From Alphaproteobacteria bacterium (GTDB taxonomy: Bacteria > Pseudomonadota > Alphaproteobacteria > GCA-2731375): a DNA stretch of 64,000 nucleotides. The stretch spans positions 608,001-672,000 of the forward strand of contig CBDDPY010000002.1 in assembly GCA_965232515.1 (NCBI GenBank), read 5' to 3'. The position numbers and the translations under genes were made by a program. Shown here in pieces: positions 1 to 64,000 of this stretch (its first letter is position 1; each line of letters begins with the position of its first letter). The notes under the pieces were generated by a model that made no database searches, had not been told where the DNA came from, and worked only from the letters and a program-made list of their open reading frames with translations.

Positions 1-215
1 GGAACCTGTCGGCCGGGCGCGGCCTGGGCAGCAATTCCATCTCTGAGTTTGCCCCATCGCCCGTCATCACCTTTCAAGGCAGGCTGGAAGACGATCCAAA
101 CCCGATCGGCGAGACACCGACCGTTGTCGTGCCGGAACCCGAAACCCTGACCTTGTTTGCGGCCGGCCTGGCTGCCCTGTTCCTGATCCGTCGGTGCCGG
201 CTCGTCTGGGCCTAG
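1..215 (+). CDS. PEP-CTERM sorting-domain protein, 3' end only (partial)
   Basis: Frame from nt 3 reads ...GETPTVVVPEPETLTLFAAGLAALFLIRRCRLVWA* (TAG 213-215): VPEP motif, hydrophobic helix, basic tail. Not in the ORF track. Confidence 0.85.
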   Translation, partial: NLSAGRGLGSNSISEFAPSPVITFQGRLEDDPNPIGETPTVVVPEPETLTLFAAGLAALFLIRRCRLVWA

Positions 216-290
216 CTGAAGCGTCGGTCGGTTGCATTCGCCCGCTTCGATCTGCGAGGCTGATCTTGGCCAGCGCGGAAGGAGCGGGCG

Positions 291-1097
291 ATGCCGTCGA
301 TCGAGCGTGCCGGGTGCAGCATTCACTATGACGATATCGGGGACGGGCCGGCGCTGGTGCTGGGGCACAGCTTTCTTTGCTCTGGTGAGATGTGGGCGCC
401 GCAGGTCGCGGCTCTGTCGTCGCACTACCGGCTGATCAACGTCGACTGGCCCGGGCACGGCCGTTCCGAACCCGCGACCCAGCCGTTCAATCTCGAAGAC
501 CTCGCAGGACACGTCATCGCGCTGCTCGATCATCTCGAGATCGAGCGCGCGGTCTGGGCCGGGCTGTCGATCGGCGGCATGGTGGCGCTGCGAGGGGCGC
601 TGGCGCGGCCGGACCGGGTCGACGGTCTTGTGCTGCTGGACACCACGGCCGGCGACGAGGCGCTTGGGTCGAAAATGAAGTTCCGGATGATGGGCCTGAT
701 GGCGAGATTGTTCGGCATCAGGCCGCTGATGCCGTCCATCCTGCCGCTGATGTTCGGCGAGACGTCCCGCAAGGAACGGACCGATCTGGTCGAGGCATGG
801 CGATCGCGCATCGCGGCGACCGATGTTCCGTCGTTGCTGATGACGTTGGATGCCCTGATGGCGCGGGAGTCGCTGTTGCCGCGGCTGCCGGAGATCAACA
901 TACCTGTCTTGGTAATGGTCGGCGCGGAAGATGCCGCCCTGCCGCCGGATCATTCACGGGCCTTAGTCGCCCATCTGCCGCAGGCAACGCTCGACATCAT
1001 TCCCGGTGCCGGCCACTTGACGACATTGGAGCAGCCCGATGTGGTGAACGACGCGATGTCGGCGTTTCTGAACCGGATCCATCCGACGTCCGGGTAG
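291..1097 (+). CDS. alpha/beta hydrolase (3-oxoadipate enol-lactonase-like)
   Basis: GHS oxyanion region, DWPGHGRS, GLSIGG nucleophile elbow, GAED and AGHL catalytic Asp/His; AGGAG RBS. Confidence 0.9.
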   Translation: MPSIERAGCSIHYDDIGDGPALVLGHSFLCSGEMWAPQVAALSSHYRLINVDWPGHGRSEPATQPFNLEDLAGHVIALLDHLEIERAVWAGLSIGGMVALRGALARPDRVDGLVLLDTTAGDEALGSKMKFRMMGLMARLFGIRPLMPSILPLMFGETSRKERTDLVEAWRSRIAATDVPSLLMTLDALMARESLLPRLPEINIPVLVMVGAEDAALPPDHSRALVAHLPQATLDIIPGAGHLTTLEQPDVVNDAMSAFLNRIHPTSG

Positions 1098-1172
1098 GTA
1101 ATCGGGCGCTTGCCGCGCCGCCGCAGTTGGGGTCTAGTTTCGATAACACCAGCTTGCATTAGGGGGCTAGCG

Positions 1173-2783
1173 ATGAGACGGCGACTGATTTGGGCGGCGG
1201 CTTTCGGTTTTATGCTGACGGCGACGGTGGCGCAAGCGGACTATACGCTGACCATCCTTCACATAAACGACATGCACAGCCGGCTGGAGCCGATTAACAA
1301 GTACGACTCCACTTGCAAACCCGAAGATGATGCGGCCGGCAAGTGCTTCGGCGGCATCGCCCGCGTTAAGACCAAGATCGATGAGCGGCGCGCGGCGATC
1401 GGCGCCGGGGGTGGGAACGTCCTGGCGCTCGACGCCGGCGATCAGTTCCAGGGCTCGTTGTTCTACACGACCTACAAGGGCGCGGCGGCGGCCGAATTCA
1501 TGAACCTGATCGGCTTCGACGCCATGGCCGTCGGCAACCATGAATTCGACGACGGACCGGAGGCGCTTGCGAGTTTTCTCGACAAGGCGGAGTTTCCGGT
1601 CCTGCTCGGCAATGTGGATGTCTCGAATTCCGACGTTCTGCGCGGCCGGCTTGCGGGCCACGTCGCGCTCGACGTCGGCGGCGAGAAAATCGGCATCATT
1701 GGCGTTTTAGCCGAGGATACGGGCGAGTTGTCGGCTTCCGGACCCGACGTCGTGTTCCAGCGCGCGGAAGACTACATCCGTGCCGCCGTCGCCGAGCTTG
1801 AGACCCGCGGCGTCAACAAGATCATCGCGCTGACGCACACCGGCCTGCCGCGGGATCGGGAAATCGCGGCGGCTGTTTCCGGTGTCGACCTGATCGTCGG
1901 CGGGCATTCGCATACGCTCTTGTCCAATACTGCGGACCGGGCCGCCGGCAGCTATCCGGTCTGGGTCAAGAACCCGGACGGCGTGAACGTACCGATTGTG
2001 CAGGCGGGCGCCTACTCGAAGTATCTCGGCGAGATCGAGATCAAATTTGACGATGCCGGTCGCGTCGTGTCCGCCAAAGGTGAACCGCACCTGCTGGATG
2101 GTTCCGTGACGCCGGACCCGACGGTCGCGGCGCGGCTGGCGGAACTGGCGGCGCCGATCGAGGAACTGAAAAGCCGGGTCGTGGCCGAGACCAGCGCACC
2201 GATCGACGGCGACCGCGGCAACTGCCGTGGCGGCGAGTGTGAGATGGGCAACCTGGTCGCCGAGGCCATGCTTGACCGGGTCAAGGATCAAGGCATCGGT
2301 ATTGCCATTCAGAACGGCGGCGGTTTGCGCGCGTCGATCGACGCCGGCCCGATCACCATGGGCGAAGTGCTGACGGTGTTGCCGTTCCAGAACACGGTGG
2401 CGACGTTCAAGCTGAAGGGCAGCGATATCGTCGCCGCGCTCGAGGGCGGCGTCAGTCAGGTCGAAGACGGCAAGGGCCGCTTTCCCCAGGTTGCCGGACT
2501 GAAGTTCACCTGGACCCGTGCGGTGGCGCCGAACGGTGGCCGGATCAAGTCGGTCGAGGTCATGGACGGCGGCGCCTGGACGCCGATCGATCCCGACAAG
2601 GTCTATGGCGTGGTGACCAACAACTTCATGCGCGGGGGCGGCGACGGCTACAAGGTCTTCGCGACCAACGCCATGGACGCCTATGACTACGGGCCGGGTC
2701 TCGAAACGGTGGTCGCCGAGTATCTTGCCGCGGCGGGCAGCTACAAGCCGTTCGTCGACGGCCGTATTCGCGAACTCCAGTAG
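1173..2783 (+). CDS. periplasmic 5'-nucleotidase / UDP-sugar hydrolase (UshA family)
   Basis: Signal peptide; metallophosphoesterase motifs HINDMH, DAGD, GNHEFD, GGHSH; C-terminal NGGGLR and GGDGY; start moved to ATG 1173. Confidence 0.93.
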   Translation: MRRRLIWAAAFGFMLTATVAQADYTLTILHINDMHSRLEPINKYDSTCKPEDDAAGKCFGGIARVKTKIDERRAAIGAGGGNVLALDAGDQFQGSLFYTTYKGAAAAEFMNLIGFDAMAVGNHEFDDGPEALASFLDKAEFPVLLGNVDVSNSDVLRGRLAGHVALDVGGEKIGIIGVLAEDTGELSASGPDVVFQRAEDYIRAAVAELETRGVNKIIALTHTGLPRDREIAAAVSGVDLIVGGHSHTLLSNTADRAAGSYPVWVKNPDGVNVPIVQAGAYSKYLGEIEIKFDDAGRVVSAKGEPHLLDGSVTPDPTVAARLAELAAPIEELKSRVVAETSAPIDGDRGNCRGGECEMGNLVAEAMLDRVKDQGIGIAIQNGGGLRASIDAGPITMGEVLTVLPFQNTVATFKLKGSDIVAALEGGVSQVEDGKGRFPQVAGLKFTWTRAVAPNGGRIKSVEVMDGGAWTPIDPDKVYGVVTNNFMRGGGDGYKVFATNAMDAYDYGPGLETVVAEYLAAAGSYKPFVDGRIRELQ

Positions 2784-2786
2784 GCT

Positions 2787-2826
2787 CAAAAAGAAACGGC
2801 GGCGCCCTGGGGGAGGGGCGCCGCCG
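2787..2826 (-). terminator. intrinsic terminator downstream of the MlaC-like gene
   Basis: Minus strand CGGCGGCGCCC-ctccccca-GGGCGCCGCCG followed by TTTCTTTTT. Confidence 0.8.
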
Positions 2827-2967
2827 GTACGCGGCGGGGGGCGTCAGCGGCGGGGTCTGCTGCGCTGGGGGCGGGGAGCCCGTCTACAGCACGCGCGGCG
2901 ACGTCACCCGGCCTTACAACTGATTATCTGGCAGTTTTCTGTTTCCGTTCCGGTCCGGCCGGGACTC

Positions 2968-3594
2968 TCAGGCGGCGGCCTTCTTCTTCAGCGCGGCGAT
3001 CAGGACATCGAGCTTGCCACCGTTGCTGCGGATCAGCGATGCGAACTCCGAACGCTGGGTCACCGCCATCGAGACGTTCTCCACCACGACGTCGATGATC
3101 TTGAAGCTGCCGTCGCGCTCGCGCACCCGCCAGTCGATCTTCAGCGACCGGCCGTCGGGTCCGGCGAACACCGTGGTAACCATGGTGTCTTTCTCGTCGA
3201 TGGCGCGGCTGCCCTTGATCTCGACGGCGAGTTCGTCGAGCTGTGACAGGCGGCGCACATACGTCTTCACGACATAGCGCTCGAACGCCTGCATGTAGGC
3301 GGCGCGCTGGGTATCGTCGGCCCGGCGCCAGTGGCGTCCCAACACGGTGCGGCTGAGCGTCTTGATATCGAAGCCGTCGACGAACAGCGTGTGCAGCTCG
3401 GCCGCCTTCTGGGTTTCGCTCAACTGGCCGTCGGCGAGCACCGTAATGGCGTTCTGGCTCAAATTGGCGATGTGGTCCGTCGCGGTGGTCGCATCGGCGA
3501 GCGCCGGGCGGGTAAGGCCGCTGACGGCGGTCAGAACCAGACCGGCGACCATGGTGGCTTTGAGGGTGGCTTTGAAGCTGCGACGGACGAACAT
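2968..3594 (-). CDS. MlaC/Ttg2D/HpnM-family periplasmic lipid-binding protein
   Basis: Signal peptide; FDIKTLSRTVLGRHW; C-terminal KIIDVVVENVSMAVTQRSEF signature. Confidence 0.88.
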   Translation of the reverse strand: MFVRRSFKATLKATMVAGLVLTAVSGLTRPALADATTATDHIANLSQNAITVLADGQLSETQKAAELHTLFVDGFDIKTLSRTVLGRHWRRADDTQRAAYMQAFERYVVKTYVRRLSQLDELAVEIKGSRAIDEKDTMVTTVFAGPDGRSLKIDWRVRERDGSFKIIDVVVENVSMAVTQRSEFASLIRSNGGKLDVLIAALKKKAAA

Positions 3595-4219
3595 CTCTCA
3601 AACTCCTCTCGATCTGAACCACATCGGACCTGTTGACGTGTTGGTCGAGGTCCCCCGAATTTGATCCGCGCTTTGGCTCGGTCAGCGACCCGTCGGCGCG
3701 ATCTGAAAGGGGTATTGCAGGCCCTGGGCCAATCGTCCCATTGCCTCGACAAATTTGGCCGGTTAACCACCTAAGTGATTTGAACTGAGGCAATAATTGG
3801 GATCATCGTGTCTGGTGTTTAATCCTAATATTGCTTAACCATGGGCAATAAGTGACCCATTTCGACACGCGCTGGCCCAATCCTGGTCGGGCCGGCTGGC
3901 GTATTGGCCGGATGTCGAAGCTGATGCCCTCTGCGGTTTCCCGGCAGCGCGATCTGGTCCCGAAATTGGACATGCCGAGACGCGACAATGGCGTTGTAAG
4001 ATTGAATTGGCGGCGGATTCGCTATTTTGACAATACGCAGAATCCCAGTTTCAAATAATGATGTTCTAATTTAGCCGAAATTGCCCGTATATTTGATTAT
4101 ATATTGAGAAAATTTACTTTGAATGGAATTATCACTGGTATCGAGGAAGAAGTTGTTATCCGGATATTTGATTCTGCGGTGGAAAATTGTAAATTGTACG
4201 CGCTTGAGGGCCAAGCCAA

Positions 4220-4798
4220 TTGCGGAAGTCGGAAATTCAGCTTCATGATCTGGTGATCGCCGAGCGTTTCGATGCGCTTAGCCAGTTCTACATGGAGCTG
4301 GGGATGCCGACGCCGCGCATTGTCTGGTCGCCGACGGTTGCGGAATTGGAGCAGGCACAGCTGCAATTTCTGCTGACCTATTGGCAGGGGCTGCGGGACG
4401 GTGCGGGCCGGGTGCCCGTTGGCAGCATCGATGCGCTCAATATGCGGCCGGCCCTGGGATACGTCATGTTGCTCGACGTGCTGGATGGCGGCGCCGACTT
4501 TCGTTATCGGCTTTACGGCAGCGTCATTGCGCAACATTCGAACTTTGACATGACTGGACGGCGCTTGTCGGAGTTGAAGCCCGAACAGGGGGTCGGCGCG
4601 TTCTTTCAGGTGGTCTACCGCGCAGTGCTGGCCCGGCCTGAGCCGATCTACACAGAGCACGCGCCGCCACCGACGATACGGGTCAAGCTTTGGTATCGGC
4701 TGATCCTGCCCTTGTTCGACGATAACGGCGTGGTGTGCCGGCTGCTGGTCGGCAACGTGCCCGGCGAGTGGCGAAATCCCGATCTACCGTTCGGTTGA
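4220..4798 (+). CDS. stand-alone PAS domain protein (PAS_5/DUF1457 type)
   Basis: LLTYWQGLR...LLDV...FRYRLYGS...DMTG...RLILP pattern; TTG start uncertain. Confidence 0.8.
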   Translation: MRKSEIQLHDLVIAERFDALSQFYMELGMPTPRIVWSPTVAELEQAQLQFLLTYWQGLRDGAGRVPVGSIDALNMRPALGYVMLLDVLDGGADFRYRLYGSVIAQHSNFDMTGRRLSELKPEQGVGAFFQVVYRAVLARPEPIYTEHAPPPTIRVKLWYRLILPLFDDNGVVCRLLVGNVPGEWRNPDLPFG

Positions 4799-4901
4799 TC
4801 ACATGCGCGACGCGGCCTCGAAATCGTCGGATTGCAAGTTGCAATAGCTGGCGCCATTGCGCATCGTCGGCGGTCTGTTTCGACCATACGGGACCGCCAG
4901 C

Positions 4902-5543
4902 ATGCCGAACCGCATTGAAAGTGTCGCCGCGTTGACCGAGTTGGGGCGGGTACAGCTGTCGCCGCATTTTTTCATGCGCGAGATGCTTTACAGCGAGGTC
5001 GCGAACTTCCATGGCATGCCAAACATTCCCGACGACCCGGATCTGGCTATCGAGGTCGGGAAGAAGCTGGCCGAGCAGATCCTGGAACCGCTGCATGACG
5101 CATTCGGCGCCGTGACGATCCGCAGCGCTTATCGCTCGCCGTCCGTGAATGGATTCTGCAACGAGATGTTCGAGAAGGGCGAGCGGTCCTATTTCTGCAG
5201 TCCGAACGACTACAACCGCGCCCGACATATCTGGGACCAACGCGATGCGGAAGGCTTCCTCGGCGCCACGGTCAGCATTGTCATCCCCTGGTACCTACCG
5301 CGCTTCGCCGGGAGCCAGGACCCCCGGCCGCTCGCCTGGTGGATCCGCGACCATGTGCCGGCCTACGATTCCATGTCGTTCTATCCCTGGCTCTGCGCCT
5401 TCAACATCCGCTGGTACGAGGGCGACAGCGATCAGGAGATCCGCCTCAGCGACGGCGTCGACAGTGAGGTGCTGACGCGGCGCGACATGGCCAACTTCGA
5501 TGGCGACCACAGCGCCAGCTATCCCGGCTTCCCGGGCGCGTAG
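4902..5543 (+). CDS. peptidase M15-like protein, possibly non-catalytic
   Basis: LSPHFFMREM, LEPLHDAFG, IRSAYRSPSVN resemble the M15A fold; start moved to ATG 4902. Confidence 0.7.
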   Translation: MPNRIESVAALTELGRVQLSPHFFMREMLYSEVANFHGMPNIPDDPDLAIEVGKKLAEQILEPLHDAFGAVTIRSAYRSPSVNGFCNEMFEKGERSYFCSPNDYNRARHIWDQRDAEGFLGATVSIVIPWYLPRFAGSQDPRPLAWWIRDHVPAYDSMSFYPWLCAFNIRWYEGDSDQEIRLSDGVDSEVLTRRDMANFDGDHSASYPGFPGA

Positions 5544-5552
5544 GCGGCCGGT

Positions 5553-6317
5553 CTAGAGGCGCATACGAAAGTCGTTCTGGCCCGACCGGTCGGCGCCGCG
5601 CATCAGGTAGAGGGTACGGTCCGCGTGCCCGACCTGCAGGGCCTTCTCGCGGGTCTGCCGTACGGCCAACTCGCGGTCGAAGATCGAGGTCGTCGGCATG
5701 AACCGCAGCGTCATGCCGCGCCGCGGCTTCGCCGACCGGTTCGCTTCGGAGCCGTGCACGAGCCGCACGTCATGCAGCGACATCTGGCCGGCCTGCAGCA
5801 CGAGATCGACGGCGTCATCCTCGTTGTATTCGCTGGGTAGCAGCTCCTGGTTCAGCGTCAGATCGGGACCGCGATTGGTGCGGTGCTCGAGAAGGCGTTC
5901 GGTCTTATGCGAGCCTGGCACGACCCGCAGGCAGCCGTTCTCGACCGTCGAGTCGTCGATGGCGATCCAGGCCGTGCAGGTGGCGACCGGTCGGATCGGC
6001 CAGTATTCCCCGTCCTGATGCCAAGGGGTCTTGCGGCCATTGAGCGCCGGTTTGGCGAAAAAGCTGGAGTTCCATAGCGCGAAGTCGGGGCCGATCAACT
6101 GTTCGACCATGTCCAGGATGTGCGGATCGCGGGCATAGTTCAGGAAGCTGAGGTCGTAGGCGAGCAGATTTGGGCAATAGTCGGCGAATTCCGGATGCCG
6201 GTCGATCAGTCGGTCGTGATCGGCGCGTATCCGATCGAGGGTCGTATCATCCAGCCGATAGTCGGGAACGATGTAGCCGTCGGCATGGTATTGGGCGACC
6301 TGCGCATCCGTCAGCAT
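5553..6317 (-). CDS. phytanoyl-CoA dioxygenase family Fe(II)/2OG oxygenase
   Basis: PWHQD, WIAIDD, ENGCLRVVPGSH, HGS..N.S...RR motifs; AAGGA RBS favours ATG 6317. Confidence 0.9.
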   Translation of the reverse strand: MLTDAQVAQYHADGYIVPDYRLDDTTLDRIRADHDRLIDRHPEFADYCPNLLAYDLSFLNYARDPHILDMVEQLIGPDFALWNSSFFAKPALNGRKTPWHQDGEYWPIRPVATCTAWIAIDDSTVENGCLRVVPGSHKTERLLEHRTNRGPDLTLNQELLPSEYNEDDAVDLVLQAGQMSLHDVRLVHGSEANRSAKPRRGMTLRFMPTTSIFDRELAVRQTREKALQVGHADRTLYLMRGADRSGQNDFRMRL

Positions 6318-6371
6318 GTTCGGCATCCTTTTTCTGGCGCCCGAACATCTGAGCATCGGTCGACCGGCAGG

Positions 6372-6821
6372 TCAATTTTCGGTCGGTGGCGGGTGGTCCC
6401 ACGGCGCCGCCGGCTCGCAGGCGAGCCGGCGGACGCCCCAGAGTCTTGCCTGCTCGTAGGCACGACGCACCAACAGCATGGCGACGGCGCCGTGAAGCGC
6501 CGGATCGCGAACCGCGAGCCAGTCCGTTCGCGCCGTGCCATTGTCGTCGATCAGCAGCGCAATGCAGCCAACCGGCTCGTGATCCTGGCGCGCGATCAGC
6601 AGACAGCCGGATCCCGGACCGCCGCCACCGTGCCGCAAGCGGCTAAGGGCTTCGCCGACGCCTGGTCGCTGTCGTCGGCCGACGTTGTCCGTGCTGCATT
6701 TTCGGATCAAGCGCATGGCGTGCCAGTAATCGTCCAGTCGTGTGGCAATCCGCACGTCGACGCCGGCGCTGGTTACGGGCGCATCTGCGCGTCGGCGGGG
6801 TTGCTTTCCGAGGATGTTCAT
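6372..6821 (-). CDS. divergent GNAT-like hypothetical protein
   Basis: VRIAT...LLIARQDHEPVGCIAL...LAV...GAVAMLLVRRAYEQARLWGVRRL follows GNAT topology, but motif A is degenerate. Confidence 0.5.
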   Translation of the reverse strand: MNILGKQPRRRADAPVTSAGVDVRIATRLDDYWHAMRLIRKCSTDNVGRRQRPGVGEALSRLRHGGGGPGSGCLLIARQDHEPVGCIALLIDDNGTARTDWLAVRDPALHGAVAMLLVRRAYEQARLWGVRRLACEPAAPWDHPPPTEN

Positions 6822-7082
6822 GGGTCCGACCCGTCGAATGTGGTGGCGGTTTGGACGGTCGTCGGTGTGACCGGCAAATCTGCACCGATTGTGCGCGCGC
6901 CGCGTTTCGTCGCAGTGTCCGCGATCGGCGATTTGGTTTCAGATGTTTCGGCCGTGATCGAGGCTGGCAGCCAAGCATTGGTCAAATCCTCGTCAGTCGA
7001 TATTCGCGGCGAGGACAGATTTGGCAAAATACCGTAACGTGGAGGCGGGGTTACCTAAGCAATTCACAAAAAGGGGAAGGTC

Positions 7083-7376
7083 ATGGCAACGACGGTAGTA
7101 CTGGAAGTGCGTGCGAAGGCCGGTACGGGGAGTGACGTCAATCGCGCCTTCAAGGAGATCCTGCCCGATACGCGGGCGTACGACGGCTGCCATGGGGTCG
7201 ACGTTTACCGCAATGACGACGATGCCGATGTCATCGTGGTGATCGAGCAATGGGAGTCTCGCGCGCACTACGAGAAATACCTTGCCTGGCGCATGGAGAC
7301 CGGCCTGCTGGCGCAACTTGCCGAGGCGCTCGACGGCGATCCCAGCATTCGTTACTTCAACAAGACGGACGCCTGA
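7083..7376 (+). CDS. antibiotic biosynthesis monooxygenase (ABM) domain protein
   Basis: TRAYDGC, IEQWESRAHYEKYLAWR; GGGGAAGG RBS. Confidence 0.9.
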   Translation: MATTVVLEVRAKAGTGSDVNRAFKEILPDTRAYDGCHGVDVYRNDDDADVIVVIEQWESRAHYEKYLAWRMETGLLAQLAEALDGDPSIRYFNKTDA

Positions 7377-7722
7377 CCGGACCATCGAGCTGCAACGACC
7401 GCGGTTGTCCGACGTGCAACGACAGATCCGGGTCCATTCGTAATTGCTAATCCTTGTGAAGCAATTCACAGGAAGGCGGACGACGGCCGCCTATGTCTTG
7501 AACGGTTTCGGGCACCGTATTCCTGACTGTCTGCAGCACCGCCAAATTGTTGCAGGCGTTGGCTTCCGAGGTGCGGTTTCCGCGTGACGTTGAGCGGGGC
7601 GCTTACAGCAAGACCTGATCGACGACGGCAAACTGCCGCCACGGCGCGGTCGGCCGGATGGGGCGTGGGCAAGATCCGTTGCCGCGTGGCGTCCGGTCGG
7701 TGAACGATGAGGTTAGGAAGTC

Positions 7723-8517
7723 ATGGCACGTCATATAGTCAAGCCAATGTGCGGGGTGTTGGCCGGCCTTTTGGGATTGCTTGCGTTGGCCGGCGGCAGC
7801 GCCAAGGCCGACGCGGACTGTCGTTTGCGGGTCGGGTGGGAGCCGTATGCGATTTATACCTATGCCGGCGCATCGGGTGAGGTTACCGGCGCCGATATCG
7901 ACCTGATGCGCGCGATCGGGCGCGATCTGGGCTGCGAGATCACATTCAAGCAAGCGCCCTGGACGCGCGTCCTGCTCGAAGTGGAGAACGGCACGATCGA
8001 TGTTTCGACCAGCACCAGCCGAACGCCCGAGCGGGAAAAATTCGCCTGGTTCTCGAACAGCTATCGAACCACTGAAATGGCGATCTATGTGCGCCGGGGC
8101 GAGGTCGGGATCTACCGACTGGACAATCTCGGCGCCGTGGCCAAGGTCGGCTTCAAGCTGGGCGTCATCGCCGGCTATCATTACGGGCCCGAGTTCGCCG
8201 CTCTGATGCGCGATCCGGTATTTTCCGGCTTTGTCGATGCCGCCATCGATTATCAGACCAACATAAAGAAGCTGATGCATGGACGGATCGATGGCTATCT
8301 GGTCGAGGATGTCGGGGTGATGTTGGCCGAGGCCAAAACGCTTGGTGTCCTGGATCAGATCGAGCGCTATCCGCTGGCGATTCCGGGCGAAAAGCTGCAT
8401 CTGATGTTCAGCCGCAAGACCGTCGACCCGGAGACGGTCAAGGCGGTGAACGCGAGCCTCGAGCGCATCATGGCCGACGGCCGGTTGTCGAAATTCGTCG
8501 ACCGGCATATGAAATAG
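7723..8517 (+). CDS. periplasmic substrate-binding protein, family 3 (amino-acid type)
   Basis: Signal peptide; GADIDLMRAI, PWTR, GTIDV, TPERE, GVIAGYHYG, GRID. Confidence 0.88.
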   Translation: MARHIVKPMCGVLAGLLGLLALAGGSAKADADCRLRVGWEPYAIYTYAGASGEVTGADIDLMRAIGRDLGCEITFKQAPWTRVLLEVENGTIDVSTSTSRTPEREKFAWFSNSYRTTEMAIYVRRGEVGIYRLDNLGAVAKVGFKLGVIAGYHYGPEFAALMRDPVFSGFVDAAIDYQTNIKKLMHGRIDGYLVEDVGVMLAEAKTLGVLDQIERYPLAIPGEKLHLMFSRKTVDPETVKAVNASLERIMADGRLSKFVDRHMK

Positions 8518-8595
8518 GTCGACGAAGCCGAAACAGAAGAAAAGGCGGGCGGCACGCGGGCTGACGCGGTCCGCACGCCGGAGGCGTGGCCAGCC

Positions 8596-11500
8596 ATGCG
8601 AAATCTGCAAACCGGTTTGATTCGACGGATCGGCGACATTCGGCTGCGGCCGGCGCTTGCCATTGGCCTGATTATCGGCCTGTCGCTGCCGATTGCCGTA
8701 TCCGTTTGGCGCGACGTCACGGAACGCCGCACGACCCACCTGGCGCACCTGGATCAGGATCATGAGCGTATCGTCCAGACGCTGGCGATCGGCATGCAGA
8801 CACCTATCTGGGACGTCCGTCCAGAGACTGGCAAGCCGCTGATCGACACACTGATGCTGGACGAACGGATTACCGGGATCACCGTCAGCGCGCCACTGTT
8901 GCCCGATTTCCTCGCAGCGAAGCAGGAAGTGGCCGCTGGCGGTGAGATCCTGACGCGGCGGGCGGAAGTCGTCCGCAACGGCGAGACCATTGGCAGGGTT
9001 GAGGTCGCCATGAGCACGGCCCAGCTGGAGGCCGAGGTCGGCCAGCAATGGCGTCAGGTCCTGGCAACCGGCTTCATGCAGCTGGCGCTGGGCCTGTTGA
9101 TCCTTCTGCCGCTTCTGCGGCTAAAGGTGCTGGAGCCGATCGACCGTCTGGTCGGCCAGTCGCGGGCGCTGGCCAGCGGCGTGCTTGACGAGCCGACGGC
9201 ATGGCGGCAGCGGGATGAGCTCGGCGCGCTGGGCCGCAGCTTCGAGGAGATGCGCGGCTCGCTGCGCCGGCTGTTCCAAAACCTCGAGAAACGCAATCTG
9301 GCCCTGCAGGAACGCGAAAACGAGCTCGAGCGCAACAGCAACATGTTGCGGGCGATCCTGGAGAACATGACGGACGGGATCACGCTCGTCGATTCCGAAC
9401 TGCGGGTGCTGGCGTGGAACGATCGTCTGGTCGATATCCTCGGCACGCCGCGGGAACTCATGCAGGAAGGCGTCAGCCTGGAGGAGGTCACGCGCCTCGA
9501 TTTGCTGGCGAATGGGGTTGCACCGGATGAGCTGCCGCAACGCTTGCAGAAGCTGCGCGACAGCTTCCGTCCGGGGATCGCCACGACCTACCGGGTCCGC
9601 ACGGCGAGTGGCCGCGATATCGACATTCGCCGCCGGCCGCTGGACGATGGCTGCTATGTCAGCACCTATACGGACGTGACCGACGAGGTGGCGGCGCAGC
9701 AGCAGGCCGAGGACACATTGTCGTTGCTGGAAACGGTAATGGACGCAGTGCCAGCCATGTTGCACGTGAAGGGTGCCGATCTGCGTTATGAGATGGCGAA
9801 CCGCCGTTACCTCGACTATTGCGGCCAAGATCAAGCCGATGTGATCGGGCGGGTCAACGCCGATATCTTCCCCGAAGGGGTGACCGCCAAAGCCGACCGG
9901 CTGGACCGTCTGGTGCGCGAAACGCGCCGCCAGTTGCCATTCTACGAAGCAACCTATGCCGGCATCGGCGGCGAGCCGTTGACCTTTTGGACGACCAAGC
10001 TGCCATTGTTGGGGGCGGACGGCGAGGTCTCGCACATCCTGACCGTCGAGATCGACATCAGTGAGCGCAAGCATGCCGAACAGGAGCGCCAACGCTGGCT
10101 GCAACTGTTCCAGGACGCCATTCAGAGCATGCCGAATGGATTTGCGGTCTACGATGCCGACGACCGGCTGGTGACCTGCAATTCGGCCTATGCCGATCTC
10201 TACGATACCGAGCCCATGCGTCTGGTGGGCGTCGATATCGATACGCTGATCGGCCGGGCCTCACCCGGCATCCGCAGCGTGAACGGTCGGGAAGTGACAT
10301 CGGACGACATGTCCTCCGTGCAGCGGGTCAAAAAGGCCTGGTTCGCGCAAAGCGAGCCATTGGAAGTCGAGATGCAGGACGGCCGCTGGCTGCTGATGAG
10401 CCGCCATGCCACGGCCGAGGGTGGGTTTGTCGCCATTCGAACCGACATCAGCGATCTGAAGCGCATGCAAGAAGCGCTGCGCGAAAGCGAGGCGTTGATC
10501 CGGCGTGTCCTGGAATCATCACCCGTCCCGGTTGGCATGACACGCGCGGCGGACGGCAAGATGATCTACGAGAGCCCGGCCTCGAAGCGGCTCCTCGGAC
10601 GTGACGCGCCGGGAGCGGAGAGCAGAAGCGCGATCGAGCACTTCGTCAACGATGCCGACCGGCGACAGGTCTTCAGCCTGCTACAGCGGACGCATGCGGT
10701 CGACGACTTCGAAATGAGATTGCGTAAGGTCGACGGCACGGAGTTCTGGGGTGCCGTCTCGGCGCGGCTGATCAGCTATCAGGACGACGAGGTCATCGTC
10801 TACAGCATCATCGATCTGACCGAACGGCGCGTGGTGGAGGCCGAGATCTCCCGGCAGCGGGAAGCGCTGCATCAGAGTGAGAAGCTCAATGCGCTCGGCG
10901 GCCTGCTGGCGGGCGTCGCGCACGAGTTGAACAATCCGTTGTCGGTCGTTGTCGGTCAGTCGCAGTTGCTGGAAGAGACGGTCGAAGATCCGTCGATCCG
11001 GCAACGTGCGGCCGTGATCGGCAAGTCGGCGAACCGTTGTTCGCGCATCATCAAGACCTTCCTGGCGATGGCGCGGCAGAGCGCGCCCGAACGCAAGGAC
11101 GTGGACATCAACGACGTCATCTGGTCGGCGCTCGACGTTATGGGCTACGCGCTGCGCAGCGCCGATGTGGAGCTGTCGTGTGAGCTGGCCGACGATCCGC
11201 CGCCGGTTTGGGGCGACGCCGACCAGCTGACGCAGGTGGCGATGAACCTGATCGTCAACGCGGAGCAGGCGATGGTCTCGCAAGCCGCGCCGCGGAAGCT
11301 GGCGCTGACGACGATGTACGATGCTGAGAGCGACGAGGTCTGCATCGCCGTTCAGGACAGCGGGCCGGGCATACCAAGCGAGTTGCGGAAACGCATCTTC
11401 GAGCCGTTCTTCACGACCAAGGATGTCGGAGCCGGCACCGGCATCGGCCTCGCCGTCAGTCGCGGCATCGTCGAGGCCCACAAGGGTGAGATCACGCTGG

Positions 11501-11991
11501 AAAGTGCGCCCGACCAGGGAGCCTGCTTCACCATTCGTCTGCCCAGCAGTCAGCGCGCGCGCCGGGATGCCGAAGCGCCGAAGCAGCCGGCGCCGGTGTC
11601 GGTGGCGGCCAGGGTCCTGATCGTCGACGACGAACCGGAAGTCGTGACGATGTTGTCGGACATCCTGGCGGTCGACGGCCACGACGTCGCCGTTGCCGCC
11701 TCCGGAAATGCGGCCCTGAAGCTGACCCGCGAATTCGAGTTCGATGCAATTCTGAGTGACATCCGGATGCCGGATCTGGACGGTCCCGGCTTCTACGAGG
11801 CGTTGCGCCAGGAGGCGCCGCAGACTGTGGGCCGGCTCGCATTCATTACCGGTGATGCTCTGGGACAGTCAGTGCAGCAATTCCTGTCCGAAACCGGCGC
11901 ACGCTGCCTGGAGAAGCCGTTCTCGCCGGACGAGATCCGCCAGCTCGTCGCCGATATCGTCGCCAAGACGTACGCCGGCGCGGCCGAATGA
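8596..11991 (+). CDS. membrane hybrid sensor histidine kinase (2 TM, HAMP, multiple PAS, HisKA, HATPase, receiver)
   Basis: DELGALGRSF HAMP; H-box GVAHELNNPL; NLIVNA, DSGPGI, FEPFFTTK, GTGIGL; receiver LIVDDE/DIRMP/KPF. Confidence 0.95.
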   Translation: MRNLQTGLIRRIGDIRLRPALAIGLIIGLSLPIAVSVWRDVTERRTTHLAHLDQDHERIVQTLAIGMQTPIWDVRPETGKPLIDTLMLDERITGITVSAPLLPDFLAAKQEVAAGGEILTRRAEVVRNGETIGRVEVAMSTAQLEAEVGQQWRQVLATGFMQLALGLLILLPLLRLKVLEPIDRLVGQSRALASGVLDEPTAWRQRDELGALGRSFEEMRGSLRRLFQNLEKRNLALQERENELERNSNMLRAILENMTDGITLVDSELRVLAWNDRLVDILGTPRELMQEGVSLEEVTRLDLLANGVAPDELPQRLQKLRDSFRPGIATTYRVRTASGRDIDIRRRPLDDGCYVSTYTDVTDEVAAQQQAEDTLSLLETVMDAVPAMLHVKGADLRYEMANRRYLDYCGQDQADVIGRVNADIFPEGVTAKADRLDRLVRETRRQLPFYEATYAGIGGEPLTFWTTKLPLLGADGEVSHILTVEIDISERKHAEQERQRWLQLFQDAIQSMPNGFAVYDADDRLVTCNSAYADLYDTEPMRLVGVDIDTLIGRASPGIRSVNGREVTSDDMSSVQRVKKAWFAQSEPLEVEMQDGRWLLMSRHATAEGGFVAIRTDISDLKRMQEALRESEALIRRVLESSPVPVGMTRAADGKMIYESPASKRLLGRDAPGAESRSAIEHFVNDADRRQVFSLLQRTHAVDDFEMRLRKVDGTEFWGAVSARLISYQDDEVIVYSIIDLTERRVVEAEISRQREALHQSEKLNALGGLLAGVAHELNNPLSVVVGQSQLLEETVEDPSIRQRAAVIGKSANRCSRIIKTFLAMARQSAPERKDVDINDVIWSALDVMGYALRSADVELSCELADDPPPVWGDADQLTQVAMNLIVNAEQAMVSQAAPRKLALTTMYDAESDEVCIAVQDSGPGIPSELRKRIFEPFFTTKDVGAGTGIGLAVSRGIVEAHKGEITLESAPDQGACFTIRLPSSQRARRDAEAPKQPAPVSVAARVLIVDDEPEVVTMLSDILAVDGHDVAVAASGNAALKLTREFEFDAILSDIRMPDLDGPGFYEALRQEAPQTVGRLAFITGDALGQSVQQFLSETGARCLEKPFSPDEIRQLVADIVAKTYAGAAE

Positions 11992-12581
11992 GCTCGGACG
12001 GCGGTCCGGATCTGATCCTGACGCCGTTCTATTACCTGCGCCACGGCGAAACGGATTGGAACAGGGCGGGTCTGGCGCAGGGGAGGACGGATGTGCCGCT
12101 GAACGAGCGGGGGCTGGCGCAGGCCGAGGCCGCGCGACCGGCGTTGTCGACCTGCGAAATCGCAACGATCTGCTGCAGCCCGCTCGCCCGTGCCCGTCGT
12201 ACGGCCGAGATCGTCGGCCGCGATATTGCCGCGGAGATCTTTGTCATTGATGACCTGGCCGAATGCTGCTGGGGCGATGCCGAGGGGCAGCCGAAGGGCA
12301 AATGGTTCGCTGACTGGCTGGGCGGCGTCAATCAGCCGAACGCCGAATCCTATGCATCCTTCATGGCGCGGGCCCTGGCCGGATTGAACACGGCGCTACG
12401 CCACCCCGGCCCGGTCCTGATCGTCGGTCATGGCGGAGTCTATTGGGCGGTGCAGCAGCATGGTCGCCTCGACGCCGACGCCGATATCCCGAATTGCCTG
12501 CCTGTCCGCCACGATCCGCCGGTCGACGGATACCCCGGCTGGACCACGCATTTGGTCGGCCGGCGGAACGGTTCAGGCTAG
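11988..12581 (+). CDS. histidine phosphatase (phosphoglycerate mutase) family protein
   Basis: RHGETDWN, SPLARA..TA, VGHGG; ATGA overlap with the kinase stop. Confidence 0.9.
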   Translation: MSSDGGPDLILTPFYYLRHGETDWNRAGLAQGRTDVPLNERGLAQAEAARPALSTCEIATICCSPLARARRTAEIVGRDIAAEIFVIDDLAECCWGDAEGQPKGKWFADWLGGVNQPNAESYASFMARALAGLNTALRHPGPVLIVGHGGVYWAVQQHGRLDADADIPNCLPVRHDPPVDGYPGWTTHLVGRRNGSG

Positions 12582-13738
12582 CGAATGACGTGCGGCACGA
12601 ACCGCGACAGGTCACGGGTGACGACGCTCTTGTCCTCGCGGATGCCGATGCCGCAGGGCTGGTTGCCGATCATCCAGGAGCCGATCACCGTATAATCGTC
12701 GCCGAAACGGGGCACGGCATGAAAGGCTTGCACGATATGGCCTTCCTCTCCGTATTCGCCGTCCACGACGATGGTCTCGGCGCCGGCGCGATGCACCTCG
12801 ATGTTGGCGCCTTCGCGAGAGAACAACGGCTTGCGGACATAGTCGGCGCCGAGCTCACTCGCCCGCGCGTCGCCATCAAAAAACGCCGGCAGCAGGTTGG
12901 GATGGCCCGGAAACGCCGCCCATAGCAGCGGCAGCAACCCCTTGTTCGACAGCAGGGCCTTCCATGGCGGCTCGATCATGAAGGTCTTGGCCCGTGGAAG
13001 ATTGGGACCATAGGCCTCGCGGAACATCATTTCCCAGGGGTAGAGCTTGAACAAATAGTCGATGACGATGCTCTCGCTGTCGGCGAACCGGCCGTCGGCA
13101 TCGAGACCGATATCTTCGACATAGACGAAGCGGGGCAGGAGGCCGGCCTGCTTGGCGCAGTCTTCCAGATAACGCACCGTCTGCCGGTCTTCGTCGGTGT
13201 CCTTGCAGCTCGCGAAATGCACCGTCGCCCCGGCCTCGAATATCTCCGCAAGACGTTCGACAAGACGGTCCTGGATCGAGTTGAACTGGTCGCTGTCCGC
13301 AGGCAGGCGTCGGGCTTCGATGTTCTGCTCAAGCCATACCCACTGAAAGAATGCGCTTTCATACAGCGCCGTCGGCGTGTCGGCGTTGTACTCGAGCATC
13401 TTCGCGGGACCGATCCCGTCATAGAGCAGGTCGAACCGGCCATAGAGCGACGGGTCCCGATCGCGCCAGGATGTCGCGATCCAGTCCCAGTAGATTTCTG
13501 GAATCGCCAACCGGCGAAGGCGCGCCTCGTCGTTGACAACCTGCTCGACGACCGCCAGGCACATGGCGTGCAGCTCTTCGGTCGGATCTTCCAGATCCCG
13601 CTCGATTTCCTCGAGCGTGAACTGATAGAACCGCGTTTCGTCCCAGTACGGCTCGCCATACATGGTGTGGAAGATGAAGCCGAGTTTTTCGGCCTGTTGC
13701 TTCCAATCCGGCCGCTCGTCGCAGTCGACGCGGAGCAT
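12578..13738 (-). CDS. yjfC: glutathionylspermidine synthase-like ATP-grasp protein (YjfC/YgiC family)
   Basis: PYWDE, YGRFD, EYNADTPT, FKLYPWE, EPPWK..LSNK, KPLFSREG, GIRED, FVPH. Confidence 0.92.
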   Translation of the reverse strand: MLRVDCDERPDWKQQAEKLGFIFHTMYGEPYWDETRFYQFTLEEIERDLEDPTEELHAMCLAVVEQVVNDEARLRRLAIPEIYWDWIATSWRDRDPSLYGRFDLLYDGIGPAKMLEYNADTPTALYESAFFQWVWLEQNIEARRLPADSDQFNSIQDRLVERLAEIFEAGATVHFASCKDTDEDRQTVRYLEDCAKQAGLLPRFVYVEDIGLDADGRFADSESIVIDYLFKLYPWEMMFREAYGPNLPRAKTFMIEPPWKALLSNKGLLPLLWAAFPGHPNLLPAFFDGDARASELGADYVRKPLFSREGANIEVHRAGAETIVVDGEYGEEGHIVQAFHAVPRFGDDYTVIGSWMIGNQPCGIGIREDKSVVTRDLSRFVPHVIR

Positions 13739-13749
13739 CGCCGGGACCG

Positions 13750-14427
13750 CTATTTCAGGCTTGCCAGGATATCATCGACGCTTTCGCTGTCCGTCCCGAT
13801 GCCAGCGGCCGCCAGCTTGTCATCCAGGTCCGAGCCCGTGCGGGCGGCCTCGATCTCGGCCGCGGCGTCCATCCGGGCGGCGCGGGCGGCTTGCTTTTCC
13901 TTGATGCGGGAGAGGGAATCGGCCGCGCTGCCCAGGCGGCTGTCGACACCGGCATGCTGCGATGCGACGGCGGACTGCGCTGCTTGCACGGCCTCCGTCG
14001 CCTTCACGGACTCGACCTCCCGTTTCAGGCCCTCGATCTTGGCTTCGGTCTGCTTGATGGCCGCGGCCATCGATTTTTCTGTGGCGCTGTACTCATTGAG
14101 CACGCTCTCAACGGCGGTGCGCTGTGTCTTCAGGGTCTTTACGCGTTCGGCCACCTCGCGTGCGAGAGCTTCGTCGCCCTTCCCGAGCGCTTCACGGGCA
14201 GCGCTCAGATACTTTTCGATATCGGCATCGAGCGTCGCGAGTTCGTCCTGCTTGAGCTTGCGCTTTCCGGCCATGTTCGAACGCTCGTCATAGGCGGTTT
14301 TCAAGGCTTGGTCGGCCTCGCGGATTTCCTGGTCGAGAATGCGCAATGCCTGACTATCGGCGATCTGCTCGGCGGTCTCGTTGACGCCACCTTTGACGGC
14401 GGACCAGAGCTTGTTCCAAACGGTCAT
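13750..14427 (-). CDS. yjfJ: PspA/IM30 family protein (YjfJ type)
   Basis: Amphipathic N-terminus WNKLWSAVKGGVNE, LRILDQEIRE, long coiled coil, DLDDKLAAAGI. Confidence 0.9.
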   Translation of the reverse strand: MTVWNKLWSAVKGGVNETAEQIADSQALRILDQEIREADQALKTAYDERSNMAGKRKLKQDELATLDADIEKYLSAAREALGKGDEALAREVAERVKTLKTQRTAVESVLNEYSATEKSMAAAIKQTEAKIEGLKREVESVKATEAVQAAQSAVASQHAGVDSRLGSAADSLSRIKEKQAARAARMDAAAEIEAARTGSDLDDKLAAAGIGTDSESVDDILASLK

Positions 14428-14439
14428 GTCATAGCCTCC

Positions 14440-15090
14440 TTAGGTGGCCGCCTTCGGGCCGATATCGCCGCTGAGGTCGACGGCGTTCTGTCCGATCGTC
14501 CGCAACTCGGTGACAATGCTGGCCAGCGTCGAGCGGGCGCTCATGGAGCCGAACAATTCGTACCATTCGCGGCCGTCGATCGCGGTGATGCCGAGCGCCG
14601 CCAGCGGCAGGTACCGCTTGTGGTTGCGCAGCATCATTGCCTCGAAGCCGTTGGGATCGTCCTGGTCGTCGCGCGGCCAAAGCAGGACCGAGGTCAGGAC
14701 CTGCTCGCCGGAGACCGAGACAAACAGCTGAAGATCGCCCAATTCCTGCATCCTGACGCGCAGGACAGGCTCGGCGCCGGGAATGATGTCCAACGCCATC
14801 TCGCCATCTTCGGTCAGGTCGCCGGACTCAAGGGCTTCCTTGAGGGTGTCGACCCTCCATGGCGTGTCGATTTGTTCCATGGACTCGCTCCAATGTTCTC
14901 GTGGTGGCGCAATCTGAATTGTCGACCCTTCGCGCAACGCCGCCGCCGCCCGGCGGATGACCGGCTGCAGGCCGGCCGGCACCCGCACCTCGCACCGCAC
15001 CAGTCCCTTGCCCTGCTGCCTTTGGAGCCAGCGTTGCTGCCGCGTGAGGTTCGGGCTCGATTTCATATCCAGCGGTTTGGTCACAGGCAT
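14440..15090 (-). CDS. yjfI: YjfI (DUF2170) family protein with basic N-terminal extension
   Basis: C-terminal GDLQLFVSVSGEQV...LPLAALGI...YELFGSMS; lies upstream of yjfJ. Confidence 0.8.
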   Translation of the reverse strand: MPVTKPLDMKSSPNLTRQQRWLQRQQGKGLVRCEVRVPAGLQPVIRRAAAALREGSTIQIAPPREHWSESMEQIDTPWRVDTLKEALESGDLTEDGEMALDIIPGAEPVLRVRMQELGDLQLFVSVSGEQVLTSVLLWPRDDQDDPNGFEAMMLRNHKRYLPLAALGITAIDGREWYELFGSMSARSTLASIVTELRTIGQNAVDLSGDIGPKAAT

Positions 15091-15097
15091 TGCGGTC

Positions 15098-15144
15098 GCG
15101 TCTCCGGGTACGCTCTATATAATGTAACCGGAGACGCTTGACAA
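15098..15144 (-). promoter_or_regulatory. sigma70-like promoter of yjfIJC embedded in an inverted repeat
   Basis: Minus strand TTGTCA(15144-15139)-17 nt-TATATA(15121-15116); arms GCGTCTCCGGGTAC 15098-15111 and GTAACCGGAGACGC 15124-15137. Confidence 0.65.
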
Positions 15145-15223
15145 GATTCGATCGACACGTCAACCTGGGGTTTAGAGAAAAACCGTTAAGGTCCGGCAAC
15201 GCGGCGCGACGGCGAGGCGACTG

Positions 15224-16279
15224 ATGAACGGAAATCGGACATCAACCGTCCTTTGGCATGCCTATCTTTTTGTCGCCGAACTGCGATGGCAGGCCTTGGT
15301 GGCCGTCATTGGCGGACATGCACTGGTTGCATATGTGGGGCTTCGACTCGCAGGTGAGGGCGACCTGACCGGCTGGGTCGATTTCATTTACTTCTACACC
15401 ACGACCGCTTCAACGGTCGGCTATGGCGACCTTTCGCCGTCATCGCCGGCCGGCAGGCTATTCACCGCGATCTGGATTTTTCCAGGTGCGCTGATCATTT
15501 TCACCACGGTCCTGGCCAAGCTCACCACGACCTTCGCCAGCATCTGGAGACGCAGAATGGAAGGCTTCGGAGATTATAGCGGCTTGGACGGAGCCACGGT
15601 GATCGTCGGCCATCATCCCCAGCGAACGCGCCGGATGATCGACGAAATCATTGCCGGCGGCGGCGATTCGGCGCCGGTAATCCTGGTCTCACGCGAAAAG
15701 CCAAACTTTGACGACGAACGCGTTCGCTTCGTGCGTGGGGATACCCTGTCCAACAAACGCGATCTCTTGCGCGCCGGGATTGCGAGCGCCGCGAAGGTGA
15801 TCGTCTATGCCGATGACGACGAGAACACGCTTGCCGCAGCCATGGCGGTCGCGGCCATTAACGATTCAGCCCATCTTGTCGCCTACTTCGGCGACGAGCA
15901 GAAAGCAGAACTTCTGCAGGCCCATACGCGCGCCGTCTGCGTTGTTAGCCAGTCGGCCGAGCTGGTCGTGCGGGAGATGCAGGATCCGGGTGCGTCTCAG
16001 GTAATGACGGCGCTTTCGGCGGCCCGGACCAGCGATACGGTTTATTCGTTCGAAGTTCCGGATGGTTGCGCCGCCGATTACGGTACCCTGTTCGACGCGC
16101 TGCATCGCGAGTTCGGCGCCACGGTCATCGCGCGCGCGGCTGCGAATGGCGGTGAGCCCCAGTTCAACGCAGCGCGTGATGGCGCCTTGAGGAGTGGTGA
16201 TCAGGTTTTCTACATCAGGTCAACGCGCCTGAGCGATCGGGAGATCGGCGCGGCGCTGGCCACGGCACCACGGGGATAG
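15224..16279 (+). CDS. 2-TM potassium channel with RCK/TrkA-N domain
   Basis: Selectivity filter TTASTVGYGD; Rossmann-like IVGHH, FVRGD, RAGI. Confidence 0.92.
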   Translation: MNGNRTSTVLWHAYLFVAELRWQALVAVIGGHALVAYVGLRLAGEGDLTGWVDFIYFYTTTASTVGYGDLSPSSPAGRLFTAIWIFPGALIIFTTVLAKLTTTFASIWRRRMEGFGDYSGLDGATVIVGHHPQRTRRMIDEIIAGGGDSAPVILVSREKPNFDDERVRFVRGDTLSNKRDLLRAGIASAAKVIVYADDDENTLAAAMAVAAINDSAHLVAYFGDEQKAELLQAHTRAVCVVSQSAELVVREMQDPGASQVMTALSAARTSDTVYSFEVPDGCAADYGTLFDALHREFGATVIARAAANGGEPQFNAARDGALRSGDQVFYIRSTRLSDREIGAALATAPRG

Positions 16280-16280
16280 G

Positions 16281-16919
16281 ATGTTCAAACTGTTCCGAGG
16301 CAAGGGCGATGGCGATAAACCGACGCTGCCGGAGATCCTCAAACTGACGATTGGCCGGACGGCGTTGATCGATGAGATCGCGCTGAAGCTGATCCCCGAC
16401 GACAGTCTGCTTGACGTGCCATCGGCGACGTTGCCGATCGTCGCGCAAGGCACCGCCGACATGGGCGAGGGGGTGACGCTGCATCGCTTCTACCCGGACG
16501 ACGATAGCGTGCTGCTGCAGGTCCTCGGCGGCGACGGTCGTGAAGACCAAACGGTTCAGGAGATAACACTGTTCTTCGTGTTGGATGCTTACTATCCCAG
16601 CGCGGACGCGGATTTCGAGGCTTGGCGGGAGCGCATTCGCCAGACCAGCTTCGATCTGAATGGCACGAATTTCCAACGGGCCTGGTTCGACAATTCGGAC
16701 AAGCCCGAGGATCCGGTCTCGTTCTGGGAAGACGTGTTCGATGACCGGTCGGCCGCCACATCGCGGCGGATCTACCAGACCTGCATGCTGTTTGTCAGGC
16801 GAATCGGTAGCTTCGACGAGTTTCTTTTGGTCAACATGGAAGAGCCAGAGGGGGCCGGCGACCGCTGCGTCAGCCTCATGGTGGGCGTGCCGCTTTCGCC
16901 GAACGCGATCGACGTATAA
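16281..16919 (+). CDS. yjfK: YjfK (DUF2491) family protein
   Basis: LHRFYPDDD, FQRAW, IYQTCMLF, LLVNMEE; gene context. Confidence 0.8.
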   Translation: MFKLFRGKGDGDKPTLPEILKLTIGRTALIDEIALKLIPDDSLLDVPSATLPIVAQGTADMGEGVTLHRFYPDDDSVLLQVLGGDGREDQTVQEITLFFVLDAYYPSADADFEAWRERIRQTSFDLNGTNFQRAWFDNSDKPEDPVSFWEDVFDDRSAATSRRIYQTCMLFVRRIGSFDEFLLVNMEEPEGAGDRCVSLMVGVPLSPNAIDV

Positions 16920-16949
16920 GTTCGGTGCATAGCCTTTAGGGAAATAACG

Positions 16950-17360
16950 ATGGAAGAATTTCTCGCATCGGTATCGGGGGTCGTCCCGTTCCTGATCTAC
17001 TTCGTGTCCGCCATTGTCGTCGTGATGGTGTTCATGCGGATCTATACCGCGATCACGCCGCATGGCGAAGTCGAGTTGATCAAGCAGGACAATGCGGCCG
17101 CGGCGGTCGCCTACGTCGGCGCCATGTTCGGCTTCATGTTGCCAATAGCCTCGGCGATCGCCAATTCCGTCAGTTTGATCGATTTCGCGATCTGGGCCGT
17201 GATCGCCGGCGTCATTCAGCTAATTACATTTTTCATCTTTCGGCGGTTCTACCCCCGCATTTCGGAGCGGATCGAAGCCGGCGAAATGGGGGCCTCGATC
17301 CAGCTCGCAGGCGTGTCGGTCATGGTCGGCGTGCTGAACGCGGCATGCATCGTCTACTGA
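16950..17360 (+). CDS. yjfL: DUF350 (YjfL) 4-TM membrane protein
   Basis: IYTAITPHGEVELIKQDNAAAA, GVLNAAC. Confidence 0.88.
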   Translation: MEEFLASVSGVVPFLIYFVSAIVVVMVFMRIYTAITPHGEVELIKQDNAAAAVAYVGAMFGFMLPIASAIANSVSLIDFAIWAVIAGVIQLITFFIFRRFYPRISERIEAGEMGASIQLAGVSVMVGVLNAACIVY

Positions 17361-17373
17361 TGCGGAGGCGGCG

Positions 17374-17928
17374 ATGAAACGATCAAAATCCGTTAAGTTG
17401 AGCTTGATGGCGACCGCCAGCGTGGCGTTGACGGCCTGCGGCGAGCCGGAGGTCGAGGGCAATATGTACCGGAGCGTCGCCGATTGTGTCTCGCAGGGCG
17501 CCCATAGCGAGCAGATCTGCAAACAATCATTCGACGAGGCTTGGAAGCTGCATCAGACCACGGCGCCACGCTACGCGTCGGAGCAGCTCTGCCAGGACGA
17601 GTTCGGTTTTCAGCAATGCCAGCGCACATCCGGCAACTATTGGAGCCCGTTCCTGACCGGCTTCTTTGTCTCGACCGCGTTGAGCAACGCCAGTAGCGGC
17701 AGCGGCGCCTATGTCGGCGGCAGCAGACCGATTTATCGATATCGTGATGGCCGGTTGCTCACATCATCTGGGGCTGAGATGCAAAGCGGCGGCAGATCGG
17801 TGGCTCTGCCGAAGTCTGCCGTGGAAGCGCGGCCGAAACCGGCCAAAGTGATGACCCGTACGGCCGTGATCAGTCGCGGCGGGTTCGGCGCGAGGTCGAG
17901 CAGCGGCGGATTCCGGTTCGGCGGCTGA
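17374..17928 (+). CDS. yjfM: DUF1190 (YjfM/YgiB) lipoprotein
   Basis: MKRSK...LTAC lipobox; Y.SV.DC, APRY..EQLC..EFG..C; SRGGFG tail. Confidence 0.88.
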   Translation: MKRSKSVKLSLMATASVALTACGEPEVEGNMYRSVADCVSQGAHSEQICKQSFDEAWKLHQTTAPRYASEQLCQDEFGFQQCQRTSGNYWSPFLTGFFVSTALSNASSGSGAYVGGSRPIYRYRDGRLLTSSGAEMQSGGRSVALPKSAVEARPKPAKVMTRTAVISRGGFGARSSSGGFRFGG

Positions 17929-17943
17929 GCCGCCATTCGTCAT

Positions 17944-18927
17944 TCAGTTCGCCAGCGCGCGGAACATTCCCGGCGTGAGGCCTGTCGCCTGCCGAAAGAC
18001 ACGGCTGAAGTGGGCTTGATTGGCAAATCCGCAGACCATGGCAATCTCGGCGAGACTGGCCTCGCGCGTTGACAGCATCGCCTTCGCGCGCTGCAGCCGT
18101 TGCTCGACGACGTAGCGGTGTGGGGTTTCGCCGACCGCGGCCTTGAAGGCGCGGGCGAAATGGTGGCGGCTCAGGCAAGCAATGCCTGCCATCTCCTGCA
18201 GACTCAGGGCGCCGTCGAGATTGGCGGCGATGTAGTCCTTCACCCGATTTAGCCGACGCAGATCAAGCGCACCTTCGGCTCGCGGCAACCGTGCGGCGCC
18301 GGGGCCGAGATTAGAGTGATGACGTAGCAGATAGGCGGCGAGCGTCGCGCTCAGTGTTTCGATCAGCAGGCCGCTTGCCGGCGCTGGGTCGGCGAGCTCG
18401 GTGCGGACGGCGCGGGCAATCTGTTCAATCAGCGGATCGTGGAAGCCGCCGTCATACTGAAGCTGAACGTTTGCCGGGTCGCGGTCAAACTCGGCCAACG
18501 ACGTCGTATCGAGCGGCGTATCCGGCAGGTAGAGATGGATGCTCTCGCTGATCTCGCCATTCAGGCGGATCATATCCTCGCGAATACCGGCCGGGCAGAG
18601 CCAGACCGTGCCCGGCACCGCCGCCGTTTGCTGCAGTCGACCGTCGCCGCGCCGGCGAACATTCAACCGGCCGTCAATCAGCACCACGACCTCTGTCTCG
18701 CGCGGCTCGATCTCCGCCAGATCGCCGGGCCGATGGCGCCATCGTTCAGCCAGCAACCCTTCCCAGGCGCGACCGTGGCTTGAAGCCAGGCAGACGCCTG
18801 TCGTGTATTTCTCGTCGCCGTGACCAACCAGCCCCGACACTGGCTTGTTCCGACCCTCGCCTGTTTCCCGGACACGCCGGGTTCGTTTTGCCGGCCGCCG
18901 ACAATCGGCGCCGGCCTCATTTGGCAT
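17944..18927 (-). CDS. AraC family transcriptional regulator
   Basis: LSRHHFARAFK..GETPH and GFANQAHFSRVFR..G.TP double HTH; GTG at 18840 is an alternative start. Confidence 0.92.
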   Translation of the reverse strand: MPNEAGADCRRPAKRTRRVRETGEGRNKPVSGLVGHGDEKYTTGVCLASSHGRAWEGLLAERWRHRPGDLAEIEPRETEVVVLIDGRLNVRRRGDGRLQQTAAVPGTVWLCPAGIREDMIRLNGEISESIHLYLPDTPLDTTSLAEFDRDPANVQLQYDGGFHDPLIEQIARAVRTELADPAPASGLLIETLSATLAAYLLRHHSNLGPGAARLPRAEGALDLRRLNRVKDYIAANLDGALSLQEMAGIACLSRHHFARAFKAAVGETPHRYVVEQRLQRAKAMLSTREASLAEIAMVCGFANQAHFSRVFRQATGLTPGMFRALAN

Positions 18928-18990
18928 TCAAGGCTAACGGAATATGCACGTAGCCGCCATGCCAAACGCTATCGCGGATTCGACGCTTCC

Positions 18991-19053
18991 GCACGTTCGA
19001 GCAAAACAAGCGCACGACCGGACAATTCTCACTCACCCGTCGAGAGCTATCCT
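18991..19053 (+). promoter_or_regulatory. putative AraC-activated promoter with tandem half-sites
   Basis: GCACG-N6-CAA at 18991 and 19012 (21-bp period); candidate -10 TATCCT at 19048. Confidence 0.5.
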
Positions 19054-19109
19054 GAGGTTCGCAAAGAACGTTCGCCTGAACGAACCGCACCTGAACAGGG
19101 GAGCAACCG

Positions 19110-21254
19110 ATGACAGAGACCACCGTGGTGGGCGCTTGCCCGCATGATTGTCCCGATACTTGCTCGATGCTGATCACGGTCAAGGACGGCCGCGCGACGG
19201 CGGTGCGCGGCAATCCCGATCATCCGTTTACGCGAGGCGGGCTCTGCGTCAAGGTCAACAACTATCAGGATCGGGCCTACAGCCCGGACCGCGTGCTGTA
19301 TCCGTTGCGGCGCAGCGGGCCCAAGGGCAGCGGCAAGTTCGAGCGCATAAGCTGGGACGACGCGCTGGCGGAGATCAAGCAGCGCTGGACAGCCATCATC
19401 GACGAACACGGTCCGACGGCGATCCTGCCGTACAGCTACCTCGGCACTGAAGGCATCTTGAACGGCCTGAACGTCGGCGATCCGTTCTTCAACAAGCTGG
19501 GCGCCACGATCAGCGAACGCACGTTCTGCGACTCCGGCTCCTGCACCGCCTACTTCATGACCATCGGTCCGACGCCGGGTGTCGATCCCGAGGCGTTCCG
19601 GTACTCGAAATACATCGTGCTCTGGGCCTGCAACACAATGAGCACCAACCTGCATCATTGGCCGTTCATCGCCGAAGCTCAGGCGCAGGGCGCCAAGGTG
19701 GTGGTGATCGATCCGGTCAAGACGCGGACGGCCAAGAAAGCCGACTGGCACATCCCGATCCGGCCCGGCACTGACGCGGCGCTGGCGCTCGGCATGATCA
19801 ACGTGATCATTGAAGAGGACCTGGTCGATCACGACTATGTGGCCAACTACACGCTGGGCTACGACGAACTGAAGCAGCGCGCGGCGGAGTATCCGGCCGA
19901 GAAGGTGTCGGAGATCACCGGCATTCCGGCCGACGATATCCGAACGCTGGCGCGCGAGTTCGCGACCAGCAACCCGGCCGTTGTCCGCATCGGCGTCGCC
20001 ATCGAACGGCACGCCGGTGGCGGCCAGACGGTGCGCGCGGTGGCCTGCCTGCCCGCCTTGACCGGCGCCTGGCGGCATGTCGGCGGCGGCATCCTGCAGC
20101 TGCCGATCTGGGCCTTTCCGATGGACTGGGGCAAGCTGCTGCGGCCCGATCTGCAGACGCCGGGGACCCGCGTGTTGAACCAGTGGCGGCTCGGTCCGGC
20201 GCTGGTCGGCGAGATGGACCTGGACCCACCGATCAAGTCGCTGTTCGTCTACAACTCGAATCCGGCCGTGGTTGCGCCCGAGCAAGGTAAGCTGCTGCGC
20301 GGTTTGGCTCGAGAAGACCTGTTCACGGTCGTCAGCGAGCACTTCATCACCGACACGGCCCAGTATGCCGACATCATCCTACCGGCAACGACGCAGTTGG
20401 AGCAGGAGGACATCATGTTCTCCTGGGGCCACCTCTACCTGTCCTTCAACAACCAGGCGATCGATCCGTTGGGCGAGGCGGTGCCGAACACCGAGTTGTT
20501 CCGCCGTCTGGCCGCGACCATGGGCTTCGACGACCCCTTCTTCCAGCGCAGCGATACCCAGATGATCGAGGAGTCGCTCGACTGGTCGGCGCCCGCGCTC
20601 GAAGGCATCAGTCTCGACGAGCTTCGCGAGACCGGTTACGCGCGGCTCAATGTCGGCACGCCGGAGACCTATGCGCCGCACAAGGAGGGCAACTTCCTGA
20701 CGCCGTCGGGCAAGTGCGAATTCAAGGCGTCCATGGCCGAGAACGGCAATTTCGTGCTGTCGCTGTTCCGTCAGGGCTCGGAGGAATTCCAGTCCGGCGA
20801 CCCGGTCGACCCGTTGCCGCACTACATCCCGCCGAACGAGTCGCCGATCACGAATCCGGCGTTGGCGAAGCGCTATCCGTTGAACCTGATGTCGCCGAAG
20901 AGCCACGCATTCATGAATTCGAGCTATGGCAACATGCCGCAGCAACTGCACCATGCCGGCGAGCAGGCGTTGATGTTGAGCCCGGTGGACGCGCGGGACC
21001 GAAACATCGGCGACGGCATGCCGGTTGTTGTCAGCAACGACCGGGGGTCGTTCCAGGCTGTCGCCAGGGTCGATGAGGACGTGATGCCGGGCGTGGTGGT
21101 GGCGCCGCTCGGTTATTGGCGTAAGTTGAGCCCCGGCGAAGCGACCGTGCAGGCCGTCAACTCCGGCGCCTATGCCGATCTGGGCAACGCGCCGACTTTT
21201 TCCGATAACCTTGTCGAGGTCGCGCCGGTAGCGGCCGCGCAAGCTGCGGAGTAG
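19110..21254 (+). CDS. molybdopterin (bis-MGD) oxidoreductase of the DMSO reductase superfamily, cytoplasmic
   Basis: CPHDCPDTC...GGLCVK Fe-S motif, ISWDDA, VVIDP, IRPGTD, TDTAQYADIILPAT, C-terminal molybdopterin dinucleotide domain; no Tat signal. Confidence 0.92.
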   Translation: MTETTVVGACPHDCPDTCSMLITVKDGRATAVRGNPDHPFTRGGLCVKVNNYQDRAYSPDRVLYPLRRSGPKGSGKFERISWDDALAEIKQRWTAIIDEHGPTAILPYSYLGTEGILNGLNVGDPFFNKLGATISERTFCDSGSCTAYFMTIGPTPGVDPEAFRYSKYIVLWACNTMSTNLHHWPFIAEAQAQGAKVVVIDPVKTRTAKKADWHIPIRPGTDAALALGMINVIIEEDLVDHDYVANYTLGYDELKQRAAEYPAEKVSEITGIPADDIRTLAREFATSNPAVVRIGVAIERHAGGGQTVRAVACLPALTGAWRHVGGGILQLPIWAFPMDWGKLLRPDLQTPGTRVLNQWRLGPALVGEMDLDPPIKSLFVYNSNPAVVAPEQGKLLRGLAREDLFTVVSEHFITDTAQYADIILPATTQLEQEDIMFSWGHLYLSFNNQAIDPLGEAVPNTELFRRLAATMGFDDPFFQRSDTQMIEESLDWSAPALEGISLDELRETGYARLNVGTPETYAPHKEGNFLTPSGKCEFKASMAENGNFVLSLFRQGSEEFQSGDPVDPLPHYIPPNESPITNPALAKRYPLNLMSPKSHAFMNSSYGNMPQQLHHAGEQALMLSPVDARDRNIGDGMPVVVSNDRGSFQAVARVDEDVMPGVVVAPLGYWRKLSPGEATVQAVNSGAYADLGNAPTFSDNLVEVAPVAAAQAAE

Positions 21255-21331
21255 CCATCGCAAGACTGGACGCTAAGATAGGGCCCGCCAGACCCGGTAT
21301 CGTTTACGGGCAAGCCGATGGGAGGGGTTTG

Positions 21332-22972
21332 ATGGGCAGCGAAGACTCGGGCTTCGACTACGACGGCATGCGTGCGGCGTTCAAGCTGGACATGCCGCAG
21401 CACTACAACTTCGCGTTCGACGTGGTGGCGAAGCGCGGCCGCGAGGCTGACAAGGACGCGCTGATCGCGATCGACAAGACCGGCGAGCTGGTCGAACGGC
21501 TCAGCTATTCGGATCTGGATCGGATGTCGAACCGGTTCGCGAACGTGCTGCTTGAGCTCGGCGCCGCGAAGGGCGACTTCGCGCTTGTCGTGATCCCGCG
21601 AATACCGGCCTGGTACCATGTGCTGCTTGGCTGCATGAAGGCGGGCGTTGTGTCGATGCCCGGCACCAATTTGCTGACCGCCAAGGACTTCGAGTATCGG
21701 ATCAATCGCGCTGAGGCGAAGCTCGCGATCGTCACCAAGGAGCATGCGGCCAAGGTCGAGCAGATCCGGCACAACTGCCCCTCGCTCGAGAAGGTGATCG
21801 TGATCGGCGAAAGCCGTGATGGCTGGACCGACTTCGAGACGGCTTGCGCGGACGCCTCCGAAGACGCACCGGAGGTGCCCCCCACCGCCGCCGACGACCT
21901 GATGATGGTCTATTTCACTTCCGGCACCACCTCGATGCCGAAGATGGTGGGGCGGAACTACGGTTATGCATTGGCGCACACCATCACCGCCAATTACTGG
22001 ATGGGGCTCACGCCGGATGACGTGCACTGGACGCTGACAGACACCGGCTGGGCAAAGGCGGCCTGGGGACTGCTGTTTCCCCCGTTGCTGTCCGGCGCCA
22101 CGATCATGCTCTTCGACGGCGAGGGCTTCGACGCCGAGATGCATCTGAAGCTGATCGAGCGTTTCGGGGTAACGACGTTCTGCGCGCCACCGACGATCTA
22201 TCGGGTCTTCGCGCAGATGGACACGGGCCCATTCGACTTGAGCTCGCTGCGGCACTGCATGGGGGCGGGCGAACCGTTGAACCCGGAAGCCATGCGGGCC
22301 TGGAAGGCGGCGAGCGGCTGCGACGTCTATGACGGCTATGGCCAGACCGAGACGGTCAACATCGTCGCCAACTTCCCGGGCATGGAGATCCGGCCCGGCT
22401 CCATGGGCAAGCCGGTGCCGGGCCTCGACGTCGACGTCATCGACGACGACGGCAATATCGTCGGCGATGACGATGTCGGCCATATCGCAGTGCGGATCAC
22501 CGACCCCTATCCGCCGGGTCTGTTCGACGGCTATTTCCGGGATCCGGCGGCGACGGAGCAGTCCTTCCGCAACGATTGGTACTACACCGGCGACACCGCG
22601 ACCCGGGACAAGGACGGCTATCTCTGGTTCGTCGGCCGTTCCGACGACATCATCTCGTCCGCCGGCTATCGCATCAGCCCGTTCGAGGTCGAGAGCGCGC
22701 TGATCGAGCACAAGGCGGTTCTGGAATCGGCTGTCGTCGCCATGCCGGACAAGCTGCGCGGGGAGATCGTGATGGCCTATATCACGCTGGCACCCGGCTT
22801 CGAGGCCTCGGACATGCTGAAGGAAGACATCCAGTCCTTCGTCAAGGAGCTGACGGCGCCTTATAAATATCCCCGCGAGATCGAGTTTCGCGAGGCATTG
22901 CCGAAGACGATCTCTGGCAAGATCCGGCGTGTCGAGTTGCGTGAGGAGGCCCGGCAAAAGGCGCAGGCGTGA
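21332..22972 (+). CDS. medium-chain acyl-CoA synthetase (ACSM-like)
   Basis: YFTSGTT..PK, DTGWAKAAW, GYGQTET, TGD, GRSDD, LPKTISGKIRR. Confidence 0.92.
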   Translation: MGSEDSGFDYDGMRAAFKLDMPQHYNFAFDVVAKRGREADKDALIAIDKTGELVERLSYSDLDRMSNRFANVLLELGAAKGDFALVVIPRIPAWYHVLLGCMKAGVVSMPGTNLLTAKDFEYRINRAEAKLAIVTKEHAAKVEQIRHNCPSLEKVIVIGESRDGWTDFETACADASEDAPEVPPTAADDLMMVYFTSGTTSMPKMVGRNYGYALAHTITANYWMGLTPDDVHWTLTDTGWAKAAWGLLFPPLLSGATIMLFDGEGFDAEMHLKLIERFGVTTFCAPPTIYRVFAQMDTGPFDLSSLRHCMGAGEPLNPEAMRAWKAASGCDVYDGYGQTETVNIVANFPGMEIRPGSMGKPVPGLDVDVIDDDGNIVGDDDVGHIAVRITDPYPPGLFDGYFRDPAATEQSFRNDWYYTGDTATRDKDGYLWFVGRSDDIISSAGYRISPFEVESALIEHKAVLESAVVAMPDKLRGEIVMAYITLAPGFEASDMLKEDIQSFVKELTAPYKYPREIEFREALPKTISGKIRRVELREEARQKAQA

Positions 22973-22985
22973 CGGCGAAGCGGCG

Positions 22986-24131
22986 TCAGGTCAGTGCTTT
23001 TTCGTAGACGCGATAGGTCTTGTAGTGGCGGCAGCCGGCGGATTCGACCAGTCGGCGCATGCCCATATTGTCTTCGAGGATCCAGCTGGCTTCGACCTGC
23101 TTGACGCCGTGCTTGATGCCGCTGGCGCGGATGCGGCTGATGATGGCGCAGGCGAGAGCGGCGCCGACCGGCGTGCGGTGATAGGCCCGGCGCACGCCCA
23201 TCAGCGGCACGCGCGCCGTCGCCACCGTGCCGAACTTGAGCCGCCATAGGAGCTTGGCCCAGCCAAACGGAAGCAGTTTTCCGTTCAAATCGCGGATGGC
23301 CTCGTTCAGGTTTGGCAGCCCCACCATCATCGCCGCCGGCGTTCCGTCGACGTCGGCAATGCAGACGAAGTCGTCGCGTAGCAGCGGCTTCAGCTCTTTC
23401 GCCACGTGCTGGATCTCGTCCTCGTCGAAGGGCACGAAGCCCCAGTTGTCGGACCAGGCGTCGTTGAAGATGTCCATGATGACCGAGATATCGCGGGCGT
23501 AGTTGGCGCCGGTCAGGCAGCGGACGACGATTTTGTGGCTGGCCTTGGCCTTCTCGGCCATGGTCTCAACGAAGGCCGGCAATGGTTTGGAAAAGTCGTA
23601 CAGATAAGCCAGCAGATCCTTGGCCTTGGCATAGCCCTGCCGTTCGATCCTGTCGCCATAATAGGTCGGCGCGTGCCCCATCATCATGAACGGCGCCGTG
23701 CCGAAGCCGTCCACGAGCAAGCCGGATTCGTCATTGATCGACAGCGAGAAGGGGCCGCGTACGCGCCGCATGCCGTGGGCCCGTAACCAGTCTTCGGCGG
23801 CGTTGAACAACGCGTTGAAAACGGCGGGGTCGTCCTCCGCCTCGAAAAAGCCGAAATGGCCCGTCGCGTCGTCGTGCTGCGCAAGAGACATCCGGTCGAT
23901 CTGCGCGCTGATGCGACCGACCGGCGCGCCGTAGCGCCGGGCAAGCCAGAACGCCGTCTCGGCATGGTTGAAGAAAGGGTTGGCCTTGCGGTTCAGATGG
24001 CCACGACGTTCGAATTCAAGTGGCGCGACCCAGTTTGGATCGGTCCTGTAAACGCGCCTGGGCATTGCAATGAAGCTATTCAGCGACGCGCTGTCGTCAA
24101 CCGGCTCGACCGTTAGACCGTCATCGCTCAC
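22986..24131 (-). CDS. GNAT N-acyltransferase of the bacterial ceramide synthase (bCerS)/YghO-like family
   Basis: DPNWVAPL, NPFF.H, PVGRISAQID, GHFGFFE, GPFSLSINDESGLLVDGF, DAWSDNWGFVP, SWILEDN, KTYRVYEK; GTG start overlaps the upstream TGA (GTGA). Confidence 0.8.
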   Translation of the reverse strand: MSDDGLTVEPVDDSASLNSFIAMPRRVYRTDPNWVAPLEFERRGHLNRKANPFFNHAETAFWLARRYGAPVGRISAQIDRMSLAQHDDATGHFGFFEAEDDPAVFNALFNAAEDWLRAHGMRRVRGPFSLSINDESGLLVDGFGTAPFMMMGHAPTYYGDRIERQGYAKAKDLLAYLYDFSKPLPAFVETMAEKAKASHKIVVRCLTGANYARDISVIMDIFNDAWSDNWGFVPFDEDEIQHVAKELKPLLRDDFVCIADVDGTPAAMMVGLPNLNEAIRDLNGKLLPFGWAKLLWRLKFGTVATARVPLMGVRRAYHRTPVGAALACAIISRIRASGIKHGVKQVEASWILEDNMGMRRLVESAGCRHYKTYRVYEKALT

Positions 24132-25753
24132 AGCTCGCCGACCTCGAGCGATCGTGCGATGGCGCGTCGCCGCAGCTTGCCGCTGGACGTTTTCGGCAGG
24201 GTGTGCGGATCGACAAACCGGATCTGATCGACATCCATGCCGCGGTGTTTCAACGCGGACTGGATGCGCTCGGCCAACTCGGGCCGTCGGTCGGATTTCA
24301 GGCGGGTCTCGGCCACCAGAACGGCGTGTTCGGTGCTGCGCTGTTCGTTGCGGATGCCGACCGCCGCGACGCCACCAGGTCGGACGCCGTCGACATCGGC
24401 CGCGATCTGTTCGACCACGGACGGGACCAGGTTGCGCCCGGCGCGGATGATCAGTTCCTTCTGTCGCCCGGTCACGTAGAGATCGCCGTCGGCGACATAA
24501 CCGAGATCCCCGGTTCTCAGCCAATCCCCGTCGAAGGCCTCTTCCGTCGCCTCGGGATCGTCGTAATAGCCGGTCATGCCCGATGCCGTGCGCACCATGA
24601 TCGGGCCGACGATCCGCTCCTCGGCTTCGCCGCCAGCGCCGTCGTCGATCCGTAGTTCGACACCGGCGATCGGACGGCCGACGCTGGTGAACGCCAGCGC
24701 ATCTTCGGCATCGCTTGTTGCCGCTTGTCCCTGTCTTGCCAGGACGGCGGCCGATACCCGGTCGACCCTCGGCGGCTGCGCGGGCGCGGCGAACGTGGCG
24801 GCGACGGTGGCTTCCGCCAACCCATAGACGGGAAGAAAAGCCGATGCCCGAAAACCGCATTGTTCGAACCCGTTCGCGACGCGATGCAGAACGTTGGGCG
24901 CGATCGGCTCGGCGCCGACCATGGCGCAACGCAGGTCGCCGAAGTCGAGCTGGTCGGACGCGGCACGCCGCGCGAAGCGGTCAATCAACGCATAAGCCGA
25001 TGGCGGGCCGACCGTGTGGGTCGCCCGAAACGCGGAGACCGAACGCAGCCACAGGTACGGGTTCCGCCGGAAATCCAGCGGCGACATCAGATTCACGACG
25101 AAGTCGTTGTAGTACGGATAAAGCAGACCGCCGATCAGGCCCATGTCGTGATGCAGCGGCAGCCAGCTGACGCCGACCGCATCATCTCCTGGCGGCAGGG
25201 CCTGGCTGATGGCGGCGAGATGCGCGAGTAGCCGATCGTTCGGAATGACGACGCCGCGCGGTGTGGCCACGCTGCCGCTGGTCAGTTGAATCAGATCGGT
25301 TCGCGTTGTTGCGGGGTTTGTTGCCGCCGCTGCTTCCGACAGGTCTTCGGCGATCACGACCGGTGGCGTTGCGGTCATTTCGATGTGGGCCGCCACCTCG
25401 CGGCCGACGGCGGCCAGTTTCACGTCGAAACGATCGGCGACCTCCCGAAAATGGGCGTTCAAACCGGCAATATCATCGAGCCGAAACGGCCGCCCGATCT
25501 GGATCGGCACGCCGCCGGCCGTCCAGATTCCGAACAGGGTGGCGACGGCTGGCCGCGAATGCGGCACCATGGCCAGCACATTTTGTCCCGGGCGCAGACC
25601 GGCGTCCCGCAGCCCACCGGCAACCCGCCGCGCCGTCTGCCAGAACTCGGCCCATGTCCAGGACTGCCAACCATCCGCCGCGTAAAAGCGGATTGCCAGT
25701 CTGTCCGGATCCCGTTCGGCGCGCTGCCGCAGGAGATCGACCAGCGAGGTCAT
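24128..25753 (-). CDS. fatty acyl-AMP ligase (FAAL) / acyl-ACP synthetase
   Basis: LIQLTSGS, SWLPLHHDMGLIG, PVYGLAEAT followed by a FAAL-type insertion, TGDLG, LPKTSSGK; ATG overlaps upstream TAA. Confidence 0.88.
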   Translation of the reverse strand: MTSLVDLLRQRAERDPDRLAIRFYAADGWQSWTWAEFWQTARRVAGGLRDAGLRPGQNVLAMVPHSRPAVATLFGIWTAGGVPIQIGRPFRLDDIAGLNAHFREVADRFDVKLAAVGREVAAHIEMTATPPVVIAEDLSEAAAATNPATTRTDLIQLTSGSVATPRGVVIPNDRLLAHLAAISQALPPGDDAVGVSWLPLHHDMGLIGGLLYPYYNDFVVNLMSPLDFRRNPYLWLRSVSAFRATHTVGPPSAYALIDRFARRAASDQLDFGDLRCAMVGAEPIAPNVLHRVANGFEQCGFRASAFLPVYGLAEATVAATFAAPAQPPRVDRVSAAVLARQGQAATSDAEDALAFTSVGRPIAGVELRIDDGAGGEAEERIVGPIMVRTASGMTGYYDDPEATEEAFDGDWLRTGDLGYVADGDLYVTGRQKELIIRAGRNLVPSVVEQIAADVDGVRPGGVAAVGIRNEQRSTEHAVLVAETRLKSDRRPELAERIQSALKHRGMDVDQIRFVDPHTLPKTSSGKLRRRAIARSLEVGEL

Positions 25754-26685
25754 TACCGGGCGTCGGGAACGGCCCAGTGTTGGGGATTGCTGCCGCTGTG
25801 TCCCTTGGCGGCGAGGATCATGTATTCGAGCGCCGTACGCCGGGCGAACGAGGTTCGGCCGACCGTCATGTAGCATTGCAGCAGGCGTGCAAAACCGGGC
25901 GCCAAGGCCTCGATCCGGGCCCGGTTGCGGCGGATGTTGTCGATCCAATCGGCGACCGTGCGCACGTAGGAGGCCGTCATGTCCTCGACCAGCCGGACGT
26001 CCAGGCCCGCCTGACCCATGAGCTCGAGTTCTTCCGGCAGCGACATCAGGCGGCAATAACCCATCGCCTTCGAGAGGATGTAGTCGGTCGCGTTGCTGTC
26101 GCGCGGGCCGCGGGTTTCGGTCGGAAAATAGCAGTCGGAGATCAACATCCGGCCGCCCGGACGAAGGATGTCGCCGACCCACCGATGGATGGTCTCGCGG
26201 TTATGCATATGGACGATGCTGCCACAGAAGATGACGGCGTCGACCGACTCCGGCGCGAGGTCGAGATCTTCGATGTGCTGCAGGTCGACCGTTATGCGGT
26301 CCGCGACGCCACGCGCCTCGGCGCGTTCCAGCAAAACCTCGCGCTGGCGCTCGCTCAAGGTGATGCCATGAAAGATGCCGTCGGTCTGGGCGGCCAGGTT
26401 CAACATCACGCTGCCCCAGCCGCAACCGACGTCGAGCACCTTTTCGCCCGGCTTGATCTGAAGCAGGTTCCGGAAGTGCTTGAACTTGCGGGTCTGCGCA
26501 GTTTCGAGATCGTCGTCGTCGTCGAGATAGATGCCGGTCGAGTAGGCGAGCTGACTGTCCAGGACGAGGGAGAAGATCTCCGGATCGTGTTCGTAGTGGG
26601 CCGCAACTTGTTCACGCTCGAAGCCGCGCTGCTCGTCCGGCGATCGCCGTAACGCGGCTTGCTCGATCGGTGTGCGCGCTTCCAT
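25753..26685 (-). CDS. SAM-dependent methyltransferase of the CFA/mycolic acid synthase family
   Basis: AHYE, LDSQLAYS, LETAQTRK, VLDVGCGWG, GITLSERQ, LRPGG, YVRTVADW. Confidence 0.88.
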   Translation of the reverse strand: MEARTPIEQAALRRSPDEQRGFEREQVAAHYEHDPEIFSLVLDSQLAYSTGIYLDDDDDLETAQTRKFKHFRNLLQIKPGEKVLDVGCGWGSVMLNLAAQTDGIFHGITLSERQREVLLERAEARGVADRITVDLQHIEDLDLAPESVDAVIFCGSIVHMHNRETIHRWVGDILRPGGRMLISDCYFPTETRGPRDSNATDYILSKAMGYCRLMSLPEELELMGQAGLDVRLVEDMTASYVRTVADWIDNIRRNRARIEALAPGFARLLQCYMTVGRTSFARRTALEYMILAAKGHSGSNPQHWAVPDAR

Positions 26686-26966
26686 CAGTGTTTCGCCGCC
26701 GCCATCTGTTCGAGCACCACGTCGACAAGATCGTCGACCACCTTGGGATCGCGCGCTTCCATTTCATCGACGTCCAGCATGGTGATGCCAAACCGTTCCT
26801 CGATCGCGACCTGCGTTTCGATGAGCGCCATCGAATCGATGCCGAGGTCGTTGTCCAAACCGGTCTTCGTCGTGACGGAGGTGCGTGGGATATTCAAAGT
26901 GGTGGCGATAATCTCGCACACCGCGGTGGCGACCGACTCCCTGTCGGCAATCGTATCGGTATTCAA
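26685..26966 (-). CDS. acyl carrier protein
   Basis: Small acidic protein with DLGIDSM phosphopantetheine site and IEERFGI; TGA overlaps the next ATG; TTG start uncertain. Confidence 0.9.
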   Translation of the reverse strand: MNTDTIADRESVATAVCEIIATTLNIPRTSVTTKTGLDNDLGIDSMALIETQVAIEERFGITMLDVDEMEARDPKVVDDLVDVVLEQMAAAKH

Positions 26967-27015
26967 GAGATGCCCTCTTCTCAGCCCGCCGTCGACGTGT
27001 AACGAACGGAGAGTG

Positions 27016-27045
27016 TCTTATCGCCGTTGGTCGGAAACCTGTCAA
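27016..27045 (-). promoter_or_regulatory. putative sigma70 promoter of the ACP-MT-FAAL-GNAT operon
   Basis: Minus strand TTGACA (27045-27040) followed 17-19 nt later by GATAAGAC; -10 is weak. Confidence 0.4.
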
Positions 27046-27073
27046 CGACACCGGAGATGGGCGGCCGGGCGGC

Positions 27074-30000
27074 TCAGGTCAATTCGCCAAGCTGATTTCG
27101 TGCGTCGATGAGGTCGGGCGAAGACCGTCCTTCGGTGAGGTGGTCGTAGATTGGCCATAGCAGATCGTAGGCCTCGGCGCGCCGGTCCTGGCGCTGCAGA
27201 TGGCGGGCAAAACTGGTCGCGGTTCGCAGTTCCAGGGTCCTTGAATGCTGCCGTCCCGCGACGTCGAGGGCTTGTTTGAAGCAGGATTCGACGGCGCCGT
27301 TGCCGTTCGCCGGCGTCATGCTCAGCAGGTTGCCCTTGACCCGGTAAAGCTCGGCTTCGAACCAGCGTTCTCCGTTTTCGGCCGTCACCGTTTCGGCTTC
27401 GTCCAGAACGCTCAGGCCTTCCTCAACCCGATCGGCCTGACCCAGGGCCTCGGCCAGTCCGCTCAGGAAGATCGGCCGCCAGAGTCGGGCATAACCCGTC
27501 GAATCGAGCGCCGTTAGCCCGTGCTGCATCGCCTTGATGCCGTCAGGAAGATTGCCCTGCTGACAGATCGCCCAGCCCTGGCAGACGCCGGCGACTGCAG
27601 ACCAGTGCATCAAGTCCTGTTCAACCGCGAGCGAGATCAACGATTCGGCATGCGATTTCACCTGCTCCCAATCGCGACAGAACGCCTGCAGCATGATGCC
27701 CGCGTGCGATATGGCGATGCCGAGCGTATTCGCATGCGATAGCGCCTGGGCTTGGTCGATAGCCTGCTGGCCGTTTTCCTGCGCGCGATCGTAATGACCG
27801 AGATGCCAGAGCGTCCATGAGAGGTAGCAGAGCCCGGCGACGTAGCCGGATTGAAAGGTGATGGATCGCTGTTCGGCCGGCACGCGGTGTTCGGTCGCGC
27901 GTTTCAAATGGCTGTGCGCCAACTCGAGCTCACCGGCCATCAGCAGGGAGGTGCCCAGCATGCGGTTGCCGGCGAGCAGCGCGGCATCAGATTTCTGGTG
28001 CTCTGCCAGCCGAAGAAACTCTTCCGCCAGCGCGCGCGACTTCTCGGTTTCGCCGCGCCCATAGTGGAATACCCAGCGCCCGTTCAGAACGGGAAAGAAC
28101 TTCGCCGTGTCGCCGACCCGGCGACACAGCTCGAGCGCCCGCGTGAACGTCCGCTCCAGTTGCGGCGAGGTATAGCCGGCCGACGATACGATCGGCTCGG
28201 TTAGGGCGATCTGCAGATCGAGTTCCAGGGCGTCGCGCTCGCCGCTCTCCGGCAAGTCGTTCAACAGCTCCAGCGCCTTCGTCAGGTGCGCGACCGCCTC
28301 GGCATTGGCCGACCGTTTCGTTGCCCGCTTGCCGGCATGCTGCCAGTAGTGGATCGCACGGTCGGCCAGCCCGGCCTCCGTGAAATGATGCGCCAGGACT
28401 TCGGGTTCCTGTTTGACCTGCTCGGGGAACTGGTCCTCGAAGGTTCGTGCGATCGCCTGATGATAACGCTGCCGCGTGCTTTTCAGCAGTGACTCGTAGG
28501 CGGCATCACGCACAAGCGAGTGTTTGAACTCGAACCTCGCGTTTGCCGGCGGACCGCGCCGGTAGATCAACTCGGCGTCCACCAGCTGCGCCAGGGCGTC
28601 GTCAAGCTCGCGCTCGTCATAAGCCGAAACGGCGGCCAGGACTTCGCGCGTAAACGTCCGTCCGAGCGTTGCGGCGAGCTGGGCCAGCTGCTTGACCGGC
28701 GCCAGCCTGTCGAGCCGCGCCATCAGCGAATCCTGCAGTGTCGTCGGCACTTGCAGCTTCAGCAGCGGACGCGCCGAATCCCGGCTCCCGTCCGGACTTG
28801 GAACCCAGCCGGATTCGATCACCGTCTTCGTCAGCTCCTCGACGAACAGCGGCACGCCGTCCGTCTTGGCGATGATCTGATCGAGGACTTCCACCGGTAG
28901 TCGACGGTTGCGCGTCAGTCGTTCCACCATCTTCGCGCACTCGCCCCGCTCCAGTCGGCTGAGCGGCACGTAGGTGACATGGTCGAGGCCTTGCCAGTGT
29001 GGTTTGTATTCCGGGCGGAACGTGATCAGGACCAGCGCCCGCACGTGCCGCGCGCGATCGACGATCAGGTCCAGCAATTCCTGGGTCGTCGGGTCGATCC
29101 AGTGCGCATCCTCGAACACGATCAGCACGGGCTGCTGCACCGCCAGGGTCTTCAGCTGTTCAGCGATGACCGCGAAGGTCATCTCCTTCTGGCGTTTGGG
29201 ATCGAGCTTCAGCTCGGGGTAGCCATCGCCGGTCGGCACCGAAAGCAGCGACGCGATCAGCGGCAACACCTGATCGCGCGCGGCGCCGGCGTTCGACAGC
29301 AGCGTTTCGAGTTTTCTGAGCTTGCGTTCCGGCGGATCGTGCGCTTCGAACTGAGCCGCGTGGCTGAGCTGGTTGACCAGCGGGTAGAGCGCGCTGTTGA
29401 TGTGATGCGGCGAGCATTGATAGCGCAGCCTTTGTTGCGGCTGGTCGCCGATCTTCTCGCGCAGGGCCTGCGTAATGCGTGACTTGCCGATGCCGGCTTC
29501 GCCCGATAGCAGCACGACCTGTCCCTTGCCGTCTTTCGCCCGCTGCCAGCAGTCGTGCAGCAGATCGACTTCCTTTTGACGGGCGATAAACGGCGTCAGA
29601 CCGCGGGCGTGGCGCGCTTCGAAGCGGCTGGTCAGCCGATGCTCGCCCAAAACGTTCCAGGCCTGAACCGGCTCACTAAAACCTTTCAACACATGGTGGC
29701 CCAGATAGACGCTGTCGAAGGCTTCGCCGATCAACAGGCGGGTCCGCGGCGCGATCAGAACCTGTCCGGGCGCGGCCCTGGCCTGCAATCTGGCGGCGAG
29801 ATTGGGCGTTTGGCCGACAATGTCTTCGGACGGCGCGTCGCTGGTCCCGACGGTGTCGCCGACCACGACGACACCGCTGGCAATCCCGATCCGGGCGGCC
29901 AGTGGCGTGCCATCGGGATCGGCAAGCTCGGCGACCGCGGCCGCCATCGCCAGTCCCGCACGCACGGCGCGCTCGGCATCGTCCTCATGAGCCCGCGGCC

Positions 30001-30418
30001 AACCGAAATAGGCCTGCACGCCATCGCCGACGTATTTGGCGACGTGCCCGTCGAAACGCCGGACAATGGCGCCGCAGGCACTGAGGTACCGATTCATCAG
30101 TTTTGACAGGTCTTCCGGGTCGAGCTTGACCGAGAGCGCCGTCGACCCCACCAGGTCGCAGAACAGCACGGTCAGATGACGTCGCTCCGGCTCGATCCAG
30201 CCCGGCTCCGAGGCGGCCGGTTCGTCGGTCGACGCGGAAAGTTGGGCAGCTTCCGCAAGCAGTCGTTTTCGGTGGCCCAACGACGAAACGCCAATTTCCT
30301 TCAGGTCCGAGTCGGTCAGCGTTGGCAGCAGCGCCATATCGATATGGTTTGCCGCGAAGGCATCGGCGTAGTCGCCGAGACCCAGATACTCCAGCCAGGA
30401 CGTCACCTCGCCCGACAT
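27074..30418 (-). CDS. SAM domain - class III adenylate/guanylate cyclase - STAND ATPase - TPR protein
   Basis: WLEYLGLGDY..F SAM; LFCDLVGST, KYVGDG, NLAARLQ cyclase; GEAGIGKS Walker A, VFEDAHW Walker B, GVPLFVEE, FKHSLVRDAAY. Confidence 0.93.
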   Translation of the reverse strand: MSGEVTSWLEYLGLGDYADAFAANHIDMALLPTLTDSDLKEIGVSSLGHRKRLLAEAAQLSASTDEPAASEPGWIEPERRHLTVLFCDLVGSTALSVKLDPEDLSKLMNRYLSACGAIVRRFDGHVAKYVGDGVQAYFGWPRAHEDDAERAVRAGLAMAAAVAELADPDGTPLAARIGIASGVVVVGDTVGTSDAPSEDIVGQTPNLAARLQARAAPGQVLIAPRTRLLIGEAFDSVYLGHHVLKGFSEPVQAWNVLGEHRLTSRFEARHARGLTPFIARQKEVDLLHDCWQRAKDGKGQVVLLSGEAGIGKSRITQALREKIGDQPQQRLRYQCSPHHINSALYPLVNQLSHAAQFEAHDPPERKLRKLETLLSNAGAARDQVLPLIASLLSVPTGDGYPELKLDPKRQKEMTFAVIAEQLKTLAVQQPVLIVFEDAHWIDPTTQELLDLIVDRARHVRALVLITFRPEYKPHWQGLDHVTYVPLSRLERGECAKMVERLTRNRRLPVEVLDQIIAKTDGVPLFVEELTKTVIESGWVPSPDGSRDSARPLLKLQVPTTLQDSLMARLDRLAPVKQLAQLAATLGRTFTREVLAAVSAYDERELDDALAQLVDAELIYRRGPPANARFEFKHSLVRDAAYESLLKSTRQRYHQAIARTFEDQFPEQVKQEPEVLAHHFTEAGLADRAIHYWQHAGKRATKRSANAEAVAHLTKALELLNDLPESGERDALELDLQIALTEPIVSSAGYTSPQLERTFTRALELCRRVGDTAKFFPVLNGRWVFHYGRGETEKSRALAEEFLRLAEHQKSDAALLAGNRMLGTSLLMAGELELAHSHLKRATEHRVPAEQRSITFQSGYVAGLCYLSWTLWHLGHYDRAQENGQQAIDQAQALSHANTLGIAISHAGIMLQAFCRDWEQVKSHAESLISLAVEQDLMHWSAVAGVCQGWAICQQGNLPDGIKAMQHGLTALDSTGYARLWRPIFLSGLAEALGQADRVEEGLSVLDEAETVTAENGERWFEAELYRVKGNLLSMTPANGNGAVESCFKQALDVAGRQHSRTLELRTATSFARHLQRQDRRAEAYDLLWPIYDHLTEGRSSPDLIDARNQLGELT

Positions 30419-30535
30419 GCGTTCCCTCACGATGTGGCCGAATCGATGCTATCAAAAAGACCGCTGTCCGACCTTCGAAAACCTCGAATATCTTGCGTCG
30501 TTCATGAACGATCGAGTTGACTTGAATTGGTTGAT

Positions 30536-30611
30536 TGGTGCCGGCGGCAGGAGTCGAACCCGCGACCTACTGATTACAAATCAGTTGCTCTACCAGCTGA
30601 GCTACACCGGC
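30536..30611 (-). tRNA. tRNA-Thr(TGT)
   Basis: GCCGGTG acceptor stem, CTGAT-TTGTAA-TCAG anticodon arm, GGTTCGAC T-loop, encoded CCA; 76 nt. Confidence 0.97.
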
Positions 30612-30760
30612 AATATTGCGCGCTTACGCCTGTAAACCCGCTGCGGTGATATCCCAGATTGACCACCACCGCCAAGAGAGAAGTTGCGCCCGCGGCGTTA
30701 CCGAACGTCAATCTTGCCATGCGACAAAAGCCCGTCGGATAACGCCGAACGGGGGACGGG

Positions 30761-31072
30761 GTGAGGGAGTATCGGGGGCTTCGCCGCATCTGGGCGATCT
30801 TTAGCATCTGTTGGTGTGTCCTGGTGGTCACGGGCGCTTTGGGCATCCAGAGCCGCGACCGGACCGACCTGGCTGGTGTTCGCGCCGAGATGCCGCTGTC
30901 CGGGTCCTTGGCGCCGCAGCATGTCGAATACCGCGCGCCGTCAATCGTCGCGACGATGTTCATCGCGGTCGCGTTTCCGGCCGCGCTGTTTCTCTTCGGT
31001 ATTGGCTACATCCGCTATTGCCGGCCGCGATATGCGGCCATGCCGCGCCTGACCGTCGATCGGCAGCAATAG
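30761..31072 (+). CDS. small hypothetical membrane protein (2 hydrophobic segments)
   Basis: IWAIFSICWCVLVVTGALG and IVATMFIAVAFPAALFLFGIGY; no family recognised. Confidence 0.4.
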   Translation: MREYRGLRRIWAIFSICWCVLVVTGALGIQSRDRTDLAGVRAEMPLSGSLAPQHVEYRAPSIVATMFIAVAFPAALFLFGIGYIRYCRPRYAAMPRLTVDRQQ

Positions 31073-31104
31073 CGTTAGCGCGTGTTAACCAAACGTTTGC
31101 CGAG

Positions 31105-31120
31105 GTTAAGACTGCGTTAA
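31105..31120. promoter_or_regulatory. CtrA-type binding site
   Basis: TTAA-gactgcg-TTAA (minus strand TTAA-N7-TTAAC) plus half-site TTAACC at 31085. Confidence 0.6.
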
Positions 31121-31180
31121 GAGCTCGCCGCTACAATCCGCCTCGATAACCAAGGTTTGAGAGCCTTTGGACAGGTGGGA

Positions 31181-32485
31181 ATGCGGCAAGCCAGCGCGAG
31201 ACTGGCACTGACCCTGGCCGCGACCGTCATCATCTCCACCGCCGCCATACGTCCGGCGGTGGCCGATCGTGACGGCTGTCTGGCCGACGAGGCACGCGAA
31301 CGAGGGGTCGCGCGTGTCACGGGCGACGTGCTGAATTTTACCGGTGACGAGGCGGATGGGCCGATCGACATCGCGTTCGGCGCCGTTCGCCTGTCGGATT
31401 CCGGTGGTTTGCTGCGCACCGGTGCATCGGGCTGCGGCATGGACATCGGTGTGCGGCTGGCGCGCAACCGGGTTCAGGTCGACATGGCCAGCGTTTTCAG
31501 CGGCGACAGCGTTCGAAGCGGAAATCTGACGCGCGCGACACATTGGCAGTATGGCAAGGCCGAGGTCGATGTGCTGCGGCGGAACGGCGTCAACTGGCGC
31601 GTCGGCGGCAGTTTGCTGCAGGTCACCTCGCCGGACGCCGAACAGGCGGACCGCGGCGTCAACGCCCAATCTGAATTGAGCTTCCTCGACGGCCGCGTGC
31701 AGGCGACGTCGAATCTGGCCTGGGCCGAGCACGGCGATGCCGCCGGCACCTGGGCCGGCGCCCAGCAGCACCGGATCAAGCTCAGGCTCTTCGAAGAAGG
31801 CGGCTTTGCGCTGACAGGCTTCGCCGGCTACGAGCGCGCGGAAGCCGGTTTCGCTGGCCGCGCCGTCAATATGGCCCAGGATCGTGAGCGGGAAACAATA
31901 GGCCTGGGGCTGCGCTGGCGGCGGTTCGGTTTGACGCTGGAGCGAAGCGACGAGCGCGACAATGTCGACGACGACGGCGGATCGGGCAATCGCTGGGACG
32001 GCTGGCGAAGCGAGGCCCGCATCGATCTCGACGGGCGCGGACGCATGCCGCGTCAAACGACGTTGTCATTCGACCGGAAAGACCGTCAGGACCGGCTGAC
32101 GACGATGGTTGAGGAACGACAGGACCGACTCCAGGTCCGGTTCGGTTGGCGGGATGGTCTCTCGCTACGGCTGACCGGCCGCACAACCACGGAGTTCGGC
32201 GCCGCCGGCAGCGAAGAGGTGACGAACGCGCTCGGTCTCGCCGCCGAACGAGCTTTCCCCTGGAGGGATTGGCGGATGACCGGCCGCGCCGGCGCCAGCC
32301 AGGACTGGAACGATGCGGCGGCCGAGGAGGGCATGGGACTGCACGCGTCGCTGCACGCCCGACACGACGACTTCGACAGCTTGAGTCTTCGGTTCAAGGC
32401 CAGGCTGAAGCGCGAAACCGATGATGGCGGTAACGACATGGACACGGACTACCGCATAGGCGTCCAGGCCGAGTTGGCCTTCTAA
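31181..32485 (+). CDS. hypothetical exported protein, probable outer-membrane beta-barrel
   Basis: Signal peptide (AVA), alternating amphipathic strands, C-terminal YRIGVQAELAF. Confidence 0.6.
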   Translation: MRQASARLALTLAATVIISTAAIRPAVADRDGCLADEARERGVARVTGDVLNFTGDEADGPIDIAFGAVRLSDSGGLLRTGASGCGMDIGVRLARNRVQVDMASVFSGDSVRSGNLTRATHWQYGKAEVDVLRRNGVNWRVGGSLLQVTSPDAEQADRGVNAQSELSFLDGRVQATSNLAWAEHGDAAGTWAGAQQHRIKLRLFEEGGFALTGFAGYERAEAGFAGRAVNMAQDRERETIGLGLRWRRFGLTLERSDERDNVDDDGGSGNRWDGWRSEARIDLDGRGRMPRQTTLSFDRKDRQDRLTTMVEERQDRLQVRFGWRDGLSLRLTGRTTTEFGAAGSEEVTNALGLAAERAFPWRDWRMTGRAGASQDWNDAAAEEGMGLHASLHARHDDFDSLSLRFKARLKRETDDGGNDMDTDYRIGVQAELAF

Positions 32486-32679
32486 AAGGCCAGCGATCCG
32501 CCGATTTCGGCTACGCCCTCAATTTTTGTCGGCCTCACGGCATCTCAAACCACCGTGAACCGGTGGCTTGCGCCTGTATGCGGCTTCCCTGCCGTTGCAG
32601 AATGATTGGCAGGGTGAGGCCGCGTTCAAACGTTTTCGGTCGCCGTTTCAGTCGATCGAGGGCGTGTTGGAGGTTGCCC

Positions 32680-33333
32680 GTGAATCGTCCGACAACAGTT
32701 CTACAAGTGCTGGCGTTCACCTTGCTTGGCCTGCAGGTATCCAGCATTGATGGCCATGCCCAATCGCAAGCGTCCGATACGGAACGGGAGCTCGGCACCA
32801 CGGGCCACCTTAAGATCGAGAATCCCGGCGAATTGACGCCGTCGGAGGCGAATCAGGTCTATGACGGGATTGCCGACGATCTCGCCGAATTCTACGCGCT
32901 CTCCCGCGAGCCGGCCGCCGTCGGCTTCCGCAAATGGCGCCGGTACAACAACGCCCCCTATCTGTCGGCAACGCACGGCAATCGGTACGTCAACAACTAC
33001 GGCAATCGATCATCGACGGGTTATGACCGGATGACGTCGGGTTTCCGCATGCCGGCCGGTGCGGTTCTGGTCAAGAACAGCTTCACAGTCACGGAGGAGG
33101 GCGAGGTCTTCGGCGCCGCCATGTTCATCATGGAAAAACTGCCAGCCGGACGGAGCCCGCGAACGGGCGACTGGCGCTACGTCATGATCATGCCGGACGG
33201 CAGCTACGAAGGTGACAGCGAAGGCGACAACGCGGAACAGGTCGCTTACTGCCACGACTGCCATGCCGCAGTCGCCCGGCACGATTTCCTGTTCTATGTG
33301 CCCAAGCCGTACCGCAAAGCGGCCGCCGACTAG
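32680..33333 (+). CDS. cytochrome P460/c'-beta family protein
   Basis: GGAGG RBS before GTG; signal peptide; PAGAVLVKNSF, FIMEK, GDWRY, C-terminal CHDCH heme motif. Confidence 0.85.
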   Translation: MNRPTTVLQVLAFTLLGLQVSSIDGHAQSQASDTERELGTTGHLKIENPGELTPSEANQVYDGIADDLAEFYALSREPAAVGFRKWRRYNNAPYLSATHGNRYVNNYGNRSSTGYDRMTSGFRMPAGAVLVKNSFTVTEEGEVFGAAMFIMEKLPAGRSPRTGDWRYVMIMPDGSYEGDSEGDNAEQVAYCHDCHAAVARHDFLFYVPKPYRKAAAD

Positions 33334-33377
33334 CTGCGACCGATTGCTCTCGGTTGGCGGAGAGGTATGGAGGCCGG

Positions 33378-33698
33378 TCAGCCGGCCGCGGCGATCGGTC
33401 GGCGGTTCAGCCGTTCGACCTTCATACGGGTCCCGGAGGCCCGGATGCAGCCATTGCCGTTTGGCATGATTTCGACAAGCGTCCAGGTGCCGCTGCGAGA
33501 AGCGAACATCTCAACGGCATGGCCGTTTTCCAACTCGCCAACGGCCACGCGCCCCTCATCGAAGGCGCGATCGAGATAACTCGCCATCACATCGTAGGTC
33601 AGGCAGCTCGGCGCATCGACATCTTCCATAGCGACGGCAGGCTGTGCGCTGAAAGCCGCGACCCAAACCAAGGCCGCAATAGCGGCGAAACGCATCAT
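33378..33698 (-). CDS. small secreted hypothetical protein with two Cys
   Basis: Signal peptide; C...E....G...EMFAS.SGTWT...P.G..C...G pattern. Confidence 0.75.
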   Translation of the reverse strand: MMRFAAIAALVWVAAFSAQPAVAMEDVDAPSCLTYDVMASYLDRAFDEGRVAVGELENGHAVEMFASRSGTWTLVEIMPNGNGCIRASGTRMKVERLNRRPIAAAG

Positions 33699-33711
33699 CG
33701 TTTTTCCCCGA

Positions 33712-33727
33712 TGGCTAGTACTAGCCA
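33712..33727. promoter_or_regulatory. perfect 16-bp palindrome, putative operator
   Basis: TGGCTAGTACTAGCCA directly upstream of the RBS of the 33378-33698 gene. Confidence 0.55.
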
Positions 33728-33881
33728 CACAACTAACCTTCAAATTATTAATAAGTCGTCACAGTCAAATTACAATATGACGGGCCGATATAGCACCGAA
33801 TAGAAGCCAATTCGGCGTGAATTATCGTTCGCTGATTTCTTCACGCGGAAGTCAAGAGCCCGTGATCTAGTGCCGCCGCAT

Positions 33882-34685
33882 TCAACGGCCGTCCAGGTTG
33901 CCAAGTCGTTCCTTCGCGCCCGTCGACGCGCCGTGTCGGGCCAGATACAGGCCGATGGCGGCGGCCGCGGATACGTTCAAGCTGTTGACACCGGACGCCA
34001 TTGGCAATCGGACCAGGCGATCGCAAGCTTCCGCGGTCAATCGGCGCAGGCCGGCGGACTCGGCCCCGAACAAAAGCACGGAATTGCCATCGAAATCGAC
34101 GTCTGCGATATCGTCCGTCGCCCGTGCATCGAGTCCGTAACGCCAATATCCCATATCGGCCAATTCAGCGAGAGTTCGAACCAAATTCCCCACTCTTACG
34201 ATCGGCACCCGTTCCAGACCGCCTGACGCCGCCTTTGCCAGGGCGCCACTCTCGGGCGGCGCGTGTCGGCGGGTCAGGATCATGGCGCGGGCGTCGAAAG
34301 CGGCCGCCGAACGCAGGATCGCGCCGACATTCCTTGGATCCGTCACCTGGTCCAACACGACAATGCAAGACCGTCCCTGGTCGGTGGGCGCGCAAGTTGT
34401 TCGAAAGTCGGCCGGCGGCAGTGGCTCGACCTGAAGCGCCGTGCCCTGATGAACCGCACCGGGCGGCAACAGCTCTTCGATTTCGGCGCGGTCTTTGACT
34501 TCAGGAGAAGGCGCGGTCGTCTCGAACGCGGCAGCCAGGTCGGCGACGATCAGGAGCCGTCGACGGGTGCGTGCCGGATTGGCCAGCGCCGATCGGACGG
34601 CGTGCTGACCATAGATCCAGTAACTGCCGCCGTCGCCCTCGGTACGACGCGACGGGCGCGGCCGACGATGCTTGCGCGCGGCCAT
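33882..34685 (-). CDS. rlmB: 23S rRNA Gm2251 methyltransferase (SpoU/TrmH family)
   Basis: AVHQG, LDQVTDPRNVGAILRSAAAF, GAESAGLRRL, NSLNVS; position beside tRNA-Tyr. Confidence 0.9.
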   Translation of the reverse strand: MAARKHRRPRPSRRTEGDGGSYWIYGQHAVRSALANPARTRRRLLIVADLAAAFETTAPSPEVKDRAEIEELLPPGAVHQGTALQVEPLPPADFRTTCAPTDQGRSCIVVLDQVTDPRNVGAILRSAAAFDARAMILTRRHAPPESGALAKAASGGLERVPIVRVGNLVRTLAELADMGYWRYGLDARATDDIADVDFDGNSVLLFGAESAGLRRLTAEACDRLVRLPMASGVNSLNVSAAAAIGLYLARHGASTGAKERLGNLDGR

Positions 34686-34787
34686 GCGCGGTCATATATC
34701 GGAGCGGCATTTGACGCGCAACGGAACCGGCGAGATCTGCACCGCCTAATTTGGCGGAACCATTTGCGTTTTTTCAGGAATCCGCCA

Positions 34788-34816
34788 TTGACATGCCTGA
34801 ATAAAGGGGCATATTC
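34788..34816 (+). promoter_or_regulatory. sigma70 promoter of tRNA-Tyr-Gly-tuf operon
   Basis: TTGACA 34788-34793, GCATATTC near 34809, GC-rich discriminator. Confidence 0.6.
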
Positions 34817-34851
34817 CGGCCCCGCTGCGTCAGTGTCGGCGCGGCACAACT

Positions 34852-34936
34852 GGAGGGGTGCCTGAGCGGTTAAAAGGGGCGGACTGTAAATCCGTTGGCT
34901 ATGCCTACGTTGGTTCGAATCCAACCCCCTCCACCA
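34852..34936 (+). tRNA. tRNA-Tyr(GTA)
   Basis: GCGGA-CTGTAAA-TCCGT anticodon arm, long variable arm, encoded CCA; 85 nt. Confidence 0.97.
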
Positions 34937-34996
34937 GCTGTTTTTGGTCCCTGTAATTCGGACCGGCCGGCGCCGTTTTTGGGAATGGTCGACAAA

Positions 34997-35070
34997 GCGG
35001 GTGTAGCTCAATGGTAGAGCCCCAGCCTTCCAAGCTGGTTACGTGGGTTCGATTCCCATCACCCGCTCCA
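34997..35070 (+). tRNA. tRNA-Gly(TCC)
   Basis: CCAGC-CTTCCAA-GCTGG anticodon arm, encoded CCA; 74 nt. Confidence 0.97.
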
Positions 35071-35185
35071 GCTTTCCGGGCATTGGAGGAGAATTCGCCG
35101 ATGCCCGGCGTCAGACGTCAGGGATGCTAGGGGCGTTCGCCCGTTGTTGGTAAACATAACTCGGAGCAATTGAGGACCGATCGCG

Positions 35186-36376
<1,191 letters not shown>

Positions 36377-36427
36377 TCGGCGCGACGGCAAACGGGCAGA
36401 CAGGAAAGGTTGGCTTGACGGGCGCAT

Positions 36428-36503
36428 AGGGGTGTAGCTCAGTTGGTAGAGCACCGGTCTCCAAAACCGGATGTCGCGGGTTCGAATCCTGCCGCCCCTG
36501 CCA
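36428..36503 (+). tRNA. tRNA-Trp(CCA)
   Basis: CCGGT-CTCCAAA-ACCGG anticodon arm, encoded CCA; 76 nt. Confidence 0.97.
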
Positions 36504-36558
36504 ACCCATCGCGAGCCGACGGCCGGTGTGCCAGCTGATAGGAATAGGTAGCGCAGCT

Positions 36559-36756
36559 ATGGCGAAGACCTCGCCGGCGGAATTCGTCCGGCAAGTACGG
36601 CAAGAAGTTTCGAAGGTGACATGGCCGTCCCGTAAGGAGACGGGCATGACCACTGCCATGGTGTTCGTCATGGTGACGCTGGCGGCTATTTTCTTTCTGC
36701 TGATCGATCAGGTGATTTCCTGGGGCATCCGTTTTCTGTTGACGGCTGGGGGCTGA
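36559..36756 (+). CDS. secE: preprotein translocase SecE
   Basis: EVSKVTWPSRKET plus one TM; synteny. Confidence 0.97.
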   Translation: MAKTSPAEFVRQVRQEVSKVTWPSRKETGMTTAMVFVMVTLAAIFFLLIDQVISWGIRFLLTAGG

Positions 36757-36759
36757 GGC

Positions 36760-37290
36760 ATGGCGGCGCGCTGGTACATCGTTCACGCCTACTCCGGCTT
36801 TGAGAACAAGGTTGCCGTGTCGATCCGCGAGCAGGCGGAATTGCAGGGATTGAACGACGTCATCGAGGAAGTTCTGGTGCCGACCGAGGAGGTCGTGCAG
36901 ATGCGTCGCGGCCAGAAGGTCAGCGCCGAGCGCAAGTTCTTCCCCGGTTATGTGCTAGTCAAGATGGACCTTACGGACGAGGCCTACCATCTGATCAAGA
37001 ACACGCCGAAGGTGACCGGCTTTCTGGGCACCGGTGGCCGGCCTTCGCCGATCAGCCAGGCCGAAGCGGACCGGATCATGCATCAGGTCCAGGAAGGCAT
37101 CGAGCGGCCGCGGCCTTCGGTGACCTTCGAGATCGGCGAACAGGTTCGCGTTTGCGACGGTCCGTTCACGTCCTTCAACGGCTATGTCGAGGAAGTCGAC
37201 GAGGAACGGGCGCGTCTGAAGGTCGCGGTGTCGATCTTCGGCCGTGCGACGCCGGTTGAGTTGGAGTACGGCCAGGTCGAAAAGACCTGA
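36760..37290 (+). CDS. nusG: transcription factor NusG
   Basis: WYIVHAYSGFE, FFPGYV, KOW, SIFGRATPV. Confidence 0.99.
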   Translation: MAARWYIVHAYSGFENKVAVSIREQAELQGLNDVIEEVLVPTEEVVQMRRGQKVSAERKFFPGYVLVKMDLTDEAYHLIKNTPKVTGFLGTGGRPSPISQAEADRIMHQVQEGIERPRPSVTFEIGEQVRVCDGPFTSFNGYVEEVDEERARLKVAVSIFGRATPVELEYGQVEKT

Positions 37291-37301
37291 CCGACACGAA
37301 C

Positions 37302-37332
37302 GCGTGGGAGGCTGGCCATGGCCGTACCACGC
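37302..37332 (+). promoter_or_regulatory. putative L1-binding autoregulatory hairpin upstream of rplK
   Basis: GCGTGG-GAG..GGCC at GGCC..A-CCACGC stem with asymmetric GGGAG internal loop. Confidence 0.55.
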
Positions 37333-37392
37333 ACCCCTTGGCAGCGTGCATCCGATTGCGCGCCGCCGCCGATGAATAAAGGGATTTAGTTT

Positions 37393-37821
37393 ATGGCGAA
37401 GAAGATCGACGGCTATATCAAGCTGCAAGTGCCGGCGGGACAAGCCAACCCGTCACCGCCGATCGGCCCGGCCTTGGGTCAGCGCGGCGTCAACATCATG
37501 GAATTTTGCAAGGCCTTCAACGCCGACACGCAGGGCGTGGAGCCCGGCATGCCGATCCCGACGGTGATCACGGTTTATGCCGACAAGAGCTTCAGCTTCA
37601 TCACCAAGACGCCGCCGGCTTCCTACTTCCTGAAGAAGGCCGCGAACCTGCCGAAAGCCGCGCAGGCGCCTGGTCGCGAGACCGTGGGCAGCGTGACGAT
37701 GGATCAGGTCCGCGAGATTGCCGAAGCAAAGATGGCTGACCTGAATGCCTATGATATCGATGCGGCCTGCCAGATGATCATTGGTTCGGCGCGCTCGATG
37801 GGCATCGAGGTGAGGGAGTAG
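37393..37821 (+). CDS. rplK: 50S ribosomal protein L11
   Basis: [13 protein letters not shown]. Confidence 0.99.
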
Positions 37822-37825
37822 GGGC

Positions 37826-38527
37826 ATGGCGAAAGTTGGCAAGAGGCTGCGGAGCGCCCGCGAAGGCCTGGACCGGGACCAGCTTTACCCGCTGACCGAT
37901 GCGGTGAAGATGGTCAAGAGCAACGCCAAGGCGAAGTTCGACGAAACCATTGAACTGGCGATGAATTTGGGCGTCGATCCCCGTCACGCGGATCAGATGG
38001 TCCGCGGCACCGTTCAGCTGCCGAACGGCACTGGTAAGAGCCTGCGGATCGCGGTTTTCGCGCGCGACGCCAAGGCCGAAGAGGCCAAAGCGGCGGGCGC
38101 CGATCTGGTCGGCGCCGAAGATCTGGCCGAGACGGTGCAGAAGGGCGAGATCGATTTCGACCGTTGCATCGCCACGCCCGACATGATGGCTGTCGTCGGC
38201 CGCTTGGGCAAAATTCTGGGTCCGCGCGGCATGATGCCTAATCCAAAATTGGGCACGGTGACGCCGGATGTGACAGCGGCCGTGCAGGCGGCGAAGGCCG
38301 GCCAGGTCGAGTTTCGCGTCGAGAAAGCCGGCATCGTGCATGCCGGCGTCGGCAAGGCGAGTTTCTCCGAGCAGCAGATCGAAGAAAATGTCCGTGCCGT
38401 GATCGACGCTGTCGTGAAGTCCAAGCCGAGCGGCGCCAAGGGAACGTTCGTGAAGCGCGTGGCGCTGAGCTCGACGATGGGCGCCGGCGTCAAGATCGAC
38501 GTGACGACGGCAACGGGCGCTGCGTAG
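37826..38527 (+). CDS. rplA: 50S ribosomal protein L1
   Basis: [18 protein letters not shown]. Confidence 0.99.
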
Positions 38528-38624
38528 GAGCGTTTGAAGAGCTTCGCGGTCCGGCCGGCTTTTTGGGTTCGGATCGCGTCGTAGGCGACGGCGAAAGGCT
38601 TCATCGAGGCCATACCGTCGTCAA

Positions 38625-38700
38625 CCTGTCCGAGACTGCAGGCGTCGTCCGCACTACGCGGCGACTTAATGGATTTGCCGCCTGCATAGACGGGAAGAGA
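38625..38700 (+). ncRNA. L10 leader (cis-regulatory RNA)
   Basis: CCTGTCCGAGACTGCAGG...TTAA...CCTGCATAGACGGG kink-turn-type pattern upstream of rplJ. Confidence 0.8.
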
Positions 38701-38833
38701 CCGAAATTCCGCTACCGGCCAGACTGCCGGCAGCCGAAATCGGTTTGAACCCGAGGGCAGGCAACCTGAATTGGCCACGATGCGGCCGGTTCGATTGCAA
38801 CGGGGCCATGGCCCTTAGGAACGGAGGCAGTAC

Positions 38834-39352
38834 GTGGATCGAACGCAAAAGCGTGAGATGGTCGCCAAGTTGAACACGGTCTTTTCCGAGACCGCGTGCA
38901 TCGTGGTGACTCACTATAGCGGCCTCAACGTCGCGGAGATTTCCGATCTCCGTCGGCGAATGCGGGATGCCGGCGCCAACTTCAAGGTGACGAAAAACCG
39001 GCTGACCAAAATCGCCCTCGAGGGCACCCAGTACAGCCAGATCGGCGATCTGTTCAATGGCCCGACGGCCATTGCGTATGCCGACGATCCGGTAACGCCG
39101 GCCAAGGTGGTCGCGGACTTCGCCAAGGGGAACGAGAACCTCGTGGTGGTCGGCGGCGCCATGGGCGAGACCCGGCTGGACGCCGACGGCGTGCAGGCGC
39201 TTGCCAAGCTGCCGTCCCTGGACGAGCTGCGCGGCAAGTTGATCGGTCTGTTGCAGGCGCCGGCCACCAAGGTCGCCGGTGTGTTGCAGGCGCCGGCCGG
39301 ACAGCTGGCGCGCGTGATGGGTGCTTATGCGGCGAAAGACGAGGCGGCCTAG
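38834..39352 (+). CDS. rplJ: 50S ribosomal protein L10
   Basis: [21 protein letters not shown]. Confidence 0.99.
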
Positions 39353-39390
39353 CCGATTCGATATCTGGTTCAAACCGAGGAAGATGAACA

Positions 39391-39768
39391 ATGGCTGATT
39401 TGGAAAAGATTGCTGATGAATTGTCGGGCCTGACGGTCCTGGAAGCGGCCGAGTTGTCGAAGCTGCTGGAAGAGAAGTGGGGCGTTTCGGCGGCAGCGCC
39501 GGTAGCGGTCGCCGCGGTTGCCGGCGGTGCCGACGCCGAGGCCGCGGCCGAAGAGAAGGACTCCTTCGACGTTATTCTGGCCAATATCGGCGAGAAAAAG
39601 ATCAACGTCATCAAAGAGGTGCGGGCGATTACCAGCCTGGGTCTGAAAGAGGCGAAAGATCTTGTCGAGGCCGCGCCGAAGGCAGTCAAGGAGGGCGTGA
39701 CCAAGGACGAGGCCGACAAGATCAAGGAACAGCTCGAGGGCGCCGGCGCGACCGTCGAGGTGAAGTAA
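39391..39768 (+). CDS. rplL: 50S ribosomal protein L7/L12
   Basis: [19 protein letters not shown]. Confidence 0.99.
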
Positions 39769-39775
39769 GTTGACC

Positions 39776-39807
39776 CCCGGCGGACGGACGATGATCCGTC
39801 CGCCGGG
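39776..39807 (+). terminator. 13-bp hairpin after rplL (attenuator or mRNA stabiliser)
   Basis: CCCGGCGGACGGA-cgatga-TCCGTCCGCCGGG; no U-tract. Confidence 0.55.
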
Positions 39808-39820
39808 ACAGTCGACATTC

Positions 39821-39836
39821 GTTAACAAAAATTTAA
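39821..39836. promoter_or_regulatory. CtrA-type binding site upstream of rpoB
   Basis: GTTAA-caaaaat-TTAA, i.e. minus-strand TTAA-N7-TTAAC; TATAAC at 39859. Confidence 0.5.
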
Positions 39837-40096
39837 GTGTATTTGTTAGGAAATAGGTTATAACCCCAATCGTGGCCGCGGGTATTGGTTGGAAATTGAA
39901 TTGAACATCGGGTGGACCCCCTGACGGGCCGCTGTGGCGGCGCCGTCGCTTTTGCTATGGGCGATCGGCGAAACGAGCGGGCGAACTGACGCTAACGCAC
40001 TGAATTATCAACGGCTTGGACATTGCGCGGTCCAATCCGACAACAGCAGATACGACGCCGCTTTTCGGTGGTCGGCTTGAGAGCACGAGGAACGGG

Positions 40097-44197
<4,101 letters not shown>

Positions 44198-44202
44198 CGG
44201 CC

Positions 44203-44236
44203 CAACCCGGCCGGCGGCGTTCCGCCGGCCGGGTTG
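44203..44236. other. perfect 15-bp hairpin between rpoB and rpoC
   Basis: CAACCCGGCCGGCGG-cgtt-CCGCCGGCCGGGTTG. Confidence 0.7.
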
Positions 44237-44240
44237 CTAA

Positions 44241-48479
<4,239 letters not shown>

Positions 48480-48484
48480 TATCC

Positions 48485-48528
48485 CGCCGCCGGCCGTTGT
48501 CGACAGCATGTCGCAGCGGCCGGCGGCG
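48485..48528 (+). terminator. long hairpin after rpoC
   Basis: CGCCGCCGGCCG...CGGCCGGCGGCG outer stem; weak U-tract. Confidence 0.55.
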
Positions 48529-48659
48529 TATCAGGTTTACGAATAGCGACGAAAGGCGGTGTTTGTTGAAATTATCTTGCGTGCCACGCGATTGGAGCGG
48601 CGTCTTCCGATCACGTGGTAAACGCCCATAATTTCGAGCGAAATTTGGTTTCTTTTTTG

Positions 48660-48688
48660 TTGACGGCCGGATAGCTGATTCATAGTAT
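48660..48688 (+). promoter_or_regulatory. sigma70 promoter of the str operon
   Basis: TTGACG-17 nt-TAGTAT with upstream T-tract. Confidence 0.75.
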
Positions 48689-48881
48689 CCGCCAACTTTT
48701 CGGGCGCAGGTAGTAGGTGTCGTCCTAGACGCTGCGCAAAGTGACCAAGAACCACATCGCATCGGCCTCGCATGTCGAGCCGGCGCAAATACCAGGCGGG
48801 CGAAGCGCGTGATCGCCGATGCGCATCGCCGCCGTTCAGTTTGTTGGGTTGAGACAAATGGCCATCGGCCGAGGATAGAGA

Positions 48882-49253
48882 ATGCCGACGATCAACCAGT
48901 TGATCCGTAAGCCGCGCCAAAAGCCGCGGACCCGCAACAAGGTGCCGGCGTTGCAGGCCTGCCCGCAAAAGCGGGGCGTTTGCACGCGCGTCTATACAAC
49001 GACGCCGAAGAAGCCGAACTCGGCCTTGCGTAAGGTCGCGCGCGTCCGATTGACCAACGGCTTCGAGGTCACGAGCTATATCCCGGGCGAAGGCCACAAT
49101 CTGCAGGAGCATTCCGTGGTCATGATCCGTGGCGGCCGTGTGAAGGATCTGCCGGGCGTCCGGTACCACATCATTCGCGGCGTGCTCGATACGCAAGGCG
49201 TCAGCGACCGCCGTCAGCGTCGGTCGAAGTACGGCGCCCGGCGGCCAAAGTAG
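48882..49253 (+). CDS. rpsL: 30S ribosomal protein S12
   Basis: [18 protein letters not shown]. Confidence 0.99.
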
Positions 49254-49263
49254 GGGCTGTTCG

Positions 49264-49734
49264 ATGTCGCGACGTCACCGCGCGGAGAAGCGCGAAATTC
49301 TTCCCGATCCGAAGTTTGGCGACACCACGCTCGCCAAGTTCATGAACAGTGTCATGGTCGACGGCAAGAAATCCGTCGCCGAGAGCATTGTTTACGGTGC
49401 GCTCGATCGTATCCAGGAAAAGACCGGGCAGGACCCGGTTCGGATGTTCCACGAGGCCTTGACGAATGTCCGGCCGGCGATCGAGGTGCGTTCGCGGCGC
49501 GTGGGCGGCGCGACATATCAGGTCCCGGTCGAGGTGCGGCCGGAGCGGGGGCAGGCGTTGGCGTTTCGTTGGCTGATCGGCAGCTCGCGGGGACGTTCTG
49601 AAAACACCATGGTCGACCGGCTGTCGAACGAGTTGTTGGACGCCGCGAACAATCGCGGCGCCGCGGTGAAAAAGCGTGAAGACACGCACCGCATGGCCGA
49701 GGCCAATCGCGCTTTCTCGCACTACCGCTGGTAA
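49264..49734 (+). CDS. rpsG: 30S ribosomal protein S7
   Basis: [19 protein letters not shown]. Confidence 0.99.
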
Positions 49735-49761
49735 CGCGGTCAAGAGTTCGAGGGTATTCCC

Positions 49762-51837
<2,076 letters not shown>

Positions 51838-51877
51838 CCGGTCGAGACTACAGGAAGCGTTAACGGAGACGATCGCG

Positions 51878-53068
<1,191 letters not shown>

Positions 53069-53117
53069 CAACGGGTCGCAACAAGGTCGAAGGCGGCCGG
53101 ACTATCAGGTAAGAAGC

Positions 53118-53426
53118 ATGGACAACCAGAATATTCGTATCAGGCTGAAAGCCTTCGACCATCGCGTGCTCGACCAATCGACGGGCGAGATCGTGAATAC
53201 GGCAAAGCGCACCGGCGCGCAGGTTCGTGGACCCATTCCACTGCCGACGCGCATCGAGCGTTTCACCGTGCTGCGGTCGCCGCACATCGACAAGAAGTCG
53301 CGCGAACAGTTCGAGATCCGCACGCACAAGCGTCTCCTCGACATCATCGATCCGACGCCGCAGACGGTCGACGCTCTGATGAAGCTCGACCTGGCGTCCG
53401 GCGTCGATGTCGAGATCAAGCTCTAG
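53118..53426 (+). CDS. rpsJ: 30S ribosomal protein S10
   Basis: [16 protein letters not shown]. Confidence 0.99.
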
Positions 53427-53438
53427 GTTGTTGCCGTT

Positions 53439-54233
53439 ATGCGCTCTGGATTGATTGCGAAAAAACTCGGCATGTCGCGTGTGTTCCGCGATGACGGGAC
53501 CGATGTGCCGGTTACCGTGCTGCATATCGATAACTGTCAGGTCGTGGCGCAGCGCACGGCCGACCGCGATGGCTATACGGCGCTTCAGCTTGGCGTCGGT
53601 GCGGCCAAGACCAAGAATGTCAGCAAGGCTATGCGCGGCCATTTCGCCAAGGCCGAGGTTGAGCCGAAGCAGCGCTTGTCCGAGTTTCGTGTCGCCGATG
53701 ACGCCTTGATCGATGTCGGCGCCGAGCTGACGGCGGACCATTTCGTCAATGGTCAGCACGTCGACGTCAGCGCGACCTCGATCGGCAAGGGCTTTGCCGG
53801 CGCCATGAAGCGTTGGGGCTTTGGTGGTCTCAGGGCCAGTCACGGCGTATCGATTTCGCACCGCGCGCACGGCTCGACCGGCCAGTGCCAGGACCCCGGC
53901 AAGGTCTTCAAGGGCAAGAAGATGGCCGGTCATCTCGGCGCCAGCCGGGTGACGGTGCAGAACCTCGAGGTGGTCGAGACCGATGCCGACCGCGGCGTTG
54001 TGCTGGTAAAGGGCGCGGTGCCGGGTCCGAAAGGCGGCTGGGTGCTGGTGCGCGATGCGCTGAAGCGTCCGTTGCCGGAAGGCGTTCCGTTCCCGGGCGC
54101 ACTGAGGACGGCGGCGACGCCGGAGCCCGCAGCCGAGGCGGCGCCCGAGGATGACGCGCCGGCCGACGACGACGCCGAGACGCCGGCTGAGGCCGAAACG
54201 CCGGCCGACGACGCGCCCGAGCAGAAGGACTGA
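53439..54233 (+). CDS. rplC: 50S ribosomal protein L3
   Basis: GKGFAG, GKKMAGH; acidic C-terminal tail. Confidence 0.99.
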
Positions 54234-54238
54234 GCGCG

Positions 54239-54859
54239 ATGAAGGCCGACGTAAAAACGCTTGAGAACAAAAAGGCGGGCAGCATCGACCTGGCGGAAGA
54301 GATTTTCGGTCTCAAGCCGCGCGCCGACATTCTGCATCGCGTGGTCAACTGGCAGCTGGCGAAACGCCGTCAGGGCAGCCACAAGACCAAGCAGCGCAGC
54401 GAGATCACCGGCTCGGGCGGCAAGGCCTGGAAGCAGAAAGGCACGGGTCGGGCGCGTGTCGGCAACCGCAAGGCGCCGCAGTTCCGAGGCGGCGGTGTTG
54501 CGTTCGGTCCGGTAGTACGGGATCACGCCATCAAGCTGCCGAAGAAGGTTCGCCGTCTTGGCTTGAAGCTGGCGCTGTCCGCAAAGCAAGCCGCGGGTGA
54601 GCTGACGGTCCTGGACGCGGCGACGCTGGATGAGCCCAAGACCAAACCGCTGATCGACAAACTGACGAAGCTCGGCCTTGAGAAGGCGCTGATCATCGAT
54701 GGCGCGGAACTCGATGGCAATATGGTCAAGGCCGCCCGGAACATCCCGCATGTGCGGGTTCTGCCGGTGGCGGGCGCCAACGTCTATGACATTCTGCGCG
54801 GCGGTAATCTGGCCTTGACCAAGGCGGCCGTCGAAGCGCTGGAGGCGCGGCTCAAATGA
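54239..54859 (+). CDS. rplD: 50S ribosomal protein L4
   Basis: [16 protein letters not shown]. Confidence 0.99.
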
Positions 54860-55149
54860 TCAAAGAGTCGATGTATCAGACGATCCTGGGCCCGGTTATC
54901 ACGGAAAAGTCGACGCTGGGCTCGGAGCACGGACAAATCACGTTTCGGGTTGCCATCGATGCGACCAAGCCGCAGGTCAAGCAGGCGATCGAGGAATTGT
55001 TCAAAGTGAAGGTGAAGGCCGTGAACACGATCCGCGTGAAGGGCAAAAAAAAGCGCTTCCGCGGCGTTCTGGGTAAGCGCCCGGACTGGAAGAAGGCGGT
55101 CATCACGCTGGAAGACGGTCACAATATCGACGTGACGACGGGGATCTAG
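54856..55149 (+). CDS. rplW: 50S ribosomal protein L23
   Basis: PVITEKS, VNT, WKKA. Confidence 0.98.
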
Positions 55150-55152
55150 CCG

Positions 55153-55980
55153 ATGGCTTTAAAGCATTACAATCCGACGACGCCGTCGCGACGCGGCCTG
55201 GTCCTGGTCGATCGTTCCGGTCTGCACAAGGGCGCGCCGGTCAAGGCATTGACGCGCGGCCTTTCGGGGTCCGGCGGCCGGAACAACCAGGGTCGGATTA
55301 CTGCGCGCCGGCGTGGCGGTGGCCACAAGCGCCGTTACCGCATCGTCGACTTCGTGCGTCGCAAATTCGATGTCGCCGCCAAGGTCGAACGGCTGGAATA
55401 CGATCCGAACCGGTCCGCCTTTATCGCCTTGTTGCGATATTCGGATGGCGAGCAGGCCTACATCCTGGCGCCGCAGCGTCTGCAAGTCGGCGACGAAGTC
55501 ATTTCCGGCGAGCGGGTCGACGTGCGGCCCGGAAACGCCATGCCGTTGAAGAACATGCCGATCGGTACGATCATCCACAACGTGGAGATGAAGCCGGGCA
55601 AGGGCGGTCAGATCGCGCGCGCGGCGGGCACTTATGTGCAACTGGTCGGCCGCGATGCCGGCTTGGCGATCCTGCGTCTGTCGTCCGGCGAGCAGCGGAT
55701 GGTGCACGGCGATTGCATGGCCACGGTCGGCGCGGTGTCGAACCCGGACAACTCGAACATCAAGCTCGGCAAGGCCGGGCGCAAGCGTTGGCTGGGCAAG
55801 CGCCCCTCGGTACGCGGCGTAGCCATGAACCCGGTCGATCACCCCCATGGCGGCGGCGAGGGCCGCACCAGCGGTGGCCGGCATCCGGTTACGCCTTGGG
55901 GCAAATCGACCAAGGGTAAACGCACACGCGGCAAGAAGCCGAGCGACCGCCTGATCGTCCGGCGGCGGTTCAAGAAGTAG
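55153..55980 (+). CDS. rplB: 50S ribosomal protein L2
   Basis: [20 protein letters not shown]. Confidence 0.99.
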
Positions 55981-55991
55981 GGAGAAAGCAG

Positions 55992-56270
55992 TTGGCGCGT
56001 TCTGTCTGGAAGGGCCCGTTCGTCGACGGCTACATGCTGAAGAAGGCCGAGGAAGCGCGCGGCTCGGGTCGAAAGGATGTGATCAAGATCTGGTCCCGTC
56101 GGTCGACCATTCTGCCGCAATTCGTGGGTCTGACGTTCGGCGTCTACAACGGCCACAAACACGTTCCCGTCATGGTGAACGAGGACATGGTCGGCCATAA
56201 GTTCGGCGAGTTCGCGCCGACCCGCACGTTCCACGGCCATACCGCCGACAAGAAGGCGCGACGGGGTTAA
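55992..56270 (+). CDS. rpsS: 30S ribosomal protein S19
   Basis: WSRRSTI, GHKFGEF; TTG start. Confidence 0.98.
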
Positions 56271-56275
56271 TCGCG

Positions 56276-56656
56276 ATGGGTAAACAGACACCAGAGCGCA
56301 GATTGGCCGAAAACGAGGCTTTGGCGGTGGGCAACATGATCCGCATCAGCCCGCAAAAGCTGAATGTCGTCGCGGCGACGATCCGGGGCATGCCGGTCGA
56401 TGCCGCGCTGGCGGAGCTGACGTTCTCGCGCCGCCGTATCGCCCAGGACGTCAAGAAGGTCCTGCAGTCGGCGATCGCAAACGCGGAGAACAACCACGAC
56501 CTGGATGTTGACGACTTGATCGTGGCCGAAGCCAGCGTCGGCAAGCGCATGGTGATGAAGCGCTGGCGCGCGCGGGCCCGTGGCCGTGTCGGCAAGATCC
56601 AAAAGCCGTTCAGCCAGATTCGTATTGTCGTCCGGCAGCGCGAGGAGATTGAGTAA
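56276..56656 (+). CDS. rplV: 50S ribosomal protein L22
   Basis: [18 protein letters not shown]. Confidence 0.98.
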
Positions 56657-57336
56657 TGGGCCAGAAGGTCAATCCGATTGGGCTGCGGCTCGGTATCAAC
56701 AGGACCTGGGATTCGCGATGGTACGCGCAGACCGGCGAATATGCCGATTTGCTGCATGAAGACCTCAAGATCCGGGATTATCTGGAAGGCCGGCTGAGTC
56801 AGGCCGGACTTTCGCGGATCGTGATCGAGCGACCGGCGAAGCGCGCCCGCGTGACCATCCATTCGGCCCGGCCGGGTGTGGTGATCGGCAAGAAGGGCGC
56901 CGACATCGAGAAGTTGCGGCGGCATCTGTCGAAAATGACGAATGGCGATGTGCATCTGAACATCGTCGAGATCCGCAAGCCCGAGATCGATGCCAAGCTG
57001 GTCGCGGAGAATATCTCGCAGCAGCTCGAGCGTCGCGTTGCTTTCCGCCGGGCCATGAAGCGCGCCGTGCAGTCGGCCATGCGTCTTGGCGCCCTCGGCA
57101 TCCGGATCAATTGCGGCGGCCGCCTGGGCGGTGCCGAGATTGCCCGTACCGAGTGGTACCGGGAGGGCCAGGTGCCGCTGCATACGCTGCGCGCCGATAT
57201 CGATTACGGCCAGGCGACGGCGAAGACGGCCTATGGCACCTGCGGCGTCAAGGTCTGGGTCTACAAAGGCGAGATCCTGGCGCACGACCCCATGGCGCAG
57301 GAGAAGCGTAACGCCGAGGTGCAGCAGCCGCGCTGA
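56656..57336 (+). CDS. rpsC: 30S ribosomal protein S3
   Basis: [19 protein letters not shown]. Confidence 0.99.
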
Positions 57337-57378
57337 CGCGTGCTGCGGCGGTAAGCAAAAGCAAGAGACGGTTCGACA

Positions 57379-57798
57379 ATGTTACAGCCGAAGCGGACAA
57401 AGTTTCGCAAAGCCCACAAGGGCCGCATCCACGGCAACGCCAAGGGCGCGACCAGCCTGAATTTCGGATCCTTCGGGATCAAGGCGGTCCAGCCGGCGCG
57501 TGTCACCGCGCGGCAGATCGAGGCCTGCCGGCGCGCGATCGTGCGTCACATGCGGCGCAGCGGCAAGATGTGGATCCGAGTTTTTCCGGACGTGCCGGTG
57601 TCCAGCAAGCCGACCGAAGTGCGCATGGGCAAGGGTAAGGGGTCGCCGGAATACTGGATTTGCCGGGTGAAGCCGGGCCGCATCCTGTTCGAGCTTGACG
57701 GCGTGGCGCCGGAGCTTGCCCGCGAGGCCTGCGCGCGCGGCGCGGCCAAGCTGCCGATGGCGGTGCGGTTCATTTCCCGCGCGGGCGGCGAGGCCTAG
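57379..57798 (+). CDS. rplP: 50S ribosomal protein L16
   Basis: [18 protein letters not shown]. Confidence 0.99.
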
Positions 57799-57800
57799 CC

Positions 57801-58001
57801 ATGAAGGCGGAAGAACTGCGCGGCAAGACGACCGACCAGCTGAACGATCAGCTGCTGGATCTGCGGAAGGAAAGCTTCAACCTGCGTTTCCAGCGGGCGA
57901 GCGGTCAGCTCGAGAATACGGCGCGCGTGCGTCAGATACGCCGGGACATTGCCCGGATCAAAACCGTCCTGCACAAGATGCAGGCCGGCGACCAAGCTTA
58001 G
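57801..58001 (+). CDS. rpmC: 50S ribosomal protein L29
   Basis: [15 protein letters not shown]. Confidence 0.98.
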
Positions 58002-58010
58002 GAGCCGAGA

Positions 58011-58253
58011 ATGCCCAGGCGTGTATTGCAGGGGACCGTCGTCAGCGACAAGACCGACAAGACGATTGTCGTGCGGGTCGAGCGTCGGGTGACCCATCCG
58101 ATCTACAAGAAAGTTATCCGCCGCTCGGGCAAGTTCCATGCGCACGACGAGAACAATGCTCACAAGATTGGCGATATCGTGCGCATCCGCGAGTGTCGTC
58201 CGCGATCCAAGCTGAAGCGTTGGGAAGTCGTCGCCGACGACGCCGGCAACTGA
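58011..58253 (+). CDS. rpsQ: 30S ribosomal protein S17
   Basis: GTVVSDK, HPIYKK, AHDE. Confidence 0.98.
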
Positions 58254-58272
58254 CGGGCGGGGGAGTTTCGAG

Positions 58273-58641
58273 ATGATTCAGCCCGAGACCGTCCTCGACG
58301 TTGCCGACAATTCCGGCGCCCGGCGGGTCCAATGCATCAAGGTGCTTGGCGGTTCGAAGCGCAAATACGCATCCGTCGGCGACATCATCGTCGTCAGCGT
58401 CAAGGAAGCCATTCCGCGCGGTCGCGTGAAGAAGGGCGATATGCATCGCGCCGTGGTCGTCCGTACCGCGAAGGAGATCCACCGGCAGGATGGCACGGCC
58501 ATCCGCTTCGATCGCAACGCCGCGGTGCTGATTTCGAATGCCGGCGAGCCGATCGGTACGCGCATCTTCGGCCCGGTGACCCGCGAGCTGCGCGGCAAGA
58601 ACCACATGAAGATCATCTCGCTGGCCCCTGAGGTGCTGTAG
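58273..58641 (+). CDS. rplN: 50S ribosomal protein L14
   Basis: [15 protein letters not shown]. Confidence 0.99.
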
Positions 58642-58965
58642 ATGGCCAAGAAACTCAAAATGAAGAAGGGCGACAAGGTCGTCATTCTGACGGGCAAGGA
58701 CAAGGGCAAGACGGGCGAGATCCTGCGGGTCGACCGCAAGTCGAACCGAGCCGTTGTCGATCGCCAGAACATGATCCGGCGTCACACGAAACCGAGCCAG
58801 ACCAATCCGGGCGGCATCGTCGAGCGTGAGGCGTCGATCCATATTTCCAACCTGGCGCTCGCCGATCCCAAGGACGATGCGCCGACAAAGGTCGGATACA
58901 AGTTCCTGGCCGACGGACGCAAGGTGCGGTTTGCCAGGCGTTCGGGAGAGGTTATCGATGTCTGA
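58642..58965 (+). CDS. rplX: 50S ribosomal protein L24
   Basis: KGDKV..GKDKGK, IHISN. Confidence 0.98.
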
Positions 58966-59530
58966 TACCGCAGTCGCAGAGGCGCCGCGTTTGAAGACGC
59001 TCTACAACGACGTCCTGCGCGAACAACTGATGCAGCAATTCAGCTACGAGAACCTGTTGCAGGTACCGAAGCTGGAAAAGGTCGTGCTGAACATGGGTGT
59101 CGGCGAGGGCGTTGCCGACCGCAAGAAGGTCGAGGCGGCGACCACCGATCTGACCGCGATCTCCGGTCAGAAGCCGGTCATCACCAAGGCCTCGAAGTCG
59201 ATTGCCGGCTTCAAGCTGCGCGAAGGCATGCTGGTCGGCTGCAAGGTGACCCTGCGCCGGGATCGCATGTACGAGTTTCTGGACCGGCTGATCAACATCG
59301 CGTTGCCGCGGGTCCGGGACTTCCGTGGCCTATCGCCGAGCAGTTTCGACGGCCGCGGCAACTATTCCATGGGACTGCGCGAGCAGATCGTGTTTCCCGA
59401 GATCGACTACGACAAGGTCGACGAGGTGCGTGGCCTGGATATCAGCATCTGCACCACGGCCAACACCGATGACGAAGCGCGCGCCTTGCTGACCGGCATT
59501 AACATGCCGTTCCAAGGCGCCAGTGTTTGA
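58958..59530 (+). CDS. rplE: 50S ribosomal protein L5
   Basis: [16 protein letters not shown]; start at ATG 58958. Confidence 0.98.
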
Positions 59531-59539
59531 GGACCAGGT

Positions 59540-59845
59540 ATGGCGAAGAAAAGTGCCATTGAGAAGAACAAGCGGCGGGCGAAGCGTTCGATTCAGTCAG
59601 CCGAGCGCCGTGCGCGCCTGAAAGAGATCGCCAGCGACAAGAACCTGCCGCAGGAAGAGCGGTTCAGCGCGCGATTGAAGCTGGCCCAGATGCCGCGCAA
59701 CGCCTCGCCGACCCGCGTCCGCAATCGCTGCGAACTGACGGGCCGGTCGCGGGGCTTCTATCGCAAGTTCAAGATGTCTCGCGTCGCACTTCGCGAACTG
59801 GGCTCCCGCGGCTTGATCCCGGGCCTCGTCAAGTCAAGCTGGTAG
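59540..59845 (+). CDS. rpsN: 30S ribosomal protein S14 (long, Zn-independent form)
   Basis: [17 protein letters not shown]. Confidence 0.98.
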
Positions 59846-59859
59846 GAGGGCGACGACGA

Positions 59860-60258
59860 ATGTCGATGACCGATCCGATCGGGGATATGTTGACCCGTAT
59901 CCGCAATGGCCAGATGGCGCGCAAGACGTCGATCGTGACGCCGGCGTCCAAGCAGCGCGAGCGCGTGCTGGACGTGCTGGAGCGCGAGGGCTTTATCCGC
60001 GGCTATTCGCGTACCGACTACGATGGCGGCAAAGCCGACCTTCAGATCGAGTTGAAGTATTACGAAGGCGAGCCCGTCATTCAGCGAATTAAAAGAATTT
60101 CGACTCCGGGACGGCGGATTTATTCGTCGGTCAAGGACCTGCCGCGGGTCGCGAACGGTCTGGGCATCTCGATCCTGTCGACGCCGCGCGGCGTGCTGTC
60201 CGATGCGGAAGCGCGCGACGCCAATGTCGGCGGCGAGATCCTGGCCGAGGTATTCTAG
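59860..60258 (+). CDS. rpsH: 30S ribosomal protein S8
   Basis: [12 protein letters not shown]. Confidence 0.99.
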
Positions 60259-60267
60259 GAGCAGACC

Positions 60268-60801
60268 ATGTCGCGCATCGGCAAACTACCCGTACAAGTC
60301 CCGAGCGGCGTGTCGGTCCAGATCAATGGTCAGGATATCGCGGTCAAGGGCAGCAAGGGCGAGCTCACCCTGCGCCTGGTCGACGATGTCACGGCGACGC
60401 AGGATGATGGCGCCGTCGTCGTCACGCCGCGGGACGACAGCAAGCGATCCCGCTCCATGTGGGGCATGCAGCGCAGCTTGGTGCAAAACATGGTCACCGG
60501 CGTTTCCGACGGCTTCGAGATCGACCTGGAAATCCAGGGCGTCGGCTATCGCGCCGCCGTGCAGGGCAAGACGCTCAACCTGCAGCTCGGCTTCAGCCAC
60601 GATGTCGCCTTCGCGATCCCGGATGGCGTGACGATCGCCTGCGAACGGCCGACCGCGATCAAGGTGTCGGGCATCGACAAACAGCTCGTCGGTCAGGTGG
60701 CGGCCAAGATCCGGTCCTATCGTCCGCCGGAGCCCTACAAGGGCAAGGGCGTGCGCTATGTTGGCGAATACATCTTCCGCAAGGAAGGCAAGAAGAAGTA
60801 A
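60268..60801 (+). CDS. rplF: 50S ribosomal protein L6
   Basis: [14 protein letters not shown]. Confidence 0.99.
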
Positions 60802-60806
60802 CGGTC

Positions 60807-61169
60807 ATGGAAAAGGCAAAGAAACTCTTCCAACGGCGGCGCGACCGGATCCGCTACCAGCTACGCCGGGCGGCGAAGGGCCGGCCGCGGCTGTCGGTGT
60901 TTCGGTCCTCGAAGCACATTTACGCGCAGATCATCGACGACACGAATGGGGTCACGTTGGCGTCGGCAAGCTCGATCGAGAAGTCGCTGCGCGGTGATCT
61001 CAAGACCGGGGCGGACACGGATGCGGCCAGCAAGGTCGGCGGCCTGATCGCCGAGCGCGCGAAGTCGGCCGGGGTCACGGATGTGGTCTTCGATCGTGGC
61101 GGCTATCGGTATCACGGCCGGGTGAAAGCTCTGGCGGACGCTGCCCGCGAAGGCGGCCTGACGTTTTAG
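60807..61169 (+). CDS. rplR: 50S ribosomal protein L18
   Basis: [20 protein letters not shown]; start at ATG 60807. Confidence 0.98.
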
Positions 61170-61183
61170 AAAGGCGTTGAACT

Positions 61184-61741
61184 ATGGCGCGTAACGACAT
61201 GCGTGATCGCGATCGCGGCGAGAGCGAGTATTTCGACAAGCTGGTCCACATCAACCGGGTCGCCAAGGTTGTGAAGGGCGGCCGGCGGTTCGGTTTCTCG
61301 GCGCTGGTGGTAGTCGGCGATCAGAAAGGGCGCGTCGGCTACGGCCACGGCAAGGCCCGCGAGGTGCCCGAGGCGATCCGCAAGGCAACGGAGTCGGCGA
61401 AGCGGACGCTCGTCCGGGTGCCGCTGCGCGAGGGACGGACCCTGCATCACGACTGCCAGGGCCGGCACGGCGCCGGCAAGGTCGTTCTGCGCGCCGCACC
61501 GCCCGGCACTGGCATCATCGCCGGCGGACCGATGCGCGCCGTTTTCGAATGCCTCGGCGTCCAGGACGTGGTGACCAAGTCGATCGGTTCATCGAACCCT
61601 TACAACATGATTCACGCCACATTCCAGGCGCTGCAGACGCAGGCCTCGCCCCGCATGATCGCGGCGAAGCGTGGCAAGAAGGTCAGCGACATCGTCGGCC
61701 GCCGTCGCAGCGATGCCGGCGCTGAGCCGGTTGAGGCTTAG
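61184..61741 (+). CDS. rpsE: 30S ribosomal protein S5
   Basis: [17 protein letters not shown]. Confidence 0.99.
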
Positions 61742-61751
61742 GAGCCGCATA

Positions 61752-61943
61752 ATGGCGACAAAGAACACCGTGACCGTGACCCAGATCCGCAGCCCGATCG
61801 GGCGGCCGAAGGATCAGCGTCAGACGCTGATCGGACTGGGCCTGAACAAGATCAACCGCCGCCGCACGTTGGAAGACACCCCGTCGGTGCGGGGCATGAT
61901 CCGCAAAGTGAGCCATCTGGTGCGGGTCGAGGACGCCGGCTGA
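61752..61943 (+). CDS. rpmD: 50S ribosomal protein L30
   Basis: RSPIG, LGL.KI, RGMI.KV.HL. Confidence 0.97.
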
Positions 61944-61975
61944 CCCGGTGTGTTTGTGAACGGGATTATCGAGAT

Positions 61976-62485
61976 ATGAGACTGAACGAGCTATCCAGCA
62001 AACCCGGCGCCCGGAAGAAGGCCAAGCGCGTCGGCCGCGGTCCCGGTTCGGGTCTCGGAAAGACATCGGGCCGTGGGCAAAAAGGCCAGAAATCTCGATC
62101 CGGCGTATCCATCAAGGGCTTCGAAGGCGGTCAAATGCCGCTGCATCGGCGGCTGCCGAAGCGCGGTTTCAACAATATCTTCGCCAAGCGGTTCGAGGTC
62201 GTGAACTTGGATCGGCTGCAGGCCGCGATTGACGCGGGCAAACTGGATGCCGGCAAGCCGATTTCGGCCACGGAGCTGCAGGCCGCGGGCCTGTTCCGTC
62301 GCCCTCACGATGGCGTGCGGTTGCTTGCAAAAGGCGCCTTGAAGGCAAAGATCGATATTACGGTGGCCGGCGCCTCCAAAGCGGCTGTCGCGGCCGTTGA
62401 AGGAGCCGGCGGCAAGGTGACGATCGTCGCGCCGGCGCCGAAGGCCGCCGAAGCCGACGCTTCACCGGCACCGGACGCGAGCTAA
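61976..62485 (+). CDS. rplO: 50S ribosomal protein L15
   Basis: [17 protein letters not shown]. Confidence 0.99.
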
Positions 62486-62512
62486 GGACCTCGGGCGCAC
62501 GAGAGGATCGCC

Positions 62513-64000
<1,488 letters not shown>

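Follow-up and report, generated by a model that had tools for sequence, protein, structure and literature searches.

The Caulobacter-type ceramide pathway consists of AasR (CC_1165), CerR (CC_1164), AcpR (CC_1163), Spt (CC_1162) and the ceramide synthase CerS or bCerS (CC_1154), whose family also includes yghO of E. coli BL21. In fungi, sphingolipids are tailored by a C9-methyltransferase, a membrane-bound member of the CFA-synthase superfamily, which methylates the long-chain base of the finished ceramide. Stankeviciute et al. are said to have found in 2022 that bCerS uses acyl-CoA in vitro. The enzyme is termed an acyl-CoA N-acyltransferase in a study that also describes how a dedicated FAAL/ACP pair, AasR/AcpR, channels free fatty acids into sphingolipids (PMC9386255). 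A second precedent for this type of chemistry is FshA/FshE/FshF of the fischerazole pathway, described as a system in which a FAAL places a cis-unsaturated acyl chain on an ACP and a CMAS-family methyltransferase then works on the tethered chain; modification of the tethered chain by FshF was shown in vitro (PMC13548996). In CFA synthases themselves, the bicarbonate ligands C139, E239, H266, I268 and Y317 (E. coli numbering) are strictly conserved among non-plant enzymes (PMC3132707).

The locus analysed here combines elements of these systems. It lies in a window of 64,000 nucleotides of an alphaproteobacterial contig, where four minus-strand genes at 22986-26966 follow each other in the order ACP, methyltransferase (MT), FAAL, GNAT (Table 1), with overlaps of 1, 1 and 4 bases. 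In the sequence TGATG, the A at 26685 is common to the ACP stop and the MT start; in TAATG, the A at 25753 is shared in the same way by MT and FAAL; and at the GTGA of 24131-24128 the FAAL stop is overlapped by the GNAT start. An earlier note on this DNA had proposed these four overlapping reading frames and their junctions, which direct reading bore out, as well as their assignment to the ACP, CFA-like methyltransferase, FAAL and GNAT families, which profile matches and an AF2 model uphold. Comparison with the sister species G001 yields dN/dS values of 0.21 (ACP), 0.09 (MT), 0.16 (FAAL) and 0.14 (GNAT), i.e., all four are under purifying selection and are therefore real genes rather than chance open reading frames.

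Table 1. Features of the four-gene cassette and its upstream region (window coordinates).
Feature	Position	Strand	Remarks
GNAT: tandem-GNAT N-acyltransferase, bCerS paralog (bCerS / CC_1154 / YghO family)	22986-24131	-	381 aa
FAAL: fatty acyl-AMP ligase, predicted ACP loader	24128-25753	-	541 aa, PF00501
MT: short CMAS/CFA-synthase-family SAM methyltransferase	25753-26685	-	310 aa, PF02353
ACP: stand-alone acyl carrier protein	26685-26966	-	93 aa, PF00550
TTGACA hexamer	27040-27045	-	in 107-nt gap before ACP gene
SAM-domain / adenylate-guanylate cyclase / AAA_16 / TPR signalling ATPase	27074-30430	-	Pfam + TIGR03903

The TTGACA hexamer upstream of the ACP gene, previously put forward as a promoter, is indeed present, but it does not stand out as one: the best -10 element at 17 nt spacing is GATAAG, and since a strict scan of 22700-27300 found no site where shuffled sequence gave 1.0 on average, the promoter candidate is no better than chance. 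Directly upstream on the same strand, the signalling ATPase (TIGR03903 592.7 bits, below the cut-off of 705.75) is a tentative candidate for a cassette regulator. A homologous AAA_16-TPR protein adjoins the ACP-MT-FAAL trio in five of the seven loci with upstream sequence; each relative genome carries 3-14 paralogs of this family.

The cassette ACP starts with TTG, preceded by GAGGG 6 nt upstream, and matches PF00550 with 38.3 bits (E 1.6e-9; cut-off 20.8). Its serine motif is GIDSM with Ser45, and D44-S45 is invariant in all seven cassette or trio ACPs. FAALs carry an insertion in the stretch before the hinge, and in the cassette ligase the spacing between YGLAE and GRPIAG is indeed 49 residues, 26 more than the 23 of a neighbouring acyl-CoA synthetase. 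The protein has an AMP-binding core (PF00501, 1.2e-49; no AMP-binding_C match), and its best NCBIfam matches are of FAAL type (PRK07768, the PRK09192 FAAL, the MbtM fatty acid--ACP ligase and FadD32 types), all below curated cut-offs. The core, the relatives, the extra pre-hinge stretch and an ACP gene two genes upstream together place it among the FAALs.

The earlier note had remarked that the window contains neither Spt nor CerR, which is confirmed, and had suggested searching the genome for them. Such a search revealed Spt, CerR, AcpR, AasR and a second bCerS in a Caulobacter-like cluster on the same contig, whose Spt, 5.2 Mb away, is the one nearest to the cassette GNAT. This cluster reads aasR-cerR-acpR-spt, followed after an interval by a kinase and lptG/F and, further on, by cerS; its members are a FAAL (PRK09192, 781 bits, over the cut-off), an SDR, an ACP, Spt (NF047599, 618.5 bits, over the cut-off of 500), a lipid kinase, LptG, LptF and a GNAT, in the gene order reported for Caulobacter CC_1165-CC_1152 (PMC11324152). 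By gene content, the organism is thus a sphingolipid producer, in which the cassette forms a second branch and is not an orphan. Its ligase and ACP are not orthologues of the AasR/AcpR pair of the cluster: the ligase scores 330 bits with PRK09192 against a cut-off of 600 and is 30% identical to the AasR-position protein, and the ACP is 28% identical to the one in AcpR position.

The cassette GNAT had been called bCerS-like, and its place within the bCerS family now finds support from several sides. It is 60% identical to the copy in the spt cluster. Its match to Pfam Acetyltransf_1 (19.2 bits) falls below the cut-off of 20.7; the AF2 model (pLDDT 89.7, pTM 0.88) has a tandem-GNAT fold, and Foldseek aligns it with the tandem GNATs 2wpw, 7q3a and MshD (E 1e-12 to 1e-16, query-normalised TM 0.54-0.64). 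Ninety-eight positions are conserved in at least 95% of 123 other bCerS-family members, and 94 of these are kept by all six cassette-clade proteins; the two consistent changes at conserved positions, P146A and E260D, are both conservative. In trees of 52 and 43 rows, the cassette GNATs form a monophyletic clade (100) nested inside a clade with spt-linked copies, while support for grouping them as sister to the bCerS of the same genus is weak (27/69). Further family members lie directly beside Spt-like genes in three other genomes (G036, G424, G423). Judged by sequence, the cassette GNAT is a bCerS paralog, to which the CC_1154/YghO family label applies by virtue of the gene order that the spt cluster shares with Caulobacter as published. 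Among the 94 of 98 conserved positions, there is no sign of a switch from acyl-CoA to acyl-ACP.

The methyltransferase belongs to PF02353 (CMAS, 144.9 bits against a curated cut-off of 27) but stays far below every cut-off of the NCBIfam CFA-synthase equivalogs, e.g., with 126.6 against 600. Over its full length it is best matched by the CFA synthases 5z9o and 7qos, in an alignment that reaches profile position 286-298 and covers the Y..T...W motif; among the PF02353 relatives found in the PDB there are also N- and O-methyltransferases. The protein lacks the N-terminal domain of about 110 aa found in phospholipid-acting CFA synthases, beginning at about profile position 100-118 of CFA-synthase models, and aligns only with the C-terminal 300 or so residues of the genome's three CFA synthase-like proteins of 413-419 aa. 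According to two agreeing alignment methods, C139, E239, H266 and I268 are replaced by T50, V158, S183 and C185, and Y317 is kept as Y240; of 121 family members, 119-121 share these altered residues. Because four of the five bicarbonate ligands are replaced and the N-terminal domain is missing, a cyclopropane product is not predicted. The cyclopropanated lipid offered as a possible product by the earlier note is therefore not sustained, as the Glu, His and Cys ligands, the hallmark of cyclopropane synthases, are missing from the enzyme. These residues also belong to the alkene-methylating machinery, and the enzyme may not use double bonds at all.

L041, L042, L043 and the sister species all keep the order ACP-MT-FAAL, and parts of it occur in five shorter contigs. 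The trio without a GNAT is found in myxobacteria, in one Thermoanaerobaculia genome and in soil contigs, and at every locus with the trio the methyltransferase gene is flanked by those for ACP and FAAL. The four-gene synteny, for which the earlier note had suggested searching other genomes, is not widely conserved: it was found only in this genus, with the sister species as the sole other genome, where the five-gene arrangement matches at 79-92% protein identity. In the four other loci that extend several kb past the FAAL gene (L041-L044), no GNAT follows the trio, so that its native acceptor enzyme is not a bCerS encoded next door. What lies beside the trio varies by lineage, and lipid enzymes are among it: an esterase of the PAE family in L041, an acyltransferase of PlsC type in L042 and a cNMP-binding patatin lipase in L044. 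In the Thermoanaerobaculia genome (G425), the Spt match is unconvincing, with 212 bits where the cut-off is 500, and the GNAT match has only 26% identity; judging from this gene content, the trio is not by nature a module for sphingolipids. It is patchily distributed and probably moves horizontally. Within the organism's family, bCerS genes occur only in this genus (in the sister species alone among 24 other family genomes sampled), which carries both bCerS copies and the cassette.

Taken as a whole, the cassette is predicted to be a hybrid operon, in which a trio that would activate, tether and SAM-modify fatty acids is translationally coupled, in this genus, to a bCerS paralog. The explanation that we prefer, and to which we give about an even chance, is that, once the FAAL has placed a fatty acid on the ACP, the chain is modified there by the methyltransferase and then built into a ceramide by the bCerS paralog. 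The FAAL would adenylate a long-chain, probably unsaturated fatty acid and load it on holo-ACP. The methyltransferase would then alkylate the tethered chain, which is suggested as its target because the gene always lies between those for ACP and FAAL; since the usual catalytic residues are missing, the outcome would probably not be a cyclopropane. Finally, the bCerS paralog would move the tailored acyl group to a sphingoid amine (3-ketosphinganine or sphinganine) supplied by the distant Spt/AcpR/AasR/CerR cluster, giving a special ceramide species next to the ordinary ceramide that comes from the bCerS of the cluster. The substrates, the order of the steps and the use of acyl-ACP by the GNAT are all ones that we infer. 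This explanation is supported by the gene families and overlaps, the bCerS paralogy, the FAAL character of the ligase, the AasR/AcpR and FshA/FshE/FshF precedents, the restriction of bCerS genes to this genus within the family and the purifying selection; against it weigh the trio loci that have no GNAT, the trio in G425, the use of acyl-CoA described for bCerS, the missing Glu, His and Cys of the methyltransferase and the weakly supported sister placement. The product would probably be a tailored, previously undescribed sphingolipid.

The acyl-ACP made by the cassette could also feed Spt in place of, or besides, the GNAT. Spt would then condense the SAM-modified acyl-ACP with serine to a modified long-chain base, which the bCerS paralog, specialised for such a base, would N-acylate with an ordinary acyl donor. 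Rhodobacterial Spt is described as preferring acyl-AcpR made by a dedicated AasR, Spts as accepting AcpRs of other species, and acyl-CoA as the donor of bCerS (PMC9386255); the proteins in AasR and AcpR position have distant homologues in the ligase and ACP of the cassette, and cyclopropane-bearing long-chain bases are described in Sphingomonas (PMC2444003). However, the same work on Spt describes cognate specificity of AasR/AcpR pairs (PMC9386255), and the resemblance of the cassette ACP to the cluster ACP is low. Moreover, the tightest coupling in the cassette is that of FAAL and GNAT, and the methyltransferase is devoid of cyclopropane-synthase residues. This route is in our view unlikely.

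Distinctly unlikely is that the bCerS paralog acylates an amine other than a sphingoid base (an amino acid, a polyamine or a lyso-lipid, for example), the product then being an N-acyl amide lipid with no relation to ceramide. In favour of this, tandem GNATs act on amines of many kinds, the cassette GNAT is unlinked to spt, and the stem of its clade is long, at 0.37-0.41 changes per site compared with 0.27-0.29 in the clade of the spt cluster. Yet the near-complete retention of family-conserved positions, with two conservative changes, argues for the same class of acceptor, and the cassette form was found only in a lineage with the whole ceramide pathway.

We consider it quite improbable that the methyltransferase works off the acyl chain, methylating O, N or S of a head group, a finished lipid or a carboxylate in a BioC-like manner, with the trio as a general salvage or re-esterification module whose acyltransferase depends on the lineage. 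The family-wide replacement of the Glu, His and Cys ligands, the N- and O-methyltransferases among its relatives and the lipid enzymes among the lineage-specific trio neighbours would fit such a role. On the other hand, CFA synthases are its full-length best matches, Y..T...W motif included, its invariable position between the ACP and FAAL genes is expected of a tethered-chain enzyme, and FshF offers a described precedent for such an activity (PMC13548996). Finally, that the genes are adjacent without a shared function, or form a silent acquired remnant, would agree with the restriction to one genus and the chance-level promoter signal but is very improbable given three start/stop overlaps, the same five-gene arrangement in the sister species and dN/dS values of 0.09-0.21 across all four genes.

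Compared with the Caulobacter-type pathway, the cassette likewise pairs a dedicated acyl-ACP synthetase with a dedicated ACP and has an N-acyltransferase of the same protein family, and the genome holds a full copy of that pathway in the same gene order. Unlike it, the cassette is without Spt and CerR, identity to the proteins of the cluster is only 30% for the ligase and 28% for the ACP, a methyltransferase is inserted between ACP and ligase, and the ligase is coupled to the bCerS paralog and not near spt. The methyltransferase shares PF02353 with E. coli Cfa, CmaA1, PcaA, MmaA1-4 and UmaA, aligns over its full length with solved CFA synthases and, at about 300 aa without the N-terminal domain, has the size of the mycolic acid enzymes. 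It differs from CFA and mycolic acid cyclopropane synthases by the four changed ligands, by two residues missing after the VH motif and by an insertion of four residues where those enzymes have YIFPGG. As in the case of the fungal C9-methyltransferase, a CFA-synthase-like enzyme appears tied to sphingolipid tailoring, but the cassette protein is soluble-sized and always encoded between ACP and FAAL. In gene content the cassette, with its co-located FAAL, free-standing ACP and CMAS-family methyltransferase, also resembles FshA/FshE/FshF; the likeness is one of gene content and family. The Fsh proteins, as described, feed a PKS/NRPS line with halogenases, whereas the acceptor in the cassette would be a ceramide-synthase-type GNAT (PMC13548996).

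The cassette of four minus-strand genes, which encode an ACP, a short CMAS-family methyltransferase (MT), a ligase (FAAL) and a GNAT protein, is borne out by ORF list, translations, family scans and junction reads: as claimed in the earlier note, four overlapping genes of these families are present. Read directly from the sequence, the junctions along the cassette are TGATG, TAATG and GTGA, which correspond to overlaps of 1, 1 and 4 bases between neighbouring genes. The top NCBIfam matches of the ligase are PRK07768, PRK09192 (“fatty acyl-AMP ligase”), the MbtM fatty acid--ACP ligase and FadD32-type FAALs, each under its curated cut-off. Relative to a sister species of the same genus (G001), dN/dS is 0.21 for the ACP, 0.09 for the MT, 0.16 for the FAAL (residues 42-541) and 0.14 for the GNAT. 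Of the proposed promoter, just the hexamer TTGACA at 27045-27040 is left, with GATAAG as the best -10, and a strict scan of 22700-27300 returned zero promoters.

Features of the cassette, its surroundings and related loci in the same genome (L028 rows in positions of that locus)
Feature	Position	Strand	Remarks
AraC-family regulator	17944-18927	minus	
Molybdopterin oxidoreductase (DMSO/formate dehydrogenase-type catalytic subunit)	19110-21254	plus	
MbcS/Acs-like (acetate-CoA-ligase-like) acyl-CoA synthetase	21329-22972	plus	506 bits, under 850 cut-off; convergent with GNAT
GNAT	24131-22986	minus	381 aa, GTG start; Acetyltransf_1 sub-threshold, 19.2 vs 20.7 bits
Ligase (FAAL)	25753-24128	minus	541 aa; AMP-binding E 1.2e-49
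MT	26685-25753	minus	310 aa; CMAS PF02353, 144.9 bits vs cut-off 27
ACP	26966-26685	minus	93 aa, TTG start, GAGGG 6 nt upstream; PP-binding 38.3 bits vs cut-off 20.8
SAM-domain/class III cyclase/AAA_16/TPR protein	27074-30430	minus	directly upstream of ACP, 107 nt gap
tRNA-Thr(TGT)	30536-30611	minus	immediately upstream of cyclase gene
Core gene block	34852-53068		tRNA-Tyr, tRNA-Gly, tuf 35186-36376, tRNA-Trp, rpoB 40016-44197, rpoC 44298-48479, fusA 49762-51837
Second tuf	51878-53068		Pfam scores identical to first tuf
secY	62513-63856		
spt-cluster locus L028	C2:5884000-5903000		outside window; whole Caulobacter-type sphingolipid cluster
L028 FAAL (AasR position)	2909-4780		PRK09192 781 bits, over cut-off 600
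L028 SDR/epimerase, CerR-like	4796-5770		
L028 ACP	about 5840-6090		
L028 serine palmitoyltransferase (Spt)	6020-7312		NF047599 618.5 bits, over 500
L028 lipid kinase	8200-9564	minus	
L028 LptG and LptF paralogs	9141-12211	minus	
L028 GNAT (bCerS)	13740-14897		
L028 cytidylyltransferase-like gene	14894-15679		
CFA synthase-like gene (413-419 aa)	C2:2863979-2864767		
CFA synthase-like gene (413-419 aa)	C2:1801774-1802559		
CFA synthase-like gene (413-419 aa)	C2:1057358-1058146		

By homology and by the synteny of its relatives, the cassette GNAT is a paralog of the bacterial ceramide synthase (bCerS). Its AlphaFold2 model (37 homologues, mean pLDDT 89.7) matches the tandem-GNAT structures 2wpw and 7q3a, MshD, glucosamine N-acetyltransferase, NMT and FemX (Foldseek E 1e-9 to 1e-16); a PDB sequence search with the GNAT as query returned nothing at E≤1. 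At least 8000 homologues at E≤0.001 are found in the protein collection, some labelled “dATP pyrophosphohydrolase” or GNAT; among the matches listed, the named ones are Alphaproteobacteria, and the best 120 comprise four clusters that are 82-89% identical and a remainder at ~54-62%. The genome itself (7.39 Mb, 4 contigs) contains a second copy, 60% identical, in a locus (L028) in which both positions that the earlier note proposed to seek outside the window, spt and cerR, are present, 5.2 Mb from the cassette. In Caulobacter, the region CC_1168-CC_1152 runs from aasR through cerR, acpR and spt to a group of decoration genes that includes the ceramide kinase, then LptF2/LptG2 and cerS (CC_1154) (PMC11324152); the gene order of L028 is the same. 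Together with the naming of E. coli BL21 yghO as a bCerS homologue (PMC9386255), this order makes the L028 GNAT the positional equivalent of bCerS. Within the bacterial family, a bCerS-like gene at E≤1e-20 is absent from 22 of 24 genomes (the window's own counted); only the window's genome and G001 have one, in two copies each. In three other genomes, namely G036, the delta-proteobacterial G424 and Vitiosangium (G423), a member of the GNAT family directly adjoins an Spt-like gene.

Two trees bear on this relationship: one of 52 rows, computed by a quick method from every third of the homologues P0009-P0124 plus all key rows, and one of 43 rows, computed by a careful method from every fifth of them. 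Neither tree includes the 23%-identical G031 protein, and the second also omits P0007 and P0036, which duplicate the G001 copies exactly. In both trees the cassette GNAT clade is monophyletic at 100 and nested within the clade holding the spt-linked copies, with the myxobacterial proteins as outgroup. In the kind of phylogeny that the earlier note proposed, the GNAT thus falls inside the bCerS clade, in trees from which the named CC_1154 and YghO sequences are absent. The maximum-likelihood topology joins the cassette GNATs with the genus's own spt-cluster clade at a support of 27/69; on this best topology, the cassette copy may have arisen by local duplication. At 94 of the 98 positions that are ≥95% conserved in 123 other members, all six cassette-clade GNATs are identical to the family, and P146A and E260D are the only consistent changes.

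The ligase and carrier of the cassette form a pair of their own and do not duplicate AasR/AcpR: the cassette ligase is 30% identical to the AasR-position ligase of the spt cluster, and the two ACPs are 28% identical. Between YGLAE and GRPIAG, the stretch in which FAALs have their extra insertion, the cassette ligase has 49 residues, the convergent acyl-CoA synthetase 23 and the AasR-position ligase 84. AasR/AcpR pairs have cognate specificity and direct free fatty acids towards sphingolipid synthesis (PMC9386255).

A 15-member profile of the MT family aligns over its full length with the solved CFA synthases 5z9o (120.7 bits) and 7qos (112.9 bits), as well as with mycolic acid enzymes. The same columns result when the MT is aligned by MAFFT with the three CFA synthase-like proteins of 413-419 aa in the genome, whose first ~110 residues the MT lacks. 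Canonical YSCAYF is changed to YSTGI(Y/F), GMFEHVG to GSIVHM with two residues fewer, and L(H)xI to ISDCY, and just the Tyr of HYxxTL is retained. The bicarbonate in the active site of these enzymes is bound by C139, E239, H266, I268 and Y317, which show strict conservation outside plants (PMC3132707); the MT has T50, V158, S183, C185 and Y240 at these places. Among the query and the 120 homologues listed, V158, H159, S183, D184 and Y240 occur in 121 of 121, C185 in 120 and T50 in 119; the family thus possesses an alternative active site that is fixed. With canonical motifs and bicarbonate ligands altered, the candidate assignment of the MT (METHYLTRANSFERASE) as a standard cyclopropane synthase was rejected. 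A cyclopropane product, one of those put forward in the earlier note, is not predicted for an enzyme whose bicarbonate site is replaced except for the Tyr, and the chemistry is not readable from sequence. Two of the three other CFA synthase-like genes carry canonical YSCAYF, FEH and H.I motifs, and the third is divergent (YSSAVY, LEAVG, ADRYF). FshF (2026) is a directly relevant precedent: the substrate of this CMAS/CFAS-family enzyme is a cis-unsaturated fatty acid that the FAAL FshA has attached to the ACP FshE, and in vitro the enzyme yields a vinyl-branched and a cyclopropanated chain. Its authors place it close to numerous homologues, uncharacterised and spread over several phyla (PMC13548996).

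Outside the genus, conservation extends to the ACP-MT-FAAL trio and not to all four genes. Among 40 relatives, a close relative of the MT (92%) occurs only in G001, and the other 27 with a match have just 25-34%-identical CFA synthases of 410-440 aa; none was found at E≤1e-60 in a class-wide sample of 400 more genomes or, except for the Sorangium genome G422 itself, in 300 genomes across the phylum of Sorangium. In a large protein collection, the MT family is tight (~310 aa, 61-71% identical) and comes from Sorangium, Nannocystis, Nannocystaceae, Myxococcaceae, one Acidobacteria MAG and many soil contigs. Its look-alikes in the protein atlas are unnamed or CMAS-labelled clusters only, and a search for fused forms among proteins of 544-2000 aa gave none at E≤1e-40, which is weak evidence. 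In loci taken from genome and metagenome scans, with the cassette proteins compared by tblastn, ACP, MT and FAAL occur in that order in a delta-proteobacterial MAG (L041), Vitiosangium (L042) and Sorangium cellulosum (L043); MT-FAAL occurs in a Thermoanaerobaculia locus whose contig starts at the MT (L044), L122 and L124, and ACP-MT in L121 and L125. Four loci (L041-L044) extend several kb past the FAAL, and no GNAT homologue stands beside the trio in any of them; each of these genomes has one bCerS-like gene elsewhere (42, 42 and 40% in the three myxobacteria, a weak 26% in Thermoanaerobaculia). The four-gene synteny, which the earlier note proposed to seek in other genomes, was seen only in the window's own genome and G001 (contig C580); elsewhere the trio occurs without the GNAT. 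The metagenomic contigs behind P0005-P0008 and P0125/P0126 probably carry the quartet too. A trio that is foreign to the class, as far as this was sampled, was thus joined to a bCerS copy in a sphingolipid-making lineage.

A homologous AAA_16-TPR signalling ATPase adjoins the trio in five of the seven loci whose upstream sequence is available; two of the five, in the window's genome and in G001 (79% identity, same position), are not independent. In L121 (579-3689) it is 42% identical over 1041 aa on the same strand and in the same position; L041 (4118-7582) has a divergent Ser/Thr kinase version and L123 (3723-5657) a divergent one, and none is found beside the trio in L042 and L043. Five relatives each carry 3-14 paralogs of this ATPase, so we rate the association as tentative. 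Lineage-specific lipid enzymes also lie by the trio, namely a convergent PlsC-type acyltransferase (L042) and a PAE-family esterase (L041), and in Thermoanaerobaculia a cNMP-binding patatin/NTE lipase comes after it; this lipase and the cyclase/kinase ATPases may represent a cyclic-nucleotide link. On the other side, the stop of the convergent acyl-CoA synthetase lies 13 bases from that of the GNAT, as it does in G001 (L206), and this enzyme could possibly supply an acyl-CoA; having a close homologue in just one of five family genomes by flank synteny, it is unusable as a synteny anchor. The molybdopterin oxidoreductase and AraC-family regulator on its far side have no evident tie to the cassette. 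No sign of a genomic-island boundary was found at the tRNA-Thr: GC content is flat, no integrase was seen, and 16000-31000 contains no tRNA-end repeat or other att-like direct repeat. The core block puts the cassette ~8 kb from a strongly conserved part of the chromosome. RNA-seq contigs from one study (libraries X4, X6 and X10) match the cassette at 90-99% and extend over the convergent gene and the upstream cyclase, where depth is similarly low; being assembled, they may include DNA, and transcript, strand and operon structure are not readable from them. The X4 contigs cover all 30 bins, and RNA and DNA contig depth peaks at the tRNA-Thr(TGT). These libraries, with contigs like window 21000-31000, bear the label of a different organism (organism B), an indication of a related strain living alongside organism B.

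In the best supported reading, to which we give an even chance, the FAAL would load a free, probably unsaturated, fatty acid onto the ACP, the MT would tailor the ACP-tethered chain, and the bCerS paralog would transfer it to the sphingoid amine made by the distant Spt cluster. Stankeviciute and colleagues (2022) reportedly saw bCerS use acyl-CoA in vitro. Acyl-ACP as donor for the GNAT is opposed by the description of bCerS as an acyl-CoA N-acyltransferase (PMC9386255) and by conserved positions that show no corresponding change. The predicted complex of cassette GNAT and cassette ACP, at a score of 0.01, speaks neither for nor against acyl-ACP as donor. A fuller version is rather unlikely as a whole: here the MT, as a distinct ~310-aa CMAS-fold family with invariant T50/V158-H159/S183-D184-C185 replacing the Cys/Glu/His/Ile bicarbonate site, would transform the ACP-tethered acyl chain with SAM in a reaction that is neither cyclopropanation nor a described outcome, a second, acyl-ACP-using ceramide synthase would install the product to give a new class of branched bacterial ceramides, and the adjacent cyclase-STAND protein would provide cyclic-nucleotide control. 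In the main rival, which places no acyl-ACP at the GNAT and which we consider unlikely, the tailored acyl-ACP would go to Spt and give a modified long-chain base, subsequently acylated by the bCerS paralog. Against a sphingolipid-only view of the trio, the Thermoanaerobaculia genome (G425) carries the trio and no convincing Spt; that the bCerS paralog acylates a non-sphingoid amine, in a genome with a whole spt cluster, is less likely again. Methylation by the MT of something other than an acyl chain overlaps the other rivals and, next to the FshF precedent, ranks as slightly more doubtful still. That the overlapping genes share no function is very improbable.

The definition of ceramide synthesis in bacteria dates only from 2021-2022, and to our knowledge the described state is one bCerS per genome. 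If the three-step reading of loading, tailoring and transfer is true, a bCerS wired to its own carrier, loader and SAM enzyme would reveal a way in which bacteria vary the N-acyl (or base) chain of their sphingolipids, and a second, coupled bCerS would raise the question of whether bCerS accepts acyl-ACP. No paper describing the four-gene cassette or the myxobacterial ACP-MT-FAAL trio was found in the literature searched, and the supplementary tables of Geiger and Klein may list bCerS paralogs. New relative to this literature are the second bCerS hard-coupled to its own FAAL, ACP and MT, the cross-phylum trio, and the trio's MT family with its fixed non-canonical active site. All parts of the cassette belong to known superfamilies, and each step has a precedent in AasR/AcpR, FshAEF or bCerS; as a compact cross-phylum module, the trio would offer a second entry point, after FshF, to CMAS-fold tailoring of ACP-tethered fatty acids.
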